A stretch of 64,000 nucleotides of DNA from Candidatus Bathyarchaeia archaeon (GTDB lineage: Archaea; Thermoproteota; Bathyarchaeia; Bathyarchaeales; Bathycorpusculaceae). The notes under the pieces were generated by a model, which was not told the origin of the DNA, ran no database searches, and worked only from the letters and a program-made list of their open reading frames with translations. Positions 1 to 64,000 of this stretch are shown here, piece by piece; positions within the stretch are counted from its first letter, which is position 1, and each line of letters opens with the position of its first letter. The stretch spans positions 31,150-95,149 of the forward strand of contig JAVZLH010000004.1 of assembly GCA_038883855.1 (NCBI GenBank), read 5' to 3'. A program made the position numbers and the translations under genes.

Positions 1-324
1 GAGGAAACTTTAAGGCGAGAGGTGGAAAAGGCGGATATACTTGTGAATGCCACAGCAGTTGGAATGGCGCCAAAAATAGATGAGACTCCCGTTGACATGA
101 AACTTTTGCATTCAAACCTAACAGTCTTTGATTTGGTATACAACCCGCCAGAAACCCGACTTCTGAAAGAAGCTAAGGCCATGGGAGCAAAAACTGTGGA
201 TGGAATTTGTATGCTTGTTCACCAAGGGGCTTTATCCTTCCAAATATGGACTGGCAGAAAGGCGCCAATTGACGTGATGACACGCGCCTGCAAAAGAGCC
301 TTAAGAACTTTAAGAGGCGAGTAG
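1..324 (+). CDS. aroE: Shikimate dehydrogenase, C-terminal part (5' end outside window)
   Basis: Frame is open from base 1. It has the NATAVGM, DLVYNPPET and DGICMLVHQGALSFQIWTG motifs and leads an aro cluster. Confidence 0.93.
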   Translation, partial: EETLRREVEKADILVNATAVGMAPKIDETPVDMKLLHSNLTVFDLVYNPPETRLLKEAKAMGAKTVDGICMLVHQGALSFQIWTGRKAPIDVMTRACKRALRTLRGE

Positions 325-327
325 GCG

Positions 328-1194
328 ATGATTGGAAAAGCCATAGCCCATGGAGCAGTAACAATAGTTAACGCAATCGCCTGCGGTTTCGGAGCAGCTT
401 TAGGCGTGAAACTATGGACCAAAGCCACAGTAAAATTAACCGACAACCCAGGAAAGATTGAGGGGAGAATAATTTCTGACCCCAGTGAAAATCCAAGCTT
501 AATGGTGGAGACTGTAAAACAGGTTTTGAACTATTTGAAACTGGAAAAGGTGTATGGTGCTTATGTGGAGACCGAATCCAACATACCAGTTGCAAGGGGG
601 TTGAAAAGCAGCAGTGTAGCAGCCAACGCCGTAGCATTAGCCACCTTCGCAGCGTTAAAGAAGGAAGTTGACGATTTGACCGTTGTAAAATTGGGAGTGA
701 AAGCCGCCATAAACGCTAAAGTCACGATAACAGGAGCTTTTGACGATGCATGCGCATCTTACTTTGGAAACATAGCCGTGACAGATAACAAAGCCATGAA
801 AATAATGAAGTTCTCTGAGGTTGAAGGCGAATACGAGGTTTTGATTCACGTTCCACAAGAGAAACGGTACACTGCAAGCATCAACGTTAAAGAAACAAAG
901 GCAATAGCCAGAGAAGTGAAGGCAATTCACAGACTAGTCCTTAATGGAGATTACTGGACTGCAATGACCCTTAATGGCTTGGCGTATTCCGCAGTTTTTG
1001 GCTACGACCCAAAAATAGCCTTAGAAGCTCTTGTGAATGGGGCGGTGGCTGCTGGCTTGTCTGGAACCGGACCCGCAGTAGCTGCCATAGTTCCAAAAGA
1101 AAGTGCTGGCAAAGTTGCTGAAGCATGGCGGAAACATGGCGGAACGATAATTAAAACGGAGATTAACCGTGAAAAGGCGCATGTTTTGAGGTGA
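328..1194 (+). CDS. aroK: Archaeal (GHMP-family) shikimate kinase
   Basis: N-terminal GAVTIVNAIACG, GHMP loop IPVARGLKSSS, TGAFDDACAS and GLSGTGP; aro operon context. Confidence 0.93.
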   Translation: MIGKAIAHGAVTIVNAIACGFGAALGVKLWTKATVKLTDNPGKIEGRIISDPSENPSLMVETVKQVLNYLKLEKVYGAYVETESNIPVARGLKSSSVAANAVALATFAALKKEVDDLTVVKLGVKAAINAKVTITGAFDDACASYFGNIAVTDNKAMKIMKFSEVEGEYEVLIHVPQEKRYTASINVKETKAIAREVKAIHRLVLNGDYWTAMTLNGLAYSAVFGYDPKIALEALVNGAVAAGLSGTGPAVAAIVPKESAGKVAEAWRKHGGTIIKTEINREKAHVLR

Positions 1195-1198
1195 AAGT

Positions 1199-2497
1199 TT
1201 GGCGACGCTAACTGTGAAGAAAACTGAAAGGCTGGAAGGGACTGTAAGGGCTCCGCCTTCAAAGGCTTACACTCATAGGGCTGTTATAGCAGCTTCGCTT
1301 TCTAAAGGAAAATCGGTGATAAAGTATCCATTGAGGTGCAGCGATACAGAAGCCACGATTAAGGCGTGTTCAATGTTGGGCGCCAAAATAAAATGGAGCG
1401 AGAAAGAAAAAGCGTTAACTGTTGAGGGATTTTCAAAGCCCAAAACCCCAGACAACATCATTGACTGTCGAGGTTCAGGCTCAACAATAAGGTTTCTAGC
1501 CTCTGTTTGCGCTTTGGCTGAGGGTGCATCTGTTTTAACCGGAAACAAAAGCTTGAGAAGGAGACCTATGCAACCTTTAATTGACGCTTTAAACCAGCTT
1601 GGAACACACTGTTTTAGCGCTAGAAATGATGGGAAACCGCCGATAATTGTTCTCGGCGGAGGGGTTAAGGGCGGTGAAGCCTCGCTTGTTGGGAATGTAA
1701 GTTCACAGTTCATCTCCAGCCTTCTTTTTGCTGCTCCAAAGGCTGAAAAGGAGACTAGGATAGAGGTTAATACGCCTCTTGAATCCAAATCTTACGTGGA
1801 AATGACGTTGAACACGCTTAAAGCACACAAAATAAAAGTTGAATACTCTCAGAGTTTTGACTGCTTCAGCGTGCCATGCAATCAAGAGTATATGCCTACA
1901 AGCCACGTTATAGAGGGCGATTACTCGTCAGCCGCCTTTCTTCTGGCAGCTGCAAGCATAACAAACTCTAAAGTTATGGTAACAGGCTTGAAAAAAGAGA
2001 CTCTTCAAGGCGACAAAATAATAGTGGACATCATTAGGAGGATGGGCGTAGCCGTAAGCTCAGCTGAAGATGGCATAGAAGTTTCTGGAAGCGGCGAAGC
2101 GCTTAAGCCAATTAATGTTGATTTGAGGGATTCGCCCGATTTAGTTCCCATATGCGCTGTGTTGGCATGTTTTGCTAAGGGAGAAAGCGTCATTAGTGGA
2201 GTTGAAAGGCTGCGTTTTAAAGAGTCTGATAGGCTTGTGGCGTTGGCTTCTGAATTGGGTAAGATGGGAGCGAAAATTACGGTGAGCGAAAACTCTATGG
2301 TAATTGAGGGTGGCGCAAAGCTTCGAGGCGCTCATGTGTTTTCTCACAGAGACCATAGGATAGCTATGGCTTGTGTTGTTGCAGCTTTAGGCGCTGAAGG
2401 CGAAATAGTTATTCACGGAATAGAATGTATTAAAAAGTCGTATCCAAACTTTGTTGAAGACTTAAAGAGTTTAGGGGGAAAGTTGTTTGTCTGGTAA
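1199..2497 (+). CDS. aroA: 3-phosphoshikimate 1-carboxyvinyltransferase (EPSP synthase)
   Basis: PPSKAYTHRA, SLRRRPM, SSQFISSLL, RFKESDRL, DHRIAMA and KSYPNF motifs; TTG start. Confidence 0.96.
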   Translation: MATLTVKKTERLEGTVRAPPSKAYTHRAVIAASLSKGKSVIKYPLRCSDTEATIKACSMLGAKIKWSEKEKALTVEGFSKPKTPDNIIDCRGSGSTIRFLASVCALAEGASVLTGNKSLRRRPMQPLIDALNQLGTHCFSARNDGKPPIIVLGGGVKGGEASLVGNVSSQFISSLLFAAPKAEKETRIEVNTPLESKSYVEMTLNTLKAHKIKVEYSQSFDCFSVPCNQEYMPTSHVIEGDYSSAAFLLAAASITNSKVMVTGLKKETLQGDKIIVDIIRRMGVAVSSAEDGIEVSGSGEALKPINVDLRDSPDLVPICAVLACFAKGESVISGVERLRFKESDRLVALASELGKMGAKITVSENSMVIEGGAKLRGAHVFSHRDHRIAMACVVAALGAEGEIVIHGIECIKKSYPNFVEDLKSLGGKLFVW

Positions 2498-3599
2498 CTC
2501 TTTCGGAAAAGCCTTTGTAATTACGTGTTTCGGAGAAAGCCATGGAAAATGCGTGGGAGTAGTAATTGACGGGTGTCCAGCGGGGTTACCGCTTTCCGAA
2601 AAAGACATTCAAACAGAACTGGACAAGAGAAGACCAGGCGCATCCAGAATTAGCACACCCAGAGCAGAGGAAGACAAAGCCGAAATCCTCTCCGGAGTTT
2701 TTGGCGGATACACGACTGGTGCACCCATATGTATTGTTGTTTGGAACAAGGATGTGGATTCTGAACCCTACGAAAGGTTGAGGAGTAAGCTTAGACCCGG
2801 ACATGCGGATTACGCTGCCCATCTCAGATACAGCGGGTTTAATGATTATAGGGGTGGTGGGCGTTTTTCTGGGCGCATAACCGCCGCGTATGTTATGGCT
2901 GGAGCGGTAGCCAAAAAACTATTGGAAACTGTTGGTGTGGAGGTTTTGGCGCACACTGTTCAAATAGGTTCAATAGAAGTTTCAAAGAAGATTTCATACG
3001 ATGAAATTAGGAAGAACGTTTACGGGAATGATGTTAGATGCGCAGACCCGCAAGCGGCTGCTCTAATGGAGAAAGAAATTTTGAAAGTTAAAAGCGAAGG
3101 GGACAGCCTAGGCGGAGTGGTTGAGTGCATAGCGCTCAATTATCCCGCTGGTGTGGGCGACCCCATATTTGATTCTTTGGATGCAGACATAGCGAAAATA
3201 ATGTTTGACATTCCCGGCGTGAAGGGCGTTGAAATCGGTGCTGGTTTTAACGCGGCATCTATGAAAGGCTCAGAAAACAACGATGCATTTCGAATAAGAA
3301 ATGGCAAGATAGTTACGGAAACTAATAATTGTGGTGGGATTTTGGGCGGCTTGTCTAACGGCATGCCTATAGTGGCTAGAGTAGCGTTTAAGCCAACCTC
3401 TTCAATTCTTAAAAGGCAGAGAACTGTGGATATTGAACGTATGGAAGAGGTTGAGTTGAAGCTTTCTGGAAGGCATGACCCTTGCATTGTGCCCAGAGCG
3501 GTTCCAGTTGTTGAATCCTGCATGGCTGTAGTGCTGGTTGACCATGCCATTAGGCTTGGAAAAATTTCGCCAACGAGCATTTCCTCTCCAAAAGTTTGA
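2487..3599 (+). CDS. aroC: Chorismate synthase
   Basis: GESHG, RPGHAD, GGGRFSGR, FKPTSSI and GRHDPC motifs. Confidence 0.97.
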   Translation: MSGNSFGKAFVITCFGESHGKCVGVVIDGCPAGLPLSEKDIQTELDKRRPGASRISTPRAEEDKAEILSGVFGGYTTGAPICIVVWNKDVDSEPYERLRSKLRPGHADYAAHLRYSGFNDYRGGGRFSGRITAAYVMAGAVAKKLLETVGVEVLAHTVQIGSIEVSKKISYDEIRKNVYGNDVRCADPQAAALMEKEILKVKSEGDSLGGVVECIALNYPAGVGDPIFDSLDADIAKIMFDIPGVKGVEIGAGFNAASMKGSENNDAFRIRNGKIVTETNNCGGILGGLSNGMPIVARVAFKPTSSILKRQRTVDIERMEEVELKLSGRHDPCIVPRAVPVVESCMAVVLVDHAIRLGKISPTSISSPKV

Positions 3600-3671
3600 C
3601 GAGAGAAAGTTTAAAACTTTTTAATATTAGGTTGTGCTTTTAGGGTTTGTGACAGGGGGCTGTGTAACATA

Positions 3672-4154
3672 ATGGGTGGTAAGGTTGTTGTATTGATGGC
3701 TTCGGAGAAGGATTTGGATTTTTGCCGTGAAATAGCCAAGCACTTGAAGGTTTTTGGGTTGGATTTTGTTTTTCGTGTGGCTTCTGCCCATAAAACTCCG
3801 GAGAAGGTTTTGGAGATTCTGCGGGAGTTTGAAGAGGAAAACGTTGTTTACATAACTGTTGCTGGAAAGTCTAATGCTTTAAGCGCTTTTGTTGACGCGA
3901 ACACGGCGAAGCCTGTTATTGCTTGTCCGCCTTATTCTGAAAAGTTTGGTGGAGCAGACATCTACTCTTCGTTAAGGGTTCCGAGCGGGATAGGCGTGGT
4001 TGTGACTGTTGAGCCTGAAGGCGCTGCTGTGGCTGCTGCGAAGATTTTTGCTGTTGAAGATAAGGCGTTGGCGAAGCGTGTTAAGGAATATCAATTAGCA
4101 AAGAAAAAAGAGATTGAGAAGGCTGATGAGAGTATTAGGAAATTGAGTGTATAG
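3672..4154 (+). CDS. purE: AIR carboxylase PurE (class II-like signature)
   Basis: RVASAHKTP, VAGKSNALS and PVIACPP motifs; directly upstream of purC. Confidence 0.9.
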   Translation: MGGKVVVLMASEKDLDFCREIAKHLKVFGLDFVFRVASAHKTPEKVLEILREFEEENVVYITVAGKSNALSAFVDANTAKPVIACPPYSEKFGGADIYSSLRVPSGIGVVVTVEPEGAAVAAAKIFAVEDKALAKRVKEYQLAKKKEIEKADESIRKLSV

Positions 4155-4156
4155 TC

Positions 4157-5209
4157 ATGGGAAGTGTCAAAGACCTAGAAGTGATTAAGAAGCCTACTCG
4201 CACCAAAATGGGCGTTGGACGCTTTCATTTTTCCGACCGTTACTCAGTTTTTGACTGGGGTGAGATGCCAGACCACATTGAAGGGAAAGGCGCAGCCCTA
4301 TGCCTTATGGGCGCTTACTGTTTTGAGAGGCTTGAGGAGAAAGGGATTAGAACGCATTATCGCGGGCTGGTTGATGTAAATGGTAAAGTTGTGCGTTTTG
4401 ACGAGTTAAAACAAGCCACTAATGTTATGGAGATTAACCTTGTCAACGTGTATAAGCCTAAGGCACATGTGGAGGATGGCAAACTCGTTTATGATTACAG
4501 CGTTTACACGCCGAAACTGAGGAACTTCCTAATCCCGCTTGAAATAATTTACCGTAACGGCCTGCCAGAAGGCTCTTCGGTTTTTAAGCGGCTTGAGCAG
4601 GGATTGGTGACGCTTGAAGAGTTGGGGTTAGACCATTATCCGCGGGCTGGCGAAAGATTGGCTAAGCCCATTTTTGATGTAAGCACGAAGCTTGAGATGG
4701 GAGACCGTTATGTGAGCTGGAAAGAAGCGCAACAAATTGCTGGTTTGACCGACGGCGAACTGGAAGAGGTTAAAAGAATGCTTCTGAAAGTTAATGAGAC
4801 GATTACTGAAATAGCCGCTAAGGCGGATTTGGTTAACGAGGATGGGAAGATTGAGTTGGCTTTTGACCCGCAGAAAAGGCTTATGGTTGTTGATGTTGTG
4901 GGCACGTTGGACGAGTGCAGATTCACTTATAACGGGTTGCATGTGAGCAAAGAAATAGCACGCATATACTATAGAAAAACGGAGTGGGCTAAGGAAGTAG
5001 AAGAGGCGAAGAAGAAAGCGAAAGAACAAGGCGTAGAAGACTGGAAGAAACTAGTGAAAACGAAGCCTCCAAAGCTAGACCCAAAATTAAAAACATTAAT
5101 AAGCCAAATGTACATGGCAACAGCAAATGAAATGACAAACCGCAAACTATTTGACGTGCCAAACCTTGCAGAAATCATGGAGAAGTATAGGAGCATGAAA
5201 GCTGAATGA
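4157..5209 (+). CDS. purC: SAICAR synthetase (long archaeal type)
   Basis: MGSVKD, FSDRYSVFDWG, DGKIELAF and DVVGTLDECRF motifs. Confidence 0.94.
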   Translation: MGSVKDLEVIKKPTRTKMGVGRFHFSDRYSVFDWGEMPDHIEGKGAALCLMGAYCFERLEEKGIRTHYRGLVDVNGKVVRFDELKQATNVMEINLVNVYKPKAHVEDGKLVYDYSVYTPKLRNFLIPLEIIYRNGLPEGSSVFKRLEQGLVTLEELGLDHYPRAGERLAKPIFDVSTKLEMGDRYVSWKEAQQIAGLTDGELEEVKRMLLKVNETITEIAAKADLVNEDGKIELAFDPQKRLMVVDVVGTLDECRFTYNGLHVSKEIARIYYRKTEWAKEVEEAKKKAKEQGVEDWKKLVKTKPPKLDPKLKTLISQMYMATANEMTNRKLFDVPNLAEIMEKYRSMKAE

Positions 5210-6306
5210 TTGGCAAAAACACTGTTAGAAAGATAATAGCGGAGTATGATGTAAAAAACATTAGAGTAGGCGTCCTAGGTTCGCATTCTGCACTTGAAAT
5301 TGCACATGGTGCGAAAGAAGAGGGCTTTGAAACGGTAGTAGTTTGCCAAAAAGGACGCGAGAAAACCTATACCCAACATTACCGCAACCTTTTCAACCAT
5401 GCGCTCTTGCTGGACAGATTCATCGACATCATGCAAGTTGAAATTCTTGAAAAACTAAGAGCCCTAAACACAATCTTCGTGCCCAACCGCTCCTTTTCAG
5501 TTTATGTTGGTTACGAAAACATCGAGAAACGTTTCACCGTGCCCATCATGGGAAACCGTTTTATGCTCAAAACCGAAGAACGCAACGTTCCCAGAAACCA
5601 GTATTACTTACTGCAAAAGGCGGGAATAACCACACCTAAAATTTTCAAGCGTTACACCGAAATAGACCGCTTAGCTATAGTAAAAGTTCCGGAAAAAGAG
5701 CGCAATATTGAAAGAGCCTTCTTCTATGCCTCTTCCCCAGAAGAATTTAAGAAGAAGGCGGAAGAACGCATCAGCAAGGGCATAATAAGTAGAGAAGCCC
5801 TTGAAAAAGCCGTGATAGAAGAGTATGTTATCGGAGCGAAATTTAATGCAAACTTTTTCTGGTCGCCTTTAACAGATGAAATAGACCTTTTAGGATTTGA
5901 CAGAAGAATACAGACGGATCTAGACGGAATTTTAGACTTACCAGCAGCAGAACAGTTGGAACTGAGAATAGCTACACAAAACATTGAAATAGGACACATA
6001 GGCGTAACCATGCGAGAAAGTCAGCTAGAAAAAATATTTGAAGCTGGAGAACGCTTCGTCGAAACATGCAAGAAGGAGTATCCCCCGGGAATTATTGGAT
6101 TGTTTGCACTGCAAGGCGCCGTTACAAAAGACTTAGAATTTTATGTTTTTGACGTCAGTCCCCGTGTTCCAGGATGCCCATGTGTAGAGCCCACATCACC
6201 ATACATGAAATACAAGTACGGTGTGGAAGTAGGTCCCGGAAGAAGGATTGCAATGGAAATAAAGCGGGCTGTTAGAGAGGATAGGCTTGAGGACATTGTA
6301 ACATGA
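5206..6306 (+). CDS. PurP-like ATP-grasp protein (formate-AICAR ligase family paralog)
   Basis: LGSHSALEI, GAKEEGF and PPGIIGLFALQ motifs; lacks the glycine-rich GGRGYF loop present in the next gene. Confidence 0.88.
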   Translation: MIGKNTVRKIIAEYDVKNIRVGVLGSHSALEIAHGAKEEGFETVVVCQKGREKTYTQHYRNLFNHALLLDRFIDIMQVEILEKLRALNTIFVPNRSFSVYVGYENIEKRFTVPIMGNRFMLKTEERNVPRNQYYLLQKAGITTPKIFKRYTEIDRLAIVKVPEKERNIERAFFYASSPEEFKKKAEERISKGIISREALEKAVIEEYVIGAKFNANFFWSPLTDEIDLLGFDRRIQTDLDGILDLPAAEQLELRIATQNIEIGHIGVTMRESQLEKIFEAGERFVETCKKEYPPGIIGLFALQGAVTKDLEFYVFDVSPRVPGCPCVEPTSPYMKYKYGVEVGPGRRIAMEIKRAVREDRLEDIVT

Positions 6307-7388
6307 TAACAAAAGAAGAAATAAATCAGCTAATAAGCCGCTACGATTCAAAAAAGTTGGCTATCGGCACAATCGGCTCCCACTCAGCCTTAAATATCTT
6401 TAAGGGAGCAAAGGAAGAGGGGTTCAGAACGGTCTGTATCTGCAAAGAAAAAGACCTTATAGTTTACAAGAAATTTCCGCTTGTAGACGAATTTATAATT
6501 GTGGGAGATTTCACTGAAATTTTAAAGGACGATGTGCAGGAAAAGCTGAGGAAACTGAACACTGTGATTGTTCCCCACGGGTCTTTCACAGCCTACCTAA
6601 GCACTGAAGAATTGACTGACCGCTTCTACGTGCCCATGTTCGGAAACCGCCAACTTCTCCATTGGGAGGCAAACCGTGAAAAACAGGCAGAATGGCTAAG
6701 GAGAGCAGGGCTTAAACTGCCTAAAACTTTCAAAAGCCCGGAGGAAATAAACTGTTTAGCCATAGCGAAACTTCCTGGAGCAAGAGGGGGGAGAGGCTAT
6801 TTTTTGGCTAACTCGCCTGAAACTTTTAACAAAAAGGTTAAGGAGATGGTCAGCCGCGGTTTACTCAACAAAGAAGACGTAAAAAGGATACATTTGCAGG
6901 AATATGTTTTAGGCGTGAACGTTTACCCACATTACTTCTCGTCGATAGTGAATGGCGATGTGGAGTTCTTCGGAGTTGACAAACGCTACGAGTCAACAGT
7001 CGACGCCATTGGGCGAGTGCCGGCAAGCGAACAATTAGAATTAGGCGTAATCCCAACATACACGATTGTAGGCAACTTTCCCCTAACACTTCGCGAATCC
7101 ATTCTGCCAGAACTACTACGCATGGGCGATAATGTGCAAGAAACAGCGAAAAACCTCGCCCCGCCAGGCATAATAGGACCGTTCTGTTTAGAAACAGTCA
7201 TTACCGACAACTTGGAAATCTACACTTTTGAAATTTCAGCGCGCATCGTCGCAGGGACGAACGTTGGAATTGGAACATCACCGTACGCCTATCTAAAATA
7301 TGGCGAGAAAATGTATACTGGTAGAAGAATAGCTTTGGAGATTAAGGAAGCCTTAAAGAAAAGGCGAATCCAAGATGTAGTGGCGTAA
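6303..7388 (+). CDS. purP: Formate--phosphoribosylaminoimidazolecarboxamide ligase
   Basis: IGSHSALNI, PHGSF, GARGGRGYF, GPFCLET and FEISARIVAGTN motifs. Confidence 0.92.
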   Translation: MITKEEINQLISRYDSKKLAIGTIGSHSALNIFKGAKEEGFRTVCICKEKDLIVYKKFPLVDEFIIVGDFTEILKDDVQEKLRKLNTVIVPHGSFTAYLSTEELTDRFYVPMFGNRQLLHWEANREKQAEWLRRAGLKLPKTFKSPEEINCLAIAKLPGARGGRGYFLANSPETFNKKVKEMVSRGLLNKEDVKRIHLQEYVLGVNVYPHYFSSIVNGDVEFFGVDKRYESTVDAIGRVPASEQLELGVIPTYTIVGNFPLTLRESILPELLRMGDNVQETAKNLAPPGIIGPFCLETVITDNLEIYTFEISARIVAGTNVGIGTSPYAYLKYGEKMYTGRRIALEIKEALKKRRIQDVVA

Positions 7389-7510
7389 ACTTAAGCTTGA
7401 CCGCTGTAAAAGAATTAGAATTTATTTCTAGAATTTTCTTCTATCCTAATTTTCCATATGAGGTTATAAGGTTTGATGGGAAAAACGGGTTTGGGGAAGG
7501 GAAGGGAGAG

Positions 7511-7696
7511 TTGGGAGAAGAATCCTTCGGCTGGATTTTTGTGGATTTTGTTCCCCTACTTTATGAAAGGAGAAGGGTTGCAAGACAATTCCAAATTGAG
7601 ATGTGGCTTGACCTTGCCCAACTTGTTAAGGAATTGGGCATCGAAAAAACAAAAGAACTATCACGAAACAACCAGCCGGTAAGCTACATAATTTAG
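7511..7696 (+). CDS. Possible small hypothetical protein (~61 aa)
   Basis: TTG at 7511 follows an RBS-like GGGAGAG and is in frame with the 7397..7696 ORF. It fills the gap between purP and the kinase. No recognisable motif. Confidence 0.35.
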   Translation: MGEESFGWIFVDFVPLLYERRRVARQFQIEMWLDLAQLVKELGIEKTKELSRNNQPVSYII

Positions 7697-8460
7697 AGCT
7701 TGCAAACCTCCAGAACCCTTTTAAAGCTTTCGCGACTTCTGCTGGCTTTATAGGCTCGCAAAGCTTGAATAATTGCTGTTTTATCTCTTTCACCGAGTTT
7801 TTCAGCAACTTTTTCCGCAACAGCTCCGCTTATGAACAAAAACTGGCAAATTGACGTAACATTTGCTGGTTTACGGTTTAAGCTGGCGGTTTCAAAGTCG
7901 ACAATAAACGGTTTCCCAAATCTATCTACAATAACGTGTTTGGGAGCGCGGCTAAGTTCCCCATGGTCCAAACCAGCCTCATCTAAACGCCAACACTGTT
8001 CCAAAACTTCACGTAAAACACGCTTGACCTCAGCCCTTTCTCTGGGCGCTTCAAGCCATTTCGGAAGTAAATCGCCCTCAACAAACGGCATTAAAAGAAA
8101 GTTTTTACTCACACCTAAAAATTTTGGTCCAACACCCACCGAGTTCGCTTTCTTAATCATTTCTGCCTCATGCTGCATTCTGGAGCGGTCAGCGTCAACC
8201 CTACGAATTTTAACAGCCAACTTTTCGCGCCCTTTGTAGGCTATTACAACTATGCCAACACATCCTTTCCCCAAAACTTTTAGGTTAAAAGCTTCCTTTT
8301 CCCCAACGAATTCTATGGCTTCTATGCCGAGCCTTTGCAGTTCTTTTAGGCGTTTGTTTAGTTCGGCTCTGCAAGGTTTTGGGTAGCATATTACTGAGGC
8401 GAAGGGTTCCTGCCAAAGCCCTTCAAGAGCCACTTTCACTTTTACCCTATCCCCTAACAA
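7693..8460 (-). CDS. RIO-like/COG2112-type atypical Ser/Thr protein kinase
   Basis: LGKGCVGIV P-loop, AVK lysine, HGELS catalytic-loop variant and IVDFETAS. Confidence 0.85.
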   Translation of the reverse strand: MLGDRVKVKVALEGLWQEPFASVICYPKPCRAELNKRLKELQRLGIEAIEFVGEKEAFNLKVLGKGCVGIVVIAYKGREKLAVKIRRVDADRSRMQHEAEMIKKANSVGVGPKFLGVSKNFLLMPFVEGDLLPKWLEAPRERAEVKRVLREVLEQCWRLDEAGLDHGELSRAPKHVIVDRFGKPFIVDFETASLNRKPANVTSICQFLFISGAVAEKVAEKLGERDKTAIIQALRAYKASRSRESFKRVLEVCKL

Positions 8461-8549
8461 CTCAGCAAGTGAAAGGCTTTTAAGCGTTCCATAAATTTGT
8501 CTCTTAGCACTTCAATAATTGTATAGATGAAACTGGAGATATCACCTTT

Positions 8550-10661
8550 ATGCCCAAATTTAGGCAGACAACTGAAATCCTCAAGCTAATGGGTAGAAAG
8601 GAAAGCATCCGCAACATCGGCGTAATCGCCCACATAGACCACGGAAAAACAACAATAACAGACTCACTGCTTGCTGGAGCTGGAATGTTGCCGACTGAAA
8701 TAGCTGGAAAAGCACGGGTTCTAGACTATTTGGAGGAAGAGCAAAAACGTGGAATAACAATAAAAACCGCAAACATATCCCTACTGCACAAAAAAGACGG
8801 CAACACCTACCTAATCAACTTGGCTGACACGCCGGGGCATGTGGACTTTACTGGCAAAGTCACTAGGGCTTTAAGAGCCATAGACGGAGCAGTTGTCGTT
8901 GTGGACGCTGTGGAAGAGGTTATGGTTCAAACAGAAACCGTTACCCGCCAAGCCCTAGAAGAACGCGTCAGACCAGTGCTTTTCATAAACAAGGTTGACC
9001 GCTTAATAAAAGAGCTAAAGCTCACTCCAGAAGAGATACAAGCACGTTTTCTCCGCATAATCCGCGACTTCAACAACATAATCGAAATTTACGGAGAAGA
9101 AGAGTTTAAAGAACGTTGGAAGGTTGACCCAGCAAAGGGAAGTGTTGCCTTCGGCTCAGCCCTCCATAATTGGGGTTTCACCCTCAAGATAGCCCAAGAA
9201 AAGGGAATAAAATTCACAGAAGTAATAGACGCCTACAAAGAAGACGACTATCAAACTTTATCCAAAACTATTCCCATCCACAACGCTATACTTGACATGG
9301 TTATAAAGAACGTTCCAAATCCAGCTGAAGCCCAAAAATACCGTATACCGAAAATATGGAAAGGCAAACTCGACTCAGATATAGGAGTGGCTATGTTGAA
9401 CTGCGACGATGAAGGACCAACAACAATGGTCGTAACCATGACCCAAACAGACCCAAAGGAAGGCGTGGTTTCAACAGGAAGACTTTTTTCAGGCTCAATA
9501 AAAGCAGATGACCAAATATATTTGATTAACGCAGGAAAAGAACAATGTATAAGGCAAGTTGCCATTTACATGGGCGCCCTAAGAGAAGTTGTGGACAAAA
9601 TTTCCGCAGGAAACATAGCAGCCCTTTTAGGCGTTGAAGAAGCTAGGGCTGGAGAAACCATAGTGGCTGTTTCACATAAGGATTTCATGGTTCCCTTTGA
9701 ACGCATAATTTACGTTTCCGAGCCAGTTGTGACAGTAGCCATCGAACCCAAACGTCATGAGGATTTGCCGCGGCTTCTAGAAGCAATAAACAGACTTTCA
9801 ATCGAAGACCCAAACCTTTCGGCGACAGTAAATAGGGAGACAGGCGAATATCTTTTGAGCGGAATAGGCGAGCTCCACCTGGAAATCGCCCTAAAATTTT
9901 TAAGAGATTACAGTGAGGGAATAGAAATCGCCGTGTCAAAGCCCATGGTGGCCTACAGAGAAAGCGTCACCAAACAAGGAAAAACTGTCATGGCTAAAAG
10001 CCCCAACAAGCACAACAGTGTTTCTGTGAAAGTTGAGCCTTTAAAACAAGAGGCTGAAAACGTTTGGGCGTCTGATGAAAACAAAAACATCCTAGTAAAC
10101 TTGGCAAGGGATATTGAAAATCTTCAGGACGTAAAGGAAAGCATTGTTGCTGGGTTTAAATGGGCATGTAAAGCGGGACCCTTATGCAATGAACCCTTAA
10201 GAAACGTGAAGGTTAAGCTTTTAGACGCACAACTCCACGAAAACCCTTCACATCGTGGTTCAGCCCAAATAATGCCCGCCATACGCAGGGCGATTTTAGG
10301 CTCTTTCCTAACGGCGAAACCAACACTTCTAGAACCCATCTACAAAATTGTGGTTTCTGTTCCACATAGGTGGATGGGTGAATGCGTAAGCATAATAACC
10401 CGAAGGGGGGGCAAGATAGTGGCTTCTGAACAGAAGGGAGCATTAACCATTATTACTGGATACATTCCAGTTGCAGAGTCTTTGGGCTTACTTGAGGAAA
10501 TGCGTTCGGCAACTTCTGGACATGCGTTTTGGCAGTGTTCCTTTGACCGCTGGGAGAAAATTCCAGAAAATATAGCAACGGGGGCTATAAAGCAAATCCG
10601 TGAAAGAAAAGGCTTGCCGCCAGAAATACCAAAACCAGAAGAGTTCGTTGACGCCATATGA
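8550..10661 (+). CDS. Translation elongation factor 2 family GTPase, probably the aEF-2 paralog
   Basis: G1 AHIDHGKT, G2 RGITI, G3 DTPGH, G4 NKVD, GELHLEI and HRGSAQ. Only 703 aa, and not next to rpS12/rpS7. Confidence 0.9.
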   Translation: MPKFRQTTEILKLMGRKESIRNIGVIAHIDHGKTTITDSLLAGAGMLPTEIAGKARVLDYLEEEQKRGITIKTANISLLHKKDGNTYLINLADTPGHVDFTGKVTRALRAIDGAVVVVDAVEEVMVQTETVTRQALEERVRPVLFINKVDRLIKELKLTPEEIQARFLRIIRDFNNIIEIYGEEEFKERWKVDPAKGSVAFGSALHNWGFTLKIAQEKGIKFTEVIDAYKEDDYQTLSKTIPIHNAILDMVIKNVPNPAEAQKYRIPKIWKGKLDSDIGVAMLNCDDEGPTTMVVTMTQTDPKEGVVSTGRLFSGSIKADDQIYLINAGKEQCIRQVAIYMGALREVVDKISAGNIAALLGVEEARAGETIVAVSHKDFMVPFERIIYVSEPVVTVAIEPKRHEDLPRLLEAINRLSIEDPNLSATVNRETGEYLLSGIGELHLEIALKFLRDYSEGIEIAVSKPMVAYRESVTKQGKTVMAKSPNKHNSVSVKVEPLKQEAENVWASDENKNILVNLARDIENLQDVKESIVAGFKWACKAGPLCNEPLRNVKVKLLDAQLHENPSHRGSAQIMPAIRRAILGSFLTAKPTLLEPIYKIVVSVPHRWMGECVSIITRRGGKIVASEQKGALTIITGYIPVAESLGLLEEMRSATSGHAFWQCSFDRWEKIPENIATGAIKQIRERKGLPPEIPKPEEFVDAI

Positions 10662-10688
10662 TAACGTACATTTGAGAGGTGAATTGAC

Positions 10689-11609
10689 GTGAGTGTTCAG
10701 CTTAACAGTCCACTCATGTTCAATCTGGATTTCACTTTATGCTGCGGTCAATCTTTCAGGTGGGAAAAACTTGGTGAATGGTGGTTTGGCATTGTAAGAG
10801 ACAAAGTTTTCAAAGTGCGCCAAGTTGAAGATGAACTCCAGTTTGAGGGCGCTGACAAAGACTTTGTTATGGAATACTTTGGGCTTTACGATGACTTACC
10901 GGAGATTTTGTCCAAAATAACGAAAGACCAGCATATCAAGAAGGCTGTTGAAGCCTTTAAAGGTTTACGTATTCTGCGTCAAGACCCTTGGGAATGCCTA
11001 ATCTCCTACATCTGTGCAGCATACAAGAACATCCCAGCCATAAAACAAATGCTTTTTAGACTGTCCAAAAAGTTTGGAGAAAAACGCGTTTTTGACGGAC
11101 GAGAATTTTACACCTTTCCAGAGCCAACCGTTCTTGCAAAGGCAAGCACGGCAGACTTATCCGAGTGCGGTTTGGGTTATAGAGCAGAGTACGTTTTGGA
11201 AACAGCTAAGAAAGTCTATAGCGGTGATGTCAGCTTAGAGGAATTGAAAAATAGGAGTTACATGGACGCAAGAAACGAGTTGCTGAATCTTTCTGGAGTA
11301 GGCTTAAAAGTTGCCGACTGCGTTCTGCTCTTTTCCCTAGAGAAACTGGAGGCTTTTCCAGTTGACATTTGGGTAAAGCGTGCTGTTCTAAGATGTTATG
11401 CAAGCCATTTGGAAGAGGAATTCGTTGAAAGAATTTCCTCTAAAAGCTCTCTGACAAAGTCTGAGTATGAGAGGCTTAATTTTTTTGGACGAAGCTATTT
11501 TGGGGAGTACGCTGGCTACGCTCAAGAATACCTCTACCATTTTGAAAGAACCAAACCTAAATTAGATCATTATCCTTCAAAAGCTGGGCTGCTTGAACAC
11601 CGTTTGTAG
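10689..11609 (+). CDS. 8-oxoguanine DNA glycosylase (OGG1-type, HhH-GPD)
   Basis: CGQSFRW N-terminal motif, LRILRQDPWECLISYI, GLGYRA, GVGLKVADC...FPVD and GYAQEYL. Confidence 0.9.
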   Translation: MSVQLNSPLMFNLDFTLCCGQSFRWEKLGEWWFGIVRDKVFKVRQVEDELQFEGADKDFVMEYFGLYDDLPEILSKITKDQHIKKAVEAFKGLRILRQDPWECLISYICAAYKNIPAIKQMLFRLSKKFGEKRVFDGREFYTFPEPTVLAKASTADLSECGLGYRAEYVLETAKKVYSGDVSLEELKNRSYMDARNELLNLSGVGLKVADCVLLFSLEKLEAFPVDIWVKRAVLRCYASHLEEEFVERISSKSSLTKSEYERLNFFGRSYFGEYAGYAQEYLYHFERTKPKLDHYPSKAGLLEHRL

Positions 11610-11934
11610 TTGTTATGACAACAGCCTCTGAAACAAGCCTTTCAGCGTTTAGGTAATTGTGTTGCTTTAACTGTTCAATGGCTTCTTCCAGCTTTACATT
11701 AACGTTTCGAAAACCATCAATTCCAGAAGCCCCAGCTGCAATGTTAACCTCGCCAATTAACGCCCTAAAATAAGCAACCAACAGCTTTTCAGCGCCAGAA
11801 ATCTCCTTGTCCCGCACATCGCTTAAACTTTCCAGAAGTTTCGCGGCCAAAATTAAGTTCGCCTTTATCCTCTCCGCATAATGAAACGTAATCAAAGCTT
11901 TCTTAATCTCAGACAAACGTTTCCTCTCAAACAA
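11557..11934 (-). CDS. Hypothetical all-helical protein
   Basis: 125-aa ORF with protein-like amphipathic composition; converges on the glycosylase gene with a 53-bp tail overlap. Confidence 0.6.
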   Translation of the reverse strand: MFERKRLSEIKKALITFHYAERIKANLILAAKLLESLSDVRDKEISGAEKLLVAYFRALIGEVNIAAGASGIDGFRNVNVKLEEAIEQLKQHNYLNAERLVSEAVVITTTNGVQAAQLLKDNDLI

Positions 11935-12066
11935 AAATAGCCCGACAAAAAGGATAAACCTTATGCATAAAAACCCTTAAAACCACCAACAAACAGCCTA
12001 ATAAGCAACAAAATGCGGAAACCTTTAAATTACTTTTAAAAACGAATATTAGTAGACGCCTAGAAA

Positions 12067-12141
12067 GGGCCCGTAGCTCAGCTAGGTTAGAGCGACAGGC
12101 TCATAACCTGTTGGTCGCCGGTTCAAATCCGGCCGGGCCCA
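12067..12141 (+). tRNA. tRNA with CAU anticodon, most likely tRNA-Ile2 (agmatidine-modified), intronless
   Basis: Acceptor stem GGGCCCG/CGGGCCC with discriminator A, D-arm GCTC..GAGC, anticodon arm ACAGG-CTCATAA-CCTGT and T-loop GTTCAAATC. The GGGCCC acceptor is typical of archaeal Ile tRNAs rather than initiator Met (AGCGGG). CCA is not encoded. Confidence 0.93.
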
Positions 12142-12153
12142 CATTCGAGGTTT

Positions 12154-12633
12154 TTAAGCTTTTAATTTTTTGGCCAGTGTTGCTGTTCTTTTTCCAAGTT
12201 CTTTGCATTGTTCTAGAGCCTTTTTGTCTGGTTTTCCTACCGCTGCCGCGCCATAGTGTTTGTCATCCGCTCTTCCCTGCACTATCATGCCGTGGACTAG
12301 CATGGCGTGCAATATTGAAAGCAAGGTTGTTTCGGCGCCTGTAGCTGTCCCGCCTGAACTTGTGAAAGCTGCTCCCACTTTGCCTTCAAGTTTCCCGTGG
12401 ATTTTGACAGATTCGTCGATTAACGCTTTGAGTTTAGCGCTCATCTGCCCATAATATGTAGGGGAGCCCATCACTATTCCGTCGGCTTTTTGCATATCTT
12501 CAAGACTTGTTTGGTCGGCTCGTTTAACAACCACATTGACTCCATTTACCTCTTTGGCTCCTTCGGCAACGGCGAAAGCCATTTTCTCAGTGTTACCTGT
12601 TTTAGAATCGTAAACAACAAGAATTTGCACCAT
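12154..12633 (-). CDS. Flavodoxin-like NAD(P)H:quinone oxidoreductase (WrbA family)
   Basis: YDSKTGNTEKMA, GSPTYYG and AFTSSGG motifs; start chosen at ATG 12633 after a GGTGGT RBS. Confidence 0.88.
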   Translation of the reverse strand: MVQILVVYDSKTGNTEKMAFAVAEGAKEVNGVNVVVKRADQTSLEDMQKADGIVMGSPTYYGQMSAKLKALIDESVKIHGKLEGKVGAAFTSSGGTATGAETTLLSILHAMLVHGMIVQGRADDKHYGAAAVGKPDKKALEQCKELGKRTATLAKKLKA

Positions 12634-12915
12634 TTTTAAACACCACCTTGACAATTAAAGTTTCATCCTTTAAAATTTTGCCGCTTCAAAATCACCTTCC
12701 AAATAGAGCTATACAATAAAAGATTTTTCGCAAACTATAAGCGGTAAGAAAGCGCATTAAAATTGGTCATGAGGAGAATGGCAATATGTTTATAGGGGAG
12801 AAAGGAGGAGGAAAATTTTTCTCTACCATTCTCCTCAATCATTGATTCCTAATGCGTGCAACGGGTTGCTTTTAAACTTTTCTTTAAATTTCGAATTTAA
12901 CCCTCGAAAATGGTC

Positions 12916-13497
12916 TCAGAGAACAGCGCTTGAAAAGTTCCGGTTAAATTCTTCTATGATCTCGTCAACCGTCATTAGCTTGGCGTTATAAAAATCCTGC
13001 AAATATTTCAAACCTTGCTCATGTTCTTCTTGGGTGAAGGCTTCCACACCGTCCTTAGCTATTATTATTTTGTACCCTCTGAAGAAGGCGTCTGCAGCCG
13101 TATGCCTCACACAAATGTGCGTGTGTATTCCGCATAATATGACGGTTTTCACCCCTTCACCGTTGTATAAACTTCTTAAAAGCGGGTCTAAACCAGTTTC
13201 GAAGAAGCCGCTGTAAACTCGTTTTTCTACAATATAGTCTTTTGCAGAAGGCTCGAGTTCGGGAATAACTTCAGCCCCCTTTGTTCCTTTTATGGCGTGT
13301 TTCCCCCATTTGTGAACAACCTCGAAATCTTGCGGGTAATGGGCATCATTACTGTATATGACTGGAACGTTGTTTTTGCGGGCGGTCTCAATAAGCCTTT
13401 TGAGGTTTGGAACTATCCGTTGGGCGCGTTCGCATTTTAACTCTCCGGTTACGAAATCCCTTAACATGTCAATAATTATAACGGCCGCGTTGTCCAT
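12916..13497 (-). CDS. Isochorismatase/nicotinamidase-family cysteine hydrolase
   Basis: IIDMLRDF, DAH, KRVYSGF and GIHTHICVRHTA (Asp-Lys-Cys triad). Confidence 0.9.
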   Translation of the reverse strand: MDNAAVIIIDMLRDFVTGELKCERAQRIVPNLKRLIETARKNNVPVIYSNDAHYPQDFEVVHKWGKHAIKGTKGAEVIPELEPSAKDYIVEKRVYSGFFETGLDPLLRSLYNGEGVKTVILCGIHTHICVRHTAADAFFRGYKIIIAKDGVEAFTQEEHEQGLKYLQDFYNAKLMTVDEIIEEFNRNFSSAVL

Positions 13498-13563
13498 AGG
13501 CGTTCACATAATTGATACACGAGTGTTAACTCTTTATACTTTTGCCAAAATGCTTGTTAGTTT

Positions 13564-14637
13564 TTAACGGCTTGTTTCCAAAATGTAAAACCCGTCTGTA
13601 AGTTTTTCCGCTCCCCCTCTCTGCACCAAAACAGTGTCTTCTATACGCACGCCGCCATAGCCAACAAGGTATATGCCAGGCTCGTTTGTAACAACGTTTC
13701 CAGCCGCTAAAACATCTTTGCTTTCGCTGCTCAATGTTGGCGGTTCATGAATTTCTAAGCCAACGCCATGTCCTAAGCCGTGGGTAAAATATTCTCCATA
13801 ACCAGCTTCACCTATCACTTTTCTGGCTGTTGCGTCCACATTCTTTGCCTTTACCTTATGTTTAATGGTTTGGAAGGCTTTTTCCTGCGCAGTCCTAACA
13901 ATTTCATAAAGCTTTCTCTGTTTCTCTGAGGGGGTCCCAGCGACAAACGTCCTCGTCATATCCGCGCGATAAAAACAGTATGTAGCGCCAATGTCGACAA
14001 CTACAAGGTCTCCATCTCGGATTTCGCGGTCCGTGCATCCACCGTGGGGAAAAGCCGAGCGGGCTCCAGAGGCAACTATGGTGTCGAAGGCTGTTCCCCA
14101 TGAGCCTTTCTTGCGCATAGCATATTCTATTTCCGCGGCAACCTCATACTCTTTAACGCCCGACTTTATTGTTTCATATGCAGCTTTCATTCCTCCCATT
14201 GTTAACTCCGCGGCTTTTCTCATAAATTCAAGTTCTTTCTCATCCTTTACCTTGCGCAGTTCCCAGACAAGGCTGCCCTGAACCTTTAGCTTTGTTTCTC
14301 CCTTTAGTTCTTTTTTCAAGTTTTTGTAGTTTTCATAATTAAGCGTGTCAACAGCAAGTTTTTTGATTTCACAAGCTCTAGCTTCCTTTGCAATTTTAGC
14401 CATCAAATTTTCATTACTCCCAACCATTTCAACTCTGAAGCCTCTCACCTCAGCCTTTGCTTGCTCATAATTGACATTGTAAACATACGCTATGTTTTCT
14501 CCAAATTTAGGTATGAGTAAACATGCCAGTCCGGGGTAACCAGCGAAATATAAAGCGCTAACTTCATTTGTAATTAGAAAGCCGTCGAATTTTTTCTCTT
14601 CGAAAGCTTTTTGCTTAAGAGCACTCACCCTATCCAT
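13564..14637 (-). CDS. Xaa-Pro peptidase (M24 family)
   Basis: DIGA..ADMTRT, HGLGHGVGLEIHE, EPGIY and GVRIED metal-ligand motifs. Confidence 0.93.
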   Translation of the reverse strand: MDRVSALKQKAFEEKKFDGFLITNEVSALYFAGYPGLACLLIPKFGENIAYVYNVNYEQAKAEVRGFRVEMVGSNENLMAKIAKEARACEIKKLAVDTLNYENYKNLKKELKGETKLKVQGSLVWELRKVKDEKELEFMRKAAELTMGGMKAAYETIKSGVKEYEVAAEIEYAMRKKGSWGTAFDTIVASGARSAFPHGGCTDREIRDGDLVVVDIGATYCFYRADMTRTFVAGTPSEKQRKLYEIVRTAQEKAFQTIKHKVKAKNVDATARKVIGEAGYGEYFTHGLGHGVGLEIHEPPTLSSESKDVLAAGNVVTNEPGIYLVGYGGVRIEDTVLVQRGGAEKLTDGFYILETSR

Positions 14638-14701
14638 AAACTTGCCTTCTTGGAGTTAGTCATACTTTCTACTTTGGATTAAAACGTCTTGCGGTTCTGG
14701 G

Positions 14702-14995
14702 CTAGCCTCCGCTCACGATAGGCAACAACGTAACACGGTCTCCGTTATTAAGTTTCGTTTTTATTCCTTCCAGCTGGTTTATCAGATAACCGTTTACCGT
14801 GATGATGTAGTTGGGTTTCACGTCTGCTCCACCTTTGTCGTAGAAGGCTTTGCGGAAAGGTTCGCCATATTTATCAGCAAGTACCACCAGAAGCTCGGCA
14901 ACAGAAGCCCCTTCCTCTACTTCGATTTCCTCCTCTCGTCCACTGCCAATAATGTTTTTAACGTGCCCCACATATTCGACTTTGACACGCAACAC
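14702..14995 (-). CDS. MoaD/ThiS/SAMP ubiquitin-like sulfur carrier
   Basis: 97 aa, VNG motif and C-terminal LPIVSGG di-glycine; divergent from the AOR gene. Confidence 0.9.
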   Translation of the reverse strand: MLRVKVEYVGHVKNIIGSGREEEIEVEEGASVAELLVVLADKYGEPFRKAFYDKGGADVKPNYIITVNGYLINQLEGIKTKLNNGDRVTLLPIVSGG

Positions 14996-15206
14996 CAGAC
15001 ACCAGCACTCTAAATGTAATTCAAGAAATGAGGGGTTATTATCATTTCGGTTTCTATAATCAACAAAATCAACGTCTCAAAACAGAACCTATAAGAGTTT
15101 AACGTATCCTTGCAGAATGTGTAAATAATAAAACAAGACAGATACCTTAATATATATACACATAAAGTTTAATTCTCACTAAAACAGTGCGTAGGGAGGA
15201 AACGGA

Positions 15207-17069
15207 TTGTACGGCTATGCTGGAAAAATACTTCACATAGACTTAACAACGGGAAAAACCCGCACAGAGCCCTTAAACGAAGATTACGCTAAAAAATACA
15301 TTGGCGGGATAGGTCTAGGAATGCGTCTATGGCTTGACCACTCAAAGGCTGGAGTAGACCCATTCAGCCCAGAAAACCCGCTAATTCTCACAACTGGACC
15401 CACTTCTGGAACAGTTTGGCCAACAGGCGGAAATGGACATGCCTTTGTTTCAAAATCGCCTCAAAGTTACGGAGTTGGAGAATCAAAGTCCCACGGGTCT
15501 TTCGGAACAGAACTGAAAAGGGCTGGATACGATGCGGTGATTTTTAAGGGTAAAGCCGAAAAACCCATTTACGTTTGGATCGACGACGATTCTGTTCAAA
15601 TTTTAGATGCTTCACACCTATGGGGTAAATCGCCAGCTGACACTGAGGATATTATAAAAGAGGAGTTGGGCGACTATTACATTCGCGTTGCTGCCATAGG
15701 TCAAGCAGGAGAAAAACTTGTGAGAATAGCGTGCATAATCAACGAAAAAACAAGAGCAGCCGGAAGAACTGGAATGGGTGCAGTGATGGGGTCGAAGAAT
15801 TTGAAGGCGATTGCCGTGCGAGGAACAAACGATGTCAAAGTTGCAAAACCAGACGAGTTCCTAGAATTCGTTAAGGAATTTCATGAGAGGATGAAGGGCC
15901 CAGCCACAAAGAAGTATCGAACATTAGGCACGCCGGAAAACGTTCTAGTGCATAATGCTCTACAATGCATGCCAACAAGAAACTACAACAATGCTTACTT
16001 TGAAGCTGCAGAAAAAGTGAGCGGGGAAAAACTCAACGAGAGGTACGTAGCCAAAATTATAGGATGCAGTTCATGCGCCATGAGATGCGAACACATATGC
16101 GTCGTCCAAGAAGGGCCGTACAAAGGCGCCATGGCAAGAGTTGAGTACGAACCCCTATGGGCTTTGGGACCATACTGCGGCGTCGACCGTCTTGACGCGA
16201 TAATTAAGGCGTCGGAGCTCTGCAACTATTATGGTATTGACTCAATAAGCGCTGGCGTGATTGTCGGTTTCACCATGGACTGCTATGAAAATGGTATATT
16301 AACGGAGAAGGACTTGGATGGTTTAGAGGCACGCTTCGGAAACCACGAAGCCATGGTTAAGCTAGTTGAGAAAATTGGGAAGCGTGAGGGGATAGGCGAC
16401 ATTCTCGCTGAAGGAGTGAAATTCGCTGCTGAAAAAATAGGCAAAGGTTCAGAAAAGTTAGCCCAACACATTAAAGGAGTGGAAGTTACAGGCTACGACC
16501 TCAGATGCCTTAAGACCGCTGCATTAGGCTTTGCTGTTTCTTTCCGTGGAGCAGACCATAATAGGCACGGAGCTTACGCCTTTGATGTAAAAGGCAAAGT
16601 CAACCGCCTAAAGGCTGAGAAGGGCAGAGGCAAAATGGTTAAAGAAATCGAAGATGTCTATACAATAATTGACTCGATGATAATCTGTAAGTTCTCAAGG
16701 GGCACATACTACAAGGAATTTGAGGACTTGGCTAAGCTCTACACTCTTGTGACAGGTTTTGAAACAACACCAGAGGAAATGAAAATCAAAGGCGAGAGGA
16801 TAAACAACCTCGCTAGACTTTTCAACATTAGAGAAGGCTTAGGTAGAAAAGATGACCATCTACCCTACAAAGTTATGCACATGCCAGTTCCAGATGAAGG
16901 GCCATCGAAAGGAGCTTATGTAAGCCAAGAAGAGTTGGATTTGCTTTTAGACGACTACTACGAAGCCCGCGGATGGACAAAAGACGGAATACCCACAGTT
17001 GAAAAACTTAAAGAGTTGGGCATGGACGACCTAATCCACATAGTTGAAGGAAAAATCAAGGAGGCCTGA
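15207..17069 (+). CDS. aor: Tungsten-containing aldehyde:ferredoxin oxidoreductase family protein
   Basis: YGYAGKIL, SKSP, LKRAGYD, AAGRTGMGAVMGSKNLKAI, CSSCAMRC, EYE and IICKF motifs; C-terminal YYEARGW. Confidence 0.93.
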   Translation: MYGYAGKILHIDLTTGKTRTEPLNEDYAKKYIGGIGLGMRLWLDHSKAGVDPFSPENPLILTTGPTSGTVWPTGGNGHAFVSKSPQSYGVGESKSHGSFGTELKRAGYDAVIFKGKAEKPIYVWIDDDSVQILDASHLWGKSPADTEDIIKEELGDYYIRVAAIGQAGEKLVRIACIINEKTRAAGRTGMGAVMGSKNLKAIAVRGTNDVKVAKPDEFLEFVKEFHERMKGPATKKYRTLGTPENVLVHNALQCMPTRNYNNAYFEAAEKVSGEKLNERYVAKIIGCSSCAMRCEHICVVQEGPYKGAMARVEYEPLWALGPYCGVDRLDAIIKASELCNYYGIDSISAGVIVGFTMDCYENGILTEKDLDGLEARFGNHEAMVKLVEKIGKREGIGDILAEGVKFAAEKIGKGSEKLAQHIKGVEVTGYDLRCLKTAALGFAVSFRGADHNRHGAYAFDVKGKVNRLKAEKGRGKMVKEIEDVYTIIDSMIICKFSRGTYYKEFEDLAKLYTLVTGFETTPEEMKIKGERINNLARLFNIREGLGRKDDHLPYKVMHMPVPDEGPSKGAYVSQEELDLLLDDYYEARGWTKDGIPTVEKLKELGMDDLIHIVEGKIKEA

Positions 17070-17084
17070 TGGAGAGGGTAAATA

Positions 17085-17594
17085 ATGGTGAAAATTCACG
17101 AAAGAAAATTTGTTTCCGCCGACCCAGACAAATGCGTTGGCTGCCAAGTCTGCGAATACATCTGTTCATGGGAAAAAGAGAAAGCCTTCAACCCGCTTAA
17201 ATCAAGGATAAGAGTTGTAAGGCTAAACCCTCTGGTAAACCTCTCGCTTACATGTAGGCTTTGTGAAGAACCGCCGTGTGTCGCAGCTTGCCCAAGAGAC
17301 GCCTTAACCCAGTCTGAAGAGACAGGCTTAATAATGGTTGATGAGGACAAGTGCAACGGTTGCGGATGGTGCATTGAAGCATGCGATTACGGAGCAATTT
17401 CGCTGCATCCAGAAAAGAAAGTTGTGTTCGTCTGCGATTTATGCAAAGATAAGGGCGAACCTCAATGTGTTAAATGGTGTCCAGAAGAAGCCCTAGACTT
17501 GGTCACAGCAGACGTTTTAGCTCAAAAGGCGAGAATAACCGCTACAAAGAAGTTGCTTCAAGAAGCTGCAAAAGTCGCTGCTCCTGCAACTTAG
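17085..17594 (+). CDS. 4x[4Fe-4S] ferredoxin-like electron-transfer subunit (AOR-associated)
   Basis: CVGCQVCEYIC, CRLCEEPPCVAACP, CNGCGWCIEAC and CDLC..CVKWCP. Confidence 0.9.
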   Translation: MVKIHERKFVSADPDKCVGCQVCEYICSWEKEKAFNPLKSRIRVVRLNPLVNLSLTCRLCEEPPCVAACPRDALTQSEETGLIMVDEDKCNGCGWCIEACDYGAISLHPEKKVVFVCDLCKDKGEPQCVKWCPEEALDLVTADVLAQKARITATKKLLQEAAKVAAPAT

Positions 17595-17619
17595 CGGCCT
17601 TCCTTTTTCTACCCATTTC

Positions 17620-18114
17620 TTAAGGAAGAACTTTAAGCAAAGTTTTTACAATTTTTTGTTCTGCCTTCCAAATTTCTAGTGTTAATCCTTCGCCGAAGTC
17701 TGTTTGCTTAGGCTCTATCAACAGCAAAGCAATTTTCGCCTTAACCGTTTGAGCCAAATGCTCACAAAAAACTCTTAAAGGAAGCATGTGAGTTGAAAAC
17801 GCTGGAAAAATTTCTAGATGTTGCGGAAATGTGAGTTTTGATTCGCCCGGTTTTAATCCTAAAATTGCAGCGTCTATGAGGAGGACATGGGTCGGGTTGA
17901 AGTCGATTATTTGTTGGATGAAACCTTCTGGGACGGTTTCACACTCGATTAACTGGACATTACTGGAGACTTTTCCATGCAGGTCTTGAACTATCTTGAC
18001 GCCGATAAAATCGTCCATGCAAATAGGATTTCCAATCCCTGCTACAACAACCCTTTTAGCGTCAACAAGCCATTTTTTTAACTCTTTTTGAAGGTTATAT
18101 TTTCCACTGATCAA
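17620..18114 (-). CDS. Hydrogenase maturation protease (HycI-like)
   Basis: GIGNPICMDDFIG, ETVPE, IDAA and STH motifs; directly downstream of mvhA. Confidence 0.88.
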   Translation of the reverse strand: MISGKYNLQKELKKWLVDAKRVVVAGIGNPICMDDFIGVKIVQDLHGKVSSNVQLIECETVPEGFIQQIIDFNPTHVLLIDAAILGLKPGESKLTFPQHLEIFPAFSTHMLPLRVFCEHLAQTVKAKIALLLIEPKQTDFGEGLTLEIWKAEQKIVKTLLKVLP

Positions 18115-18159
18115 CAGAGTTTCTCCAAAACCTAAAAAGATGGGGAGAAGGGAAAAAGT

Positions 18160-19611
18160 TTACCTTTGAACTTTCCTTAGCAGTTTCCCATCGCGACTGT
18201 AAATTTCCACGGTTAGGGGCATCTGCCCCACGGCAAAATGTGTTGCGCATCCAAAGCATGGGTCATAAGCCCTGAAAGCCATTTCCACCATGTTAAGCAA
18301 GCCTTGGTCAACTTTGCCCCCGTGGATTAAACCTTTAGCAGCATTACGAACTGACATGTTTATCGACGGAGCATTATTAACTGTTGCCACAATCAAGTTT
18401 ACGTCTTTTATTAACGCGTCCTCATCCAAAACATAATGATGAATCAACGTTCCTCTCGCAGCTTCAACCACACCTACACCTTCGCCGGGCCTCCCGGGCT
18501 TGTTGCGAACATCTTTGCTTGTGATCTCCGGGTCTTTAGCCAGTTCCAAAGTTCTTTCAGCAGCGTAAAGCAGTTCGATAAGCCTAGCCCAGTGATAAGC
18601 TAGTGTTGAGTGAACTGGCCGGCCTAAAGTCTTATACATCAACTCATACTCTTCTTGGGCAAGCGGTGTAGCCATACCATCTGAGGCGTTAAGCCTTCCA
18701 AGCGGTCCGACACGGTATGCCCCGCTTTCTGGACCGTCTACAAAGCCTTTCCAGCCGATTTTCTTTAGGTATGGAAGTTTTACGTAGGTCCATTCTTCTA
18801 CATGTTCCGCTATGTGGTCTAGGTAGTTTTTCGCCTCAAACTTTGCGAACTCGTTTCCGTTTGGGTCGACGACCCGTATTTTGCCGTCGTAGAAGTTTAC
18901 TTTGTTTTTCTCGTCAACCAAACCCATATAATAGGTTTTCAGCGTGTAGGCGTCGCTTTTAATTAAGTCAACGTATTTGCTGTTTCCAAGAACAACATCG
19001 TGGAACAGTTTTAACGAGAACTTAGCAAAGTTGACGGCTGAAGCCGCCATCTTCTCAATTTCTTGCCTATTCTCCTCGCTTAATGGCTTAGATATCCCGC
19101 CAGGTATTCCACATACCGGATGCGTTGCTTTTCCGCCGATTATTTCGGTTATTCGTTGTCCATAGGCTCTGTGTTTTATGACTTCTTTGCCTATTTCTAA
19201 TCCAGCCTTTTCAATAACGCCTAGAACGTTGCGTTTTTCCGGCGGTGCGTCTGGACCGACAACAAAGTCTGGTCCACCAAGATAATAAAAGTGCAGTGTA
19301 TGGTCGTAGATGTAGTAGCCACAATACATAAGTTCCCGTAACTTTTTAGCTGCTGAGGGAGGCTCAACATTGAAGGCGGCGTCTAAAGCCTTTGTTCCAG
19401 CCATGTGGTGAGCGACGGGGCAGACTCCGCAGATTCTGCTCGTTAGAAGCGGCATGTCTTCAGCTTTTCTTCCGACGCAGAACCTTTCGAAGCCCCTCAG
19501 TTCTGGAATTTGCAGGTAGGCGTTTTCCACCTCACCGGCGTCGTTTAGGAAAATGGCTATTTTTCCGTGTCCCTCAAGTCTTGTTATTGGGTCTATGATT
19601 ATTTCTTTCAT
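18160..19611 (-). CDS. mvhA: [NiFe]-hydrogenase large subunit, group 3c (copy 1)
   Basis: TRLEGHG, L1 RICGVCPVAH, EAARGTLIHHY and L2 DPCFGCATH with a cleavable C-terminal tail. Confidence 0.94.
   Translation of the reverse strand: MKEIIIDPITRLEGHGKIAIFLNDAGEVENAYLQIPELRGFERFCVGRKAEDMPLLTSRICGVCPVAHHMAGTKALDAAFNVEPPSAAKKLRELMYCGYYIYDHTLHFYYLGGPDFVVGPDAPPEKRNVLGVIEKAGLEIGKEVIKHRAYGQRITEIIGGKATHPVCGIPGGISKPLSEENRQEIEKMAASAVNFAKFSLKLFHDVVLGNSKYVDLIKSDAYTLKTYYMGLVDEKNKVNFYDGKIRVVDPNGNEFAKFEAKNYLDHIAEHVEEWTYVKLPYLKKIGWKGFVDGPESGAYRVGPLGRLNASDGMATPLAQEEYELMYKTLGRPVHSTLAYHWARLIELLYAAERTLELAKDPEITSKDVRNKPGRPGEGVGVVEAARGTLIHHYVLDEDALIKDVNLIVATVNNAPSINMSVRNAAKGLIHGGKVDQGLLNMVEMAFRAYDPCFGCATHFAVGQMPLTVEIYSRDGKLLRKVQR
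19175..19337. repeat. 163-bp tract identical to 35594..35756 (between the two mvhA paralogs)
   Basis: Base-by-base comparison from TTTATGACTTC to AAGTTCCC showed no mismatch. Confidence 0.85.
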
Positions 19612-20588
19612 TTCATAACCCTCCTTCTAAGAATCGAAGCTGGTAAACCATACATGTAAAATGTTCCCACAGGGTCTTTTATCTGCGCTATAAGTTTCTC
19701 AACCTCTTCCTCCGTGTACTTTTCTTTCTCCTCTTCCAAGCCAAGTATCGAAGCCAAAGCACTTATCATCGCTGCACCTTGCTCTGGCGAGTTGGGGCAT
19801 GGTCCACCGCAGCCTGTGCATGGCATGTCAGCTTTTAAGCATCTTGCTCCGCATCCGCCGCGGGTTGCTGGACCCATGCATAGTATTCCCTGCTCAAGTA
19901 GGCAACGTTCCGGCTCCGGAGCCTTCTCGTAAACTCGGTATATTTTTGAGATTTTCTTATTCTCCTTCTTTCTTAGGCATTCGTCGCAAACAGATTTTAG
20001 CGGCGCGAGAACAGAGCCTTTTGGCGGAAGTTCTCCTTTGGCTATGGCTTCTATTGCGTAGAGTGTTCGTTCAACTGCTGGCGGACAGCCCGGTACATAA
20101 TAGTCAACTTCCACTGTTTGGTCTAAGGTTTTGACGGTGTCGTAAAATTCTGGAATTTCCAGTTCTCCCTCTTTAACTTTGACTTTTGGTTTGGGTGTTA
20201 CGCCGTTTGGGTTTACTGTGGAAAAAGTTTGCATGTAAACTTTTTCAAAAATTTCCTTCTTGTTTGTGAGGTTCGCCAGTCCAGGTACGCCTCCTAAATG
20301 AGCACAGGCGCCGTAGGCAACGAGCACTTTTGATTTTTTCCTTAAAAGTTTCGCCATATGCTCTTGTTCTGAGTTGCGTATTCCACCGTTAAAGAAGCAT
20401 ACATCTATGTATTTGTCCGGCATGTTTTCAACATCTTTATATTTTATGTCCATTGCTACCGGCCAGAAAACGACGTCGGCGATTTGCACTACGTCTAGGA
20501 TTTTCTCGTTTATGTCTAAAACGGCGATTTCGCATCCGCCGCAGCTCGCAGCCCAGTAGAAGGCAATCTTTAATTTGTTTTTCTCCAT
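19608..20588 (-). CDS. mvhG: [NiFe]-hydrogenase small subunit (copy 1)
   Basis: ASCGGCE, GACA, PGCPP, VCDEC and CMGPATRGGCGARC..PCTGC motifs. Confidence 0.93.
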   Translation of the reverse strand: MEKNKLKIAFYWAASCGGCEIAVLDINEKILDVVQIADVVFWPVAMDIKYKDVENMPDKYIDVCFFNGGIRNSEQEHMAKLLRKKSKVLVAYGACAHLGGVPGLANLTNKKEIFEKVYMQTFSTVNPNGVTPKPKVKVKEGELEIPEFYDTVKTLDQTVEVDYYVPGCPPAVERTLYAIEAIAKGELPPKGSVLAPLKSVCDECLRKKENKKISKIYRVYEKAPEPERCLLEQGILCMGPATRGGCGARCLKADMPCTGCGGPCPNSPEQGAAMISALASILGLEEEKEKYTEEEVEKLIAQIKDPVGTFYMYGLPASILRRRVMK

Positions 20589-20601
20589 TTTGATTCCTCA
20601 A

Positions 20602-21477
20602 TTAAACGTTACTTAAAACTTCTGTGGGCTTAACTCTAAGCTCGTCGAATCCGAGTTCTTTAGGTTGGAAGCCCATGGCTAAACCCAGCAGCTGCGTGTA
20701 GTGTAGCACTGGGATGCCGAACTTCTCGTTAAAAGTTTTTTCTATTCTGGATTGGTTAAGGTCGAACATTATGTGGCAGAATGGGCATATGGTAATCAGC
20801 GCCTGAGCTTTCACAGCCCTAATATTGCTGAGTTTTTCCTTTGCCATTTGGAATGGCACTTCCTCGTTTACGCCTATTATCGGGTTTCCACAACACTGAG
20901 TCTCATCCATGTAGTCTAGGCATTCAGCCCCGGTCAGCCTAATCAGTTCCTTAAGGGTTGTTGGGTTTTCAGGGTCGTCGCGGCCAACATACTTTGCTGG
21001 GCGGACGACGTGGCATCCGCTGTGTTGGGCAACTTGAAGTTTTGTTAGAGGCTTTTTAACAGCGCTTTTTATTTTCTCGAAGCCAACATCTTCAGCCAAA
21101 ACATAGATTAGATGTTTAACTTCTATTGTCCCTTTGAACTCCATGCCCATTTCCTTTAAGTAACCGTTAATCTTCTCCCTCAACTTTTTGTCTTCTTTAA
21201 GCATCTTGTTTGTTTCGTTTAGGCTGCTGAAGCATCCGTTGCACAAAGTTAAGATGTTGAGGTTTTCTCTTTCAGCCAAGCAGAGGTTTCGCGCCGCCAA
21301 AGTCAACATTAACTCATGGTTTATTGGGTCCATTGGTAGCCCGCAACAGTTGAATTCTGGCATCTCAACAAGTTCAACTCCGAGCTTGCCAAGGACTTTT
21401 CTCGCTGAAACCTCGTAGCTTGAAAGCCTATATGGGACGACGCAGCCTAGGAATATGAGGTATTTTGGATTTGCCAT
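20602..21477 (-). CDS. hdrB: Heterodisulfide reductase subunit B (copy 1)
   Basis: FLGC..CCG..CNGC and GCH..CCG..CPFC double CCG domains. Confidence 0.93.
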   Translation of the reverse strand: MANPKYLIFLGCVVPYRLSSYEVSARKVLGKLGVELVEMPEFNCCGLPMDPINHELMLTLAARNLCLAERENLNILTLCNGCFSSLNETNKMLKEDKKLREKINGYLKEMGMEFKGTIEVKHLIYVLAEDVGFEKIKSAVKKPLTKLQVAQHSGCHVVRPAKYVGRDDPENPTTLKELIRLTGAECLDYMDETQCCGNPIIGVNEEVPFQMAKEKLSNIRAVKAQALITICPFCHIMFDLNQSRIEKTFNEKFGIPVLHYTQLLGLAMGFQPKELGFDELRVKPTEVLSNV

Positions 21478-22031
21478 CAGCTTTTCACCTTCTCAAAAGT
21501 TTTCGCGTTTTCAAGAATCTTCGCCGAACCAGTAAGCTCAAATATTTTTGAAACGTCGGCGAGGTTTGGCTTTGGAAGAGGCGGTAAACCATCCTCCACC
21601 CTCTTTTTATGTCTTGACTCTGGAATGGCGTATACATAACCGCTTTTCAAAAGGTTAGTTGCCAACTCCTTGTAAACTAGAGGCATTATACCCTTATCTT
21701 TCGTAACCATGTTTCGTAAGGCGCGCACTATTCCAGCGATTTCAACACCCTGCGGACAGTGGTCAACACATGTGAAGCACGCTGTGCAAAGCCAAAGGGT
21801 GTCGTTTGACAAAAGCCTATCTTTTAGCCCAAGCTGCACCATTCTTGCTATCTTTCTTGGTCTGTAAAAGTCGCTGAACCTTGAGATTGGGCAGTCGGCT
21901 GTGCATGTTCCACACTGGAAGCAGAGCATTATTTTTTCTGCGCCATGTATCTTACTCATTTCATACTTGAATTTGGGATCTAGTTCCTCAGCCTTTATCA
22001 CGCTTGCAGCTTGCTCTTTAACTTCACTCAT
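21477..22031 (-). CDS. hdrC: Heterodisulfide reductase subunit C (copy 1)
   Basis: [12 protein letters not shown] and [14 protein letters not shown]. Confidence 0.93.
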
Positions 22032-22465
22032 TCGTTTTTCCCTCCACTCTTTAACGGGCTTGGACCAAGCTTTTTAATTTGTTCAACCATGTCCCTCACA
22101 ACAGCGGCAAACTTGTCTCCTTCACTTGCCGAAACCCACTCCAGTCGCACACGCTCCGGTTCTATTCCGAATTCCTGCAGAACCTTCTTTAGGAGCTTTA
22201 CCCTTCTTAAAGCTTTAAAGTTCCCGCTGAGGTAATGGCAGTCTGATGGTAAATGACAGCCGGCGACGAGAACCCCGTCAGCTCCATCCTTGAAGGCTTC
22301 TAAAATGAAGGCTGGATCTACTCTGCCGCTGCACATTACGCGGATAATTCTTATGTGTGGCGGGTATTGGATGCGGCTTACACCAGCCAAGTCTGCTCCA
22401 GCATAGGCGCACCAGTTGCAGAGGAAGCCAACAATTTTTGGTTCGAAATTTTTTTCGCCGCTCAT
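22028..22465 (-). CDS. mvhD: [2Fe-2S] adaptor subunit MvhD
   Basis: [26 protein letters not shown] and WVSASEG. Confidence 0.95.
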
Positions 22466-25400
22466 GCTGTTGCCTCCTCCATTAAGGCTGCTCTAACTTG
22501 AGCCATTATCTCTTCAGTTGTGAAGTGACCTAGGATTATGGCTTTTGTTGGACATGCTGTTCCGCAGACTCCGCATCCCTTGCAGAGGGCTTCAATTACG
22601 TGTGCAACTGGTTTGCCGTCTTTTTCTTTCATTTCTATCGCGCCGTAGGGACATAGATATTCACAGATTCTACAACCACTACATAAATCTTCATCCACGT
22701 TTGCGATGATTCCCTCGGTTTCAAGCGTCTTTTTCGATAATATCGTTGCGGCTCTTGCTGCTGCAGCACACGCTTGAGCGATGCTTTCGTCAATGTATTT
22801 GGGGAGATGCGCCATTCCACATAGGAAGACGCCGTCTGTTTGGAAGTCTACTGGTCTAAGCTTCATGTGGGCTTCTAGGAAGAAACCGTCTTTTGTCAGA
22901 GGCACTTTAAGCATTTCTGCTATGCGCTTATTATCTGGGTTTGGAACTGTGGCGGCGCTTAAAACAACGAGGTCTGGTTGGATTTCAATCTCCTCTTTAA
23001 TCACTGGTTCATAGAATCTTACTTCGAGTTTTCCACCAGTGTTTGTAACTTTTGGCTTTCTTTCATCATCATAGTTTATGAACATGACGCCTTTTTCCGC
23101 TGCCTTGCGATAATAGTCCTCTTTGAAACCATAACTTCTAACATCCTTGTAGAGAACGTAAACATCTGTCTGGGGGCTGGTCTCCTTGATTTTTAACGCG
23201 TTTTTGATGGCCTGCCCGCAGCATATCCTAGCACAGTTAGGTCTTTCTTCCGTTCTTGCGCCGACACATTGTATCATGACAACTGTTTTTGCTTTGAATT
23301 CGCCTTTCGCAATTTTCTCTTCCAACTCGTGTTGCGTCACTACCCTTGGGTCTTTACCATATAAGTATTCGGTTGGCTTGTATTCAACAGCTCCAGTTGC
23401 AACGATAACCACACCATGCTCTATTTCCTTTTCCTCGCCATTTTCCACAATTTTTGATTTAAAGTTGCCAACGAAACCGTTGACTTCAACGACTTCCGCT
23501 CCGAGGTGAACTTGTATCTTCTTGTTTTCCATAACCTCTTTAACTAGCTTGTTCAACTGTTCCTTCGGGTCTTCGCCTTCCAGCAGATAGTAGATTTTGC
23601 GCAGGTGTCCACCCAACTCTTTTTCGCGTTCTACAAGGTGAACTTCAAAGCCTTGCTTGGCAAGTTCTAGAGCTGCAGTCATGCCTGAAACTCCGCCGCC
23701 GATTATTAGGGCTACAGGCGTAACGCCTATCACTGGCTTCTTCAGAGGTTTCAGAAGCCTTGCTTTTGCAACCACTGACCGAACAAGGTCTTTGGCTTTT
23801 TCCGTTGCTTCCTTGGGCTGGTGCATATGCACCCAACTGCACTGGTCTCGGATGTTCGCCATCTCAAAGAGGTAGGGGTTCAAGCCAGCCTCTTGAACGG
23901 TTTCTCTGAAAAGCGGCTCATGTGTCCTAGGAGTGCAGGAGGCGACAACAACACGGTTAAGCTTATACTCTTGTATTTTCTCTTTTATCCTCTTTTGTGT
24001 GTCGTCAGAGCACGTGTAAAGGTTGTCTTCGGCGTAAACCACGTTTGGAAGTTTCCTCGCATATTCTACAACTTCCGGGACCCTTACTATTCCGCCGATG
24101 TTTATTCCACAGTGGCAAATGAAAACTCCTATACGCGGCTCTTCTTGGCTTACGTCCCTTTCAGGCGGATACTCCTTAACCGTTACGAACTTTCCTCTTT
24201 CAGAAGCTATTATGGACATGGCTTTTGAGGCTGCAGCACTCGCCTGCGCAACACTTTCAGGAATATCTTTCGGCGCGCTGAAAGCTCCACAGACAAATAT
24301 GCCTGGCTTTGATGTTTCAAGGGGCGTGAAGGTTTTTGTTTCACAGAAATGATATTTGTTAAGCTTTATCCCGAGGATTTTGGCAAGCTTTTCTATGTCT
24401 TTTGGCGGTTGCATTCCGGTGGAGAGAACAACCGTGTCGAACTCTTCTGTTTTCGGCGTTTCGTCCTCAACATAGTGGACGAAGAGGTTGTTTGTCGCCG
24501 GGTCTTCTGTTACGCTTGCAACCCTTGACCTCACAAACCTTATACCGTACTCCTCTTTTGCACGGTTGTAGTAGGCGTCAAACTCTTTTCCATAAGCGCG
24601 GATATCCATGTAGAAAATTGTGCAGTCAAGCTTTGTCGGCACATGTTCCTTAGCTATTATCGCCTCTTTAATGCCGTACATGCAGCACGCTGCAGAACAA
24701 TAGTTGTTTCCGAGTTGCGCATCTCGTGAGCCAACACATTGAATGAAGGCTATTTTCCGCGGGATTTCGCCGTCTGAAGGTCTTAGGACTATTCCGCCGT
24801 AGGGTCCTGAAGCGCTTAAAATGCGTTCGAACTCTATGCTTGTTACAACGTTTGGGAAGCGTCCATAACCATATTCGCTTTTGAGCCTAGCGTCGAAGGG
24901 TTCGAATCCTGGTGCTAGGATTATTGAGCCTACTTTTAGGGTTACTTCGCTGTCTTGCTGGTCGTATTCAACAGCCTTCGCCTTACATACTTCTTGACAT
25001 GTTCTACAGCCTATGCATTTTTCTCGGTTTATTATGAACCTTAACGGAACTGCTTGTGGATACTCAACGTAGATGGCGCTTTTATCAGTCAAGCCTTTAT
25101 TGTATGTGTCTATGGCTTCAACGGGACATTTTTGTGCGCACAGCCCGCAGCCGTTGCATTTTTCCTCGTTTATGTAACGGCTTCTTTTTCGAATTTTAAC
25201 TTCGAAGTTTCCAGCTTCGCCTTCTAAGCCCACCACTTCGCTGTTCGTAATCAAAGTTATGTTTGGGTGCCTTCCAGTTGTGACAAGCTTTGGTGCAAGA
25301 ATACACATTGAACAGTCGTTTGTTGGGAACGTCTTGTCAAGTTGCGCCATTACGCCGCCTATGCTAGGCGACTGGTCAACAAGGTACACTTTAAAGCCAG

Positions 25401-25482
25401 AGTCAGCCAAGTCTAGGGAAGCTTGTATTCCAGCGACGCCTCCGCCGACCACGAGGACTGAACCTACTTTTTCCTTAGCCAT
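22462..25482 (-). CDS. hdrA: Large (~1006 aa) HdrA with two tandem FAD modules
   Basis: Two GGGxxG FAD motifs, [23 protein letters not shown], an internal CHCGINI/CTPRTHE domain, a second IQCVGAR..CARICC and a C-terminal ferredoxin. Start at ATG 25482 after GGAGGT. Confidence 0.93.
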
Positions 25483-25483
25483 T

Positions 25484-26233
25484 TTACTTAACCTCCAAAG
25501 CTTTGTAAAGTGGAGTTGTTCCTTCAACCCTGTCTAGGGCTATCATCCCCTTTCTACGCATGTTAGTTATGTGTCGAAGAACTGCGGCTGGCTTAATGCC
25601 GAGGTTTTCGGCTAAAGCCTTAACTGAAAGGGGTTTATCCTTTGTGAGAAGGTGAATCTTATGTCGGATAAATTCTGCAGTAACGATTTCGTCTAATAAG
25701 GCGTCAAATTCCTCTTGTGGGATTTTTTCGCCATAGGCGTTTAGGAAGTTTGTCAGTTCTTCCTCCCTTCCCAAAAGAACTCTAAGTCTAAAATCTGATG
25801 CCGCGTTCTTTGCTGCCAGAATATTTTCTGAAATTTTTGATTTCGGCTCTTTCAATGGGGAAGCGCCAAGCTTCCAGATGTCTTCTGAAAACTCTCTTGC
25901 AAGGTAACTGAAACTTATCTCTTCCAATGGTGAAGACCAAAACAGTTTCAAGCGTTCAGGTTCAAGACCAGTTAAAGCCATCAGCTTCTTCAACATTTTG
26001 ACAGCGCGTTCTGCTTGAAGGTTGCCGTCGACAAAGTGGCAGTCTGGCGGTTTGCATCCAACCAGCATTACGCCGTTTGCTCCCTTGGCGAATGTTTCTA
26101 AAACTATAACTGGGTCTATCCTTCCAACACATGCAACGCGGACAACGTTAACGTTTGATGGAACATGTAATTCTTCTTGGCAGTAAGTCCAGTTACACAT
26201 GAAACAAACAATTTTAGGCATGTTACGTTCCAT
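25484..26233 (-). CDS. MvhD-like [2Fe-2S] domain fused to a helical linker and a C-terminal winged helix-turn-helix
   Basis: FMCNW, ACVGRIDP, GCKPPDCHF and LEPERL, then LSVKALAENLGIKPAAVLRHITNMRRKGMI. Start at ATG 26233 after GGGAGGT. Confidence 0.85.
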   Translation of the reverse strand: MERNMPKIVCFMCNWTYCQEELHVPSNVNVVRVACVGRIDPVIVLETFAKGANGVMLVGCKPPDCHFVDGNLQAERAVKMLKKLMALTGLEPERLKLFWSSPLEEISFSYLAREFSEDIWKLGASPLKEPKSKISENILAAKNAASDFRLRVLLGREEELTNFLNAYGEKIPQEEFDALLDEIVTAEFIRHKIHLLTKDKPLSVKALAENLGIKPAAVLRHITNMRRKGMIALDRVEGTTPLYKALEVK

Positions 26234-26238
26234 GCTTT

Positions 26239-27954
26239 TTACCTCCCTAAAGCTGCCGAAACGAGCATTAAAATTTGCTCGTTGGTCAGCTTCTTCATTG
26301 TTATGGCTTGTTCGGGACATCTAGCCGCACATACCCCGCATCCCTTGCATAGGTCTTCGTTTACCTGCGCTATTCCTTTCTCGTTCTTTTTAATTGCCTC
26401 AACGGGGCAGATAACCGCGCACACGTTGCATCCTACACAGCGGTTTTCATCCACAACGGCCTTATCGCCTTCGCATAAGTCCATGCTTGCAAGGCATTCT
26501 GAACATGGTCCACAGCCCAAACAGCGAAACGCTTCAAAACGCGCCTTCTGCTTTATCCTCTCCAAATATTCCACAGCTTCTTCAAAGCTTAAATGAGGCT
26601 TCTCTATGGGCGGTTCATACCTACGCTCTTTCTTCTTTATAGAACCCCAGTTTTTAACCCAGGTTGTCTCTTCAACCTTCTCCTCTCTACCCTTCCGCAA
26701 ATCTTGACCCCTAAGATAAAGATGGATGGAAACAGCCGCCCTTTTTCCAGCGCCCACAGCCTCAATTATGCTTGCGGGCCCAGTGGCTATGTCGCCTCCA
26801 GCGAAAACTCCTGGAACATTTGTTTCCAATGTTAACGGGTCAACTTGTAAGGGTGGACCCTTTTTGTCTTGGCTTAAAACTTCTGCTGGCAGACACTCGG
26901 TTTCAGCCACTTGTCCAAGGGCTGGAATCACCATGTCAACTTCATATTGGTGTTCTGAGAAACTTATTGGAACTGGGCGTCTTCTTCCGCTTTCATCTGG
27001 TTCGCCGAGGCGCATTCTCAGGCATTCAACAGCCTTAACCTTTCCATTTTCGCCTATAATCTGTTTCGGAGCAACCAACAGGTAGATTTTTATTCCGTCT
27101 TTTTCAGCCAGCTCCACCTCGTGCGGCAGCGCCGGCATTTCCTCACGTGAACGCCTATAAAGAATCATGACCTCTTTTGCGCCAAGCTTCTTTGCAGTTC
27201 TAGCTGCGTCGATTGCGGTGTTTCCGCCGCCGATCACAGCAACCCTTTCGCCGACGGTAACATGCTCGCCAAGCGCCACCGCCCTCAGAAAGTCTACAGC
27301 ATTAATAACGCCTTCTAAATCTTCGCCGGGCACATTTAATTTCATGCCTTTCTGTGTTCCGATGGCTATGAAAAACGCTTTGTAACCATCAGCCTTTAAG
27401 CTTTCAAGCGTCACATCTTTTCCAAATTCTACGCCAGTTTTTATTTCAACGCCTAAATCTTGGATGTAGGCTATTTCGTTTGCAACAACAAATTTTTCAA
27501 GACGAAAGTTTGGGAGACAATACCGCATCATGCCGCCTGGCTCGGACATGCGCTCAAAAACGGTTACGGGATAACCGAGCTTTGCAAGTTCGTAGGCTGC
27601 TGTTAACCCTGCGGGTCCAGCCCCTATTACGGCGACTTTTTCGCTGTATTTCTTCGGTATTGGGTCAGGCTTTACCCGTCCTTGTTCGCGTTCTATGTCT
27701 GCAACAAGCCTTTTTAGAGCGCGGATGGCTACGGCTTGGTCAACATTAACTCTTGCGCAAGCGTCTTCGCATGGGCTGAAGCATACTCTTCCACAGATTG
27801 CAGGGAAGGGCATGTCCTTTCTTATAACTTCCACAGCCTCTCTGAATTTACCCCTTTGAATCAGAGAAACATATGCTTGAACGTTTACCCGCGCTGGGCA
27901 CACCGCCCTACACGGGGGCAACAATCTTTTTTCACTTATTGGAATGGCTGTCAT
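26239..27954 (-). CDS. GltD/NfnB/HdrL-like FAD- and NAD(P)H-binding Fe-S oxidoreductase with C-terminal ferredoxin
   Basis: PCRAVCP, CGRVCFSPCEDAC, GAGPAG, GGGNTAID..YRRSREEMPA, FAGGD, RCLGCGPCSEC and two CxxCxxCxxxCP motifs. Confidence 0.9.
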   Translation of the reverse strand: MTAIPISEKRLLPPCRAVCPARVNVQAYVSLIQRGKFREAVEVIRKDMPFPAICGRVCFSPCEDACARVNVDQAVAIRALKRLVADIEREQGRVKPDPIPKKYSEKVAVIGAGPAGLTAAYELAKLGYPVTVFERMSEPGGMMRYCLPNFRLEKFVVANEIAYIQDLGVEIKTGVEFGKDVTLESLKADGYKAFFIAIGTQKGMKLNVPGEDLEGVINAVDFLRAVALGEHVTVGERVAVIGGGNTAIDAARTAKKLGAKEVMILYRRSREEMPALPHEVELAEKDGIKIYLLVAPKQIIGENGKVKAVECLRMRLGEPDESGRRRPVPISFSEHQYEVDMVIPALGQVAETECLPAEVLSQDKKGPPLQVDPLTLETNVPGVFAGGDIATGPASIIEAVGAGKRAAVSIHLYLRGQDLRKGREEKVEETTWVKNWGSIKKKERRYEPPIEKPHLSFEEAVEYLERIKQKARFEAFRCLGCGPCSECLASMDLCEGDKAVVDENRCVGCNVCAVICPVEAIKKNEKGIAQVNEDLCKGCGVCAARCPEQAITMKKLTNEQILMLVSAALGR

Positions 27955-28055
27955 CGGTTAGACCAGCCTCTTAGAAGTATATTCGAATGTTTTGTCCAAT
28001 ATATTAACCCACCTAAACCATGTTTAACATATATGTAACACAAGATTTTTAACAG

Positions 28056-28076
28056 AAAAAGGGGGGAGTTGAGGGT
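28056..28076 (-). terminator. Putative pyrimidine/oligo-T terminator after the RHH-GcvH gene
   Basis: The minus strand reads ACCCTCAACTCCCCCCTTTTT directly after the stop codon. Confidence 0.4.
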
Positions 28077-28667
28077 TTATTCGCGGAGCCTTCCTTCAAG
28101 TTTGCTTACCCACTTATTGTATTCTCTTGGGCCTAACAAGCCTTTTAGTTCCTCTTCCAAAGTCATGGAGTTTTTGGGTTTAATCTCGATTATCCAGCCT
28201 TCGCCATACGGATCCTCATTTATCAGGTGAGGTTTATCCCTCAAATTCTCGTTAACCTTAACGATTTTACCGCTTACAGGTGCGTAAAGGTCAAACATGA
28301 ACATCCATGTTTCAGCCACACCGAAAGGCTCCATTTTGTTAACTTCTTTCCCAACAGGGTCTGTAATAACGTTTGCAATGCCCTTTAAGTGTTTTTGAGC
28401 GTAGTCTGAAACGCCCACGCGTATGTTTCCTTCAGGGGTTATTTGAGCCCAAGTGTGCTTTGGTGTGTATAGCAGTTGTTCAGGTACCGCTAGGAGTTCT
28501 TTGCACTTTTCGGCTGGAATGCCCTCAGCGCGCATAAGTTCTTCTAAGCGCAGTCGGATTGCTTCTGAAACGAACTCCGATATGCTTCGGTAACGGCCCG
28601 TTTTGAGAGCTTTTTCGATTTCTTTTATGAGTTCTTGCCTTATACTTACGGTTTTCCATTCTGACAT
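28077..28667 (-). CDS. Ribbon-helix-helix domain fused to a GcvH-like domain lacking the lipoyl-lysine
   Basis: N-terminal WKTVSIRQELIKEIEKALKTGRYRSISEFVSEAIRLRL (RHH). C-terminal YTPKHTWA, VGVSDYAQ, DLYAPVSGKIVKVN and INEDPYGEGWI (GcvH), with ETWM in place of ESVK. Confidence 0.88.
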   Translation of the reverse strand: MSEWKTVSIRQELIKEIEKALKTGRYRSISEFVSEAIRLRLEELMRAEGIPAEKCKELLAVPEQLLYTPKHTWAQITPEGNIRVGVSDYAQKHLKGIANVITDPVGKEVNKMEPFGVAETWMFMFDLYAPVSGKIVKVNENLRDKPHLINEDPYGEGWIIEIKPKNSMTLEEELKGLLGPREYNKWVSKLEGRLRE

Positions 28668-28802
28668 TTTACATCAACCTCCTTTACATCTACGTGATAT
28701 ATAGAGCAAAGCTAAAGATATATATCTAACGTAAATAAAAAATATAGAATAAATAAATGTGTCAAAGTATATATCGTAAGTATAAGTAAAGAGTTGGTAA
28801 AT

Positions 28803-29876
28803 ATGGAGATTAGAAAAGTACAGAAAGTCGGCCACTCAACAATGACAGTTTCACTTCCAAGCGAGTGGGTGAAACAACACAACCTCAAACCCAGCGACCT
28901 CCTGTTCATTGTTCCAGAAAGAGACGGTTCGCTTAAGTTGATGCCAAGCCAACTAGCCCAAAGAGAGGAAGCAGAAGAATACGTGATAAATGCTGATGCT
29001 TGCGATGAGCCTGGAATGCTTGAAAGGATAATTGTCGGCGGTTATATACTTGGAAGAGACGTAATAAGGGTTATTTCTTCAAGTCGCATAGGGAAAGCCC
29101 ACGTAGACGAAGTGAGAAATATTGTCCAGAAGCTCATAGGTTTGGGTATTCTCGAGGAAACGCCGAAGAGCATCCTTCTCCAATGCTCAATTGACTCGAC
29201 AAAGTTCAAGCTCGACATGTTGATTAGGCGGCTTTCGCTAATCGCCTCCACCATATTGTCGGAGGCAGTTCAAGGTTTTCGAGAGAAAAACTATGATTTA
29301 GTGGAGGAGGCGATCGCCCGCGAAGATGAAGCAGACAAAATCTACTATTTGGCAGTGCGTCTGCTGCTTTCTGCACAGATAAAACCAGACATAGCAGAGG
29401 AAGTCGGTATGGTAGATATACTTTTCATTCCAGCAGCCAGAGTAATACTACAATATTTGGAGTTGGTTGCAGACTACTCGGAATTTTTAGCCAGAGAAGT
29501 TCTTGAAATGGAAGTGTACCGTAACAGGTTGCCGAACGAATTGGTTGATAGAATTTGCCATCTCAGTGAGTTAACCCAAACAATTTTTCAGAAAGCTGTG
29601 GAGTGCGTTTTCACAAGAGACTTAAAAGTTGCAAATCAGCTTTTGGAGATGAAAAACGTACTTGAAATAGACTCAAACAGACTTATGCGAGAGGCGCCAG
29701 AGATTCCCTATGTTAGGGCGATTCTTTCATGTCTAAGCAAGATTGCAGACAAAGGCGCAACCATAGCTGAAATAGCCATAAACAGAGCTTTGGAAGAACC
29801 TAGCAGGTACGCGGGGAACATTGTTCGAGCAGTGAAGCACGTGCGGACTATGCCGTTACCTGCTGGAAAGAGATAA
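28803..29876 (+). CDS. AbrB-domain/PhoU-family transcriptional regulator
   Basis: RKVQKVGHSTMTVSLPSEWVK (AbrB-like), IGLGILEE, EDEADKIY and LELVADY PhoU repeats; divergent from the RHH-GcvH gene. Confidence 0.88.
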   Translation: MEIRKVQKVGHSTMTVSLPSEWVKQHNLKPSDLLFIVPERDGSLKLMPSQLAQREEAEEYVINADACDEPGMLERIIVGGYILGRDVIRVISSSRIGKAHVDEVRNIVQKLIGLGILEETPKSILLQCSIDSTKFKLDMLIRRLSLIASTILSEAVQGFREKNYDLVEEAIAREDEADKIYYLAVRLLLSAQIKPDIAEEVGMVDILFIPAARVILQYLELVADYSEFLAREVLEMEVYRNRLPNELVDRICHLSELTQTIFQKAVECVFTRDLKVANQLLEMKNVLEIDSNRLMREAPEIPYVRAILSCLSKIADKGATIAEIAINRALEEPSRYAGNIVRAVKHVRTMPLPAGKR

Positions 29877-29961
29877 CTGATGTTTACATTATACTTGTGC
29901 CACTATTAGCACAACAAGATTAAAAAGGCGGAAAGTAAATATTGTATTTAGAGGGAACTTT

Positions 29962-30417
29962 ATGGATGATTTTGAGGAAGCATTACAAAACATAGACGTC
30001 TTCTGCAGAGTTCTAGCTAAGAAGATAGCTGAAAGCTTAAATGATGTTGAAAGCAACGTTTCAGTTGAGCCTATTGAGAGGCTCTTGAGAAGAAAATATA
30101 TTATAGAGGAGCAATTTGAACAAAATTCAACGGTTAAACATTTTATTCCGCTTCCACAAGTTGAGGAGCCTCTAATAGACGTTTTTGAAGATGACAACTA
30201 CGTTAAAGTTTTGATGCAATGCCACTGTAAAGGCCAAAAAGTAACAATTCACAGAGATTCGAGTGGCTTAGAAATATGTTTGGAAAACGTGTGTAGAAAA
30301 CTTAACCTGCCGGTTGAACAGTTACAAGTTGAAAACATGGTCATGAAATGCAACAATAACGAAGCTTTAGAAGTTGAAATTCCAAAATTGAAGACAACTG
30401 TAAATTACGACCGCTGA
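29962..30417 (+). CDS. Hypothetical protein with Hsp20/alpha-crystallin-like C-terminal domain
   Basis: EEPLIDVFEDDNYVKVL and NNEALEVEIPK resemble the archaeal Hsp20 core. Confidence 0.6.
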   Translation: MDDFEEALQNIDVFCRVLAKKIAESLNDVESNVSVEPIERLLRRKYIIEEQFEQNSTVKHFIPLPQVEEPLIDVFEDDNYVKVLMQCHCKGQKVTIHRDSSGLEICLENVCRKLNLPVEQLQVENMVMKCNNNEALEVEIPKLKTTVNYDR

Positions 30418-30425
30418 AAGCCCTA

Positions 30426-30629
30426 CTAAATGGGCACGGTTACACCTTTTTGTTTTATTCTTCTTCTGCAAGCTTCCTCTTCGGCGCACTTTACACAAGT
30501 GTAAATGACATCAAACTCGCTTTTCTCAGGGTTTGCAGGATTTACAAGGAAGGCGAGACACTCTTCACCCTTATTTATTGTCCCGCCACAACAATAGCAT
30601 TTATGCTCTTTTAAGGCTCTAACCTTCAT
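30426..30629 (-). CDS. Small Cys-rich putative zinc-finger protein
   Basis: RALKEHKCYCCGGTINKGE...YTCVKC (CxxC pairs), 67 aa. Confidence 0.65.
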   Translation of the reverse strand: MKVRALKEHKCYCCGGTINKGEECLAFLVNPANPEKSEFDVIYTCVKCAEEEACRRRIKQKGVTVPI

Positions 30630-30670
30630 TTAGCATCCTAAAATTAGGTAACATTTCGCACTATTAACAT

Positions 30671-30702
30671 TTTCTAACATAAAAAGATTTCTAACATAAA
30701 AA
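30671..30702. repeat. Tandem direct repeat TTTCTAACATAAAAA x2 in the intergenic region
   Basis: 15-mer at 30671-30685 and 30688-30702. Confidence 0.7.
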
Positions 30703-30741
30703 AGAAAAGAAAATAACAAAAATAAGTCTTAGGAGGAGTCG

Positions 30742-31617
30742 CTAGCCTATCTTCTCAAGCACTTTGTCAATTTTCATTTTGTGGAAGTCAAGCGCCAGCT
30801 CCTTGGGTTCCACGCCTAGGCTTAGGCTCAACAGCTCAGCGTAATGGACTATAGGCATATTGTATTCTTCTTTATAAGAGGATTTTATCAGCATCTGCCC
30901 AAGGTCAAGGGTTAGGAAACAGAAGGGACAAAGCGTTGATATGCAGTCGGCGCCAGCTTCTGTTGCGTTTACAATTTTGTCTCTTGCTATTGCCAAAGCA
31001 ACATCGTCCGCGTAACCCCTAAGGAGACCGCCACAACATCTCAGCTTGTTTCTGTACCAGATGCTTTTTGCGCCTAAAGCCTCAATTAACGTGTCAAAGA
31101 TTCTTGGGCGTTCAGGATCGTCGAACCTTAAGAGCGCGCTTGGTCTGAGAAGGTGGCATCCAGAGAAAGAAGCCACTTTCAACTTGCTTAATGGTTTAAC
31201 AACGCTTCTTTTTAGGCGGTCTACACCAATGTCCTTCATTAAAACTTGAAGGAAATGCCTAACTTCCTTGTTGCCCTTAAACTCCTTGCCAACATTCGCT
31301 AGGATTCTGTTCACCCGTTCTCGCAGTTCCTCTTTTTCTTTCAGCAAAGTGTTTGTCATTGCCAGAGACTCGAAACATCCCGTGCAAAGTGTGACTATGT
31401 TTAGGTCGGCTTCTTCGGCTAGGCAAATGTTGTAGGCTGCAATGGCTAGGCTTGTTCCCAAATCTATAGACTGCAGCGGTGGAGGAGCGCAACACGTCAT
31501 ATTCTCTAGGTCAACGAGTTCTATTCCCAGCTTTGTTAGGGCTTTTCTCGCTGAAAGTTCGTAGTGGGGTTGGCGGGCAGGTATTGTGCATCCTAAAAAT
31601 AACGCGTAGGTCGTCAT
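30742..31617 (-). CDS. hdrB: Heterodisulfide reductase subunit B (copy 2)
   Basis: FLGC..CCAP..CTGC and GCH..CCGG..CPFC. Confidence 0.92.
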   Translation of the reverse strand: MTTYALFLGCTIPARQPHYELSARKALTKLGIELVDLENMTCCAPPPLQSIDLGTSLAIAAYNICLAEEADLNIVTLCTGCFESLAMTNTLLKEKEELRERVNRILANVGKEFKGNKEVRHFLQVLMKDIGVDRLKRSVVKPLSKLKVASFSGCHLLRPSALLRFDDPERPRIFDTLIEALGAKSIWYRNKLRCCGGLLRGYADDVALAIARDKIVNATEAGADCISTLCPFCFLTLDLGQMLIKSSYKEEYNMPIVHYAELLSLSLGVEPKELALDFHKMKIDKVLEKIG

Positions 31618-32123
31618 TGGGATTCACCTTTTTTAAACATGATTTTATCAAAGCCTGTTGCTGAAAGAATCTTCTTTACGGCGTCGACACCAGTTGGTTT
31701 CAAGGGCGGCAGCCCATAGTCTCCCCGCTTCTTTTCCAAGAATTTTGATATGGGAACTATGCGTCCTTCATTCATTATCCCAGCTGCGAACTCAGCATAG
31801 ATGTTGGGTATGTTGCCCTCACGTATGGCCATGTTTCTCAAGGCGTAGATGACATCTGCAATTTCAACTTTCTGCGGGCAGCGTTCCTGGCAGTTGTAGC
31901 AGGAGGCGCAGAGCCAAATGGCGTCGCCTGCAATGACGTCTTGTCTAAGCCCTAAAAGTGCGAGGCGAATGATTTGTCTTGGATTGTAGCGGTCTGTGGT
32001 TTTTGCTACTGGACAGCTGCTGGCGCATGTTCCGCATTGATAGCAGTAGGTTATTGTTTCTCCGCCGAGTCTGCTGGTTATCTCTTTTGTAAAGTCTGTG
32101 GTTGAAGTTTTTTCCTGCGCCAT
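31614..32123 (-). CDS. hdrC: Heterodisulfide reductase subunit C (copy 2)
   Basis: CYQCGTCASSCP and WLCASCYNCQERCP. Confidence 0.93.
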   Translation of the reverse strand: MAQEKTSTTDFTKEITSRLGGETITYCYQCGTCASSCPVAKTTDRYNPRQIIRLALLGLRQDVIAGDAIWLCASCYNCQERCPQKVEIADVIYALRNMAIREGNIPNIYAEFAAGIMNEGRIVPISKFLEKKRGDYGLPPLKPTGVDAVKKILSATGFDKIMFKKGESQ

Positions 32124-32138
32124 TATAGTTATCTCCTA

Positions 32139-34613
32139 TTAGGCTAGTTGCAGCAGCCCTAATTTCTCCACTCTTTCAGTCATAGTTCTAGCGGCTTCAG
32201 CGAACTTGTCTCCCTCAATGTAGACGAGGTTAAACATTTCAAGCCTTTCGGGTTCTATGCCGCACTCCTTAAGCAGCTTCTTCGCCAGTTCCACTTTCAC
32301 TTTGGTTTTTTGGCTGCCAACTTCATAGTGGCAACCGTCTGGTTTGCATCCGACAACCATAACTCCTTGGGCGCCAGCCTTGAAGGCTTCGAGTATTTGC
32401 TGAACTTGAACCATGCCCGTGCACGGAACTTTCAGCACTCTTACGTTTGCTGGATACTGCATCATAGCCATGCCTGAAGAGTCCACTGCCGCGTGACCAC
32501 ACTCTGAGCAGCTTATGGCTAGAATCAGCGGTTTAGATGTTCCATTCACTGAAAGCAACGCCTTCATTTGGGCTGATATTTGGGCTGGCTTCAAGTGGCG
32601 GAGTTCAATGGCTCCGACGGGGCATGTTCCTACACATACGCCGCATCCTTCACAGAGAAGGTCGTCTACTTTCGCGACAAAGTGCTCCTTGTCCTTTGGC
32701 ACTAGGCTTATGGCGCCGTATGGGCATGTGACTGGACAGAATTCACAGTCGCCGCAGTAATCCTCATTCACAAAGGCGGTTTTTCGGTCTTTGATTATTT
32801 TGCCATTTGTGAGGAATTTGGCTGCTTTCACCGCCGCCGAGTGGGCATGTAAGGATGTTGTCGGCGCGTCTTTTGGGAAGGTTGCACCTCCGCAGAGGAA
32901 TATTCCCCTACACTTTGTTTCCGTAGGTCTGAGTTTCGCATTGTATTCTTTGAAGAAGCCGTCTTGGTCGAGTTCTAAGCCGAGGATTTCGGCAAGTTCC
33001 TTTGTGCCTTCGGCTGGAACCATGGCTGCCGCGAGAACCACAAGGTCAGCTTCTAACTCCAAGAATTTCCTCAAAAGTTCGTCTTCAACATCCACCACAA
33101 GCGTGTTTGTTGCTGGGTCATGCAGAATTTCTGTCGGTCTGCCTTTAACAAATTTTATTCCCATTTCTCTGGCTTTTTCATAATAGTATTCATGTTCTCT
33201 TCCAGTTGTCCTAATGTCAATGTAGCATATTGTGACATCAGCGTCTGGATAAGCTTCCTTGATTAGGGTTGCGTGCTTCAGCGATATCATGCAGCATATG
33301 CTTGAGCAGTAGGGGTTCCAGCGCCTATCCCTAGAGCCGACACATTGCACGAAAACTATTCGTTTTGCTGGTTTCTTGTCTGAGGGTCTTATTAACGCGC
33401 CGTTTGTAGGTCCAAAAGCGTCCAGCATCCGTGCAAGTTCCAAGTGAGTTATGACGTCTGGATACTCGCCATAATGGTATTCTTTGATTACGCTCGGGTC
33501 GTATTCCTTGAATCCCGTGGCAACTATTAGGCCTCCAACGTTGAGAGTTAGGTTTTCAGTCTTCTGGTTCAGTTCAATAGCCTTTGTTGGGCAGACCTCA
33601 ACGCACTTTGCACATTCAGCAAACTTGCAGGCTTTCTCGTCTATGACATAAACTGGCGGATAAATGAGAGGCTTGTTTATGTAGATTGCCTTGCGCGTTT
33701 TGAGCTTCGCGTTATACTCGTCTGGCACCTCAACGGGGCAAACAGTCGTGCATAAATCGCAGCCTACGCATTTCTTTTCATTAACATATCTCGGCTTTTT
33801 CTCTATCGTCACCTTATAGTTTCCAGGAACACCCTCAACTTTTACAACTTTAGAGTTTGTAAGCACGTTTAGGTTTGGAATTTCAGAAAATCCCGAACGG
33901 TAAACGCATTTTCGCGATGTGTGAGTTACTGTTTTCAGGTCTGAGGCTGGAGATTGTATGCATATGGCACAGTCGTCTGTTGGGAAGAAACGCACAGCCC
34001 TAGCAGCCAATCCGCCCAAGAAAGGTTCTTTTTCAACTAAGTAAACCTCGAAGCCCATGTCTGCCAAATCTTCAGCAGCTTGCATTCCACCTATTCCACC
34101 GCCAATCACAAGAACGGATTTGACGACTGGAAACTCGAGTTTCTCTATTGGTTCGGAAAGTTTAACGCATTCTATGGCGGCTAAAAGCATCGCTTTAGCT
34201 TTTTCAGTTGCTTCTTTCGGCGCATCTCGATGAGGCCATGCACAATGGTCTTTTATGTCTAGAACTTCCATAAGGTTTGGATTTAGCCCAGCTTCTTCAA
34301 CGGCTGTGGCTATGGCGATTTCGCTTATTTTTGGAATACTTTCGGCGACGACAACTCTATTCACTTTCTTGTCTTTAACGGCGTCAACTATGGTTTTTAG
34401 TCCTTGACCACGCCAGAACTCGCTTCCTCTCGCAACAAAAGTCACTCCTTGAACGTTTTTCACGAAGTTTTCTAAGGCTTCAAAGTCGAGGATTTTTGCG
34501 ATTTGCCCTCCACAATTTGATAGGAATACTCCAATTTTTACTTCTTCCAAGGCTTTCACCTTACCTTTTACTTTATCTTTTGAGCGTTTTGACGAGCCTC
34601 TTTTGGCTGTCAT
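32139..34613 (-). CDS. hdrA: HdrA-MvhD fusion with degenerate N-terminal Fe-S domain
   Basis: GGGIGG, FPTDDC, an inserted ferredoxin, VQCVGSR..YCSSICC, a C-terminal ferredoxin and an MvhD domain (CSECG, PCTG, GCKPDGCHY). Start at ATG 34613 after GGAGGTG. Confidence 0.9.
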   Translation of the reverse strand: MTAKRGSSKRSKDKVKGKVKALEEVKIGVFLSNCGGQIAKILDFEALENFVKNVQGVTFVARGSEFWRGQGLKTIVDAVKDKKVNRVVVAESIPKISEIAIATAVEEAGLNPNLMEVLDIKDHCAWPHRDAPKEATEKAKAMLLAAIECVKLSEPIEKLEFPVVKSVLVIGGGIGGMQAAEDLADMGFEVYLVEKEPFLGGLAARAVRFFPTDDCAICIQSPASDLKTVTHTSRKCVYRSGFSEIPNLNVLTNSKVVKVEGVPGNYKVTIEKKPRYVNEKKCVGCDLCTTVCPVEVPDEYNAKLKTRKAIYINKPLIYPPVYVIDEKACKFAECAKCVEVCPTKAIELNQKTENLTLNVGGLIVATGFKEYDPSVIKEYHYGEYPDVITHLELARMLDAFGPTNGALIRPSDKKPAKRIVFVQCVGSRDRRWNPYCSSICCMISLKHATLIKEAYPDADVTICYIDIRTTGREHEYYYEKAREMGIKFVKGRPTEILHDPATNTLVVDVEDELLRKFLELEADLVVLAAAMVPAEGTKELAEILGLELDQDGFFKEYNAKLRPTETKCRGIFLCGGATFPKDAPTTSLHAHSAAVKAAKFLTNGKIIKDRKTAFVNEDYCGDCEFCPVTCPYGAISLVPKDKEHFVAKVDDLLCEGCGVCVGTCPVGAIELRHLKPAQISAQMKALLSVNGTSKPLILAISCSECGHAAVDSSGMAMMQYPANVRVLKVPCTGMVQVQQILEAFKAGAQGVMVVGCKPDGCHYEVGSQKTKVKVELAKKLLKECGIEPERLEMFNLVYIEGDKFAEAARTMTERVEKLGLLQLA

Positions 34614-36030
34614 AAATTTCCACCTCCAACGGCATTTGACCAGCCGCAAAGTGGGTTGCACAAGCAAAACACGGGTCGTAAGCCCTAAAAGCCATCTCCA
34701 CCATGTTCAATATTCCGTCAGTAACCTTACCCTTCTTGATCAAGCCCTTAGCAGCGTTCTTTATTGACATGCAAATGCCCGGGACATTGTGGGTTGTAGC
34801 CACTATCAAATTGACTTTTTTGGCTAAGGCATTCTCGTCCAACTGATAATGGTGTATTAATGTGCCTCTTGCAGCCTCCACTATGCCGACGCCTTCGCCT
34901 GGTTTGCCCGGCTTGTTTCTAATGTTTTTCCCAGTTATGTCTGGGTCGGTTACGAGTTCGAGAGCTCTTTCAGCAGCGTAAAGCAGTTCGATAAGCCTAG
35001 CCCAGTGATAAGCCAACGTGTTGTGGACTGGTTTTCCGCCTAGGGTTTTATACATACGCTCGTATTCCGCTTGGGCTAACGGTGTTGCCATTCCGTCGGC
35101 GGCGTTAAGCCTTCCAAGTGGACCGACTCTGTAGACGCCGTTTTCCAAACCGTCGACAAATCCTTTCCATCCTACCTTTTTGAGGTATGGAAGTTTAACG
35201 TAGGTCCACGGTTCAACACGTTCCTCTATTATGTCAAGGTATTCTTTTGGAGAGAATTTAACGAACTCTTTGCCTTGCGGATCTACGACTCTGACGTCGC
35301 CGTCGTAGAAGTTTACTTTGTTGTTTTTGTCAACCAAACCCATGTAATAGGTTTTCAGCGTGTATGGTTCGCTTGTGATTAGTTTTACGTATTCTGTGTT
35401 TTTGAGAACTATGTCGTCGAACAGTTTAAGAGAGAACTTTGCAAACTCTAAACAGCTTCGCACCATTTTCTCGATTTCTTTTCTTTCCTCTTCAGATAAT
35501 CCCTTTGCTATTCCGCCTGGCACGCACGCGCTGACCGGGTGTGTTGCTTTTCCGCCCAATATCTCGGTTATTTTCTGTCCGTAAGCCCTATGCTTTATGA
35601 CTTCTTTGCCTATTTCTAATCCAGCCTTTTCAATAACGCCTAGAACGTTGCGTTTTTCCGGCGGTGCGTCTGGACCGACAACAAAGTCTGGTCCACCAAG
35701 ATAATAAAAGTGCAGTGTATGGTCGTAGATGTAGTAGCCACAATACATAAGTTCCCTAAGTTTTTTGGCTGTTTCTGGCGGTTCCACGTTGAAGGCTGCG
35801 TCTAAGGCTTTGGCGCCTGCCATGTGGTGGGCTACTGGGCATACGCCGCAGATTCTTGTTGTTATTATGGGCAGGTCTTCTGCTCTCCTTCCTTCGCAGA
35901 ATCTTTCGAAACCGCGGAGTTCTGGAACTTGGAAGTAGGCTTCGTCCACATCGCCTTGATCGTTTAGGAATATGGTTATTTTTCCGTGGCCTTCAAGTCT
36001 TGTTATTGGGTTTATAACGATTTCCTTCAC
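34573..36030 (-). CDS. mvhA: [NiFe]-hydrogenase large subunit, group 3c (copy 2)
   Basis: RICGVCPVAH and DPCFACATH; closely paralogous to 18160..19611. Confidence 0.94.
   Translation of the reverse strand: MKEIVINPITRLEGHGKITIFLNDQGDVDEAYFQVPELRGFERFCEGRRAEDLPIITTRICGVCPVAHHMAGAKALDAAFNVEPPETAKKLRELMYCGYYIYDHTLHFYYLGGPDFVVGPDAPPEKRNVLGVIEKAGLEIGKEVIKHRAYGQKITEILGGKATHPVSACVPGGIAKGLSEEERKEIEKMVRSCLEFAKFSLKLFDDIVLKNTEYVKLITSEPYTLKTYYMGLVDKNNKVNFYDGDVRVVDPQGKEFVKFSPKEYLDIIEERVEPWTYVKLPYLKKVGWKGFVDGLENGVYRVGPLGRLNAADGMATPLAQAEYERMYKTLGGKPVHNTLAYHWARLIELLYAAERALELVTDPDITGKNIRNKPGKPGEGVGIVEAARGTLIHHYQLDENALAKKVNLIVATTHNVPGICMSIKNAAKGLIKKGKVTDGILNMVEMAFRAYDPCFACATHFAAGQMPLEVEIYDSQKRLVKTLKR
35594..35756. 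repeat. 163-bp tract identical to 19175..19337
   Basis: Same comparison as above. Confidence 0.85.
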
Positions 36031-36968
36031 TTCATCACCCTCCTTTTTAAGATAGAGTTTGCAAGCGAATACTTGTAGAAAGTTCCAACTGGGTCAACAA
36101 TTTGTTCGATGACCTTTGGGTCTGTGGCTATTGAGGCGAAGGCGCTTATCATGGCTGCGCCTTGATCTGCTACCCGAGGCGCTGGTCCACCGCATCCAGT
36201 GCACGGTATGTTCGCCTTTAAACATTGGGCGCCGCATCCGCCGCGGGTTGCTGGACCCATGCATATTACGCCTTGATCTAGGAAGCATGTTTTGAAGTCA
36301 TCGTTTATTTCGTAGATTCTTTTAATTTGGGTTATTTTTCTGTCCTTCTTTTCTCTTGGGCATTCATCGCAAATGGACTTGTTCAGGAGGAGGCTTGAGC
36401 CTTTTGGCGGGAGTTTGCCACTAAATATTGCTTCTATGGCGTCAAGTATTCTTGGAACCGGGGGTGGACAGCCTGAGATGAAGTAGTCAACATCCACTGT
36501 TTGTGCCAGGGTTTTAACTGTGTCATAAAATTCTGGGAGTTCAAGTTCTCCCTGTTTGACCCTATAGCGGGTTTGGGGAGTGGTGCGCTGCGGGTTTTTT
36601 GTTGAGGGAGTTTCAAAGTATGCTCTTTCAAAAATTTTCTCTCGATTCCATAAGTTTCCGAGGCCTACTACGCAGCCGTCGCATGCGCATGAGCCGAAAG
36701 CCACGAGGACTTTTGATTTTTGTCTTAGAAGTTTTGCCATGTGTTCTTGTTCTGAGTTGCGTATTGCTCCATTGAAGAAGCAGACGTCTATGCTTTTGTC
36801 GGGCATGTTTTCAACATCTTTGTATTTTATGTCTAGGGCTACAGGCCAGAAAACTAAGTCTGCTTTGGCTATTACGTCTAGGATTTTTTCGTTGATGTCT
36901 AAAACGGCGATTTCGCAGCCTCCGCAGCTCGCAGCCCAGTAGAAGGCGAATTTTAGTTTCTTCTCCAT
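36027..36968 (-). CDS. mvhG: [NiFe]-hydrogenase small subunit (copy 2)
   Basis: ASCGGCE, GSCA, SGCPP, ICDECP and CMGPATRGGCGAQC. Confidence 0.93.
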   Translation of the reverse strand: MEKKLKFAFYWAASCGGCEIAVLDINEKILDVIAKADLVFWPVALDIKYKDVENMPDKSIDVCFFNGAIRNSEQEHMAKLLRQKSKVLVAFGSCACDGCVVGLGNLWNREKIFERAYFETPSTKNPQRTTPQTRYRVKQGELELPEFYDTVKTLAQTVDVDYFISGCPPPVPRILDAIEAIFSGKLPPKGSSLLLNKSICDECPREKKDRKITQIKRIYEINDDFKTCFLDQGVICMGPATRGGCGAQCLKANIPCTGCGGPAPRVADQGAAMISAFASIATDPKVIEQIVDPVGTFYKYSLANSILKRRVMK

Positions 36969-37311
36969 TTCATCACCGTTTGTATAGCTTAATGAAGCTA
37001 GATTATTGCAGCTTCTATAATTTAAATTTAGTTGTTGGTAAATAGAAAATTGACTATAGAACTTTTATGTTAGGTTTAGGTGAAACTTAACAAAGAGAGG
37101 GGGCAAGCGGGCTTGCGACTTAAGTTTCCCGTTTGATGCTCGGTTTCAGAGTTTTCTATCTTTAACTTTGATAAATATTTTCCACCAATTCCAAGAAGCA
37201 GTTGTCTCAAGTCCAGCAAAGGCGGAACCTAAGTTTATTCTAGTCCATTGTTTCTCTTTTATTATAATTAATAAGCCTTTAAAGAACGAAAGCTTATAAT
37301 TTTGGAAATAA

Positions 37312-40047
37312 TTAACTTAAACCCTGCACATTTGTTTCTTCTTTTAGGTTTAAAATGCCTTTTATTGTTCCGTCTTCCATTGTTTTCAGCGTGAAGCCCA
37401 TCTTCTTTGTTAGGTTTATGGCTCTTTTATTGTCTGGCAGCATTATTGCATAGAGGGTTTCGACTCCCATGTCTCTGCAAACTTCTATGGCGTAATCAAC
37501 CATTTTTGTTCCTAGGCCTAACCCTTGCCATGGGTCTGCAACTATGAAGGCTATTTCGCCCGTTTTTCTGTCTGGTTCTAGGCTGACTCTGACTACGCCA
37601 ACTATTCTTCTTCGCCCGTTTTCTGTTAGTTCTGCCACTATCGCCATCTCCCTATCATAATCAATGTTGCAATAGCGCACTCTAACTTCATGAGGCGTGT
37701 CCTTAATGATTTGGAAAAACCTATAGCGTATAGACTCCTCAGAAAAGTTCTGAAACATCTCCAACCATAAGGGCTCATCCTCAGGTTTTATTGGTCTAAG
37801 CACAACGATTCTGCCGTCTTTAAGCCTCCACAGCGTTTCGTATTTTTTAGGATATGGACAAATGACGAGGTGGGATGGACACGCGCTAGGATAGTTGCGG
37901 GAAGAGAACATTTTGAGGGCAAGTTCTTTGTCAATTATAATTCGGGCGTCTAAGATGAAGGCTTCCTTCTCATCTATCAAAAGCGGGTTAATGTCGACCT
38001 CCACCAACTGTGGAAAATCAACAAGCATCTGCGAAAACCGAACAAGAATCTCCTCAAGAAGCTTCACATTCGCCGGAGGCATATTTCTATACCCTTTCAG
38101 AAGCTGATAGACTTTAGTTTCCTCCATAAGTCTTCTAGCCAACGTCTGGTTTAGCGGCGGAAGTCCGATGGCGAAGTCTTTGAAAAGTTCTACACCTACG
38201 CCGCCCATGCCGAAAAGGATGACTGGACCGAAAATTGAGTCTTTTTTGGAGCCGATAATTATTTCGTAGCCTCTTCTTTTTATCATGGGCTGAACCGTCA
38301 CGCCAATTATTTCAGCGTTTGGATTGTACTCCTTTGCCAGTTTCATTATGTTTTCAAAGGCTTGTTCCACTTCAGAATCACATGTTAAGTTTAGTGCCAC
38401 CCCACCAGCGTCGCTTTTATGGATGATCTGGGGTGAGAGAATCTTTAGCACTACCGGATAGCCTATCTGCTTCGCCAACATCACGGCTTCTTCCGCGGTT
38501 TTGGCTACGAAAGTTTTTACAACTGGAAACTCGTAGTATTCCAGAAGTTTTTTGGCCTCTGCCTCTGTGAGGAGGGTTCTGCCTTCTAGGGCGGCGTTTC
38601 TCATAAGTGTAAGTATTGGACGTGTCGGAGAAGCCGCGTCAACCGGAAGTTCCTCAGGTGTCTCATATAAAAGCTCGAGGTTGCGCTTGTACTGGTACAT
38701 GTAAAGGTAGGTTTTCACCGCTTGCTCAGGCGTTGAGTATGTTGGAATGCCGTTTTCGTTAAAAATGCGGTTGGCTTCTTCAACTGCGCCGTGTCCCATA
38801 AAAGATGTGAGGATTGTCTTGCTTAGGTAGCGTTTGTTTTTGCAAACTTCAACTATGCTTTTCGCGATTTCCACTGGTTCAGCAACAGCTTGAGACGTGT
38901 AGATTAACAATATTCCGTCGACATTTTCATCTTCAAGACATACTTCAAGCACAGCCTTGTAGCGGTCTGCACGGGCATCTCCAAGGATGTCTATGGGGTT
39001 GCCCTTACTCCAGTAGTGTGGGAGAATATTGTTCAGCGTTTCCATTGTTTTTGGGCTTAGTTTTGCCAGTTTTCCACTTCGAGCTATTAGGGCGTCAGTT
39101 GCCATCACGCCGGGTCCGCCAGCATTCGTTATTATAGCGAGGTTCGGTCCTTTTGGCAGAGGCTGCATTCCCAAGACTTCTGCGCAGTTGAATAGGTCTG
39201 CTATTTCTTCGACGCGGACCATGCCGGCGCGTTTGAAGGCTGCGTCATATACCAAGTCTTCGCCTGTTAGGGCGCCTGTGTGAGAAGCGGCGGCTTTTGC
39301 GCTTTCTGCGAATTTTCCGGCTTTTACGACTATTATGGGTTTTGTTCTTGCGAAGTGGCGGGCGGCGCTCATGAATTTTCTTGCGTTTGTTATTCCTTCT
39401 ATGTAGAGTAGGATGCTTCTTGTTTTTGGGTCTGTTCCAAAATAGTCTATTAAATCGCCGAAATCCACGTCTATCATTGAGCCTACTGAAACGAAGTTGC
39501 TGAAGCCTATGTTTTCGTGGATTGCCCAGTCTAGGATGGCTGAGCCTAGGGCTCCGCTTTGGCTTATGAAGGCTACGTTGCCAGGTTTTGGCATGGCGTT
39601 TATGAACGTGGCGTTTAGGCCTATGCTTGGGCGGATGACCCCCAAACAGTTTGGTCCAAGAATGCGCAGATCATATTGCCTTTTTATTTCGAGGATTTTG
39701 TCTTCTAGGGCTTTTCCTTCTGGGCCAGTTTCTTTGAAGCCCGCTGAGATTATGATTATTCCTTTTATTCCAGCCTTTCCGCATTGCTCAACAACTTCTG
39801 GAACTGTTTTGGCTGGAGTTGCAATCACGGCTAGGTCAACTGGCTCGGGGATTTGCCCAACTGTCTGGTAGGTTTTTAATCCTAAAATTTCGGTTTTTCT
39901 GATGTTAACTGGGTAAACTTTGCCTTTGAAACCGGATTCTAAAAAGTTTTTCATTAAGGCGCGTCCAACAGAGCCTTCTTCGTCGCTTGCGCCTATTACG
40001 GCGACGCTTTGTGGATTGAAAATTTTGTCAAGATACGTGGTAACCAT
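37312..40047 (-). CDS. NDP-forming acyl-CoA synthetase (alpha+beta) fused to a C-terminal GNAT domain (Pat/PatZ-type)
   Basis: VAVIGAS, GPNCLG, SQSGA, AASHTGAL, NAGGPG, NPIDILGD, ATP-grasp HKSDAGGV/DINPL and GNAT EIAFIVADPWQGLGLG. Start at ATG 40047. Confidence 0.92.
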   Translation of the reverse strand: MVTTYLDKIFNPQSVAVIGASDEEGSVGRALMKNFLESGFKGKVYPVNIRKTEILGLKTYQTVGQIPEPVDLAVIATPAKTVPEVVEQCGKAGIKGIIIISAGFKETGPEGKALEDKILEIKRQYDLRILGPNCLGVIRPSIGLNATFINAMPKPGNVAFISQSGALGSAILDWAIHENIGFSNFVSVGSMIDVDFGDLIDYFGTDPKTRSILLYIEGITNARKFMSAARHFARTKPIIVVKAGKFAESAKAAASHTGALTGEDLVYDAAFKRAGMVRVEEIADLFNCAEVLGMQPLPKGPNLAIITNAGGPGVMATDALIARSGKLAKLSPKTMETLNNILPHYWSKGNPIDILGDARADRYKAVLEVCLEDENVDGILLIYTSQAVAEPVEIAKSIVEVCKNKRYLSKTILTSFMGHGAVEEANRIFNENGIPTYSTPEQAVKTYLYMYQYKRNLELLYETPEELPVDAASPTRPILTLMRNAALEGRTLLTEAEAKKLLEYYEFPVVKTFVAKTAEEAVMLAKQIGYPVVLKILSPQIIHKSDAGGVALNLTCDSEVEQAFENIMKLAKEYNPNAEIIGVTVQPMIKRRGYEIIIGSKKDSIFGPVILFGMGGVGVELFKDFAIGLPPLNQTLARRLMEETKVYQLLKGYRNMPPANVKLLEEILVRFSQMLVDFPQLVEVDINPLLIDEKEAFILDARIIIDKELALKMFSSRNYPSACPSHLVICPYPKKYETLWRLKDGRIVVLRPIKPEDEPLWLEMFQNFSEESIRYRFFQIIKDTPHEVRVRYCNIDYDREMAIVAELTENGRRRIVGVVRVSLEPDRKTGEIAFIVADPWQGLGLGTKMVDYAIEVCRDMGVETLYAIMLPDNKRAINLTKKMGFTLKTMEDGTIKGILNLKEETNVQGLS

Positions 40048-40225
40048 GAAAGTCAACCGCCACACGTGAATGCTACGTTTGGCACAAGTTAAACTTTACG
40101 AACCAAAACTACACTTTCTAGTAATGTAGAAAATGAGCATAGTTAGGGGTGAAAATCTAGAGGGGGTCTATCGGTATTGGTTTGTTTTTAACTCAAAAAA
40201 TGTAGAGAAACTACGCCCCGGTCGA

Positions 40226-42598
40226 TTATTGGAGTTGCAGCTTCTGTTTTATGGCGTTGCGTTTTTCCTCTGGCAAGGGTCCAAACTTCTTAATTCTGTC
40301 CGTAAACATGGTGAAAAGCTCAGCAGCCTTCTTGTAAACTGGCAAAGGCACATAGCTGTAGCGCATTCTCATGCTTTCAACACCGAACTGCCCCAGTTCC
40401 CTGCCCATCTCAATCATGCGCTTCTTAGTGAACTTCTCATCGATTTCCTCGCTTCCCTCAATCACCAAAACTCCGTCAGCGCCATAGGCGAAGGCGGCAA
40501 GCACATGTTTCTTGCTCAGTATAGCCGTTGAAGGAACGGCCACAATGCGAATGTTCTCTGGATAATTCGCCCTGTCCAAGCCCAAGAAGTCCATGCCCGT
40601 GTACCCAACATTCTTGTCAACAAAAGCCACAATCCTAACCTCGCCAGCAGCCTTCTCAGCCAAAACACCCCGCAACTGACCGAAAATCTGCCTGCTAGTC
40701 GAGTTCTTAAAGTCAATAGCCTCACGTGGACAAACTGGAATGCAAGCGCCACAGCCAATGCACATGAAGGGGTCGATTTTAGCTTTGCCCTCAACCATTG
40801 TGATGGCGTTGGATGGGCAGATGGGCACGCAAGCTTGGCAGCCATCGCACAAATCGGCAATGACAAAAGCCTTCTCTGGGCTGGTGGTTACATAATCGCT
40901 TTTGAGGAACAAGGCAGCCCTAGCCGAAGCGCCCAAAGCGTCAGAAACCGTGTCCCTTACATCCTTGGGGCTTAAAGCACAACCGCAAACAAAAACTCCA
41001 GCGATAAGCGAGTCAACAGGGTCAAGTTTAGGATGCTTCTCGGTGACAAAGCCATCCTCGCCAATGGAAACCTTCATCTTATCGCATAACTCCTTCAAAC
41101 CAGAAGAAGGAACCATTGGAGTGGCCAAAGCAACCATGTCAAACTCCTCCTCGCCAACCTCGCCAGTCAAAGTGTCCTCAGCCAAAACCACAAGCTTCCC
41201 ATTACTATTATTCTTATAAACTTCAGCAGCTTTCCCACGGACAAAAACAACCCCTGCTTCCTGATCTCTCCAATACAAGTCCTCATAGCCCTTACCAGTC
41301 GCTCTAATATCAGTGTAGTAAATCGTCACGTCAATCCCAAGCATTTTCTTAAGCACAAAAGCCTGCTTCAAAGCATACATACAACAGATACGGCTACAAT
41401 AAGGAATATGATTCTTATCTCTGGAACCAGCGCAGAGAATAATCGCCACTTTCCGCACATCGCTGCCATCAGCCCGCTTCACAAAACCCCCGGTTGGCCC
41501 AGTGGCGGAAACAAGCCTCTCCAACTGCATCATGGTGATAATGTCTTTGTAAACACCAAAACCGAAGGTCTCAAGCTTACGCGCATCATAAAGCTCGTAG
41601 CCAGTAGCCAAAATAATAGCGCCAACCTTCAACTCAACAACCTGTCCCTTATCATCAATGTTAATGGCTTTTGCGGGACAAAGCTGCTCACACTTTCGGC
41701 ACTTGTTGCAAGCGTTAAAGTCTATTGTGTAAGCTGAAGGAACAGCCTGCGGAAACTCGATGTAAGCAGCCTTCCGCGTTGCTAAACCCTCGTTAAACTC
41801 GTCTGGAACAGTAACTGGACAAACTTTGGCGCAGACACCACAACTCCGACATTTCTGAACGTCAACGCCGCGGGGTTTCATAAACACTTTCACATTAAAA
41901 TTGCCAGGCCGCCCACTAACCTCCATAACCTCAGCATAAGTAAGCAAATTCACATTGGGGTTCCTTCCAACCTCAGCCATTCGCGGAGTAAGAATGCACT
42001 GGGCGCAGTCCAATGTTGGAAAAACCTTAGTTAACTTCGCCATGTTACCGCCGATGCTTGGCTTACGCTCAACCAAATGAACCTTATAGCCCAAATAACC
42101 AAGCTCAAGAGCAGCCATAATCCCAGCAATTCCACCCCCAACAATGAGAATATCCCTAGAAGCCTTTTCACTCACAGCCTCTAAAGGCTCAAGGGCAATG
42201 CTACGCTCATAACCACCCCTAATGAGGCTTATGGCCTTCCTCGTGGCTTCCGCTGAAGCATGAGGCCCGTGAACCCAAGAGTCCTGTTCACGGATGTTCA
42301 CAAACTCAAGCATGTAAGGGTTCAAACCGGCCCTCTCCAAGACACCCTGGAAAGTGGCTAGGTGCATCCTCGGTGTACAACTCGCAACAACAACCCTCTC
42401 CAAATTCTCCTTCTTAATAGCTTCAAGAATCATTTCCTGAGCCGGCTTAGAACACAAGTACTTATGATACTTGGCTACGGCAACTCCTTCCCAGTTCTTG
42501 ACTGCGTCAACAACAGCCTTAACATCCACAACATCACCGATGTTTCCACCGCACTCGCAAACGAAAATCCCTATTTTAGGAAGCTTCTTCTCAGCCAA
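40226..42598 (-). CDS. hdrA: HdrA fused to a cysteine-less MvhD-like domain
   Basis: CECGGNI, YLCS, ASCTPR, GGGIAG, KVFPTLDC, LCAGSR..YCSRICC and ferredoxin motifs. The C-terminal YPENIRIV..AFAYGADGVLV region has no Cys. Confidence 0.9.
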   Translation of the reverse strand: MAEKKLPKIGIFVCECGGNIGDVVDVKAVVDAVKNWEGVAVAKYHKYLCSKPAQEMILEAIKKENLERVVVASCTPRMHLATFQGVLERAGLNPYMLEFVNIREQDSWVHGPHASAEATRKAISLIRGGYERSIALEPLEAVSEKASRDILIVGGGIAGIMAALELGYLGYKVHLVERKPSIGGNMAKLTKVFPTLDCAQCILTPRMAEVGRNPNVNLLTYAEVMEVSGRPGNFNVKVFMKPRGVDVQKCRSCGVCAKVCPVTVPDEFNEGLATRKAAYIEFPQAVPSAYTIDFNACNKCRKCEQLCPAKAINIDDKGQVVELKVGAIILATGYELYDARKLETFGFGVYKDIITMMQLERLVSATGPTGGFVKRADGSDVRKVAIILCAGSRDKNHIPYCSRICCMYALKQAFVLKKMLGIDVTIYYTDIRATGKGYEDLYWRDQEAGVVFVRGKAAEVYKNNSNGKLVVLAEDTLTGEVGEEEFDMVALATPMVPSSGLKELCDKMKVSIGEDGFVTEKHPKLDPVDSLIAGVFVCGCALSPKDVRDTVSDALGASARAALFLKSDYVTTSPEKAFVIADLCDGCQACVPICPSNAITMVEGKAKIDPFMCIGCGACIPVCPREAIDFKNSTSRQIFGQLRGVLAEKAAGEVRIVAFVDKNVGYTGMDFLGLDRANYPENIRIVAVPSTAILSKKHVLAAFAYGADGVLVIEGSEEIDEKFTKKRMIEMGRELGQFGVESMRMRYSYVPLPVYKKAAELFTMFTDRIKKFGPLPEEKRNAIKQKLQLQ

Positions 42599-42691
42599 CG
42601 CAATCCCTCGTTTTCATGATGATTTTAGCACATATTGAGGAAAAGGCTTATTAAAAATTTATGCTTCAACTTACTAAAAAGTGATGTTAAA

Positions 42692-43801
42692 ATGAACCCG
42701 CAAGAACTAGTCCAAAAACACAAGCTTCTTGAATGCATCCAATGTGGAACGTGCACAGGAAGTTGTCCCGTTTCAAGAAAAGCAGGCTTAAACATTAGGA
42801 AGTATATGCGGGAAGTAGCCACCCTCGGCAAACTGATAATCCACCCGCCAAATGAGATTTGGAGCTGCACAACATGCTCCACATGTGGCATAAGATGTCC
42901 AAAAGAAATAAACCCATACGAGTTCCTCATAGATATTAGAAGCATGGCAGTTGAAGAAGGACAGATTTCCCCAACAATAAGAGACGCGTTAGAAAGCATA
43001 TTTAAAAACGGAAACCCATGGGGAAGGATACGCAACAAACGCTCAGAATGGAGCCAAGGCTTAAATCTAAAACACATTTCTCAAGGCGCGGAAATCCTTT
43101 ATTATGTCGGATGCACAGCCGCCTACGACACGAGAATCCAAGAAGTAGCCAAAAGCCTCGTAAAATGTTTTGAAAAAGCTGGATTAAACTTCGGCGTTTT
43201 AGGCGACGAGGAAAGTTGTTGCGGAAGCGAAGTCTACGGAATGGGTGAAAAAGGCTTGTTTGACTTCTTGGTGGAGGAAAACATGAAAACCTTCAACAAA
43301 TACGGTGTAAAACATGTGGTAACAAGCTGTCCCCACGGGTTCCATGCCTTCAAAAACAGATATAACCAGACGACTTTTGAAGTCCAACATCACACCCAAC
43401 TATTAGCAAAGCTGATAGACGAAAAGAAGTTGAGCTTCACAAAGGAAGTTAACAAGAAAGTCATATACCACGACCCATGCTTCCTAGGTAAACAAAACGG
43501 CATCTACGAAGAACCAAGAAAAGTCATTGAAAGCCTCCCAGGCGTAAAACTTTTGGAGTTCGACCGCTCAAGGGCTAAAAGCCTCTGCTGCGAAGGGGGA
43601 GGAGGCAGAATGTGGGTTGACATTCCGGGACCAAGACTGGCAGAAATTAGAGTAAAGGACGCCGCTGAAGCAGGCGCAGAAGTAATAGCCGTCGCATGTC
43701 CATTCTGTCTCTTAACAATAGAGGATGCTGTTAAAACAACGGGGTTTGAGGGAAAAATCCAGGTCCTAGACGTGGCAGAGCTGGTCTCGCTTGCCCTTTA
43801 A
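42692..43801 (+). CDS. HdrD/GlpC-like Fe-S oxidoreductase (2x[4Fe-4S] plus two CCG domains)
   Basis: CIQCGTCTGSCP, WSCTTCSTCGIRCP, GNPW, GC..CCG..CPHG and HDPC..CCEGGGG..ACPFC. Confidence 0.9.
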   Translation: MNPQELVQKHKLLECIQCGTCTGSCPVSRKAGLNIRKYMREVATLGKLIIHPPNEIWSCTTCSTCGIRCPKEINPYEFLIDIRSMAVEEGQISPTIRDALESIFKNGNPWGRIRNKRSEWSQGLNLKHISQGAEILYYVGCTAAYDTRIQEVAKSLVKCFEKAGLNFGVLGDEESCCGSEVYGMGEKGLFDFLVEENMKTFNKYGVKHVVTSCPHGFHAFKNRYNQTTFEVQHHTQLLAKLIDEKKLSFTKEVNKKVIYHDPCFLGKQNGIYEEPRKVIESLPGVKLLEFDRSRAKSLCCEGGGGRMWVDIPGPRLAEIRVKDAAEAGAEVIAVACPFCLLTIEDAVKTTGFEGKIQVLDVAELVSLAL

Positions 43802-44024
43802 CACCTGTTAGCTCCACAAAATCTTTTCACAAAATCGCTCAGATTTTAAAGTAAGGTATCATTTTTCACCATAAGCTTCAAAAACATGTCTATGATTGGA
43901 TCTTAAATGAAACAAATTTAATCCTCTTCACTAAAAACTCAGACGTAATTTATATGCAACCAATATGGAAAAATTAAAAATTCGCTGAGTTTCACTCATA
44001 CCCAACCTACAGAGGATGATTTAA

Positions 44025-45224
44025 ATGAGAAAGGTTGTAATAGTGGACTATCTGAGGTCTCCATTCTCAAGATCAAGACCAAGAGAACCGGAAAAAGATA
44101 AATTCAACCCGCTAAGAATGGACGAAGTAGCTGGTATGCTCATCAAAAAAGTCGTTGAAAGAACAGGCATAAACCCCTTAGAAATTAACGAAGTAATCGC
44201 AGCAAGCGCCTTCGGCGTATGGGAACAATGGACTTACGGCGGACGCTCCATAGTCATGCTAGCCGGACTCCCCGTTGAAGTACCTGCATTCTTCGTCGAC
44301 AGACAATGCGGATCCTCAATGACCGCCGCACATCTCGGAGCCATGGAAATAATGACGGGATACTCAGACCTAGTAATCGTAACCGGAATTGAACACATGA
44401 CCCACATCCCAATGGGAGATAACCCATGGATAAGCCCTCCCACGGCCTTAATTGAAAGGGAAGAATACAGAAAATACGAGATGGAAATAGGCTTAGTGAT
44501 GGGGTTAACCGCGGAAAGACTCTTTAAGGAGGGAGCAGAAAAACACAAACTAACAAAAGAAGACATGGACAGATGGGGCTTAAGAAGCCATCAACTGGCA
44601 TTTAAGGCTCAGCAAGAAGGCTACTTTAAAGGAGAAATCCTGCCAATAAAAGTAACCAACCCAGATGGAACAACAGAAGTTGTAGAAACCGACCTAAGCA
44701 TCCGAGCAGATACAACCCTAGAAAAAATCCAAGCCTTAGCGCCAGCCTTCATAAAAGACGGATTCATAACAGCAGGAAACTCTTCACCATTAAACGCAGG
44801 CGCCTCATGCTTAATGCTGGCTTCGGAAGAAAAAGCAAAAGCACTAGGATTAGAACCTATGGCGACAATAAAATCAATGGGATGGGCAGGCGTCCCACCA
44901 GCCGTAATGGGAAAGGGCCCTGTTCCGGCAAGCAAAATGGCTCTTAAACACGCGGGACTCAGCGTCAAAGACATCGACTTCTGGGAAATCAACGAAGCCT
45001 TCGCCATAGTAACTCTCTGGTGCATCAAAGAACTTGGAATAGATCCAGATAAAGTAAATGTAAAGGGGGGAGCCATCGCCATAGGACATCCGCTAGGAGC
45101 TACTGGCGCAAGGCTCATCGGAACCTTGGCAAGGATTCTGGAAATGGAAGGCGGACGCTATGGACTGGCAACAGCTTGCATAGGTGGAGGACAAGGAGTA
45201 GCAACAATAATCGAGAAAGAGTAG
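44025..45224 (+). CDS. Thiolase (acetyl-CoA C-acyltransferase)
   Basis: DRQCGSS, GNSSPLNAGA, EINEAFA, GHPLGATG and CIGGGQG. Confidence 0.95.
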   Translation: MRKVVIVDYLRSPFSRSRPREPEKDKFNPLRMDEVAGMLIKKVVERTGINPLEINEVIAASAFGVWEQWTYGGRSIVMLAGLPVEVPAFFVDRQCGSSMTAAHLGAMEIMTGYSDLVIVTGIEHMTHIPMGDNPWISPPTALIEREEYRKYEMEIGLVMGLTAERLFKEGAEKHKLTKEDMDRWGLRSHQLAFKAQQEGYFKGEILPIKVTNPDGTTEVVETDLSIRADTTLEKIQALAPAFIKDGFITAGNSSPLNAGASCLMLASEEKAKALGLEPMATIKSMGWAGVPPAVMGKGPVPASKMALKHAGLSVKDIDFWEINEAFAIVTLWCIKELGIDPDKVNVKGGAIAIGHPLGATGARLIGTLARILEMEGGRYGLATACIGGGQGVATIIEKE

Positions 45225-45493
45225 CGATCTTATCCTCTTTCTACTTTAATGTGGCTTCCTAATTTAAGCTTCCAAAATTAGCCTTTTCATCGATGCTTGC
45301 ATCAATTCGCCACCACTGGTTTTCCTGAGAAGCGCCTACCGTATTGGTTTGTTTTTACTTAAAAACTATAGAGAGTATTCAATTTAGTAATGCGCCGAAG
45401 CCTAAATTTGCAGTTTCTGAATCTCGCCTAGATCGTTAACATGCAAATTTTTATAGTACCCAAAACATACTCAGTAGAAAGGTGTGACTAAAA

Positions 45494-46249
45494 ATGTTCA
45501 GACTTAAGGTTGCAGACGCAAAACTGCTAAGGGATATAGCAACAGCAATCTCCATCCTTGTAGACGAAGCTACATTCAAAATAGAGCCAGAAGGCATAAA
45601 ACTCCGCGCTATGGATCCATCCCGCGTTGCCATGGTTGATTTTGAATGGCCTAAAACAGTTTTTGATGAATATGAATGCACGGAACCGACAAAAATGTGT
45701 ATAAACATAAGCGAGTTATTGAAGCTGCTTAGGAGAGCAGGCAAAGATGAAGTTGTGGAGCTTTCCCTAGACGAGAAAACTGGAAGATTACAAGTGAAAA
45801 TAACAGGGAAATATGCGCGAAATTTCACAATGCCAACCCTTGAAGCCTCTGAAGAAGAGGTGCCCACGCCAAAAATATCCTTCAACGTCAAAGCAAAAGT
45901 AACAACAGAGGGCTTAACACGCGCAATTGAGGATGCCCAGCTAGTAAGCGACCATGTCAGAATCGAAGCTGACAATGAAAAACTGGTTTTCAACGCGGCT
46001 GGCGACCTCATGGGCGCAACAATATCCCTTCAAAAAGGAGGCGACGCATTGCTAGATTTGGAAGTCAAAGAACCGTCCAAAGCAACGTTCAGCCTAAGCT
46101 ATCTATCAGAAATCGTAAAGGCGGCATCCGCAACTGCCGACATAGCAACATTGGAATTTTCAACAGACATGCCGACAAAAATAGATTTCCAACAAGCAAA
46201 AGAAGGAAAACTAACATTTTACTTGGCGCCGAGAATAGAGACTGAATAA
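45494..46249 (+). CDS. pcn: DNA polymerase sliding clamp PCNA
   Basis: AMDPSRVAMV, FSLSYL and YLAPRIE. Confidence 0.96.
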   Translation: MFRLKVADAKLLRDIATAISILVDEATFKIEPEGIKLRAMDPSRVAMVDFEWPKTVFDEYECTEPTKMCINISELLKLLRRAGKDEVVELSLDEKTGRLQVKITGKYARNFTMPTLEASEEEVPTPKISFNVKAKVTTEGLTRAIEDAQLVSDHVRIEADNEKLVFNAAGDLMGATISLQKGGDALLDLEVKEPSKATFSLSYLSEIVKAASATADIATLEFSTDMPTKIDFQQAKEGKLTFYLAPRIETE

Positions 46250-46261
46250 CGTGAAAACAAA

Positions 46262-47290
46262 ATGCAACTTGCAACAGTCAGGTTCACAAAAAACGACATG
46301 GCGAAATACCCCTTCTTAAAAGAAACAGCAGAATATGTGAGGAAACTGGATTTTAAAATTGAAGATTTAACAAGCCCAGACTTCGCCAAAATTCTTGAAC
46401 GTGCCGAAGAAAGAATTGAAGAAGCAATCCTATACATGCTTGTAAGTAGAAAGCTGCGCGAAGAAGACATTGAAATCCTATCATTCCCAACTGCGATAAT
46501 ATTAGCCATAGCAACAGAAAACAGCCGTGTCAAAAAAAGATATGCCTTAGCAGAGGCAAAACAGTCATACGATGACCTAAAAGGAGAAAACCCTGAGAGA
46601 ATTTTGGCTATTTCCAAAAATTTCGGATGGAAACTCAAAATAAACGACGAAACTGGAATACCATATGAATTTAAACTCCACTTCACCGATTACTTAAGAA
46701 ACGTAACACATTTACGAGATAAAAAGTGGAAGCTCGTCAACAGATTCCTATCAAAAGGAAACGTTTACCTAACACGCAATGAAACCGCAAGACTGCTAAG
46801 CGAAGAAATCCGCAGATACATCGAAAAAAGGATGGAAATAAAGGAGCTCCCAAAGCTCCCACAAAAAATAATCGAAGTCGCAGAAAAAATTAACAAGTTA
46901 TCAGCAGAAAAACTAAGCCAAACAGAAACCGAACCCATACCAAAAACAGTACGGCAAGAAGCCTTTCCACCATGCATAAAAATGCTTCACCAATCGATTT
47001 TATCTGGACATCACCTCTCCCACATAGGAAGATTCACCCTAACATCCTTCCTCATAAACATAGGAATGCCAATAGAAAACGTCATTGAACTATTCAAAAA
47101 TTTTTCCGACTTCAATGAACGCATGACCCGCTATCAAGTAGAGCACATAGCGGGAGAAAGAGGTTCAAGAACACTGTACACTCCGCCAAGATGCGACACG
47201 CTTAAAACCCACGGAGTCTGCACAAATCCAGACACATTATGTCAAAAAATACATCATCCGCTGAGTTATTACAAGAAGAAGTTAAGTTAA
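46262..47290 (+). CDS. priL: DNA primase large subunit
   Basis: KYPFL, WKLVNR, FPPCI, YQVEHIAG and C-terminal Fe-S cysteines PPRC..GVC..LC..HPLSYY. Confidence 0.93.
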   Translation: MQLATVRFTKNDMAKYPFLKETAEYVRKLDFKIEDLTSPDFAKILERAEERIEEAILYMLVSRKLREEDIEILSFPTAIILAIATENSRVKKRYALAEAKQSYDDLKGENPERILAISKNFGWKLKINDETGIPYEFKLHFTDYLRNVTHLRDKKWKLVNRFLSKGNVYLTRNETARLLSEEIRRYIEKRMEIKELPKLPQKIIEVAEKINKLSAEKLSQTETEPIPKTVRQEAFPPCIKMLHQSILSGHHLSHIGRFTLTSFLINIGMPIENVIELFKNFSDFNERMTRYQVEHIAGERGSRTLYTPPRCDTLKTHGVCTNPDTLCQKIHHPLSYYKKKLS

Positions 47291-47373
47291 GATAATAGTA
47301 GATGAGACATAATATAACCATATAATAGACTTTAATAGTTGCCGAATTAACCAAAGCTAGGTGAAAAACGTCA

Positions 47374-48201
47374 ATGAACACTCAAGCCTCCCACCAGTAT
47401 TCAATTATAATTGAAAAACAATTTGGGAGCTTGGGTTCTGAAGAAAACATAAATTATTTTATCGAAGGAAATTTAGAAAGAAAATCGGAAATTGGTTTAA
47501 TTCTCCCCACGTATTGCGAAGCAGCCAACATAGAAAAGGTAATTAGGGAAGTTGAAAACCTAAACCTCGACATTTCCATACTTGTAATAGATGACTCTAG
47601 CCCTGACAAAACGGCGGAAATAGTCAGAAAACTGCAAAAAAGGTATAATAACATCATGCTTTTCGTAAGACCAAGAAAGCTTGGGCTTGGAACCGCTATA
47701 ATAGATGGTTTTAAGATATTCTTGTCTTCTAAGAAACCGCCAAAGTACATAGTTACGATGGATGCCGATTACTCCCATAATCCAAAGGATTTGCCGCGTC
47801 TAATAGCCGTTGCAAAAAGGGGGAACGAGCTCATTATAGGAAGTAGATACAGCAAAGGAGGAAGTGTTTCTGACTGGAGCACCATACGCCTTGCAATAAG
47901 TAAAGTGGCTAATCGTATTGCTTCCATAGTCATAGGAGCACCAATTCACGATTATACTAGTGGTATGCGATGCTATTCAGCTAAAATCGTAAAAACCATT
48001 TTAGAAGATTTGCACAGTCAAACATACGAAATACAAATCGAGACAATAAGGCAGTCTCACCTGCGAGGTTTCAAAATAAAAGAAGTCCCCATAAAATTTG
48101 CTAATAGAAAAAAGGGAAAATCAAAATTGACGCCAAGCGAAATTATAGCATTTTTATCCCACATACTTAAGTCACTCATGTTTTACGGTCGAACAACATA
48201 G
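47374..48201 (+). CDS. GT2 polyprenol-phosphate mannosyltransferase-like glycosyltransferase
   Basis: LPTYCEAANI, IDDSSPD, MDADYSHNP, GSRY and EVPIKFANRKKGKSKL. Confidence 0.9.
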   Translation: MNTQASHQYSIIIEKQFGSLGSEENINYFIEGNLERKSEIGLILPTYCEAANIEKVIREVENLNLDISILVIDDSSPDKTAEIVRKLQKRYNNIMLFVRPRKLGLGTAIIDGFKIFLSSKKPPKYIVTMDADYSHNPKDLPRLIAVAKRGNELIIGSRYSKGGSVSDWSTIRLAISKVANRIASIVIGAPIHDYTSGMRCYSAKIVKTILEDLHSQTYEIQIETIRQSHLRGFKIKEVPIKFANRKKGKSKLTPSEIIAFLSHILKSLMFYGRTT

Positions 48202-48222
48202 AAGAGAAAAACTTCCAATGTT

Positions 48223-49395
48223 CTAGTTATTCCTATTTTCAATTGCTTGCTTATAGACAAGTTCTAACTTGTCAACGACGTTTTCCCATGTATATCTCTT
48301 TTCGACAAGTTCAAAAGCATTTTGAACAATGTTTTCCCGCATTTTTTTATCGGTTAAAATTAAGTTAACTGCTTTAAAAATTTCAATGGCACTCGCCTCC
48401 TTCAATAGCCATGCATTAACTCCATGTGTCAGAATATCGCTGGGACCACCGCCCGGTGATGCGATAACCGGGATTTTACTGCCCATTGCTTCGAGCAGAC
48501 TTATTCCGAATCCCTCATAGGATGAGGGCATGAGAAAGACATCAGCTATTGAATATAAAGCCAACAGTTTTTTCCTCGGAACGCTTCCTTTTATTATTAG
48601 GGCATGTTCTACTCCCAGTTTTTCGCCAAACTGCCTCAGTTTATTGGCGTAGTTTGCATAATCTGGTCCAACAATGACGAACTTTGCTGAAGAAAATTTT
48701 TTGAGAATAAGCGGCATAGCTTCCACTACTTTCTCTATTCGCTTATTCCAGTCGATTCTCCCCACATACAGTAACATTGGACCGTTGGCGTTTAACTCTT
48801 CTATTACTTTTTGTTTATCCTTCCGCCCTATGTTTGCAAAATCTTCTAAATTTACGCCGTTTGGCACAACACTTATCTTATCTTTTGATGCACCAATACG
48901 CAAAAGCAGTTTTTTATTATGTTCCGTTAAGGCTATTATTTTGTCGGAAAAATTCAGCATGAAGCGCCCTAAAGTTAAATCGAAAAACGTTTTTAAGAAA
49001 GCGTTGGTGAGCGAGCGTGGAGGATAAATCCCATGGGGTGTGAAAACTACAGGGACGCCTTCAAAATGAGCTAAATATAGGGCGATGCATGAGCTTAAAC
49101 ATCTATATCCATGAACATGAACCACGTCAGCCTTAAGATGAGGTAAACTTTTTAAAATGCCCGGGATGAACCAGTATTCTCTAAATACTTTAGGCATAAA
49201 CAATGGAAAACGGTGAACCTCCACGCCATTCCTTTTTTCCTCTTTTGCTGGGCAAGTTTTGTGGTTAACCTCGTTCGATGTGATAACAGTTACTCTGTGC
49301 CCTCTTCTTGCAAGTTCAACCGATATTCTATACACATGCTCTTCTACTCCTCCTATGGCCGGGGGAAAGCGTGGAGTTACTTGGGTTATATGCAT
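48223..49395 (-). CDS. GT4 family glycosyltransferase
   Basis: GGVEEH, VPNGV and SSYEGFGISLLEAM. Confidence 0.92.
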   Translation of the reverse strand: MHITQVTPRFPPAIGGVEEHVYRISVELARRGHRVTVITSNEVNHKTCPAKEEKRNGVEVHRFPLFMPKVFREYWFIPGILKSLPHLKADVVHVHGYRCLSSCIALYLAHFEGVPVVFTPHGIYPPRSLTNAFLKTFFDLTLGRFMLNFSDKIIALTEHNKKLLLRIGASKDKISVVPNGVNLEDFANIGRKDKQKVIEELNANGPMLLYVGRIDWNKRIEKVVEAMPLILKKFSSAKFVIVGPDYANYANKLRQFGEKLGVEHALIIKGSVPRKKLLALYSIADVFLMPSSYEGFGISLLEAMGSKIPVIASPGGGPSDILTHGVNAWLLKEASAIEIFKAVNLILTDKKMRENIVQNAFELVEKRYTWENVVDKLELVYKQAIENRNN

Positions 49396-49407
49396 TTGTT
49401 TTCCACA

Positions 49408-50661
49408 TCAACGAGGCTTATGATGCTCGGCAATAGCTATAGTTAAGACCTTCTCAAATTGTTTTGCTAGAAGACTCCAATCAAACCGTTCTTCAACTGT
49501 TCGCCTCGCATTCTGCCCCACGCGTATTGCATCCTGCCAAGACTGCAGGACGCTTTCCAGTTTTGTAAGCCACTCTTCAACATCTTCCGGGTCGGCGAGA
49601 AAACCATTTTCTCCGTCTGAAACTACTTCTTCGATTCCCTTCACTCTGCTCGCAATCACTGGTTTTTGCATAGCCATACCCTCAAAAAGCTTTAGGGGAC
49701 TGGCGGCGTGAGAAACTTCGTTGTTCGGAAATGGGATAAGCACTACGTCGGCTGCAGAGAGGATACGGGGCACTTCCTTGCAGGGGAGCTCGCCGCATAA
49801 AACCACATTTTCTTTTAAAGCGATTTTCTGCTCGCCCCCTCCTACCAAGACGAATTTTACGTTTACACCCCTATCATCAGCTATTTCGCATAGTTTTGAC
49901 ATTATGTTTATGCCAGCCCATGAATCCAACCGTCCACAATAAAGGCACATTTTCTTTTCATGCAGTCCCATCTCCCTTTTGATTATGCTGCCGTCATACT
50001 TTCGAGGATTGAAGTTTTCCGTGTCTACACCGTTTGGGATTAACGCTACTTTTCCCGCTGGAATTCCGTGGGATATTGCATACTTCTTGATGAATAATGT
50101 AGGAGCAACTACTCTTTTGGAGTTCCTTGCAATGTGGTTTTGGATGTAAACCAGCATTTTGGCTTTAAAACCGTCCTTTTTTAAATCAAGAAGGTTCGCA
50201 GCGTATTGAGCTATAAGATCGCTGAAATCCAGAACTATTGGTTTTCTCCAAAGTTTACCTGAAACGAATCCTAGCAAACCTGTGTATGGACTCGGATAGT
50301 TCAGCACGATGACGTCCGGTTTTGTTTTTGCTATGGTTTTTAATGTTTTAATTAGCAGTAACGGCGCTGTCAGGATGTATGCCATCAAAATTGACAAGTG
50401 CCAAATTGCTGCTATGAAGTGGGGTATCCCTAGTGGATGCCCTTTGATTCCTTCATGCGCTATTAAAGTGTTTCTCTGCGGTGAATGCTCCCTTTTTGTG
50501 ATATTTTCAGCTTTGCCCATTAATATCCGAATTGAAGGAAAAACTATAAAGTGAACCGTGTGTCTAGGTGCTAGTCTTTTCATAAGCTCAAAGATTCTTC
50601 TGTCACTTCCCATTTTCGGCGGAAAATATTCGACAAAAGCCACTATTTTCATCATTGCCAT
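49408..50661 (-). CDS. GT4 family glycosyltransferase
   Basis: IPNGVD and SPLKLFEGMAMQKPVIAS. Confidence 0.9.
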   Translation of the reverse strand: MAMMKIVAFVEYFPPKMGSDRRIFELMKRLAPRHTVHFIVFPSIRILMGKAENITKREHSPQRNTLIAHEGIKGHPLGIPHFIAAIWHLSILMAYILTAPLLLIKTLKTIAKTKPDVIVLNYPSPYTGLLGFVSGKLWRKPIVLDFSDLIAQYAANLLDLKKDGFKAKMLVYIQNHIARNSKRVVAPTLFIKKYAISHGIPAGKVALIPNGVDTENFNPRKYDGSIIKREMGLHEKKMCLYCGRLDSWAGINIMSKLCEIADDRGVNVKFVLVGGGEQKIALKENVVLCGELPCKEVPRILSAADVVLIPFPNNEVSHAASPLKLFEGMAMQKPVIASRVKGIEEVVSDGENGFLADPEDVEEWLTKLESVLQSWQDAIRVGQNARRTVEERFDWSLLAKQFEKVLTIAIAEHHKPR

Positions 50662-50767
50662 CGATGCTGACCTTGGTTTTTATTAGGTTTTTGTTGGCGA
50701 TTAAAGTTTTATGTGTGGATTGGTAAACCTTTTAAGAACATCGTTGAGGTTAGATTATGAGGTAGCA

Positions 50768-53269
50768 ATGATGTTGTTGCCTACGCTTCAGATGTTGTTG
50801 CTGATGTTTCTCCTCGCAATGTTGGGTGAACCTCTACGATTTTTTCTGCTGAAACGTCTCAGAATGTTTTGTGATGGGGATTTTATACGAGCATTAATTC
50901 TTGATGTATACCTTGGCGGTCTTGTTCTATATGTTTTGGCGGTTTTACCTTTTCAACTTTTCAACTTCTTCACCGTTCTTTGTCTTACGGTGCTTGGTTT
51001 TTTAGCTTCATTGTTCGTCCGTTTTGATTCTCTCCGTAGGTACCGAGATTTTAATCGCGTCAAAGCTTTGTTTTCCCAAAATAACGTGAAAGTTGTAGAT
51101 TGCCTTCTTGTTTTTGGTATGTTTCTCTTTCTTTTGCTCTTCAACATCTGGGCACTATCTGGAATATTGTTCGGTAGTGTTTTTGATGAGTCTACTCACG
51201 CCCTAAAAGTTCAGGTTATATTAGAAAACGGACAAATTCCGATGACGTTGCAACCATATTTGCCAGAGGGCATAGTTTATCCTGCTGCATCTCATGTCAT
51301 TTTCACTTACGCTGTTCAAATGTTGAATTTGATGGTTCCTAAATCTGTTTTCTATGTAACGCTTTTATTTAAGGCACTTTCAGTTTTCGGAGCTTACTTC
51401 CTTGGAAAAGAGCTATATTCCAATAGAGAATATGCGTTGTTTTTAAGTTTCATTTTTACATTTGTTTCAAGTTGGCCATTGTATGTAGTTTGGGGTAGCA
51501 ACCCATTTCTTGTAGGTTTTCCATTGTTTCTTGTTAACTTGGGTTTGCTATTTCGTTTTGCTCATACAGAAAAAAATAGTCTTGCTGAACTTGTTGCGAT
51601 TGGGTTGCTTTTTGGTTACGATGGTTCTCTTATAGTATCGTATATACAAACTTTAACATTAATAGCTTTTATTATATGTGTATACTGGCTTGTTCGCAAA
51701 AGAGCTTTGGGATATCGAAAGCTATACGAGCTTTTCGTTATTGTTGCTGCTGCTGTGCTGGTTTTGAGTCCAGTTTTTCACAGGTTCTTTGTATTTTATC
51801 CCTATCCGGGTCATAATATTGGTCTTCCTGAAGATTTTTTGGGTTACAAAACAACGAGGTTGCCGTTTACTGTTATCCAAGCTTTAGAGTGGGCTTTTGA
51901 AAACTTATCCCCTCACTATTTACTTCGCTTTTTGACGCTTTTTATGCTTGGAGGTCTCGCCTTATGGTTATGGAAAACAAGGAATTACAATGATGCTAAG
52001 TCGATTATCGCTTTTGCTCTAAATCTTTTCTTTTCCGCTGCGTTACTTTCTGCTATTTCTTTCTTTCTTCCAAGCGATTTAGAGGTAATATCTTGGGGAC
52101 ATCAGGGCATAATTATAGCAATTTCATTGAATATTTTATTAGCAGTGCTATATGCAAAACTAAAAAAATTCTTTTATGGTCTTAAGTCTGAACGGGTTTA
52201 TGTTCTTTTTTCAAAGAAAATTCCTCGCAATATGTTTGTAGCGGGGCTTGTTTTATTGCTGTTGAACACGCCTTTTCTTTGTTATAGATTTTTAAGAGAC
52301 TCCCAGGTTATGTCGAATACTTATCAAATGTTTGCTGTTACCACGGAGGATGAGTTTAAGCTGATGGTTTGGATGAGGGAAAACATATCCTCCAACGCTG
52401 TAATTTTGGTTAGTCCCTATGAATCAGGCTTGTTTATTCCGGTCATCTCCCATCATAAGATTGTTTATCCATACACAGCAACAATGTTTAGTCGTTCTTA
52501 TCAAAGCTTGACAGACATGATGCTCGATTATGTTCTAAACCAAACTGTTTACGAGCTAATGCAAAAGCTGAACATTTCCCACGTATTTGTCGGTTCCAAC
52601 GCAGCTTATTGGTGGTTTGAACAGCGAAAGTTAGATCCCCTCCTTTTTCTGGGAAACCCCAATTTTAACCTAGTGAAAAATTTTAGCACAGCCTATTTAT
52701 TTGCGTTTAACTACTCGACTCCGCATGTGGTTTTCTTTGACGACTTTGCGCACGAACGCTGGAACGAGTTTGGGTGGCAAGCGTGCCACTACGGAAACGG
52801 TGCTGGAAATGTTACAATAGCAAAAGGTTCAAGACAAGGTTCAGAGGCTTTGAAAATTACTGCAAAAGCCGTTTATACTGTTGAGGACATGCAATACATA
52901 TGTTGGGTTACACGGAAAATATTTGTGCAAAAAAATTCAGACATTTCGTTTTCCTTCTACTTAAACGCGACTGAAGGCTTTAATGGCAAAGACACCTTTG
53001 CCTTCATCGTCTCAAATATCTTCCGCAACCAGTCCATAATTATCACAACTCCCGGAGGAGTTTACGAAAACTACGCCCACGCTGTGATGTTATCTGGAAG
53101 AGGGGGATTCTTTGAATTCAATGGTAGCAAAAGTTTAAGCTCTCTGTGGCGTCAATTGTACAACTCCACGCTTCCCAGCACATTCATTTTAGAAATGGTA
53201 AATTACGACTTGGACGGCGTTAAGAATGTGGCGTACGTTGACGATGTCAAAATAGTTTCGATACCATAA
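50768..53269 (+). CDS. Large polytopic membrane protein, GT-C-like, with C-terminal extracellular domain
   Basis: About 13-15 hydrophobic segments; DESTH and YPAASH in a loop; WMRENISSNAVIL; beta-rich tail FFDDF...YVDDVKI with several NxS/T sequons. The start may be 50711. Confidence 0.7.
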   Translation: MMLLPTLQMLLLMFLLAMLGEPLRFFLLKRLRMFCDGDFIRALILDVYLGGLVLYVLAVLPFQLFNFFTVLCLTVLGFLASLFVRFDSLRRYRDFNRVKALFSQNNVKVVDCLLVFGMFLFLLLFNIWALSGILFGSVFDESTHALKVQVILENGQIPMTLQPYLPEGIVYPAASHVIFTYAVQMLNLMVPKSVFYVTLLFKALSVFGAYFLGKELYSNREYALFLSFIFTFVSSWPLYVVWGSNPFLVGFPLFLVNLGLLFRFAHTEKNSLAELVAIGLLFGYDGSLIVSYIQTLTLIAFIICVYWLVRKRALGYRKLYELFVIVAAAVLVLSPVFHRFFVFYPYPGHNIGLPEDFLGYKTTRLPFTVIQALEWAFENLSPHYLLRFLTLFMLGGLALWLWKTRNYNDAKSIIAFALNLFFSAALLSAISFFLPSDLEVISWGHQGIIIAISLNILLAVLYAKLKKFFYGLKSERVYVLFSKKIPRNMFVAGLVLLLLNTPFLCYRFLRDSQVMSNTYQMFAVTTEDEFKLMVWMRENISSNAVILVSPYESGLFIPVISHHKIVYPYTATMFSRSYQSLTDMMLDYVLNQTVYELMQKLNISHVFVGSNAAYWWFEQRKLDPLLFLGNPNFNLVKNFSTAYLFAFNYSTPHVVFFDDFAHERWNEFGWQACHYGNGAGNVTIAKGSRQGSEALKITAKAVYTVEDMQYICWVTRKIFVQKNSDISFSFYLNATEGFNGKDTFAFIVSNIFRNQSIIITTPGGVYENYAHAVMLSGRGGFFEFNGSKSLSSLWRQLYNSTLPSTFILEMVNYDLDGVKNVAYVDDVKIVSIP

Positions 53270-53272
53270 AAT

Positions 53273-53482
53273 TCAACGTCTTTTAATTTTTACAGTTAAC
53301 CGCATAAGAGCAAATACGATTATTCCTACTGCAAACCCTAAGATAAAATATATCACACCAAAAATTGTTACATCTGGGCTGACTGGAATCATAAGAATAG
53401 CCAACAATCCCGCCAAAAAACCAGCGATGAATATTACAAATCCCAATACCAGAATATTGTCCATAGAGCCATCTCGAGCCAT
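53273..53482 (-). CDS. Small two-TM membrane protein with basic C-terminus
   Basis: 69 aa, two hydrophobic helices, ends KIKRR; GGAGG RBS-like sites upstream. Confidence 0.65.
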   Translation of the reverse strand: MARDGSMDNILVLGFVIFIAGFLAGLLAILMIPVSPDVTIFGVIYFILGFAVGIIVFALMRLTVKIKRR

Positions 53483-53577
53483 CTCCAGCCTCCATTGTCG
53501 CCTCCTAATATGCTGTTATGCACATTAAAGAATTTTTAAATATGTTTAGGCAACATTAATAAACAAACCTAGAATAT

Positions 53578-54591
53578 ATGAACGCAATGACTGTCAAAAA
53601 TAGACAAAAAAGGATATTGTTAAAGAAAATTGCGCCAATCATTTCATTTATTTTACCCTTCCTAATCCTCTATTATTTCCATCCCGATACTTTTGAACTC
53701 ACGTGGAAGGGTAGAACCTACTACCTTTTCTTCATATGGTTGATGTCCCTAGAAACGATATTAGTTTGGGAAGAGCTTAAGCCTGAAAAAACGAAGTCTA
53801 AGTTGAGAACAATCCTATTTGCCGTTGCTTGCGCGCTGCCCACATTATATGCAATTATTTCTCAATATTGGTTGGATTCAGCGATAATAGAGTTATCTTC
53901 TAAATCAAACATCGGTTTAAACACTCTTGATAAATCATTTTTTGTGAACTTGATGCCCCTTTCAATTGAATATTTGGTTTTCACAATTTTATTCGCCTTA
54001 ATAATAATGCTGGAATACGACACATGCTATTTGAAGGAATATTCGATTTCTATTTTCTTTCTGGGACTCATCGGGATGGTATACATCATAGATAATTTGC
54101 ATCCCTATGGTAGGTTCACGCTTTTCCAGTTTCTTGTCCCAACAACAGCAAATCTTGCAGCGCTTTTTTTGGGATGGATGGGCTATAATGCAAACGTAAT
54201 CATGTTGAATCACTCCATGTGCGGTTACGTACCCTTATTGGAGGTAAGCGCCTCTGGAGGGGTTCCATTCAGAGCAATTGTAGACTGGCCTTGTTCAGGT
54301 ATTGATAGCCTCATAATCTATACGGTTGTTATCCTAATCTTTCTGAAGAAAACTGACATCCCATTAAGTCATAGGATAACTTACTTCGTCATAGGTGCGA
54401 TAATAACTTATATTTTGAATATTTTAAGGATCGTTACACTTTCAATTATCGGATTGAACGTAGGAGGCAATTCAGTTCAATTTAGACGTTTCCATGATTA
54501 TTATGGTCCACTTTATTCCTTGTCGTGGATTGTCGCTTATCCTTTAATAGTAAGTATGAGCCGCCTATTATGGAACAAACTTAAAAGCTGA
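53578..54591 (+). CDS. Exosortase/archaeosortase family protein
   Basis: Polytopic; VDWPCSGIDSL, LNILRI and FHDY give the Cys-Arg-His triad. Confidence 0.88.
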   Translation: MNAMTVKNRQKRILLKKIAPIISFILPFLILYYFHPDTFELTWKGRTYYLFFIWLMSLETILVWEELKPEKTKSKLRTILFAVACALPTLYAIISQYWLDSAIIELSSKSNIGLNTLDKSFFVNLMPLSIEYLVFTILFALIIMLEYDTCYLKEYSISIFFLGLIGMVYIIDNLHPYGRFTLFQFLVPTTANLAALFLGWMGYNANVIMLNHSMCGYVPLLEVSASGGVPFRAIVDWPCSGIDSLIIYTVVILIFLKKTDIPLSHRITYFVIGAIITYILNILRIVTLSIIGLNVGGNSVQFRRFHDYYGPLYSLSWIVAYPLIVSMSRLLWNKLKS

Positions 54592-54635
54592 ACCTTCAAG
54601 TTATTTTAATTGTCCGGCTGGGTTGAGGTGTATAA

Positions 54636-55874
54636 ATGAGTTTTTCCCGTGAATTTGTTAAAAGAAAATTCGAGAAATATTATAGGGAAAACTACAATGC
54701 CAACAATGCGCCCAAAAACATTGAAAGAAGGGAGTTTGGCTTCTTGACTTTTAACGGAAAGACAATGTTAAGGCATATCAGCTTTAAGACAAGGGAAAAT
54801 TTAGAATCTTTTTTGAGAAGAGAAGCCTACTCAGATGCATATTATTCCTGCGCCTACTATGAAAATGCAGAGGCGGAAATGGGCAAAAAAGGTTGGCTTG
54901 GCGCCGACCTAATTTTTGACATAGACGCTGACCACATTCCCACATCATGCAATAAAATTCATGACGAATGGGTTTGCGGTTCATGCGGGTTTTCAGGCAA
55001 AGGCATAGTTCCAGAAAACTGTCCAATTTGCGGTGGCAGAAAATTTGATGTAAACACATGGCCCTGTGAAACTTGTTTGAACTCTGCCAAAACTGAAACC
55101 ATGAAACTATTAGACATATTAATCCATGACTTTGGTTTTTCTGAAAAAGAAATTCACATATTTTTTTCTGGTCACCGCGGTTATCATATTCATGTTGAAA
55201 ACGAAGCTTACGCGAGTCTTGACGCTACAGCCCGAAAGGAAATAGTTGATTACATTACTGGTTTAGGCTTAGACATGTCCTTTCACAGTATGCAAGAGAA
55301 AGGTCTAAAAAGGAACGTTTTTAGCCTAGGTTTCTCCAGCGCTTACGTTGGTTGGCGTAGAAGAATTGCTAGAGGCATAGTTGACTTCATTTCAAAAGCA
55401 AGCGAAAAAAACCTTAGAGATATCGGATTGAAGAGGAACGTTGTTGAGGCTATACTAAAAAACAGAGAAGCCCTTATCGCGGGTTTAAAAGGTTCAACCG
55501 CAGCAGTTGCTGTCAAAGGGGTCGGATTTGAAACATGGAGAAAAATAGCGAATTTCGTCTTAGGGTTGCTGTCGGCAAAAATTGACACGGTGGTCACAAC
55601 TGATGTCCACCGCCTAATCAGATTGGCAGACACGTTGCATGGCAAAACCGGCTTAAAGAAAGTTGAGCTCCCTATCTCGGAAATCGAGATTTTTGATCCA
55701 TTCAAGCACGCAATAGCCTTTAAGGGAGGGGCAGCAACAGTTTTTGTTTCCTATGCTCCCGAATTTAGGCTTGGTGACGAAACTTTTGGTCCTTACAAAA
55801 ATCAGAGAGTTGAACTACCTACAGCCGCAGCTATATTACTTGTCTGTAAAGGTAGAGCGGAGGTTGTAAATTAG
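54636..55874 (+). CDS. priS: DNA primase small (catalytic) subunit with Zn-ribbon insert
   Basis: RREFGF, YYSCAYY, DLIFDIDADH, FSGHRGYH and IDTVVTTDVHRLIRL..LHGKTG. Confidence 0.94.
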   Translation: MSFSREFVKRKFEKYYRENYNANNAPKNIERREFGFLTFNGKTMLRHISFKTRENLESFLRREAYSDAYYSCAYYENAEAEMGKKGWLGADLIFDIDADHIPTSCNKIHDEWVCGSCGFSGKGIVPENCPICGGRKFDVNTWPCETCLNSAKTETMKLLDILIHDFGFSEKEIHIFFSGHRGYHIHVENEAYASLDATARKEIVDYITGLGLDMSFHSMQEKGLKRNVFSLGFSSAYVGWRRRIARGIVDFISKASEKNLRDIGLKRNVVEAILKNREALIAGLKGSTAAVAVKGVGFETWRKIANFVLGLLSAKIDTVVTTDVHRLIRLADTLHGKTGLKKVELPISEIEIFDPFKHAIAFKGGAATVFVSYAPEFRLGDETFGPYKNQRVELPTAAAILLVCKGRAEVVN

Positions 55875-55875
55875 C

Positions 55876-56427
55876 GTGTACAATAAATTATACGAGGTTT
55901 GGAAGGACGAAGTTGAAAACGTTGAGCTTGTCAAACTTCCAAAAAATTTCTATTCAGAACTTGCTGAATACTTGAAAAGGCTTAGAGAAGAAAGTCGCAT
56001 GATTGATAAAAAGACGGTTAAGGCATCTCTTCTCAAAAGCGAGATGCAGAATGCTAAACGTATGATTCGCGAAATAGCTCATTTGCGTTACAGAAAATTA
56101 ATTAGAAAAATGGCTAAGGGAGAAAAGGTTCCAGCAGATGTTTTGACGGTTGAGGAAGAAAGGATTTACAAAGAAACTTCATCCTTTGCAGAGGCATACC
56201 GCAACCTTGTTAGGAACATTCTCCATGGATACGCGCCTAAGGTTGACGTTGAAAAAAGGCGTAAACGGGTTGCTATGCGCTTCTTAAAGGATGTCCCAGC
56301 AATAGTGGGCGTAGACATGGAAACTTATGGTCCCTTTAAAGCGGAAGATGTAGCATCTCTGCCCGTTGAAAACGCTAAAATTTTGTCAAAACAAGGCTTA
56401 GCTGAAATTATTGAGGTTAGCGACTAA
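55876..56427 (+). CDS. GINS complex subunit (Gins15/Gins51 type)
   Basis: LVKLPKNFY, RYRKL, LTVEEERIY and C-terminal B-domain VPAIVGVDMETYGPFKAEDVASLPVENA; follows priS. Confidence 0.88.
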   Translation: MYNKLYEVWKDEVENVELVKLPKNFYSELAEYLKRLREESRMIDKKTVKASLLKSEMQNAKRMIREIAHLRYRKLIRKMAKGEKVPADVLTVEEERIYKETSSFAEAYRNLVRNILHGYAPKVDVEKRRKRVAMRFLKDVPAIVGVDMETYGPFKAEDVASLPVENAKILSKQGLAEIIEVSD

Positions 56428-56516
56428 GTTTTAATGCTCTTCTTGGCGTTTGACATAGCGAAAAAGTATAATAACGCGTATGAATTCTTTATGCAAAGCT
56501 GGTGGTCGTGTCAGAA

Positions 56517-56792
56517 ATGAATGTTCCTAAAGAGATAAGAACGTATTGCCCAAGATGCAAAGCCCATCAAGTTCATACAGTTAGCCTTTATAAGGCTGGA
56601 AAAAGGAGAGCCTTAGCTGCTGGAGAACGCCATCATAAAAGGGAAAAGAAGGGCTACGGCGGGCAGAAGTACCCCCTTCAGAGGGAATTTGCAAAAACAA
56701 CAAAGAAGCAGACTTTGAAACTTAAGTGTAAAGTCTGCGGGTACACAAGGCATAAAGAGGGCATAAGACTCAGAAAGTTAACAATTGCTTAA
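56517..56792 (+). CDS. rpl44e: 50S ribosomal protein L44e
   Basis: TYCPRC, GYGGQ and KTTKKQTLKLKCKVC. Confidence 0.96.
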   Translation: MNVPKEIRTYCPRCKAHQVHTVSLYKAGKRRALAAGERHHKREKKGYGGQKYPLQREFAKTTKKQTLKLKCKVCGYTRHKEGIRLRKLTIA

Positions 56793-56810
56793 TGTTGACG
56801 GGTGAAAAGT

Positions 56811-57008
56811 TTGACTGAATGGGAAAAACTTATTCCGAAACCGAGGAGCAGTTTCCTCAGAGTGAAATGTCTAAAATGCGGTAATGAACAAATACTCTTC
56901 AGCCACGCTGTAAACAAAGTTAACTGCAATGTTTGCGGAGTTGAGCTTGGGGAACCATCTGGCGGAAGGACTACAATTAAAGGGGAAATAGTCGCAGTTT
57001 TTGAATAG
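56811..57008 (+). CDS. rps27e: 30S ribosomal protein S27e
   Basis: PRSSFLRVKCLKCGNEQILFSHA..CNVCG..PSGG; TTG start after GGTGA. Confidence 0.95.
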   Translation: MTEWEKLIPKPRSSFLRVKCLKCGNEQILFSHAVNKVNCNVCGVELGEPSGGRTTIKGEIVAVFE

Positions 57009-57024
57009 GGAACGTGTATAGCTA

Positions 57025-57813
57025 ATGGCGATTAAGAAACCAGAATGGCCTGAAGTCGGCGAGTTAGTCATCGCCACAGTAGAAACCGTTACAGACTATG
57101 GCGCTTACGTGAAGTTAGATGAGTTTAACAAGAGAGGACTGCTTCACATTTCAGAAATCTCCTCTTCTTGGATACGGAACATACGCGACTTTGTTCGCGA
57201 AGGACAAAAAGTTGTTTTGAAAGTTTTACGGGTCGACGCTGAAAAAGGACATGTGGACTTGTCTCTGAGAAGAGTTACAAAAAAAGAGAGAATTGAGAAA
57301 ATTATGTCTTGGAAAAAAGAGAGAAAGGCCGAAGCTTTACTTCGGAGCGTCGCCGAAAAAGCTGGGGTGCCACTGGATGAGGTTTACGAGAAGGCTGGAG
57401 CCCTCTTAGAGAAGGAATATGGGTTATATGAGGGCTTTGAAAAGATTGCAAGAGAGGGAATTGACGTTTTAACAAAACTAAAGGTTCCAGAAGAATTAGC
57501 TTCAGCCTTCGTAGAAGTTGCAAAAGAAAGGATAAGAGTGCCTACAGTTAAGGTTAAAGGCATTTTGGAGCTTCGCTGCATGAAGCCGAACGGTGTTAAA
57601 ATAATTAAAGAGGCTTTTTTAAACGCCAAAAAAGCTGAAAAGACGCGGGGCGTGGAGCTTCGCTTTTACGTTGTGGCTGCACCAAAATACTGCATTGAAG
57701 TCGTCGCTGAGAATTATAAAAATGCGGAAGCTGTTCTTCAGAGGGTTGCCCAGAACGTGATTTCGAACATTGAGCAAGCAGGCGGACAAGGTGTTTTTAG
57801 AAGGGAAAAATGA
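57025..57813 (+). CDS. Translation initiation factor aIF-2 alpha subunit
   Basis: PEVGELV, S1 domain GLLHISEISSSWIRNIRD, VDLSLRRV and AAPKY. Confidence 0.95.
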   Translation: MAIKKPEWPEVGELVIATVETVTDYGAYVKLDEFNKRGLLHISEISSSWIRNIRDFVREGQKVVLKVLRVDAEKGHVDLSLRRVTKKERIEKIMSWKKERKAEALLRSVAEKAGVPLDEVYEKAGALLEKEYGLYEGFEKIAREGIDVLTKLKVPEELASAFVEVAKERIRVPTVKVKGILELRCMKPNGVKIIKEAFLNAKKAEKTRGVELRFYVVAAPKYCIEVVAENYKNAEAVLQRVAQNVISNIEQAGGQGVFRREK

Positions 57814-57998
57814 TGGTGTGGCTTTTGAGAAAATGCGTGAACTGCGGAAATTACACGTTAAAGACAGATAAGTGTCCACATTGCGGCGGAAAAGTTCGAG
57901 TGCCACATCCGCCAAAGTTTTCTCCGGACGACAAATATATTAGATATCGAATGGCTTTAAAGGGAGAAGGCGTAAAAGATGAAGGAAACCGTGGTTAA
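57810..57998 (+). CDS. nop10: H/ACA RNP protein Nop10
   Basis: KCVNCGNYTLK..CPHCGG..PHPPKFSPDDKYIRYR. Confidence 0.95.
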   Translation: MMVWLLRKCVNCGNYTLKTDKCPHCGGKVRVPHPPKFSPDDKYIRYRMALKGEGVKDEGNRG

Positions 57999-58752
57999 AG
58001 AACTCGTAAGGATGGAGTTAAACAAGCCAGTTCTGATTGAGGGACTTCCAGGTCTGGGGCTTGTTGGTAAAATTGCTGTGCGTTATTTGGTTAAACAGTT
58101 GAAAGCTGAAAAATTGGGTTACTTATACTCTCCTCACTTCCCATATTTTGTGCTTGTCAACAAAAAAGGAAGTGTTAGGCTTCTGCGGGGAACATTTTAT
58201 TTCTGGAAAAACACGAAGGACAATAATGATTTAATTCTTTTCACCGGAGATAGCCAAGCACAAACAATTGAGGGGCAGTATGAAATCTCCAACTGCATTT
58301 TAGAATTTGCCAAACGCCATGATGTTGAGACTATTATAACGATTGGAGGTTATCGTGTAGAAGCAAAGGGCAAGCCAAAGGTTATTGCAGCATCAACCAC
58401 CACAGAGCTTCTAAACAAAGCTTTGAATGCTGGAGCCATAGTAAGCCCAATTGGAAGCCCCATTGTCGGCACAGCCGGACTAATACTTGGACTAGCCCGC
58501 TTCAAAAAGATTGCCGCCCTATGCCTCTTAGGAGAAACCCGTGGATATCTGCCTGACCCTCTAGCTGCTAAGAGTGTTTTGGAAGTGTTGCAAGCAATTT
58601 TGGGTTTGGATGTTGATTTAGCTGGTTTGGATGAGGAGATTTCTAAGGCTGAAAAGATGGTTACTAGACTTCAGAAGATTGAAGCGCAGAGGGTTTTACA
58701 AGCTGAGGAAATGAAGAAGGAAGAAGACAAGAAAATAACCTATATTTCTTAA
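57979..58752 (+). CDS. Proteasome assembly chaperone (PAC2 family)
   Basis: EGLPGLGLVGKIA, TGDSQ, IVGTAGL and CLLGETRGYLPDP. Confidence 0.9.
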   Translation: MKETVVKELVRMELNKPVLIEGLPGLGLVGKIAVRYLVKQLKAEKLGYLYSPHFPYFVLVNKKGSVRLLRGTFYFWKNTKDNNDLILFTGDSQAQTIEGQYEISNCILEFAKRHDVETIITIGGYRVEAKGKPKVIAASTTTELLNKALNAGAIVSPIGSPIVGTAGLILGLARFKKIAALCLLGETRGYLPDPLAAKSVLEVLQAILGLDVDLAGLDEEISKAEKMVTRLQKIEAQRVLQAEEMKKEEDKKITYIS

Positions 58753-58762
58753 ACTTAACAGG

Positions 58763-59854
58763 CTAAAAATTTGCTTCCTTCTTGATTATCTCCACGATTT
58801 TTTCTGCAGCATCCCCGTTTCCATAAGGAGAGTTTGCTGGCAGTTCCCTCCGGTTTTCCAATGTTTTTTCCATGGCGCTAAGAATTTTTTCTTTTTCTGT
58901 GCCAACCACCTCGGCGAAACCAGCCTTTACCGCTTCTGGTCTCTCGGTGGAGAGCCGAATAACTAAAACTGGTTTTCTTATACACGGGGCTGTCGCTTCT
59001 TCTTGTATTCCGCCCGAATCAGTGACTATCATTTCGCAGTTCTTCATCAAAACTAGAAAATCCAGATAACCTAAAGGCGGCAGGATTTGCATGTTGTGTG
59101 ATTTTTTGATTTTACCATAAATTTTGTTGCGCTGTAGTCTTTTTTTGGTTCGGGGGTGTATTGGATAAACAACTGGTATTGGAGCTTCTGCAAATGCCTC
59201 CATAAAATTTTTAAGAACTGTTAAGTTGTCAACGTTTTCAGCTCTGTGAGCTGTTGCTAAAGCAAATTTTTTGTGGCGAATCACTTCCATTATTTTTGAT
59301 TTTCTTTCTGCTATGGGTAGATGCTGGTTTACGGCGTCTATGACCGTGTTTCCAGTCACGTAGATTTTGCCCCAAACATCCTCTCTTTTCAGATTCTCTT
59401 CAGCGGTTTTTGTCGGTGCAAACAAGTAAGCGGATGTGTGGTCTGTTAAACGTCTGTTGTGTTCCTCTGGCATGCGCAAGTCAAAACTTCTTAATCCAGC
59501 TTCCACATGGCCCACCGGCACTCCGAGTTTTACTGCTGCCAAGGCTGTTGCAAGCACTCCGTTTGTGTCCCCTTCAACCAAAACCATTGTAGGACAAGTT
59601 TTCCTTATTAGCTGTTCCATGCAGGTCAATATGCGGGCGGTCTGCACTCCTTGCGTATAAGCCTTAATCTTGAATTCATAGTCAGGTTTTGGAAGCTCAA
59701 GTTCTTCAATAAACTGTTGGAACATATTATAGTCATAATGTTGACCGCAATGGGTGAAAATTAATGGAACCTTTTGCTTTTTCAATGCTCTTATAACTGG
59801 TGCCATTTTTATGATTTCGGGACGTGTGCCTGCAACAACCATTACGTTTTTCAT
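58763..59854 (-). CDS. wecB: UDP-N-acetylglucosamine 2-epimerase (non-hydrolysing)
   Basis: GTRPEIIK, GQHYD, GDTN, HVEAGLRSFD..MPEEHNR, TDSGGIQEEA and TERPE. Confidence 0.95.
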   Translation of the reverse strand: MKNVMVVAGTRPEIIKMAPVIRALKKQKVPLIFTHCGQHYDYNMFQQFIEELELPKPDYEFKIKAYTQGVQTARILTCMEQLIRKTCPTMVLVEGDTNGVLATALAAVKLGVPVGHVEAGLRSFDLRMPEEHNRRLTDHTSAYLFAPTKTAEENLKREDVWGKIYVTGNTVIDAVNQHLPIAERKSKIMEVIRHKKFALATAHRAENVDNLTVLKNFMEAFAEAPIPVVYPIHPRTKKRLQRNKIYGKIKKSHNMQILPPLGYLDFLVLMKNCEMIVTDSGGIQEEATAPCIRKPVLVIRLSTERPEAVKAGFAEVVGTEKEKILSAMEKTLENRRELPANSPYGNGDAAEKIVEIIKKEANF

Positions 59855-60221
59855 TTGTCATTCCTTGGCATCAAATGTTGCCAGCCATTGCGTTTAACGT
59901 TTTCTTCCAAGTCATAATATTCCTTAATGAAACTGATTTCAAATTTTTCTGTAAGTTTCTAATTTTTAATTAGCCGCACGAATCTTTATCGTTCGGTTGC
60001 GTTATTTTCTGGGACATATAAATGTTCTTACTTTTCTTTATCGATGTAAGTCCTCAAACAATTTGAATCGGGATAAGCCATGCGTCTGTTAAAAATAGGA
60101 AAGGATTAAGCGTGGTAGTGACATCAGTGTGACCGTTGGTATACAGTGTTCACTGCCAACGCTCAATACTACAAGGAAGCTAACGTTGAAGCTGCATATT
60201 AAAACCGTTCCTTTCTTCTCT

Positions 60222-62261
60222 TTACGTTTTCTTTAAGTAGCCCTCTCTGGGTTCGTAGATTGTTCCTTCGCGTAGAAGCTGTTTAATGAGGCGTTCCGCC
60301 TCTGCTTTGGGAATTTTATATTTTGCTTCAAGCTCGTTCAGAAGCGCCGCTTTCTCAATTATTCCAGTTTCTTTTTCCATTTCCAGCATGGTTGAAAGGA
60401 TTATCTGCAATTTGTCTCTCATGCTTTTGGGTTTTCCAGTCATAATAAGGTCTATGTCAATTTTGTAGGAGGACACGTCTATTCCAACCTCTTCAAGCGA
60501 CCGTTTCATTATAGCAATTGCTGCTTCAGCATCCTCGGCTAAAACCTCCTTTCTTAAGGCTGCGCGAGCGCGGGCTTCAGCTATCCTAACTAGGGATTCG
60601 AGTTGACGGGCTGTTATCGCCACGGGAGAACCTTCAGCCTCGCTTGCAGAGCGCATGGCTAGGTAAAAATCGTTTAGTCGCCGTAAAGCCTCTTGAGTTA
60701 AAGCAGGTTTTATTCCCTTGGCATAGCTTATATACTTTCGCAAAAGCTCTAAAGGTATCGGAGGCTCAACAGGGCTTAAGCCTTTTCTGTGGATTTCAAG
60801 GATGTGTTCTGCCATCTTGCTGTCTGTTTCTTTGTTCGGTACATCTCTCAAAACGAAGATTAGGTCGAATCTTGAAAGTATCGTCACTGGCAGGGAAATG
60901 TTCTCGGCGATTGTGCGGTGAGGCTCATATCTTCCTAAAGTTGGATTCGCGGCTGCGAGTATGGCGGTTCTTGCGTTGAGTGTTGCGACTATTCCGCCTT
61001 TTGCAACCGAAACCGTATGCTGTTCCATAGCCTCATGGATGGCAACCCTATCCTCAGGGCGCATCTTATCCATCTCATCAATACACGCAATACCCTTGTC
61101 CGCCAAAACAAGTGCTCCCGCCTCTAGACTCATGCCTCCCCCCTTCTCCCTTATGACGGCAGCAGTTAAACCAGCCGCTGTTGTGCCGCGACCAGAAGTA
61201 TACAACCCGCGCGGGGCAACCCGCGCCACGTATTGCAGAAGTTGAGATTTCGCTGTTCCTGGGTCGCCTATTAAAAGGACGTTTAGCTCTCCTCTTACTG
61301 CTATGTCTGGGAGGGTTTTTGACACGCCGCCAAAAAGGAGATACATTATGGCTTCTTTGATGTGCTCATATCCATATATTGAAGGGGCTATTGAGTTAAT
61401 TATTTTACGGTGTATCCAAGGGTCTTTGGCGAGTTCAAGAATTTTTTCCTCCTCTTCAGGTGAAGGCAACGCGGCTTCAGGCTCTTTGCCCAAAACTTCA
61501 ATGGAGTTTGCATCAAGGTGCAGAATAAACGTGCGAAGCTTTCCGATTCTAGGCATTGTGGGTGCTACTGCCCGAACCACACCCACTATCGAAACATGGT
61601 CGCCCGGTCTTGCTACATCAACTATTTCATTGCCCACAAGCTTAACATGCAATGTTCTGGGCAACTGTCCAGGTGGAAGGTCTTCGGGTCTTTCTTGAAC
61701 GCGGAGATCTTGCGAATCTATGAACTGAGATTCTTCTTGGATAAATTCAAATGGTCCCTTTGAAACACATTGGGGGTTACGGCACTGAAATGGTGCTCTT
61801 AGAAAAGGTCCACTTTGGTCTATGAGTGTGGGTTCTCCGCATCTTTTACATTTGAATGCCGCGCGCATGACCATGGGGCGAACTGGAGTTGAGCGCACAA
61901 CAATGCCTTCAACCATAACTAGTTTTCCAATGTGGGCGGCGCCAAGTTTCCGTAGAGGTGTCGCTTCCAAAAGTTTTACAATTCTAACCGAAACTTTCTC
62001 AACTCTTTTCGCGTATTCTGCATCTTCTATTGCAAGTTGCTGGTAGGCGGCGTTACAGGCGTGTTTTTCTACGTATTCGTCTGGTTTTTCCAGAAGCCCG
62101 TCGGCAAGTCTCTGATCAAAAGCCAAAACATCTTCAAACTTAACAATTAACGAAGTTTTTCCTGAAACTGCAAGCTGCGAGATCCTTTGCCTATATTTTT
62201 CAGTCTTAAAAAGTTCCAGAAAACGTTCTTGCGGATCTGCAATTTCTATTTCTTCGGTCAT
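60222..62261 (-). CDS. mcm: Replicative helicase MCM (no intein)
   Basis: Zn finger CKRC..CRNPQC, Walker A GDPGTAKS, Walker B CIDEMDKM, arginine finger SRFD, ITARQLE and a C-terminal WH domain. Confidence 0.97.
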   Translation of the reverse strand: MTEEIEIADPQERFLELFKTEKYRQRISQLAVSGKTSLIVKFEDVLAFDQRLADGLLEKPDEYVEKHACNAAYQQLAIEDAEYAKRVEKVSVRIVKLLEATPLRKLGAAHIGKLVMVEGIVVRSTPVRPMVMRAAFKCKRCGEPTLIDQSGPFLRAPFQCRNPQCVSKGPFEFIQEESQFIDSQDLRVQERPEDLPPGQLPRTLHVKLVGNEIVDVARPGDHVSIVGVVRAVAPTMPRIGKLRTFILHLDANSIEVLGKEPEAALPSPEEEEKILELAKDPWIHRKIINSIAPSIYGYEHIKEAIMYLLFGGVSKTLPDIAVRGELNVLLIGDPGTAKSQLLQYVARVAPRGLYTSGRGTTAAGLTAAVIREKGGGMSLEAGALVLADKGIACIDEMDKMRPEDRVAIHEAMEQHTVSVAKGGIVATLNARTAILAAANPTLGRYEPHRTIAENISLPVTILSRFDLIFVLRDVPNKETDSKMAEHILEIHRKGLSPVEPPIPLELLRKYISYAKGIKPALTQEALRRLNDFYLAMRSASEAEGSPVAITARQLESLVRIAEARARAALRKEVLAEDAEAAIAIMKRSLEEVGIDVSSYKIDIDLIMTGKPKSMRDKLQIILSTMLEMEKETGIIEKAALLNELEAKYKIPKAEAERLIKQLLREGTIYEPREGYLKKT

Positions 62262-62830
62262 TCATCTTCCCCTTGGTTGAGTTCAAGTATTTTGGCTCTC
62301 CACAGATTGATGTTTTTGTAAAGCTCCTCATAAAGAAGTCTTTCCTCTCGCGTTAAACTTTTAAGGAATTGTTCCGTTTGGACTGGAGTTGCGGCAAGAG
62401 AAACTATTTTCTTTAACCTCAAGTTTACAATGTCTAATGCTAGATGTTTCATCCTCTCGTAATCCCGCATCTTTTCTGGTTGTTTAGCAATCTCCCTTTT
62501 TAATTCGGCTAAGAGCCTCCGAATTTTCGGGTAAAAATCCTCAGGTAAACTTGACAGTTGCACAGTTGATTGAGCACGTTCTTTCCAATGAATCTTGTAA
62601 AGTGCGGAAACGTCTAGCGTTTCTTCTCCGCGGGGGCGTACAATTCCAAACTTTTGAAGTTCAAGGGCTATCCAATATGGAACTTCATACTCGTTTCCTT
62701 CCTCGAAAGGCCCAACATTTAACCCAGCCAATTTAATTTCTGGGCAATTTCTGTTAGCCACAATCCTTACAGGTAAATTTTCAAAGGCAAAATCTAAACT
62801 GCGCATTTTCGTTACTAAATGCATTAGCAT
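62258..62830 (-). CDS. GINS complex subunit (Gins23 type)
   Basis: N-terminal B-domain EVPYWIALEL, LSSLPEDFY, RLKKI and LTREERLLY; overlaps the mcm start. Confidence 0.85.
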   Translation of the reverse strand: MLMHLVTKMRSLDFAFENLPVRIVANRNCPEIKLAGLNVGPFEEGNEYEVPYWIALELQKFGIVRPRGEETLDVSALYKIHWKERAQSTVQLSSLPEDFYPKIRRLLAELKREIAKQPEKMRDYERMKHLALDIVNLRLKKIVSLAATPVQTEQFLKSLTREERLLYEELYKNINLWRAKILELNQGEDE

Positions 62831-62972
62831 ATTTCTCCTTTCCCAATTTTTGTTATCGCCTTTAACGAATATAAAATCGGTAGTTTAAAAACTTAGATTA
62901 AAGTCTTAGAAAAATAAAACGAAATACTGTCAGCTTCAAGCCTTTCCATTTTAGAAAAAGAAAAAAGTGATT

Positions 62973-64000
62973 CTAGTCTAGAATTTTTTCAACAGCATCT
63001 TTTTCCGCTTCATGCGGCAAAGGTATTCCAGTGACTTTGGCGGCTATCTCAGACAAGCTCATTAAATCGTTTCTATTTATAAGTTCCAGTTTCCATTTTC
63101 TAGCTCCTGCCAGCAACTGTTTTAATCCCACACCTATTCGGTCTGTTAGGTACGTGTAAAGTGCTATGGCTTCCCATGGTATCTCCTTGAAGCGCTCCCC
63201 ATATTTCGCTTTAAGCTCGGGAGTTGCAATAAAGAATCTCTCGGGTGTTGTACCGTATTTTTCGGCAAATGCCCTTGGCAGTTTTCCTTCCTTAGCCAGT
63301 TGATGGAAGTAGTTTGCCTTCATGACGGCTGTTAGGGGAGAGCGCGCCATTAAAACCGCCTTAACAAATGGTTTGTCTCCGAAGTTGCTCAATGCTATTG
63401 CTTTGAAAATCTGCGTTTCGTTTATGAATCCGCCAGCCATTATTAGGTCTGGCATATAGCGTCCTTTCTTTTTCAGTATTTGAGCACACTTTAAGACTAT
63501 GGCTTCTAAGTAGACTGTTGGGATGCTCATCTCATCCATCATTGGAACGGGGCTCATACCTGTCCCACCACCCGCGCCGTCAAAGTATACTGCGTCGATT
63601 TTTGCCTCAGAAGCTATTTTTAGAGTGTAAGCTACGGCTGACGGTCTATACGCGCCTGTTTTAAGAGTTACATGTTTCGCGCCTTGCTCTCTTAACCACT
63701 CTACGTCTTCTACAAAGTCTTTCTCTTTTGGTATGCCTACCCTGCTGTGTCTTTCGAAAGTTTTGAAGACCTCATCTTTGAATGCTTGCTGCACAGCTGG
63801 GTCTTCAGGGTCGGGAATTACCAGGTATCCTCTTTTCTTCAGCATTATAGCCTTATCCAAGTCGCTTATGCGGACTTCGCCTCCAATTGCTTTGGCTCCT
63901 TGACCCCACTTCCGCTCGATGATGTTTACCTCAAGCTTTGAAATCGCGTAGACATCAACGCCAAGCCTCTGATCCTCAACGTTGGTTTGCACCGCAATAT
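62973..64000 (-). CDS. FMN-binding glutamate synthase family protein, partial (5' end outside window)
   Basis: KWGQGAKAIGGE, LKTGAY, DGAGGGTGMSP and MAGG; frame is open to the window end. Confidence 0.85.
   Translation of the reverse strand, partial: IAVQTNVEDQRLGVDVYAISKLEVNIIERKWGQGAKAIGGEVRISDLDKAIMLKKRGYLVIPDPEDPAVQQAFKDEVFKTFERHSRVGIPKEKDFVEDVEWLREQGAKHVTLKTGAYRPSAVAYTLKIASEAKIDAVYFDGAGGGTGMSPVPMMDEMSIPTVYLEAIVLKCAQILKKKGRYMPDLIMAGGFINETQIFKAIALSNFGDKPFVKAVLMARSPLTAVMKANYFHQLAKEGKLPRAFAEKYGTTPERFFIATPELKAKYGERFKEIPWEAIALYTYLTDRIGVGLKQLLAGARKWKLELINRNDLMSLSEIAAKVTGIPLPHEAEKDAVEKILD

Follow-up and report, generated by a model that had tools for sequence, protein, structure and literature searches.

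The window analysed here, a stretch of 64,000 nucleotides from a Candidatus Bathyarchaeia archaeon, carries on its reverse strand a string of genes for Hdr-type and [NiFe]-hydrogenase (Mvh-type) subunits, together with a gene for an NAD(P)H flavoprotein (Table 1). Between the flavoprotein gene and a gene for a tandem HdrA lies the subject of this analysis, the 'long MvhD', in which an MvhD domain is followed by a C-terminal module ending in a winged helix-turn-helix (wHTH). The spacers to the neighbouring genes are 1-5 nucleotides: the upstream stop codon falls 5 nucleotides ahead of the long MvhD ATG, and the hdrA ATG lies 1 nucleotide past its stop. A second, canonical mvhD is present in the same gene string, as the initial annotation had stated. 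The two intergenic regions upstream, at about 27955-28076 and 28668-28793, are the putative promoter regions of the operon; RHH-GcvH and AbrB-PhoU genes adjoin them, and any motif there could equally be theirs. A search of sequencing runs listed none that carries RNA of the locus, two entries labelled metatranscriptomic being flagged as probably DNA.

Table 1. Features of the locus, in positions of the window
Feature	Position	Strand	Product and remarks	Basis
Long MvhD gene	25484..26233	(-)	249 aa; MvhD domain and C-terminal module	ORF, RBS
MvhD/FlpD domain	25865..26212	(-)	aa 8-123; Cys 13, 35, 60 and 65 are putative [2Fe-2S] ligands; Cys 10 and 18 subfamily-invariant	Pfam PF02662, E 1e-32
Module, N-terminal half	25676..25849	(-)	aa 129-186; three short helices, conserved RLR...GN(V/A)YGE loop, beginning of a long helix	AF2 model
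Winged helix-turn-helix	25487..25675	(-)	aa 187-249	HTH_24, Foldseek, VIA-align, secondary structure
Upstream GltD/NfnB-like NAD(P)H flavoprotein	26239..27954	(-)	571 aa; Fer4_20 and FAD/NAD(P) domain	Pfam
HdrA-type 2x[4Fe-4S] ferredoxin domain, end of GltD-like protein	26242..26463	(-)	aa ~498-571	
Tandem HdrA, downstream	22462..25482	(-)	1006 aa from ATG 25482; two thioredoxin-reductase-like halves; two Pyr_redox_2 stretches and Fer4	Pfam
Canonical MvhD	22028..22465	(-)	145 aa	FlpD, E 8e-58
HdrC-like 2x[4Fe-4S] subunit	21477..22031	(-)	named by its position beside HdrB	Fer4_8, Fer4_17
HdrB-like subunit	20602..21477	(-)	two CCG domains	PF02754, E 1.2e-30
[NiFe]-hydrogenase small subunit, MvhG-like	19608..20588	(-)		PF01058
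[NiFe]-hydrogenase large subunit, MvhA-like	18160..19611	(-)		PF00374

The long MvhD gene starts with the ATG at 26233, with a GGAGGT 7 nucleotides 5' of it, and stops at 25484-25486. A longer reading frame from 26320 runs into the upstream gene, and homologues begin at the shorter start. Searching with the 249-aa protein retrieved 934 homologues at E<=1e-3, of which the best 120 are 236-260 aa long and 67-100% identical to the query. Searching with a profile built from diverse long MvhDs gave mostly 258-aa proteins among the 120 matches listed, one of them labelled Bathyarchaeota. NCBIfam offered no whole-protein model for the long MvhD, only sub-cut-off matches to VhuD and to the MvhD part of HdrA2. 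Some homologues are named '.../biotin operon repressor' or '.../predicted transcriptional regulator' by the JGI pipeline.

The MvhD domain matches PF02662 over its full length (model positions 1-123; 113.2 bits against a cut-off of 22.3), and its closest sequence match in the PDB is 5odc_D (E 8.8e-23). With the full-length structural model, Foldseek aligned 5odh_D at E 2.1e-9 (rmsd 2.5 A), with similar values for 8rvu_F and 7bkb_F. These MvhD chains cover the N-terminal half only and the C-terminus found no match, which is why the C-terminal module was also folded alone. The four cysteines that the initial annotation had read as MvhD ligands, C13 (CNW), C35 (CVGR), C60 (GC) and C65 (DCH), are invariant in 65 of 65 orthologues, and in a set of 24 diverse long MvhD proteins no other cysteine column is conserved; this conservation, together with general background on the family, points to them as the probable cluster ligands. 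The shortening of the AGADLAG loop past CNW was also seen in the alignment to 5odc_D, at 7 residues relative to solved MvhD rather than the ten or so first estimated. Compared with MvhD and VhuD, the second Cys of CNWC is replaced by T16 in the long MvhD, and a cysteine, C18, stands two residues further on.

The extension behind this domain, put at about 120 aa at first sight, measures 126 aa (aa 124-249). Modelled alone (aa 129-249), the module reached a pLDDT of 93, and its terminal part adopts a winged-helix fold; in the AF2 models the stretch that leads from the MvhD domain to the wHTH consists of helices only, and the Pfam scan gave no model over aa 129-186. The Pfam family HTH_24 matches aa 195-231 above its cut-off (E 1.7e-6, 27.9 bits against 21.9), with eleven further HTH families, including HTH_5 and MarR, falling under theirs. 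The ArsR/MarR-like character noted in the bare sequence holds in structure: for the module, the best Foldseek matches are ArsR/SmtB and MarR regulators (HlyU 3jth_A, E 7.6e-4), and VIA-align superposes the wHTH on 1ku9_B with a Z of 9.1 and on PH1932 (2cwe_A) with a Z of 8.9 and an rmsd of 0.8 A over 61 residues. Almost all of the nearest solved folds belong to DNA-binding regulators, a counterpoint to any docking role for this domain.

Is the long MvhD then a transcription factor? The initial annotation had proposed a free-standing Fe-S redox sensor, in which the [2Fe-2S] cluster would sense redox state and the winged helix bind the operator of the hdr/mvh operon. The genuine wHTH fold with its ArsR/MarR-type relatives, the HTH_24 score, a net charge of +6 on the wHTH, the canonical MvhD already present in the operon and the repressor-like names given to some homologues all agree with such a role. 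However, the gene sits tightly between two structural genes, with spacers of 5 and 1 nucleotides, and the end of the protein is not that of ArsR/SmtB and MarR regulators. These proteins continue past the wing into one or more C-terminal dimerisation helices. In the long MvhD, the chain stops 3-4 residues past the beta-hairpin wing, the hairpin ending at module residue 117 of 121; the dimerisation helix is therefore absent.

The pattern of conservation also speaks against a regulator. The N-terminal half of the recognition helix, where putative base contacts would lie, varies at positions 216, 217, 220, 221 and 224 among the 65 orthologues, which share the same operon; the R220 column, for instance, reads R51 K7 C4 E1 Y1 G1. 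The best-conserved residues lie elsewhere: conservation across the family is at least 90% at R151, N165, Y167, E169 and E187 and extends to P241 and Y243 in the wing, and M225-R226-R227, G238, P241 and Y243 are invariant in all 65 orthologues. The tip of the wing is acidic (E237 is kept in 59 of the 65), and within the family the wHTH carries net charges from -3 to +7.

The neighbourhood of the gene points to an enzyme complex. The upstream GltD-like protein scores 514.5 bits against NCBIfam PRK12771 (cut-off 516) and ends in two CxxCxxCxxxC motifs, its aa 498-569 aligning to HdrA2 positions 571-641; the tandem HdrA downstream has NCBIfam HdrA2/HdrA matches in three stretches. We surveyed gene order in 80 related genome loci with 81 copies of the gene, 75 of the 80 being labelled Bathyarchaeia, -ota or -ales. 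The downstream neighbour is a tandem (fused-dimer) HdrA in 78 copies, and the other three run off the locus. Upstream, we found a GltD-like gene in 56 copies and an HdrA-like gene in 22, with three at the locus edge, and all 78 testable upstream reading frames end in the two CxxCxxCxxxC motifs of an HdrA-type 2x[4Fe-4S] domain. The same C-terminal ferredoxin domain also precedes canonical mvhD. Since aa 498-569 of the GltD-like protein and aa 3-124 of the long MvhD are together collinear with HdrA2 positions 571-773, the GltD-like tail and the long MvhD look like a split ferredoxin-MvhD unit. We also considered a module specific for GltD-like partners; this is ruled out by the 22 of 78 loci where the upstream gene is HdrA-like.

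On sequence evidence, the last ~110 aa form a discrete conserved module. A search of the protein library with aa 129-249 gave 178 representatives at E<=1e-3 (83 at E<=1e-10). Among the 150 of these that were listed, 75 have FlpD directly ahead of the module, 36 are module-only proteins, 38 are fragments and one has another N-terminus; MvhD thus stands directly ahead in 75 of the 76 listed representatives with more than 30 residues before the module, and FlpD was found in 39 of the 46 module representatives scanned with Pfam. The module-only proteins measure about 110-140 aa; they may be regulators in their own right, or else come from gene calls that were split or cut short. In the Atlas, the proteins that resemble the module combine FlpD with HTH_5 and come mostly from Thermodesulfobacteriota (top score 0.91, others below 0.9); they are a lead only, and it is this lead alone that hints at a wider taxonomic range.

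Natural fusions are more telling. Oxidoreductases of 1227-1737 aa carry the module internally, with MvhD ahead of it and a GltD-like NAD(P)H-flavoprotein domain behind; four such fusions, P0213 (1737 aa), P0258, P0247 and P0222, read FlpD-module-...-Fer4_20-Pyr_redox_2, and P0213 has the order HdrA-Fd-MvhD-module-GltD-like in one chain. None of the representatives examined, either the listed matches or the Pfam-scanned set, shows a regulator-like architecture around the module. With this consistent redox-enzyme context, conserved residues off the N-terminal half of the recognition helix and a charge that changes sign within the family, the redox-sensing transcription factor found little support, and we regard it as highly improbable.

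The initial annotation had offered a second possibility, an alternative adaptor that serves the NAD(P)H flavoprotein encoded upstream, and this is the one we favour, because of the tight operon coupling, the invariant slot between a gene with an HdrA-type ferredoxin domain and tandem hdrA, the MvhD-module-GltD-like fusions, and the precedent of BamF (discussed below). In our judgement, the long MvhD is probably not a transcription factor but a subunit of a Bathyarchaeia Hdr/Mvh supercomplex: a second, specialised [2Fe-2S] adaptor of the MvhD type, with a tail that docks a partner. Most likely, this winged-helix tail keeps protein partners together and does not bind DNA, and either the GltD-like protein or HdrA may be the partner it contacts. 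It had been foreseen that the C-terminus might not fold as a wHTH, or might serve as a structural contact only: the wHTH fold is there, and the structural contact has become the likelier outcome. A complex prediction of the GltD-like protein with the module (aa 129-249), made without controls, gave no answer, with a score of 0.00 in both runs, and counts neither for nor against docking.

We can sketch how such an adaptor would work. NAD(P)H would reduce the FAD of the upstream GltD-like protein, and electrons would pass through its Fe-S clusters to its C-terminal HdrA-type 2x[4Fe-4S] domain, then to the [2Fe-2S] cluster of the long MvhD and on towards a flavin of the tandem HdrA. Canonical MvhD would do the equivalent job for the MvhAG hydrogenase. 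Being fused, the HdrA dimer would be asymmetric, and could in this way be wired to two donor/acceptor modules, one for H2 and one for NAD(P)H. The module of ~110 aa, made of the helical RLR...GNVYGE segment and the winged helix, may be a docking element recruited from a DNA-binding fold, which would fix the adaptor to its flavoprotein partner. We infer the existence of the complex itself from gene order, fusions and analogy.

Could the module act within the adaptor subunit instead, for example by covering or stabilising the MvhD domain, by gating the mobile arm or by offering a site for a small ligand? The full-length AF2 model has a pTM of 0.85, which suggests a fixed packing of the module against the MvhD domain, and the change of upstream partner between GltD-like and HdrA-like proteins would be easier to reconcile with an internal role. 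The fusions, however, place the module as a linker from MvhD to the next flavoprotein domain, and the winged helix of BamF contacts another subunit, so that we hold an internal role to be unlikely.

A further alternative is a moonlighting subunit, which would normally serve as an adaptor and, when unassembled or damaged in its cluster, bind DNA through its winged helix and feed back on expression. This would reconcile what the operon and the fusions say in favour of a subunit with a basic wHTH that, in this subfamily, exceeds its Pfam cut-off, and proteins consisting of the module only do exist. On the other hand, the conserved patch of M225-R226-R227, G238, P241 and Y243 does not sit at the position with which wHTH regulators usually read bases, and we find moonlighting unlikely. 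A more specific version, in which oxidation or loss of the cluster, or failure to assemble, would let the basic wHTH bind DNA and tune the hdr/mvh/gltD-like operon, seems to us very unlikely; if true, it would make the long MvhD an Fe-S transcription factor on the MvhD fold, a class so far undescribed. The long MvhD is probably an interesting variant of a known adaptor, and a new regulator is not favoured.

In flavin-based electron-bifurcating Hdr complexes, exchangeable donor modules are attached via MvhD. The locus points to a conserved cassette, 'ferredoxin domain - MvhD - winged-helix module', that would link two flavoenzymes; its parts are separate genes in many Bathyarchaeia, while other organisms have them in fused form. 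If our model is right, Bathyarchaeia hard-wire H2 (through MvhAG) and NAD(P)H (through the GltD-like protein) onto one fused HdrA dimer by means of two MvhD paralogues, which would bear on the balance of H2, NAD(P)H and ferredoxin in abundant uncultured archaea of sediments and hot springs. It would also be a further case of a DNA-binding fold reused for protein docking, and automatic names such as 'transcriptional regulator' should be taken with caution in this family.

How does the long MvhD compare with known systems? Its wHTH has the fold of the ArsR/SmtB and MarR regulators (HlyU 3JTH, SmtB 1SMT, PH1932 2CWE; rmsd 0.8-1.6 A over ~60 residues) and is 21-28% identical to these three in VIA-align; unlike them, it has no helix past the wing, stands behind an Fe-S domain and occurs in a family context made exclusively of redox enzymes. 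Its other half is the FlpD domain of MvhD/VhuD (5ODC/5ODH chain D, 7BKB chain F), with 37-38% identity and a TMt of 0.79 over ~131 columns; both have the four conserved cysteines and are encoded beside hdrA. In contrast, none of the six solved sequences of MvhD type that were matched, each of 129-141 aa, has the 126-aa extension, and a PDB sequence search returned no chain of the long MvhD type. FlxD of the Desulfovibrio FlxABCD-HdrABC system is reportedly another MvhD-like adaptor, one that joins Hdr to a module oxidising NAD(P)H, the NADH module being of another type (FlxA).

Other ways of attaching donors to Hdr have been described. HdrL and type III HdrA are HdrA-GltD fusions (PMC2702500, PMC12054007) and, like the present locus, join HdrA and a GltD-like NAD(P)H domain by means of an MvhD; in such fusions the GltD-like domain and HdrA share one polypeptide, whereas the GltD-like protein, the MvhD-module protein and the tandem HdrA are here encoded by separate genes. 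The available portions of these two descriptions mention neither the module nor a winged helix. Two different input modules can bind one Hdr via VhuD copies, according to another report (PMC13518236). In the Elp-Hdr complex, an MvhD paralogue, ElpC (PDB 8RVU chain F), is reserved for a different donor module (PMC12350162). Like the long MvhD, which it matches in Foldseek at E 1.7e-8, ElpC is encoded alongside a canonical MvhD, and the long MvhD would likewise serve an alternative donor; ElpC differs in being short (129-136 aa), in lacking a winged helix and in taking its electrons from F420H2 via ElpAB.

The closest precedent, compared by description only, is BamF of the class II benzoyl-CoA reductase of Geobacter metallireducens, an adaptor homologous to MvhD that exceeds the usual length by more than 100 aa (10.64898/2026.04.10.717634). 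In that preprint, the only description of a winged helix on an MvhD-type protein that our full-text literature search found, this domain interfaces with BamI, docking the electron-input module, and BamE is a fused HdrA dimer. BamF is credited there with two Rossmann-fold domains, whereas our models of the long MvhD show one Rossmann-like domain and a helical segment; the long MvhD is also without Sec, having T16 at the CNW-C/U position next to the cluster, and would take its input from a GltD-like protein. As described, the two proteins nevertheless share an MvhD domain and an extension of more than 100 aa with a winged helix, and a fused HdrA dimer, the partner of BamF, is the probable partner of the long MvhD as well.

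The boundaries proposed in the initial annotation for the long MvhD gene (25484..26233) are right, because the alternative that we rejected, a longer ORF starting at 26320, overlaps the upstream gene and homologues begin at the shorter position. The ATG is preceded at 7 nucleotides by an RBS-like GGAGGT and at 5 nucleotides by the stop of the upstream gene, which encodes a GltD-like protein, and the ATG (25482) of the downstream gene, encoding a tandem HdrA, comes 1 nucleotide past the long MvhD stop.

The N-terminal part of this 249-aa protein is an MvhD domain (PF02662, aa 8-123, E 1e-32), and a PDB sequence search matched six MvhD-type sequences of 129-141 aa, all through aa ~5-131, the best being 5odc_D (E 8.8e-23). 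Aligned to this MvhD, the loop following CNW is shortened, as noticed initially, although by 7 residues rather than the estimated 10 or so. Unlike in the usual CNWC motif, the second cysteine is a threonine, with a cysteine two positions further on. Six cysteines (C10, C13, C18, C35, C60 and C65) are invariant in 65 orthologues, but an alignment of 24 diverse long MvhD proteins retains just four of these columns, C13, C35, C60 and C65. These are the four cysteines originally singled out (in CNW, CVGR, GC and DCH) and, given their conservation and MvhD structures, presumably the [2Fe-2S] ligands. Cys10 and Cys18 (aa 10-18; window 26180..26206, minus strand), which all 65 Bathyarchaeia orthologues share but the wider long-MvhD family does not, might stand in for the cluster-adjacent redox-active Cys/Sec of MvhD and of BamF, a winged-helix protein of the same type.

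The C-terminal module (aa 129-249) matches Pfam HTH_24 at aa 195-231 (27.9 bits, cut-off 21.9), with eleven further HTH families, PF0610-like_N and LexA_DNA_bind below their cut-offs; in the PDB sequence search, this part gave weak matches only (E 0.012-0.12), to winged-helix regulators. With an AF2 model of the full-length protein (pLDDT 84.5, pTM 0.85), Foldseek returned MvhD chains only (5odh_D, E 2.1e-9, TMt 0.79). The module folded alone from a 59-sequence alignment (window, 23 related loci and 35 short library proteins) gave a model (pLDDT 93, pTM 0.83) with three short helices, a GN(A/V)YGE loop, a 27-residue helix, a helix-turn-helix and a beta-hairpin stopping 4 residues short of the C-terminus. 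Its best Foldseek matches were ArsR/SmtB and MarR regulators (HlyU 3jth_A, E 7.6e-4; SmtB 1smt_A, 1.1e-3), two matches only reaching E<=1e-3. VIA-align against 48,161 chains gave 1ku9_B (Z 9.1, 84 aligned residues, rmsd 2.4 Å), PH1932 2cwe_A (Z 8.9, 61 aligned, rmsd 0.8 Å, 28% identity) and dozens more winged-helix proteins at Z 7-8.5, where values of 7-8 are commonplace. Despite this, the superpositions of about 60 residues at less than 1.6 Å and the Pfam match make the predicted winged helix a safe assignment, bearing out the first reading of the C-terminus.

Is the long MvhD then a redox-sensing transcription factor, as first suggested, or an alternative adaptor for the upstream NAD(P)H flavoprotein? 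The fold and Pfam match of its tail are those of DNA-binding proteins, and the winged helix is basic in the long MvhD subfamily (net charge +6 in the window protein; family mean +2.1, range -3 to +7 in the 59-sequence alignment), which would suit a regulator or a subunit moonlighting as one. In winged-helix regulators, it is usually the first half of the third (recognition) helix, together with basic wing residues, that contacts the bases. The 65 orthologues all share M225, R226, R227, G238, P241, Y243, A245 and L246 and differ at positions 216, 217, 220, 221 and 224, which belong to the N-terminal half of this helix; at the wing tip, 59 of them have E237. At least 90% conserved in the module alignment are R151, N165, Y167, E169, E187, I193, S203, P241 and Y243. 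As soft evidence, this pattern seems to fit a protein interface better than DNA contact.

A full HMMER scan of the module against 1.84 billion representatives returned 178 proteins at E<=1e-3, of which 83 reach E<=1e-10 and 2 reach E<=1e-30; most of them match over almost the whole query. We classed the 150 listed with a local FlpD profile. FlpD directly precedes the module in 75 of these (25 plain full-length forms of ~215-300 aa, 37 plain N-terminally cut forms and 13 with extra N- or C-terminal parts), 38 are fragments beginning inside the module and one has another N-terminus. The remaining 36, of ~110-140 aa and at most 30 residues ahead of the module (among P0122-P0268 of the library), are module-only proteins; their existence is a further point for regulation or moonlighting, and they could stem from genuine stand-alone genes, from split genes or from truncated gene calls. 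Many N-terminally cut forms begin at the Met of '(V)MCSGR', the gene-caller outcome that would be expected from a TGA selenocysteine codon at the CNW-C position. Pfam, run on 46 of the 150, selected mainly for length and including three short ones, found FlpD in 39/46 and no domain in 7, all short. The 1737-aa P0213 reads HdrA - Fer4 - FlpD (598-720) - module (740-838) - Fer4 - Fer4_20 - Pyr_redox_2; the FlpD-module-GltD-like order recurs in P0258, P0247 and P0222, while P0132 and P0190 are HdrA-Fer4-FlpD-module and P0153, P0225, P0226, P0248 and P0197 Fer4-FlpD-module proteins. The module is therefore a fixed appendage of MvhD domains, able to sit mid-chain in a large oxidoreductase. No regulator-type architecture occurs among the representatives classed, and with the conservation pattern this disfavours the transcription factor: we consider a pure regulator highly improbable, and a moonlighting subunit unlikely, if somewhat less so.

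Gene order points to the adaptor. ORFs called in the best 80 related loci and classed by BLASTP against the window's proteins include 81 long MvhD copies, one locus (L071) carrying two. The next gene encodes a tandem HdrA for 78 copies, the others running off the locus (L010, L063, L073). The preceding gene is GltD-like for 56, including three shorter variants (L044, L071, L080; 432-466 aa, Fer4_20 and C-terminal Fer4 only), HdrA-like (tandem or second half) for 22, and beyond the locus edge for three (L041, L072, L078). The upstream partner thus varies between loci, the GltD-like protein or HdrA being the candidate contacts of the module. Two CxxCxxCxxxC motifs lie in the last 85 residues of each of the 78 upstream ORFs, as they do in the window's GltD-like protein and in the tandem HdrA ahead of canonical mvhD. 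GltD-like aa 498-569 align to positions 571-641 of HdrA2 (NCBIfam) and long MvhD aa 3-124 to positions 645-773; taken as a pair, the upstream C-terminal ferredoxin domain and MvhD are therefore collinear with the Fd-MvhD part that ends HdrA2-type fusions.

Two of these loci have peculiarities of their own. In L071, from Bathyarchaeia, a long MvhD paired with a tandem HdrA occurs twice in a row ahead of canonical mvhD (L071:7001-7753 and L071:10750-11535), the second long MvhD being 49% identical to the window protein. The upstream flavoprotein of L064 (L064:4572-6989), counted as GltD-like, is an 806-aa ORF whose first ~300 aa have a match (E 8e-32) to the MTTB trimethylamine-methyltransferase family, followed by Pyr_redox_2 and a C-terminal Fer4; scanned stop-to-stop, it could be a gene-fusion artefact.

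The RHH-GcvH gene, directly upstream of the GltD-like gene, keeps this position in most related loci having the latter. GcvH-like lipoate-binding proteins go with sulfur-oxidising Hdr-like systems. The product of the RHH-GcvH gene may be a carrier protein or, alternatively, the true regulator of the operon, and the AbrB/MazE-PhoU protein is a second candidate for regulating the region. Pfam matches nothing in the Cys-rich ORF at a threshold of 1e-8.

Long MvhD gene and neighbouring features in the window
Feature	Coordinates	Strand	Remarks
Canonical MvhD, 145 aa	22028..22465	-	same gene string as long MvhD
Tandem HdrA	22462..25482	-
Long MvhD	25484..26233	-	249-codon frame; ATG 26233, stop 25484-25486
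GltD-like protein	26239..27954	-
RHH + GcvH-like fusion, 196 aa	28077..28667	-	CopG-like N-terminus weak (E 0.004); GcvH/lipoyl-carrier-like PF01597, E 1.1e-30
AbrB/MazE-like + 2x PhoU-domain protein, 360 aa	28794..29876	+	divergent; kept at this place in related loci
Cys-rich ORF, 67 aa	30426..30629	-	two CxxC-like pairs; between both Hdr gene strings
Second Hdr/hydrogenase gene string	30742..36968	-
HdrB-like, second string	30742..31617	-
HdrC-like, second string	31614..32123	-
HdrA-MvhD fusion, 842 aa, second string	32139..34667	-
[NiFe] large subunit, second string	34573..36030	-
[NiFe] small subunit, second string	36027..36968	-
ADP-forming acyl-CoA synthetase-like + GNAT acetyltransferase fusion, 917 aa	37312..40065		adjoins third HdrA-like gene
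Third HdrA-like protein, 790 aa	40226..42598	-	C-terminal FlpD/MvhD at aa 656-773

Homologues of the whole long MvhD number 934 at E<=1e-3 (of 1834 candidates), the best 120 having 236-260 aa and 67-100% identity. Organism names, where given, are all Bathyarchaeia/-ota/-ales or Bathycorpusculaceae, and once Nitrososphaerota; the JGI pipeline names some 'F420-reducing hydrogenase delta subunit/biotin operon repressor'. A relative is encoded at 441 of the 462 pattern matches in a species-level genome collection. A Bathyarchaei* label is borne by 75 of the best 80 loci, the other five being labelled uncultured archaeon, Thermoproteota, Krumholzibacteriaceae, Acidoferrum and Methanocellales; the last three may, at a guess, be binning errors. 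Five FlpD domains are encoded in the genome that the window comes from (1.11 Mb, 24 contigs, 85% complete): in canonical MvhD, in long MvhD and in three ORFs of 795-855 aa. Only long MvhD has the C-terminal tail. ESM Atlas look-alikes of the module (top score 0.91, the rest <0.9) are FlpD+HTH_5 clusters, mostly from Thermodesulfobacteriota, and offer a lead to a range beyond Bathyarchaeia.

The simplest account is that the long MvhD is a structural electron-transfer subunit. Together with the ferredoxin domain at the C-terminus of the upstream protein, it would form one 'arm', as the HdrA C-terminal domain and canonical MvhD do, and pass electrons to, or take them from, the tandem HdrA, with the winged helix as a docking piece. 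Canonical mvhD is encoded downstream together with MvhAG, confirming that an ordinary adaptor is present in the operon; the fused HdrA dimer would then carry two unlike arms, for NAD(P)H (long MvhD) and H2 (canonical MvhD and MvhAG). The conserved gene order, the upstream ferredoxin domain, the MvhD-module-GltD-like fusions and the precedent of BamF all support the adaptor alternative.

Published relatives provide parallels. HdrA types include type II, with two thioredoxin-reductase domains, and type III, with a GltD insert and found in Bathyarchaeota next to mvhADG (PMC12054007); the passages of that paper on HdrA types do not mention a long MvhD adaptor. HdrL is an Hdr/glutamate-synthase fusion co-located with mvhD (PMC2702500), and the ElpAB donor module has an MvhD paralogue of its own, ElpC (PMC12350162). 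Judging from the fusion order, the winged-helix module would have MvhD on one side and the next flavoprotein on the other; in HdrL-like chains the latter is GltD-like, and in these operons it is the tandem HdrA. The closest parallel comes from a preprint on the cryo-EM structure of class II benzoyl-CoA reductase, whose relevant passages describe BamE as a 'fused HdrA dimer', with Sec19 near the cluster, and BamF as an MvhD-type protein whose winged helix is a docking piece, as we propose here (10.64898/2026.04.10.717634). The long MvhD belongs to a large, so far unnamed family of MvhD proteins with a winged-helix module, and BamF is the one published analogue, with a winged helix or helix-turn-helix on an MvhD-type protein, that full-text literature searches retrieved.

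Follow-up and report, generated by a model that had tools for sequence, protein, structure and literature searches.

Two adjoining units, a probable NADP(H) arm and a putative H-protein-like regulator, at the head of a bathyarchaeal Hdr/Mvh operon

Three genes, A, B and C, lie directly upstream of a run of Hdr/Mvh genes in a 64,000-nucleotide stretch of DNA from a Candidatus Bathyarchaeia archaeon (the window). With moderate confidence, we consider them to be two separate adjoining units, an Hdr/Mvh operon that includes an NADP(H) arm (B and C) and a regulatory head (A). B and C most likely make up an NADPH-linked arm that feeds a hydrogen-driven redox enzyme; arms of this kind have been noted before in other anaerobes. 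A appears to be a gene switch of a new type, based on a glycine-cleavage H-protein fold whose cofactor site has been lost. A sequence-only reading had treated the three genes as one module and, as they appear to be two separate things, was right only in part: A occurs without B or C before Hox hydrogenase operons, and a C-like gene without A was found in 25 sampled Bathyarchaeia genomes. Its domain calls, the absent lipoyl lysine of A and the divergent AbrB-PhoU gene were borne out by Pfam, NCBIfam and alignment, as was every gene of the downstream hdrA-mvhD-hdrCB-mvhGA-protease run by Pfam. A neighborhood survey found the order A-B-C-HdrA with a divergent AbrB-PhoU gene again in many Bathyarchaeia; this retention of A-B-C in other genomes indicates that the arrangement is more than chance. 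What this analysis observed directly is the domains, the synteny, the fusions and the conservation of promoter elements. The genes are:

17620..22465, minus strand: mvhD, hdrC, hdrB, mvhG, mvhA and hycI-type protease (Pfam)
17620-18114, minus strand: HycI protease (Pfam)
22028-22465, minus strand: MvhD (Pfam)
22462-25482, minus strand: fused tandem ("type II") HdrA, 1006 aa
25484-26320, minus strand: gene C open reading frame; likely gene 25484..26233, 249 aa
26239-27954, minus strand: gene B, NfnB/GltD-type FAD and NAD(P)H flavoprotein, 571 aa
28077-28667, minus strand: gene A, probable transcription factor, 196 aa
28794-29876, plus strand: AbrB(SpoVT)-PhoU regulator-like gene, MazE/AbrB and two PhoU domains (Pfam)
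29962-30417, plus strand: orf151, following AbrB-PhoU

Gene A and its relatives

The protein encoded by A consists of a ribbon-helix-helix (RHH) region (approximately residues 1-48, 28524-28667), a linker and a GcvH-like domain (approximately residues 60-190, 28098-28490). Residues 65-188 match Pfam GCV_H with 106 bits and NCBIfam GcvH matches with 124 bits. The AF2 model (pLDDT 80; GcvH part >85) retrieved H-proteins with Foldseek (E 6e-14, TM 0.9 on target). The match of residues 6-43 to RHH_1 (17.5 bits) falls under the Pfam cut-off of 20.5, which counts against an RHH regulator. The best alignment of this region, to the NikR RHH, is weak (E 0.16) and follows the NikR pattern, and on this alignment W4, T6 and S8 of the strand appear conserved as expected for base contacts. 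The earlier suggestion that A is a DNA-binding regulator heading the operon is plausible.

At the lipoyl-lysine column A has ETWMF in place of ESVKA, with M122 (28302-28304) at the lysine position in the hairpin E119-T-W-M-F-M-F-D126 (28290..28313, minus strand). The lysine is absent from all 22 aligned family members (Met in 19, Trp in three) and present in 12 of 13 ordinary GcvH comparators, and no invariant cysteine occurs in the GcvH-like domain among the aligned members. The sequence-only reading had described this domain as a carrier fold; it cannot carry lipoate and is neither a usual cofactor carrier nor a thiol redox sensor. Neither the lipoate ligase family PF03099 nor GcvT (PF01571) was found in the source genome, which is 85% complete. 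Among sampled genomes the A family is confined to one Bathyarchaeia order, and tandem paralogues also exist as single-chain fusions of 408-411 aa.

We infer that A, separately transcribed, probably encodes a transcription factor whose sensor domain is new; in it the lysine-less GcvH-like domain would serve as the sensor or partner-binding part, and both DNA binding and the signal sensed are putative. It is unlikely that A is instead an accessory subunit or substrate stand-in, its GcvH-like domain docking at the HdrB site of a lipoyl-GcvH-type disulfide carrier and its RHH only dimerizing. The best 120 relatives of A share 84-100% identity, unusual for a regulator and also what would fit a complex subunit, and in one 723-aa protein (P0431) an A-type RHH is fused with DUF2096 and an HdrA-like enzyme, a hint of a physical link to Hdr. 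In four of 20 other Bathyarchaeia loci, a Lys-bearing GcvH gene is found no more than a few kb from the Hdr/Mvh cluster. In Culexarchaeia, the product of a GcvH gene within an Hdr/hydrogenase cluster was suggested to present a disulfide to HdrB, and sHdr systems are described as requiring LbpA. Against this role, A also heads Hox-type operons without adjoining Hdr genes (L010, L081), has its own predicted promoter and an oligo-T stretch, and offers neither lysine nor invariant cysteine for carrying a disulfide; the apparent base-contact residues of the RHH likewise favor the transcription factor.

Genes B and C and the proposed enzyme

B has an N-terminal 2x[4Fe-4S] Fer4_20 domain, Pyr_redox_2 and a C-terminal 2x[4Fe-4S] HdrA-type ferredoxin domain (Pfam); within the latter, residues 497-570 match the corresponding C-terminal domain of solved HdrA chains. 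It scores 514.5 bits against NF009410, slightly below the cut-off of 516, and its GGGNTA and YRR motifs are invariant in the alignment. The best solved relatives, which are NADPH-binding NfnB/Stn-type modules, include 9bov_A (413 bits), 9n5u_A ("NfnA"), 8oh5_C and 4ylf_B (312 bits). In the tandem HdrA, half 1 has TrxR with an inserted ferredoxin domain and lacks the N-terminal domain, and half 2 has the N-terminal domain, TrxR and the sole C-terminal ferredoxin domain (phmmer against 5odc_A: query 9-373 = 146-511, 447-600 = 2-155, 829-999 = 479-649).

The most likely start of C is the ATG at 26233, since homologues measure 236-260 aa, most of them 247-251. An MvhD-type domain with four invariant cysteines (approximately residues 7-125; FlpD/MvhD 113 bits) precedes a 115-aa tail (residues 130-249, 25487-25846) with an ArsR-like winged helix-turn-helix (wHTH) at its end. 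Foldseek matches to MvhD chains such as 5odc_D cover only ~133 residues, and no solved chain among the structure matches searched covers the tail. A profile search with the tail alone returned 326 cluster representatives at E<=1e-3, of which 151 reach <=1e-10. Among 31 matches picked, mostly longer ones, from 150 listed, 25 have an FlpD/MvhD domain directly before the tail. Fusions include HdrA-Fd-MvhD-tail-Fer4_20-GltD (P0328, 1737 aa), MvhD-tail-GltD-Fd (P0371), MvhD(fragment)-tail-GltD (P0338) and HdrA-MvhD-tail (P0249). The tail is present in 32 of 151 sampled Thermodesulfobacteriota genomes, and all six bacterial loci analyzed (seven fetched) have tandem HdrA followed by a full-length C-like gene (33-35% identity) and a B-like gene (38-47%). 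By sequence, then, the B+C module is common to Archaea and Bacteria. Among 20 Bathyarchaeia loci without A, the C-like gene is followed by a fused tandem HdrA in 19 and preceded by an HdrA-like, not a GltD-like, gene in 18, so the tail cannot be a GltD-specific dock.

The tail's ties to MvhD, the fusions, the bacterial HdrA/GltD synteny and the BamF precedent make C most likely an adaptor rather than a regulator. The sequence-only reading had proposed a circuit in which NAD(P)H or Fe-S redox state governs or feeds the Hdr/Mvh complex; B and C very probably do feed or drain NAD(P)H electrons there, and it is the DNA-binding sensor in the wHTH of C that appears unlikely. A and C both binding DNA, with C a redox-switched regulator whose [2Fe-2S] state gates the wHTH as it moonlights between enzyme subunit and operon repressor, is doubtful, slightly more so than A as an enzyme accessory. 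PutA, a flavoenzyme combined with an RHH domain, is a model for such moonlighting. The above-threshold HTH_24 match (27.7 bits, cut-off 21.9) is in its favor, as is the profile of the tail, nearest by sequence to true DNA-binding ArsR/HlyU regulators (E 6.5e-5 to 1e-3), which counts against the adaptor. R226 and neighboring basic residues of the putative recognition helix are nearly invariant, and tail-only proteins of 110-125 aa exist, some of which may be fragments; one cluster member carries the name "predicted transcriptional regulator". However, the tail sits between MvhD and GltD inside oxidoreductases of 1227-1737 aa and is kept beside HdrA and HdrL genes in Archaea and Bacteria alike, where a regulator would be expected to track lineage-specific promoters. 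In BamF, the sole structural precedent, the wHTH is described as a protein interface, and the conserved C-terminal "TPLYKALEV" of C, with pLDDT <50 in the monomer model, would suit a stretch that becomes ordered only when bound to a partner.

B, C and the Hdr/Mvh genes would form one operon with its own promoter; junctions from B through mvhA measure -4 to +13 nt, with 45 nt before hycI. We infer the electron path and nucleotide preference as follows. B would exchange hydride with NADP(H) at FAD and pass single electrons via [4Fe-4S] clusters to its own HdrA-type C-terminal ferredoxin domain. C, as an MvhD-type [2Fe-2S] adaptor, would carry electrons from B to the asymmetric tandem HdrA, its tail serving for docking or as a scaffold, as is typical of MvhD adaptors by which a second flavoprotein module is coupled to HdrA, and the plain MvhD of the same operon would wire in the MvhAG hydrogenase. 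On these roles the complex would link H2, NADP(H), ferredoxin and some disulfide, and would be of a split HdrL type.

Candidate promoter regions and neighbors of A

Candidate control elements flank A on both sides:

28668..28802, no strand assigned: divergent AbrB-PhoU/A promoter region, conserved blocks in 16 aligned orthologous regions
28054..28066, minus strand: CCCCCCTTTTTCT run directly 3' of the A stop, candidate archaeal oligo-T terminator
28025..28041, minus strand: direct repeat GTGTTA-N5-ATGTTA, 11-bp phase, candidate operator immediately before the B promoter
27999..28007, minus strand: TTAATATAT, conserved TATA box for the B operon, with BRE-like GGTGGG/GATGGC ahead of it

The divergent region contains the blocks ATAGTATTTAC, TATATGCAYTAnGTATATAT and GCTATATATCA and the Shine-Dalgarno sequence TAAAGGAGGTTGAT; AbrB-PhoU probably starts at 28803, since homologues align from residue 4. 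The A-to-B gap, 122 nt in the window, carries the oligo-T run, the conserved TATA box and the phased direct repeats. A gap of 110-234 nt is retained in 14 aligned loci, where B, C and HdrA are instead closely packed. Most of these loci have a pyrimidine/T run at the same place after A, a putative terminator, and the TATA block is nearly invariant across the 14, as would suit a B promoter. RYGYTA-N5-RYGYTA has its sole match in the window at the repeat (0.30 expected; at least one in 25 of 100 shuffles), with a third, TTTA-type copy ~10 bp beyond. The motif recurs at the same position in five loci (L001, L003, L007, L008, L009), with degenerate copies in the other aligned loci. With the same spacing it is absent from A's own promoter, which counts against A as the regulator.

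Of 23 loci with upstream sequence, 22 have a divergent AbrB-PhoU gene upstream of A. In the 23 loci with downstream sequence, A stands at the head of B-C-Hdr in 18, with B directly next or after TauE, and at the head of TauE-orf124-NuoEF-HoxUYH, a Hox-type NAD-linked hydrogenase operon, in three (L010, L081, L082). A and AbrB-PhoU would form a regulatory head controlling NAD(P)H-linked hydrogenase operons. That they regulate other genes, such as the TauE-family exporter and orf124, with Hdr/Mvh adjacency a product of gene-order drift, is improbable: TauE follows A in six of 24 loci (L010, L015, L016, L081, L082, L083) and L015 has nothing redox-related after TauE-orf124, but B or a Hox operon follows in the 18 and three loci above, and the predicted B promoter carries the conserved repeat.

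Comparison with known systems

A resembles NikR in layout: behind an N-terminal RHH comes a domain for binding a ligand or partner, which is nickel-binding in NikR and a GcvH fold without evident metal ligands in A. With the GcvH/LbpA lipoyl proteins near Hdr-like systems it shares the fold and the genomic link to Hdr genes, but the lipoyl lysine is replaced by Met/Trp (22/22) and an RHH precedes the domain in the same chain. Residues 12-548 of B align with NfnB/StnC-type NADPH subunits (4ylf_B, 5jca_L, 8oh5_C, 9bov_A; 312-413 bits), whose Fer4_20, FAD and NAD(P)H architecture B shares; it differs in its HdrA-type ferredoxin tail and MvhD-type neighbor, and no NfnA or StnAB partner is encoded at the locus.

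The earlier statement that no characterized system has this composition was too strong for B and C, as HdrL/MvhD and GltD-bearing HdrA are known from genomes and proteomes, though not biochemically. HdrL/HdrABC-MvhD clusters of Desulfobacterium autotrophicum and Syntrophobacter fumaroxidans (Sfum_0819-0824) are described as pairing HdrA with an NAD(P)H module that resembles glutamate synthase (GltD), with HdrL always colocalized with an MvhD gene; these accounts draw on genomes and proteomes (PMC2702500, PMC5947623). The MvhD beside the GltD/HdrL-like gene has C's tail in 6/6 bacterial loci analyzed. In the window, in contrast, the GltD module stands free as a subunit of 571 aa that bears an HdrA-type ferredoxin domain of its own, the order is B-C-HdrA rather than HdrA-C-B, and a full MvhAG hydrogenase lies within the operon.

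BamF of class II benzoyl-CoA reductase is described in a 2026 cryo-EM preprint as an MvhD homologue >100 aa longer than other MvhDs that couples two flavin modules, its wHTH contacting the electron-input subunit BamI and not DNA (bioRxiv 10.64898/2026.04.10.717634). Both BamF and C are long MvhDs with a wHTH, their tails being likened from the published description of BamF. The input module is NuoEFG-like (BamGHI) for BamF and GltD-like for C, and selenocysteine is a BamF feature.

The fused HdrA of the window has complementary halves, as does the type II HdrA reported from methane-metabolizing archaea. The same sources describe GltD-bearing HdrA beside mvhADG in Bathyarchaeota and propose that GltD/NfnB brings NAD(P)H into Hdr in type III GltD-inserted HdrA and ANME HdrA-NfnB fusions (PMC12054007, bioRxiv 2021.09.25.461819). 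[quoted passage not shown]

Operon layout and neighbourhood of gene A

The source genome of the window is a Bathyarchaeia MAG of 1.1 Mb (85% complete), and every domain that a sequence-only reading had named around its Hdr/Mvh operon was upheld by Pfam and NCBIfam.

Genes of the Hdr/Mvh operon and its divergent neighbours, with the basis of each assignment
28794-29876, plus (divergent from A): AbrB-PhoU, regulator-like gene (Pfam)
29962-30417, plus: orf151 (3' of AbrB-PhoU)
28077-28667, minus: A, RHH domain joined to a Lys-less GcvH fold (Pfam, NCBIfam)
122 nt: gap between A and B (sequence)
26239-27954, minus: B, GltD/NfnB-type flavoprotein (Pfam, NCBIfam)
25484-26233, minus: C, MvhD with a wHTH tail of ~115 aa (Pfam; start shifted to ATG at 26233, 249 aa)
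22462-25482, minus: fused tandem HdrA (Pfam)
down to 17620, minus: MvhD, HdrC, HdrB, MvhG, MvhA and HycI-type protease (Pfam)

Junctions from B to mvhA measure -4 to +13 nt, with 45 nt before the protease gene. The ATG at 26233 is most likely the start of C, since its relatives are 236-260 aa long (best 120 of 988). A second Mvh/Hdr cluster (30742-36968, minus strand) comprises mvhG, mvhA, an 842-aa HdrA::MvhD fusion, hdrC and hdrB; its position upstream of AbrB-PhoU is conserved across many of the related loci. The two Hdr clusters are flanked by an aldehyde:ferredoxin oxidoreductase with a ferredoxin-like subunit (15207-17594, plus strand) and by a 917-aa fusion of ADP-forming acetyl-CoA synthetase and GNAT acetyltransferase (37312-40065, minus strand).

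The neighbourhood of A-type genes was compared across 24 loci (L001-L020 and L081-L084). AbrB-PhoU is divergent upstream of A in 22 of the 23 loci having upstream sequence, and in 18 of the 23 having downstream sequence B follows A, either immediately or with a TauE-family gene in between. C comes after B wherever there is enough sequence (14/14), with HdrA next where sequence allows. Three loci (L010, L081 and L082) carry A, then TauE, orf124 and a NuoE-NuoF-HoxU-HoxY-HoxH operon, and L015 carries A, then TauE-orf124 only. The joint occurrence expected of A, B and C as one input module was borne out in part, and A is best taken as a unit of its own: B and C stand behind A in many loci, but A also heads Hox operons where B and C are absent. 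Full-length A was present in nine of 151 evenly sampled Bathyarchaeia genomes, all in one order, identifying it as an add-on of one lineage; six of the 151 have both A and the C tail, and one further genome, G020, has B at a contig end.

The TauE/SafE-family membrane protein gene lies right after A in 6 of the 24 loci (L010 989-1960, L016 ~7065-7940, L081, L082, L083 and L015), separating A from B or from the Hox operon, and may hint at a sulfur-anion link. Behind it, orf124 (L010 2042-2416) occurs in five loci, and orf151 always follows AbrB-PhoU; neither matched Pfam at E<=1, and both are conserved (35-74% identity). In L002, L005-L009, L012 and L013 the stretch from AbrB-PhoU to A is 420-520 nt long and has a conserved, coding-like 'YYxHERxWN...FGR' segment ~300 nt upstream of A. 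Read by eye, this would be a small co-oriented gene, missing from the window, that may resemble DUF2061. The deep-branching relative L017 (3079-14300) has two tandem A paralogues, a shortened GltD-like gene (453 aa) whose region corresponding to the NAD(P)H-binding part of B matched nothing in Pfam, and then two successive C-HdrA pairs ahead of mvhD-hdrC.

Gene A and its candidate operators

A scores 106 bits against PF01597 (GcvH), and its model matches 3ab9 in Foldseek (E 5.8e-14, rmsd 1.5 over 129 columns). It shares its fold with GcvH and LbpA but lacks the lipoyl-lysine of the ESVK hairpin: all 22 aligned members have Met (19) or Trp (3) at this position, whereas Lys is found in 12 of 13 ordinary GcvH proteins. 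The alignment of the A family has no invariant Cys. A is the sole GcvH-like gene of its genome, in which, at 85% completeness, neither GcvT (PF01571) nor lipoate ligase (PF03099) was matched, although the controls gave matches in 11 and 14 genomes out of 14. Its relatives (best 120 of 1187) are 84-100% identical, 196-202 aa long and named GcvH in their source, and a protein atlas search returned Bathyarchaeota clusters of A plus ordinary GcvH, nothing else. The label 'glycine cleavage system protein GcvH', which A bears everywhere, is wrong for function.

The RHH assignment of A draws on an RHH_1 score of 17.5 bits, below the 20.5 cut-off, and a weak match to the RHH of NikR (E 0.16); the monomer model contains the two helices, with the RHH strand unformed. 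Single-chain double-RHH fusions of A (408-411 aa) join two tandem paralogues as seen in L017-L019. Weak ParD/CopG-like matches raised a toxin-antitoxin reading, rejected as no locus has a toxin-like neighbour. Two further fusions involve DUF2096: P0430 combines A with DUF2096_N, and P0431 joins an A-type RHH to DUF2096 and an HdrA-like enzyme. Elsewhere in the window's own genome, a DUF2096 gene (G000:C1:174957-175214; L098 1474-1983) comes after the gene of a 145-aa HTH protein whose C-terminus is rich in Cys (L098 991-1428), and a flavodiiron-like gene lies beside this pair.

Alignment of the A-B gap across 14 loci brings out an oligo-T run rich in C and T, direct repeats in phase (RYGYYA-N5-RYRYYA, with a TTTA-type copy after them) and a near-invariant GGCTTAATATAT box ~45 nt ahead of the B start. 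The strict form RYGYTA-N5-RYGYTA has a single match in the 64-kb window (28025-28041; 0.30 expected) and recurs at the same position in five other loci, with four unrelated sites among the loci (L012 16946, L034, L043 and L076); its absence from the rest of the window means that no regulon can be drawn. A's own promoter region is conserved in 16 loci. The Hox operon promoters have another conserved pattern, AAGTAA ... CTTAAATA, which is not clearly a repeat of the RYGYTA type. No RNA run was found to cover window positions 25000-29900; two runs labelled 'metatranscriptomic WGS' contain 14-20% of its words, are stored as contigs and are probably DNA.

Two distinct NAD(P)H-linked hydrogenase operons have A at their head, together with AbrB-PhoU, and for this reason a regulator fits better than a subunit. 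The alternative that A is physically linked to Hdr is kept alive by its very high conservation and by the P0431 fusion. We consider A a probable regulator and infer, from sequence and context, that it would bind DNA and answer to a sensed signal. The literature searched, outside which lie the gene tables of PMC12054007 and PMC9012536, yielded no description of an RHH-GcvH fusion, and the architecture of A thus appears to be without earlier description.

No disulfide substrate is known for the Bathyarchaeia Hdr/Mvh complexes. An improbable alternative makes A a 'decoy carrier' switch, whose GcvH-like domain would descend from lipoyl-GcvH proteins encoded beside Hdr clusters in sister Bathyarchaeia, proteins that may themselves be the disulfide substrate of Hdr. 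The Lys-less domain would still dock, depending on state, on HdrB or on the hydrogenase/NAD(P)H module, and occupancy of the enzyme would then release the RHH from its phased repeats in the promoter of the operon. Such a switch would amount to a PutA-like trigger enzyme split over two polypeptides, of which P0431 would be the joined form. This reading is drawn from two observations: four of 20 other Bathyarchaeia loci have Lys-bearing GcvH genes in the vicinity of Hdr/Mvh clusters, and a GcvH within an Hdr cluster has been discussed for Culexarchaeia. The Lys-bearing genes lie a few kb from Hdr/Mvh (L115 405-878; L116 8376-8828; L117 175-588 and 13598-14065; L118 14078-14500), and in one subtype the C-terminus is prolonged by a basic segment, 'LTKID..L.YRW..K'.

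Gene B, the tandem HdrA and the tail of C

B has the Fer4_20, FAD and NAD(P)H domains in the layout of the NfnB/GltD small-subunit family, as judged by Pfam and solved relatives, and scores 514.5 bits against NF009410, 1.5 bits under the cut-off. Its closest solved structures, 9bov_A (413 bits), 9n5u_A ('NfnA'), 8oh5_C and 4ylf_B (312 bits), are NADPH-binding modules of bifurcating enzymes, and residues 497-570 resemble the ferredoxin domain at the C-terminus of HdrA chains of known structure. GAGPAG, GGGNTA and YRR motifs are invariant in the B alignment. Taken with the GXGXXA rule, quoted in PMC12054007, and with what is known of NfnB, the latter two suggest that B would use NADP(H).

Alignment of the tandem HdrA with 5odc_A matched residues 9-373 to 146-511 (TrxR and inserted-ferredoxin part), 447-600 to 2-155 (N-terminal domain) and 829-999 to 479-649 (end of TrxR and C-terminal ferredoxin domain). 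The protein is thus asymmetric: the N-terminal domain, the inserted ferredoxin domain and the ferredoxin domain at the C-terminus are each present once. The NDCSxC motif, which holds Cys197 in 5odc_A, is kept in the first half; by our own reading of residues 601-828, which the alignment omits, the second half would be without it. Fused HdrAs with halves that complement each other in this way have been likened to heterodimers, under the names 'HdrA 3/4' and 'type II' (bioRxiv 2021.09.25.461819; PMC12054007).

C scores 112.9 bits against PF02662 (FlpD/MvhD; cut-off 22.3), and Foldseek matched its model to MvhD chains alone (5odc_D, 8rvu_F and 7bkb_F; E 4e-10 to 6e-9, target TM 0.72-0.84) over ~133 residues. 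Rossmann-like folds were the outcome of a wide VIA-align search (best Z 8.6), which was limited to residues 1-126 and hardly reached the tail. C13, C35, C60 and C65 are invariant in 21 sequences and are candidate ligands of the [2Fe-2S] cluster; the operon's plain MvhD has a CNWC motif, the second Cys of which is missing from C. The AF2 model (pLDDT 82, pTM 0.81) has an HTH joined through a helical linker to an MvhD-like domain, with the final 16 residues at pLDDT <50. HTH_24 exceeds its Pfam cut-off in C, and a tail profile matched 1uly_A (E 6.5e-5) and HlyU (E 4e-4) in the PDB, indicating an ArsR/HlyU-like wHTH. Complex prediction of B with residues 130-249 of C gave 0.00 in two runs without control folds, and speaks neither for nor against contact.

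The tail profile, built from 14 sequences (residues 130-249), was searched against 1.84 billion proteins, of which 326 cluster representatives reached E<=1e-3. FlpD/MvhD lies immediately N-terminal of the tail in 25 of 31 scanned matches, picked for length and not at random from the 150 listed. Three proteins (P0328, P0371 and P0338) are fusions with a GltD-like module after the tail, P0328 having the architecture HdrA-Fd-MvhD-tail-Fer4_20-GltD; P0249 is HdrA-MvhD-tail. Most Bathyarchaeia and bacterial genome matches sit in open frames of ~240-290 aa. Tail-bearing proteins with short N-termini were considered as selenoproteins, a reading that finds no support: cluster mates of 257-259 aa point to differing start calls.

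The tail occurs in 31 of 151 evenly sampled Bathyarchaeia genomes and in 32 of 151 sampled genomes of Thermodesulfobacteriota. Seven bacterial loci were fetched and six analysed, one being too short; all six have the order tandem HdrA, C-like, B-like, and the B-like gene often continues into a stretch resembling HdrA, the arrangement of the HdrL type. In 20 Bathyarchaeia loci from genomes lacking A, the C-like gene is preceded by an HdrA-like gene in 18 cases and by a B-like one in only two (L101 and L111), and is followed by a fused tandem HdrA in 19. This distribution indicates that the tail marks adaptors joining some second flavoprotein module to tandem HdrA, and is not GltD-specific.

Taken with the HdrL/MvhD sets already described, the fusions, distribution and bacterial loci make a docking role of the tail much likelier than a regulatory one. 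The wHTH of C is most likely structural, and its genomic context speaks against sequence-specific dimeric DNA binding. The sequence-only reading, in which carrier folds were fused to DNA-binding folds in both A and C, is supported in part: A is a probable regulator; C is most likely an adaptor.

Significance and relation to known Hdr systems

Bathyarchaeia are among the most abundant archaea of sediments and hot springs. A free NfnB-type NADP(H) arm wired via an MvhD adaptor, with a putative electron path through B and C, would make the complex a hub for H2, NADPH, ferredoxin and a thiol/disulfide pair, bearing on redox balance in acetogenic or fermentative growth. The tail, common to Archaea and Thermodesulfobacteriota, emerges as a marker of MvhD adaptors linking HdrA to a second flavoprotein module, and lets annotation part such adaptors from hydrogenase-linked MvhDs; at present all of these are named 'hydrogenase iron-sulfur subunit'. 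If A is a regulator, it would add a new kind of sensor domain to the RHH factors and offer a way into hydrogenase regulation in an uncultured lineage.

The only MvhD with a wHTH found in the literature searched, which again left aside the gene tables of PMC12054007 and PMC9012536, is BamF, the long MvhD adaptor of class II benzoyl-CoA reductase, in a preprint (bioRxiv 10.64898/2026.04.10.717634). The assertion that no characterised system has this composition goes too far for B and C, which are a new member, in split form, of the HdrL or GltD-bearing Hdr kind. HdrL is 'colocalised with an MvhD' in D. autotrophicum (PMC2702500) and the S. fumaroxidans proteome contains an HdrABC/HdrL/MvhD set (PMC5947623). 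C shares both features of the HdrL-type module, namely the tail directly after MvhD and the fusion with, or adjacency to, GltD/HdrA.

Follow-up and report, generated by a model that had tools for sequence, protein, structure and literature searches.

What purpose a hot-spring archaeon has for an H-protein fold that has lost its lipoyl lysine, has probably acquired a ribbon-helix-helix (RHH) domain, and is encoded ahead of a hydrogenase-linked redox operon is the question raised by the gene at 28077..28667 (minus strand). All positions refer to the window, that is, the whole 64-kb stretch of DNA that was analysed; the assembly to which it belongs has 1.11 Mb and is 85 % complete. According to the list of open reading frames, the gene encodes a protein of 196 aa with an ATG start. 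It is preceded in the sequence by a ribosome-binding site, GGAGG (28678..28682, minus strand), 11 nt before the ATG, and the AAAGGAGG block containing this GGAGG is conserved in the alignment of orthologous upstream regions.

A word-index search returned 1187 homologues of the protein at E ≤ 0.001. The best 120 of these have 196-202 aa and 84-100 % identity, their organism labels are nearly all Bathyarchaeia or Bathyarchaeota with one Thermoproteota, and most of them carry the source name 'glycine cleavage system protein GcvH'. One of these 120 is already named 'ribbon-helix-helix protein, CopG family'. A search of the ESM Atlas matched the protein's own Bathyarchaeota clusters and nothing else. 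A missing lysine, taken alone, would speak for a decaying or chance ORF. Against this stand pairwise dN/dS values of about 0.03-0.07 (0.031-0.065 against seven of eight orthologues, dS being saturated in the eighth), intact homologues of equal length in the hundreds, and a conserved promoter and ribosome-binding site. This conservation refutes a decaying gene.

The C-terminal part of the protein has the fold of an H-protein. Residues 65-188 (28104..28475, minus strand) match the Pfam family GCV_H with 106.4 bits (E 1.1e-30), and a phmmer search against all PDB sequences retrieved 13 H-proteins with 1ONL from T. thermophilus as the top match (E 3e-24). In an AF2 monomer model, which was built from a 13-row alignment and reached a pLDDT of 83, the C-terminal domain was matched by Foldseek to 3AB9, 3KLR, and 1ONL with target-normalised TM scores of 0.90-0.93 and 37-38 % identity. 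The first-pass annotation of this DNA had described an RHH::GcvH fusion with the H-protein motifs HTWA, GVSDYAQ, DLYAPVSG, and INEDPYGEGWI and with Met in place of the lipoyl-Lys. All four motifs were found in the 196-aa ORF and the description is borne out, for the RHH part by sequence profiles as discussed below. In the phmmer alignment, the remodelled lipoylation hairpin E119-T-W-M-F-M-F-D-L-Y128 (28284..28313, minus strand) pairs, as ETWMFMFDLY, with ESVKTASDIY of 1ONL, so the lipoyl-Lys position is taken by Met122; the codon at 28302..28304 (minus strand), which had been named for this residue, agrees with the alignment to 1ONL. Judged by its sequence, the fusion is barred from lipoylation at the canonical site.

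The protein scores 103.8 bits with the GcvH equivalog model TIGR00527, which is under the cut-off of 115.85, and 124.1 bits with the looser NCBIfam subfamily model NF002270, which is over the cut-off of 117. It is not a member of TIGR03077 (not_gcvH; 47.8 bits, cut-off 144) or of NF045810 (GcvH_rel_desulf; 43.5 bits, cut-off 150). The NF002270 score and the source names from NCBI and JGI would be in line with a functional glycine cleavage H-protein. The evidence on the other side comes from the lysine position, the surface charge, and the genomic context, which are considered in turn.

Among the 118 distinct RHH::GcvH sequences from all loci fetched, the lysine is absent in 117. Its position is occupied by M in 68, by W in 36, by L in seven, and by F in two sequences, with A, R, K, P, and S occurring once each. 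ETWMF is kept in 119 of the 120 closest homologues; in the remaining one, the pattern matched another place. ETWM, whose conservation the first-pass annotation had left to be checked, is thus conserved, and the relatives neither keep the lysine nor show an unconserved site in a decaying gene. Beyond the close relatives, a phmmer search of 1.84 billion representatives gave 7799 matches at E ≤ 0.001. When the query was aligned with the best 150 of these, the Lys column contained K 110 times, M 11 times, A six times, W, N, and G four times each, a gap three times, L, E, and T twice each, and F, I, and Q once each. Every representative in this alignment with a true RHH N-terminus is without the lysine (13/13), and some of the Lys-less RHH representatives have an insert of 3-5 residues at the hairpin, e.g., RWPL.

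A midpoint-rooted FastTree phylogeny of the GcvH domain was calculated from 145 rows, six rows with fewer than 95 aligned residues having been dropped. All 13 RHH fusions are located within one clade of 24 with zero K-bearing members (local support 0.73); most members of this clade without RHH are shorter sequences, and several are evidently truncated. Thus, the K-less forms are one clade inside GcvH with a single origin. Relative to the 110 K-bearing representatives, this family has retained the fold core (H71, W73, G85, G106, E119, D126-L-Y, P130, G133, N139, P146, N150, and W158), while the hairpin carries the family-specific changes S120T, V121W, K122M/W, A123F, V124M, and S125F. Changes are also found in the neighbouring LGD and VELP segments and at several acidic positions, and the acidic surface that marks H-proteins has largely disappeared. 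The median net charge of the GcvH domain is −4.5 in the family (pI 5.3, n=12) versus −14 in the K-bearing representatives (pI 4.3, n=110), and the H-protein domain encoded at 28077-28667 has a net charge of −2. In the C-terminal domain, a carrier fold has been rebuilt around the former cofactor site, and its role as a carrier is lost.

The RHH::GcvH family was seen almost only in one order of Bathyarchaeia. In a profile search, GCV_H-type matches were present in 281 of 301 sampled Bathyarchaeia genomes. Full-length fusions, defined by a match from model position 1 to at least 164 with E ≤ 1e-60 and counted among the best 150 of about 550 matches, were present in at least 23 of the 301 genomes, all of which belong to the order of the source organism (families f1 with 11, f2 with eight, f4 with two, and f5 with two genomes). 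One cluster member is labelled Baldrarchaeota, and its nearest relative is labelled Bathyarchaeota. The family comprises two types of paralogue. Type M, which includes the gene at 28077-28667, combines the hairpin tip ETWMFMF with the motif EDPYGEGW. In type W, the linker is longer, the tip reads ETWWF or ET..RWPL.., and DPxQW is the motif. Both types are encoded in tandem with W in first position in 53 of 58 metagenome loci, and on three contigs W and M are fused in one chain of 417 aa. The tandem loci and this natural fusion suggest that the W and M paralogues act together. Some further loci were rejected as RHH fusions: L017, L034, L075, and L051 carry ordinary K-bearing GcvH genes, L036 carries a K-bearing gene and, after it, another GcvH-like ORF without the hairpin Lys, and L044 carries two tandem K-less GcvH-like genes without RHH.

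A K-less H-protein could be a consequence of absent lipoate metabolism. The gene at 28077-28667 is the only GCV_H match in the 85 %-complete assembly, in which family searches for GCV_T, GDC-P, BPL_LplA_LipB, and lipA found none. Similarly, gcvP, gcvT, and lipoate ligase genes, which had been noted as missing from the window, are not among the 23 ORFs of the window between 13.5 and 43 kb. Genes for an E1-beta and for an E2 acyltransferase whose lipoyl Lys is normal are present in the genome, and among five close relatives with the fusion, four have GCV_T and four have a BPL/LplA-family gene elsewhere in the genome. The missing gcvT and ligase genes are therefore probably due to an assembly gap, and absent lipoate metabolism is ruled out as an explanation. 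With ordinary lipoate metabolism in the lineage, the fusion is a specialised paralogue beside it. In all GTDB and metagenome loci examined, neither gcvT nor gcvP was found beside the fusion, and a second GCV_H-type match is encoded in at least two of the fusion genomes (G163 and G145). These observations, together with the loss of the lysine and of the acidic surface and with the TIGR00527 score under the cut-off, make a working glycine cleavage H-protein very improbable.

The N-terminal domain comprises residues 4-45 (WKTVSIRQELIKEIEKALKTGRYRSISEFVSEAIRLRLEEL; 28533..28658, minus strand) and is RHH-like according to sequence profiles. RHH proteins follow the pattern strand, helix, G-x-x-S-x-S-E, helix, and the N-terminal sequence WKTVSIRQELIKEIEKALKTGRYRSISEFVSEAIRLRL shows this pattern as well. 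With a gathering score of 20.5, RHH_1 reaches 17.5 bits on the whole protein (residues 6-43) and 20.4 bits on residues 1-52 alone. When the N-terminal domains of 40 family members were scanned singly, RHH_1 was the top Pfam family, with E ≤ 0.01 in 17 members and a best value of 8.5e-6, and ParD_antitoxin matched five members. An alignment of residues 1-52 from 40 sequences, which drew on both paralogue types, has five invariant positions and 11 more that are conserved at 90 % or above. Compared with the PDB, the family profile has its best RHH match in H. pylori NikR (E 0.032), with which it aligns in register; next come a ParD-type antidote (E 0.063) and a CopG protein (E 0.1), and these matches stand amid similarly strong chance matches including eL39. 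In a six-frame scan of the 1.1-Mb assembly with RHH_1, the fusion ranks fourth of five matches at E ≤ 0.01, and of two RHH_1 proteins encoded in this genome, hhalign aligned one in register with the fusion (E 0.0025) and the other weakly (E 0.12). The N-terminus has a pI of 8.1.

This domain was also examined in structure models. In the AF2 monomer, the N-terminus forms a helix of residues 2-22 and a second helix of residues 29-47 at a pLDDT of 58-76, residues 2-22 being modelled as helix and not as strand. The model of the natural 417-aa fusion (P0121) has a pLDDT of 62.6, RHH parts below 50-67, and no ribbon; for this model, MAFFT had put the single-unit rows on the first half, and the second half was nearly without alignment. 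A homodimer prediction with two copies and a 29-row alignment reached a score of 0.19 versus a mark of 0.42, which speaks neither for dimerisation nor against it. Because the structure models, with their helices, low confidence, and no ribbon, gave no confirmation, the N-terminus is regarded as likely, and not more than likely, to be an RHH domain.

The gene lies between two conserved neighbours. Divergently oriented upstream is a gene for a 360-aa AbrB/MazE-PhoU protein (28794..29876, plus strand), which was identified with Pfam and is a constant neighbour. Downstream follows an operon that extends from a GltD-like gene to HycI (17620..27954, minus strand) and was delimited with Pfam, NCBIfam, and synteny. 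Its first gene encodes a GltD-like FAD/FeS flavoprotein (26239-27954), followed on the same strand by an MvhD-wHTH fusion (25484-26320), a double HdrA of 1021 aa (22462-25527), and then MvhD, HdrC, HdrB, MvhG, MvhA, and HycI. Among 11 full-length loci from GTDB species representatives, the GltD-like gene is the next downstream gene in nine and AbrB-PhoU is located upstream in ten; the exceptions for the former are L006, which has no GltD-like gene in this place, and L049, which stops at a contig edge. Of the 58 metagenome loci, all 40 with at least 500 bp of downstream sequence have the GltD-like gene next, and 37 of the 42 with at least 500 bp of upstream sequence have the divergent AbrB-PhoU gene.

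The strict adjacency to the operon would also suit a subunit that has a structural or adaptor role in the GltD-like/Hdr/Mvh enzyme and does not bind DNA, in which the K-less fold would dock at the site of a lipoyl carrier and the N-terminal helices would serve for dimerisation. Lys-less lipoyl-type folds do occur as structural modules. A protein of 1391 aa, in which three K-less GcvH-like domains are combined with FAD-oxidase and CCG domains, is a further point for such a subunit, as is the suggestion made for Culexarchaeia in PMC9723716 that HdrB has a functional partner in a GcvH whose gene adjoins Hdr genes.

The neighbourhood is not the same in all genomes. In nine loci, seven of which are from genus g23, the next gene downstream of the fusion encodes a TauE/SafE permease. 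Two of the TauE loci, L006 and L094, are the same stretch. In L006, which is the only long locus of the TauE group, genes similar to NuoE, NuoF, and NuoG come after the permease gene and precede those for the small and large subunits of a Hox-like NiFe hydrogenase, and Hdr genes were not found within the approximately 8 kb examined after the fusion gene. Of the 301 genomes, 70 encode a homologue of MvhD-wHTH, and so do 17 of the 23 fusion genomes (at least 23 in total); the six fusion genomes without it are of the genus with TauE downstream. With TauE and a Hox-like hydrogenase downstream in one genus, the link to Hdr is not universal. What constantly accompanies the fusion is therefore AbrB-PhoU together with a soluble redox operon linked to hydrogenase, and Hdr in itself is not a constant partner. 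Since the same gene can precede another hydrogenase cluster, a regulator fits better than a fixed Hdr subunit.

As AbrB-PhoU is the most constant neighbour (10/11 GTDB and 37/42 metagenome loci), the protein could also act as a co-regulator through it, with the GcvH-like domain binding PhoU or AbrB and the pair forming the DNA-binding unit. The two tandem K-less GcvH-like genes without RHH in L044 adjoin a divergent AbrB-PhoU gene as well. However, gene order is all that speaks for this arrangement, and the strong conservation of the RHH motif would be unexpected in a mere tether. Such a co-regulator is considered quite improbable.

If the protein binds DNA, its own promoter is a candidate target. 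An alignment was made from 27 distinct upstream regions, after the upstream regions of second copies, four regions with shifted starts, and duplicates had been dropped. The clearest conserved AT-rich block in it is TATATAT-N14-TATATAT(CA). An exact TATATAT-N14-TATATAT repeat is present in 21 of these 27 orthologous regions, its end lying 29-34 nt upstream of the start codon. At the gene itself it is found at 28697..28724 (minus strand) as a candidate TATA box plus operator, and a palindrome in the sequence, AGATATATATCT (28716-28727), encloses the distal TATATAT copy. The repeat is unique in the 64-kb window (one match versus 0.01 expected) and likewise in the assembly as a whole. In its position, the distal copy would be suitable as a TATA box, with GGAGG lying in a leader of about 30 nt. 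The proximal copy, judging only from its position, may lie near the transcription start. Archaeal repressors often bind near the transcription start. Alternatively, the AT-rich repeats could be plain TATA boxes of two divergent promoters.

Directly past the stop codon, a C-rich stretch followed by a T5 run (28051..28066, minus strand) resembles an archaeal terminator in its sequence, and most orthologous intergenic regions likewise have a C-run with T5-T7 behind it. A gap of 122 nt separates the fusion gene from the downstream operon. About 45 nt before the GltD-like start lies a conserved TTAATATAT box (27999..28007, minus strand), likely the operon promoter, which is probably a strong TATA box. 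This box was rejected as a shared operator; it has two matches in the window, the second of which precedes an AFOR gene. The C-run with T5-T7 past the stop and the conserved TTAATATAT box before the GltD-like gene suggest that the fusion gene is a transcription unit separate from the operon. Two runs labelled metatranscriptomic gave contigs of relatives, mostly of 90-95 % likeness, which are silent on transcripts.

These features also bear on a function as a subunit without DNA binding. The promoter repeat of its own, the T-run, and the 122-nt interval to the operon with its separate TATA-like box argue against it, as do the nine loci in which TauE follows, with a Hox-like hydrogenase and no Hdr within about 8 kb in L006. 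In addition, nucleic-acid binding would be in keeping with the lost acidic surface and with the basic character of the N-terminus (pI 8.1). A subunit is thus considered unlikely.

The reading favoured here, with modest confidence, is that the protein is a local transcription regulator in which a repurposed, de-acidified H-protein fold would form the input or oligomerisation domain. The first-pass annotation had also proposed a repurposed non-lipoylated H-protein as part of a transcription factor. The first half of this proposal stands in that the fusion is without the canonical lipoylation site; the regulatory half fits the position of the gene, its own promoter repeat, and the T-run. As a regulator, the protein would dimerise via the N-terminal RHH domain and bind to the AT-rich repeat in its own promoter, and it would probably also bind to the promoter of the GltD-like/MvhD-wHTH/HdrABC/MvhADG operon. 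The K-less H-protein domain would act as an input or oligomerisation module, whose hydrophobic tip (E-T-W-M/W-F) would contact a protein or small-ligand partner in place of a swinging arm. The divergent AbrB-PhoU probably belongs to the same control unit, and the tandem ETWW and ETWM paralogues probably act together where both are present.

A more specific proposal, which is rather doubtful, is that the domain mimics an H-protein and couples transcription to the state of the controlled enzyme by a partner switch of the 'trigger enzyme' type. The Trp-Met tip would then dock at a site of the GltD-like/Hdr enzyme, or of AbrB-PhoU, that is meant for a lipoyl arm or a disulfide carrier, and the substrate load would decide whether the regulator is held on the enzyme or released to its operator. 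If such a switch exists, it would point to a protein-bound lipoyl disulfide as the substrate of Hdr in archaea that are without CoM and CoB.

To our knowledge, the substrate and the control of HdrABC/Mvh-type complexes in non-methanogenic archaea such as Bathyarchaeia are not known. A dedicated, linked regulator, if the favoured reading is true, would provide an experimental handle on when Hdr/Mvh operons are switched on and could hint at the molecule on which they act. It would also be a clear case of a cofactor-carrier fold that has been recruited as an input or assembly domain of a transcription factor, with a lipoyl hairpin rebuilt as an aromatic tip and with two types of paralogue. Apart from this, the GcvH name can mislead metabolic reconstructions into assigning genomes an H-protein.

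In the literature, no description of an RHH::GcvH fusion was found and none that pairs ribbon-helix-helix with glycine cleavage system H. RHH regulators themselves are known, and the new element would be a repurposed H-protein as the C-terminal domain of an RHH-type regulator. With GcvH (PF01597; T. thermophilus 1ONL, E. coli 3AB9), the fusion shares the fold and the motifs HxW, G85, E119, DLYxPxxG, N139, and DPY..GW. In contrast to GcvH, it has Met for the lipoyl Lys, an aromatic hairpin, altered LGD and VELP segments, and an added RHH-like domain, and its gene is located with hydrogenase and Hdr genes and not with gcvPT. NikR resembles the fusion in having an N-terminal RHH, which in the fusion is based on sequence profiles, followed by a β-rich C-terminal domain. 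However, the C-terminal domains are unrelated, that of the fusion being GCV_H without an evident metal site, and the NCBIfam NikR models score only 15.7 and 12 bits on the 196-aa protein versus cut-offs of 119 and 83. Trigger regulators of the PutA type consist of an RHH fused to metabolic enzyme domains, and PutA stays catalytic. PutA and, with its likely RHH, the fusion both combine RHH with a module derived from metabolism, which in the fusion is a carrier fold that has lost its cofactor site.

The LbpA proteins of sHdr sulfur oxidation, to which the first-pass annotation had pointed, are lipoylated on a conserved Lys by dedicated ligases according to two accounts (PMC6067878; 10.64898/2026.10.01.755906). 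LbpA and the fusion are alike in being GcvH-like proteins encoded with genes of the heterodisulfide-reductase type. LbpA is without a DNA-binding domain. The fusion is without the Lys, and its operon consists of Mvh/HdrABC and NiFe hydrogenase genes. An operon of this Mvh/HdrABC type makes the analogy with sHdr/LbpA a loose one; the neighbours are GltD-like, MvhD, HdrABC, and MvhAG, and BPL_LplA_LipB was not found in the assembly. For Culexarchaeia, PMC9723716 suggests that HdrB might receive a disulfide from a GcvH whose gene adjoins Hdr genes, which is the nearest published idea. This idea is not applicable to the fusion in the same form because the fusion has neither the Lys nor a conserved Cys. 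GcvH-L of Streptococcus and Staphylococcus is a lipoic acid carrier according to PMC12440151. Although GcvH-L has no RHH, it (5A35; Foldseek E 1e-5) and the fusion are alike as divergent H-protein paralogues, with a role outside glycine cleavage in the case of GcvH-L.

Of all its neighbours, the RHH::GcvH gene is most regularly accompanied by a divergent gene for a 360-aa AbrB/MazE-PhoU fusion protein (window 28794-29876, plus strand). This gene is located upstream, in the divergent orientation, in 10 of 11 loci from GTDB species representatives and in 37 of 42 metagenome loci with at least 500 bp of upstream sequence. Two small ORFs next to AbrB-PhoU are conserved in relatives as well. The first (29962-30417, plus strand), encoding 151 aa, adjoins AbrB-PhoU there with 48-69 % identity, and the second (30426-30629, minus strand), encoding a 67-aa protein with CxxC pairs, is likewise kept beside it with 72-83 % identity. 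Searches of Pfam and NCBIfam returned no match for either ORF.

In L044, a related locus, a divergent AbrB-PhoU gene also adjoins GcvH-like genes without RHH. Two such genes lacking the lipoyl lysine are arranged there in tandem (7282-8243), and their hairpin carries an insert of about 10 residues (..YGRSYANLNLMRWEC..). Read by eye, the homologous protein P0132 (1391 aa) contains three GcvH-like domains in which the aligned hairpin position is without lysine; after these, the sequence appears to carry an FAD-linked oxidase, along with Fe-S motifs and domains of the CCG (HdrD/GlpC-like) type. In P0121 (417 aa) and P0271, encoded on three contigs, RHH::GcvH units of the W-type (tip ETWW) and the M-type (tip ETWM) are naturally joined in one chain. 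A canonical lipoyl lysine (..ISEKATYDLEAP..) is present in the window's own genome in a 370-aa E2 acyltransferase, which is encoded together with an E1-beta subunit on contig 21 (L171, 179-2604). A ligase-family gene was looked for in this 85 %-complete assembly and was not found.

The gene content 3' of the RHH::GcvH gene differs in genus g23, where a TauE/SafE permease gene follows directly. In the g23 locus L006 (989-7359), TauE/SafE is succeeded by NuoE/F/G-like genes and then by NiFe hydrogenase subunits, which replace the GltD-like/Hdr operon. Within this operon, the window encodes a 278-aa protein consisting of an MvhD (FlpD) iron-sulfur domain and a C-terminal winged helix-turn-helix (25484-26320, minus strand). 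Full-length homologues were found in 70 of the 301 Bathyarchaeia genomes sampled, and the protein could act as a regulator that senses redox state, or it could be a structural oddity. A second Mvh/Hdr cluster (30742-36968, minus strand), whose synteny is kept in relatives, encodes HdrB, HdrC, an 842-aa HdrA-MvhD fusion, MvhA and MvhG.

On contig 20 of the window's own genome (L174, 1492-2755), an RHH_1 protein of 51 aa is encoded immediately upstream of a gene that, judged by eye from its translation, looks like ftsZ; this gene order resembles the CdrS-ftsZ2 arrangement of haloarchaea. Finally, the window encodes a 917-aa fusion protein (37312-40065, minus strand), in which an ADP-forming acyl-CoA synthetase-like part with CoA-binding and ATP-grasp domains is joined to a C-terminal GNAT acetyltransferase, a layout like that of Pat.
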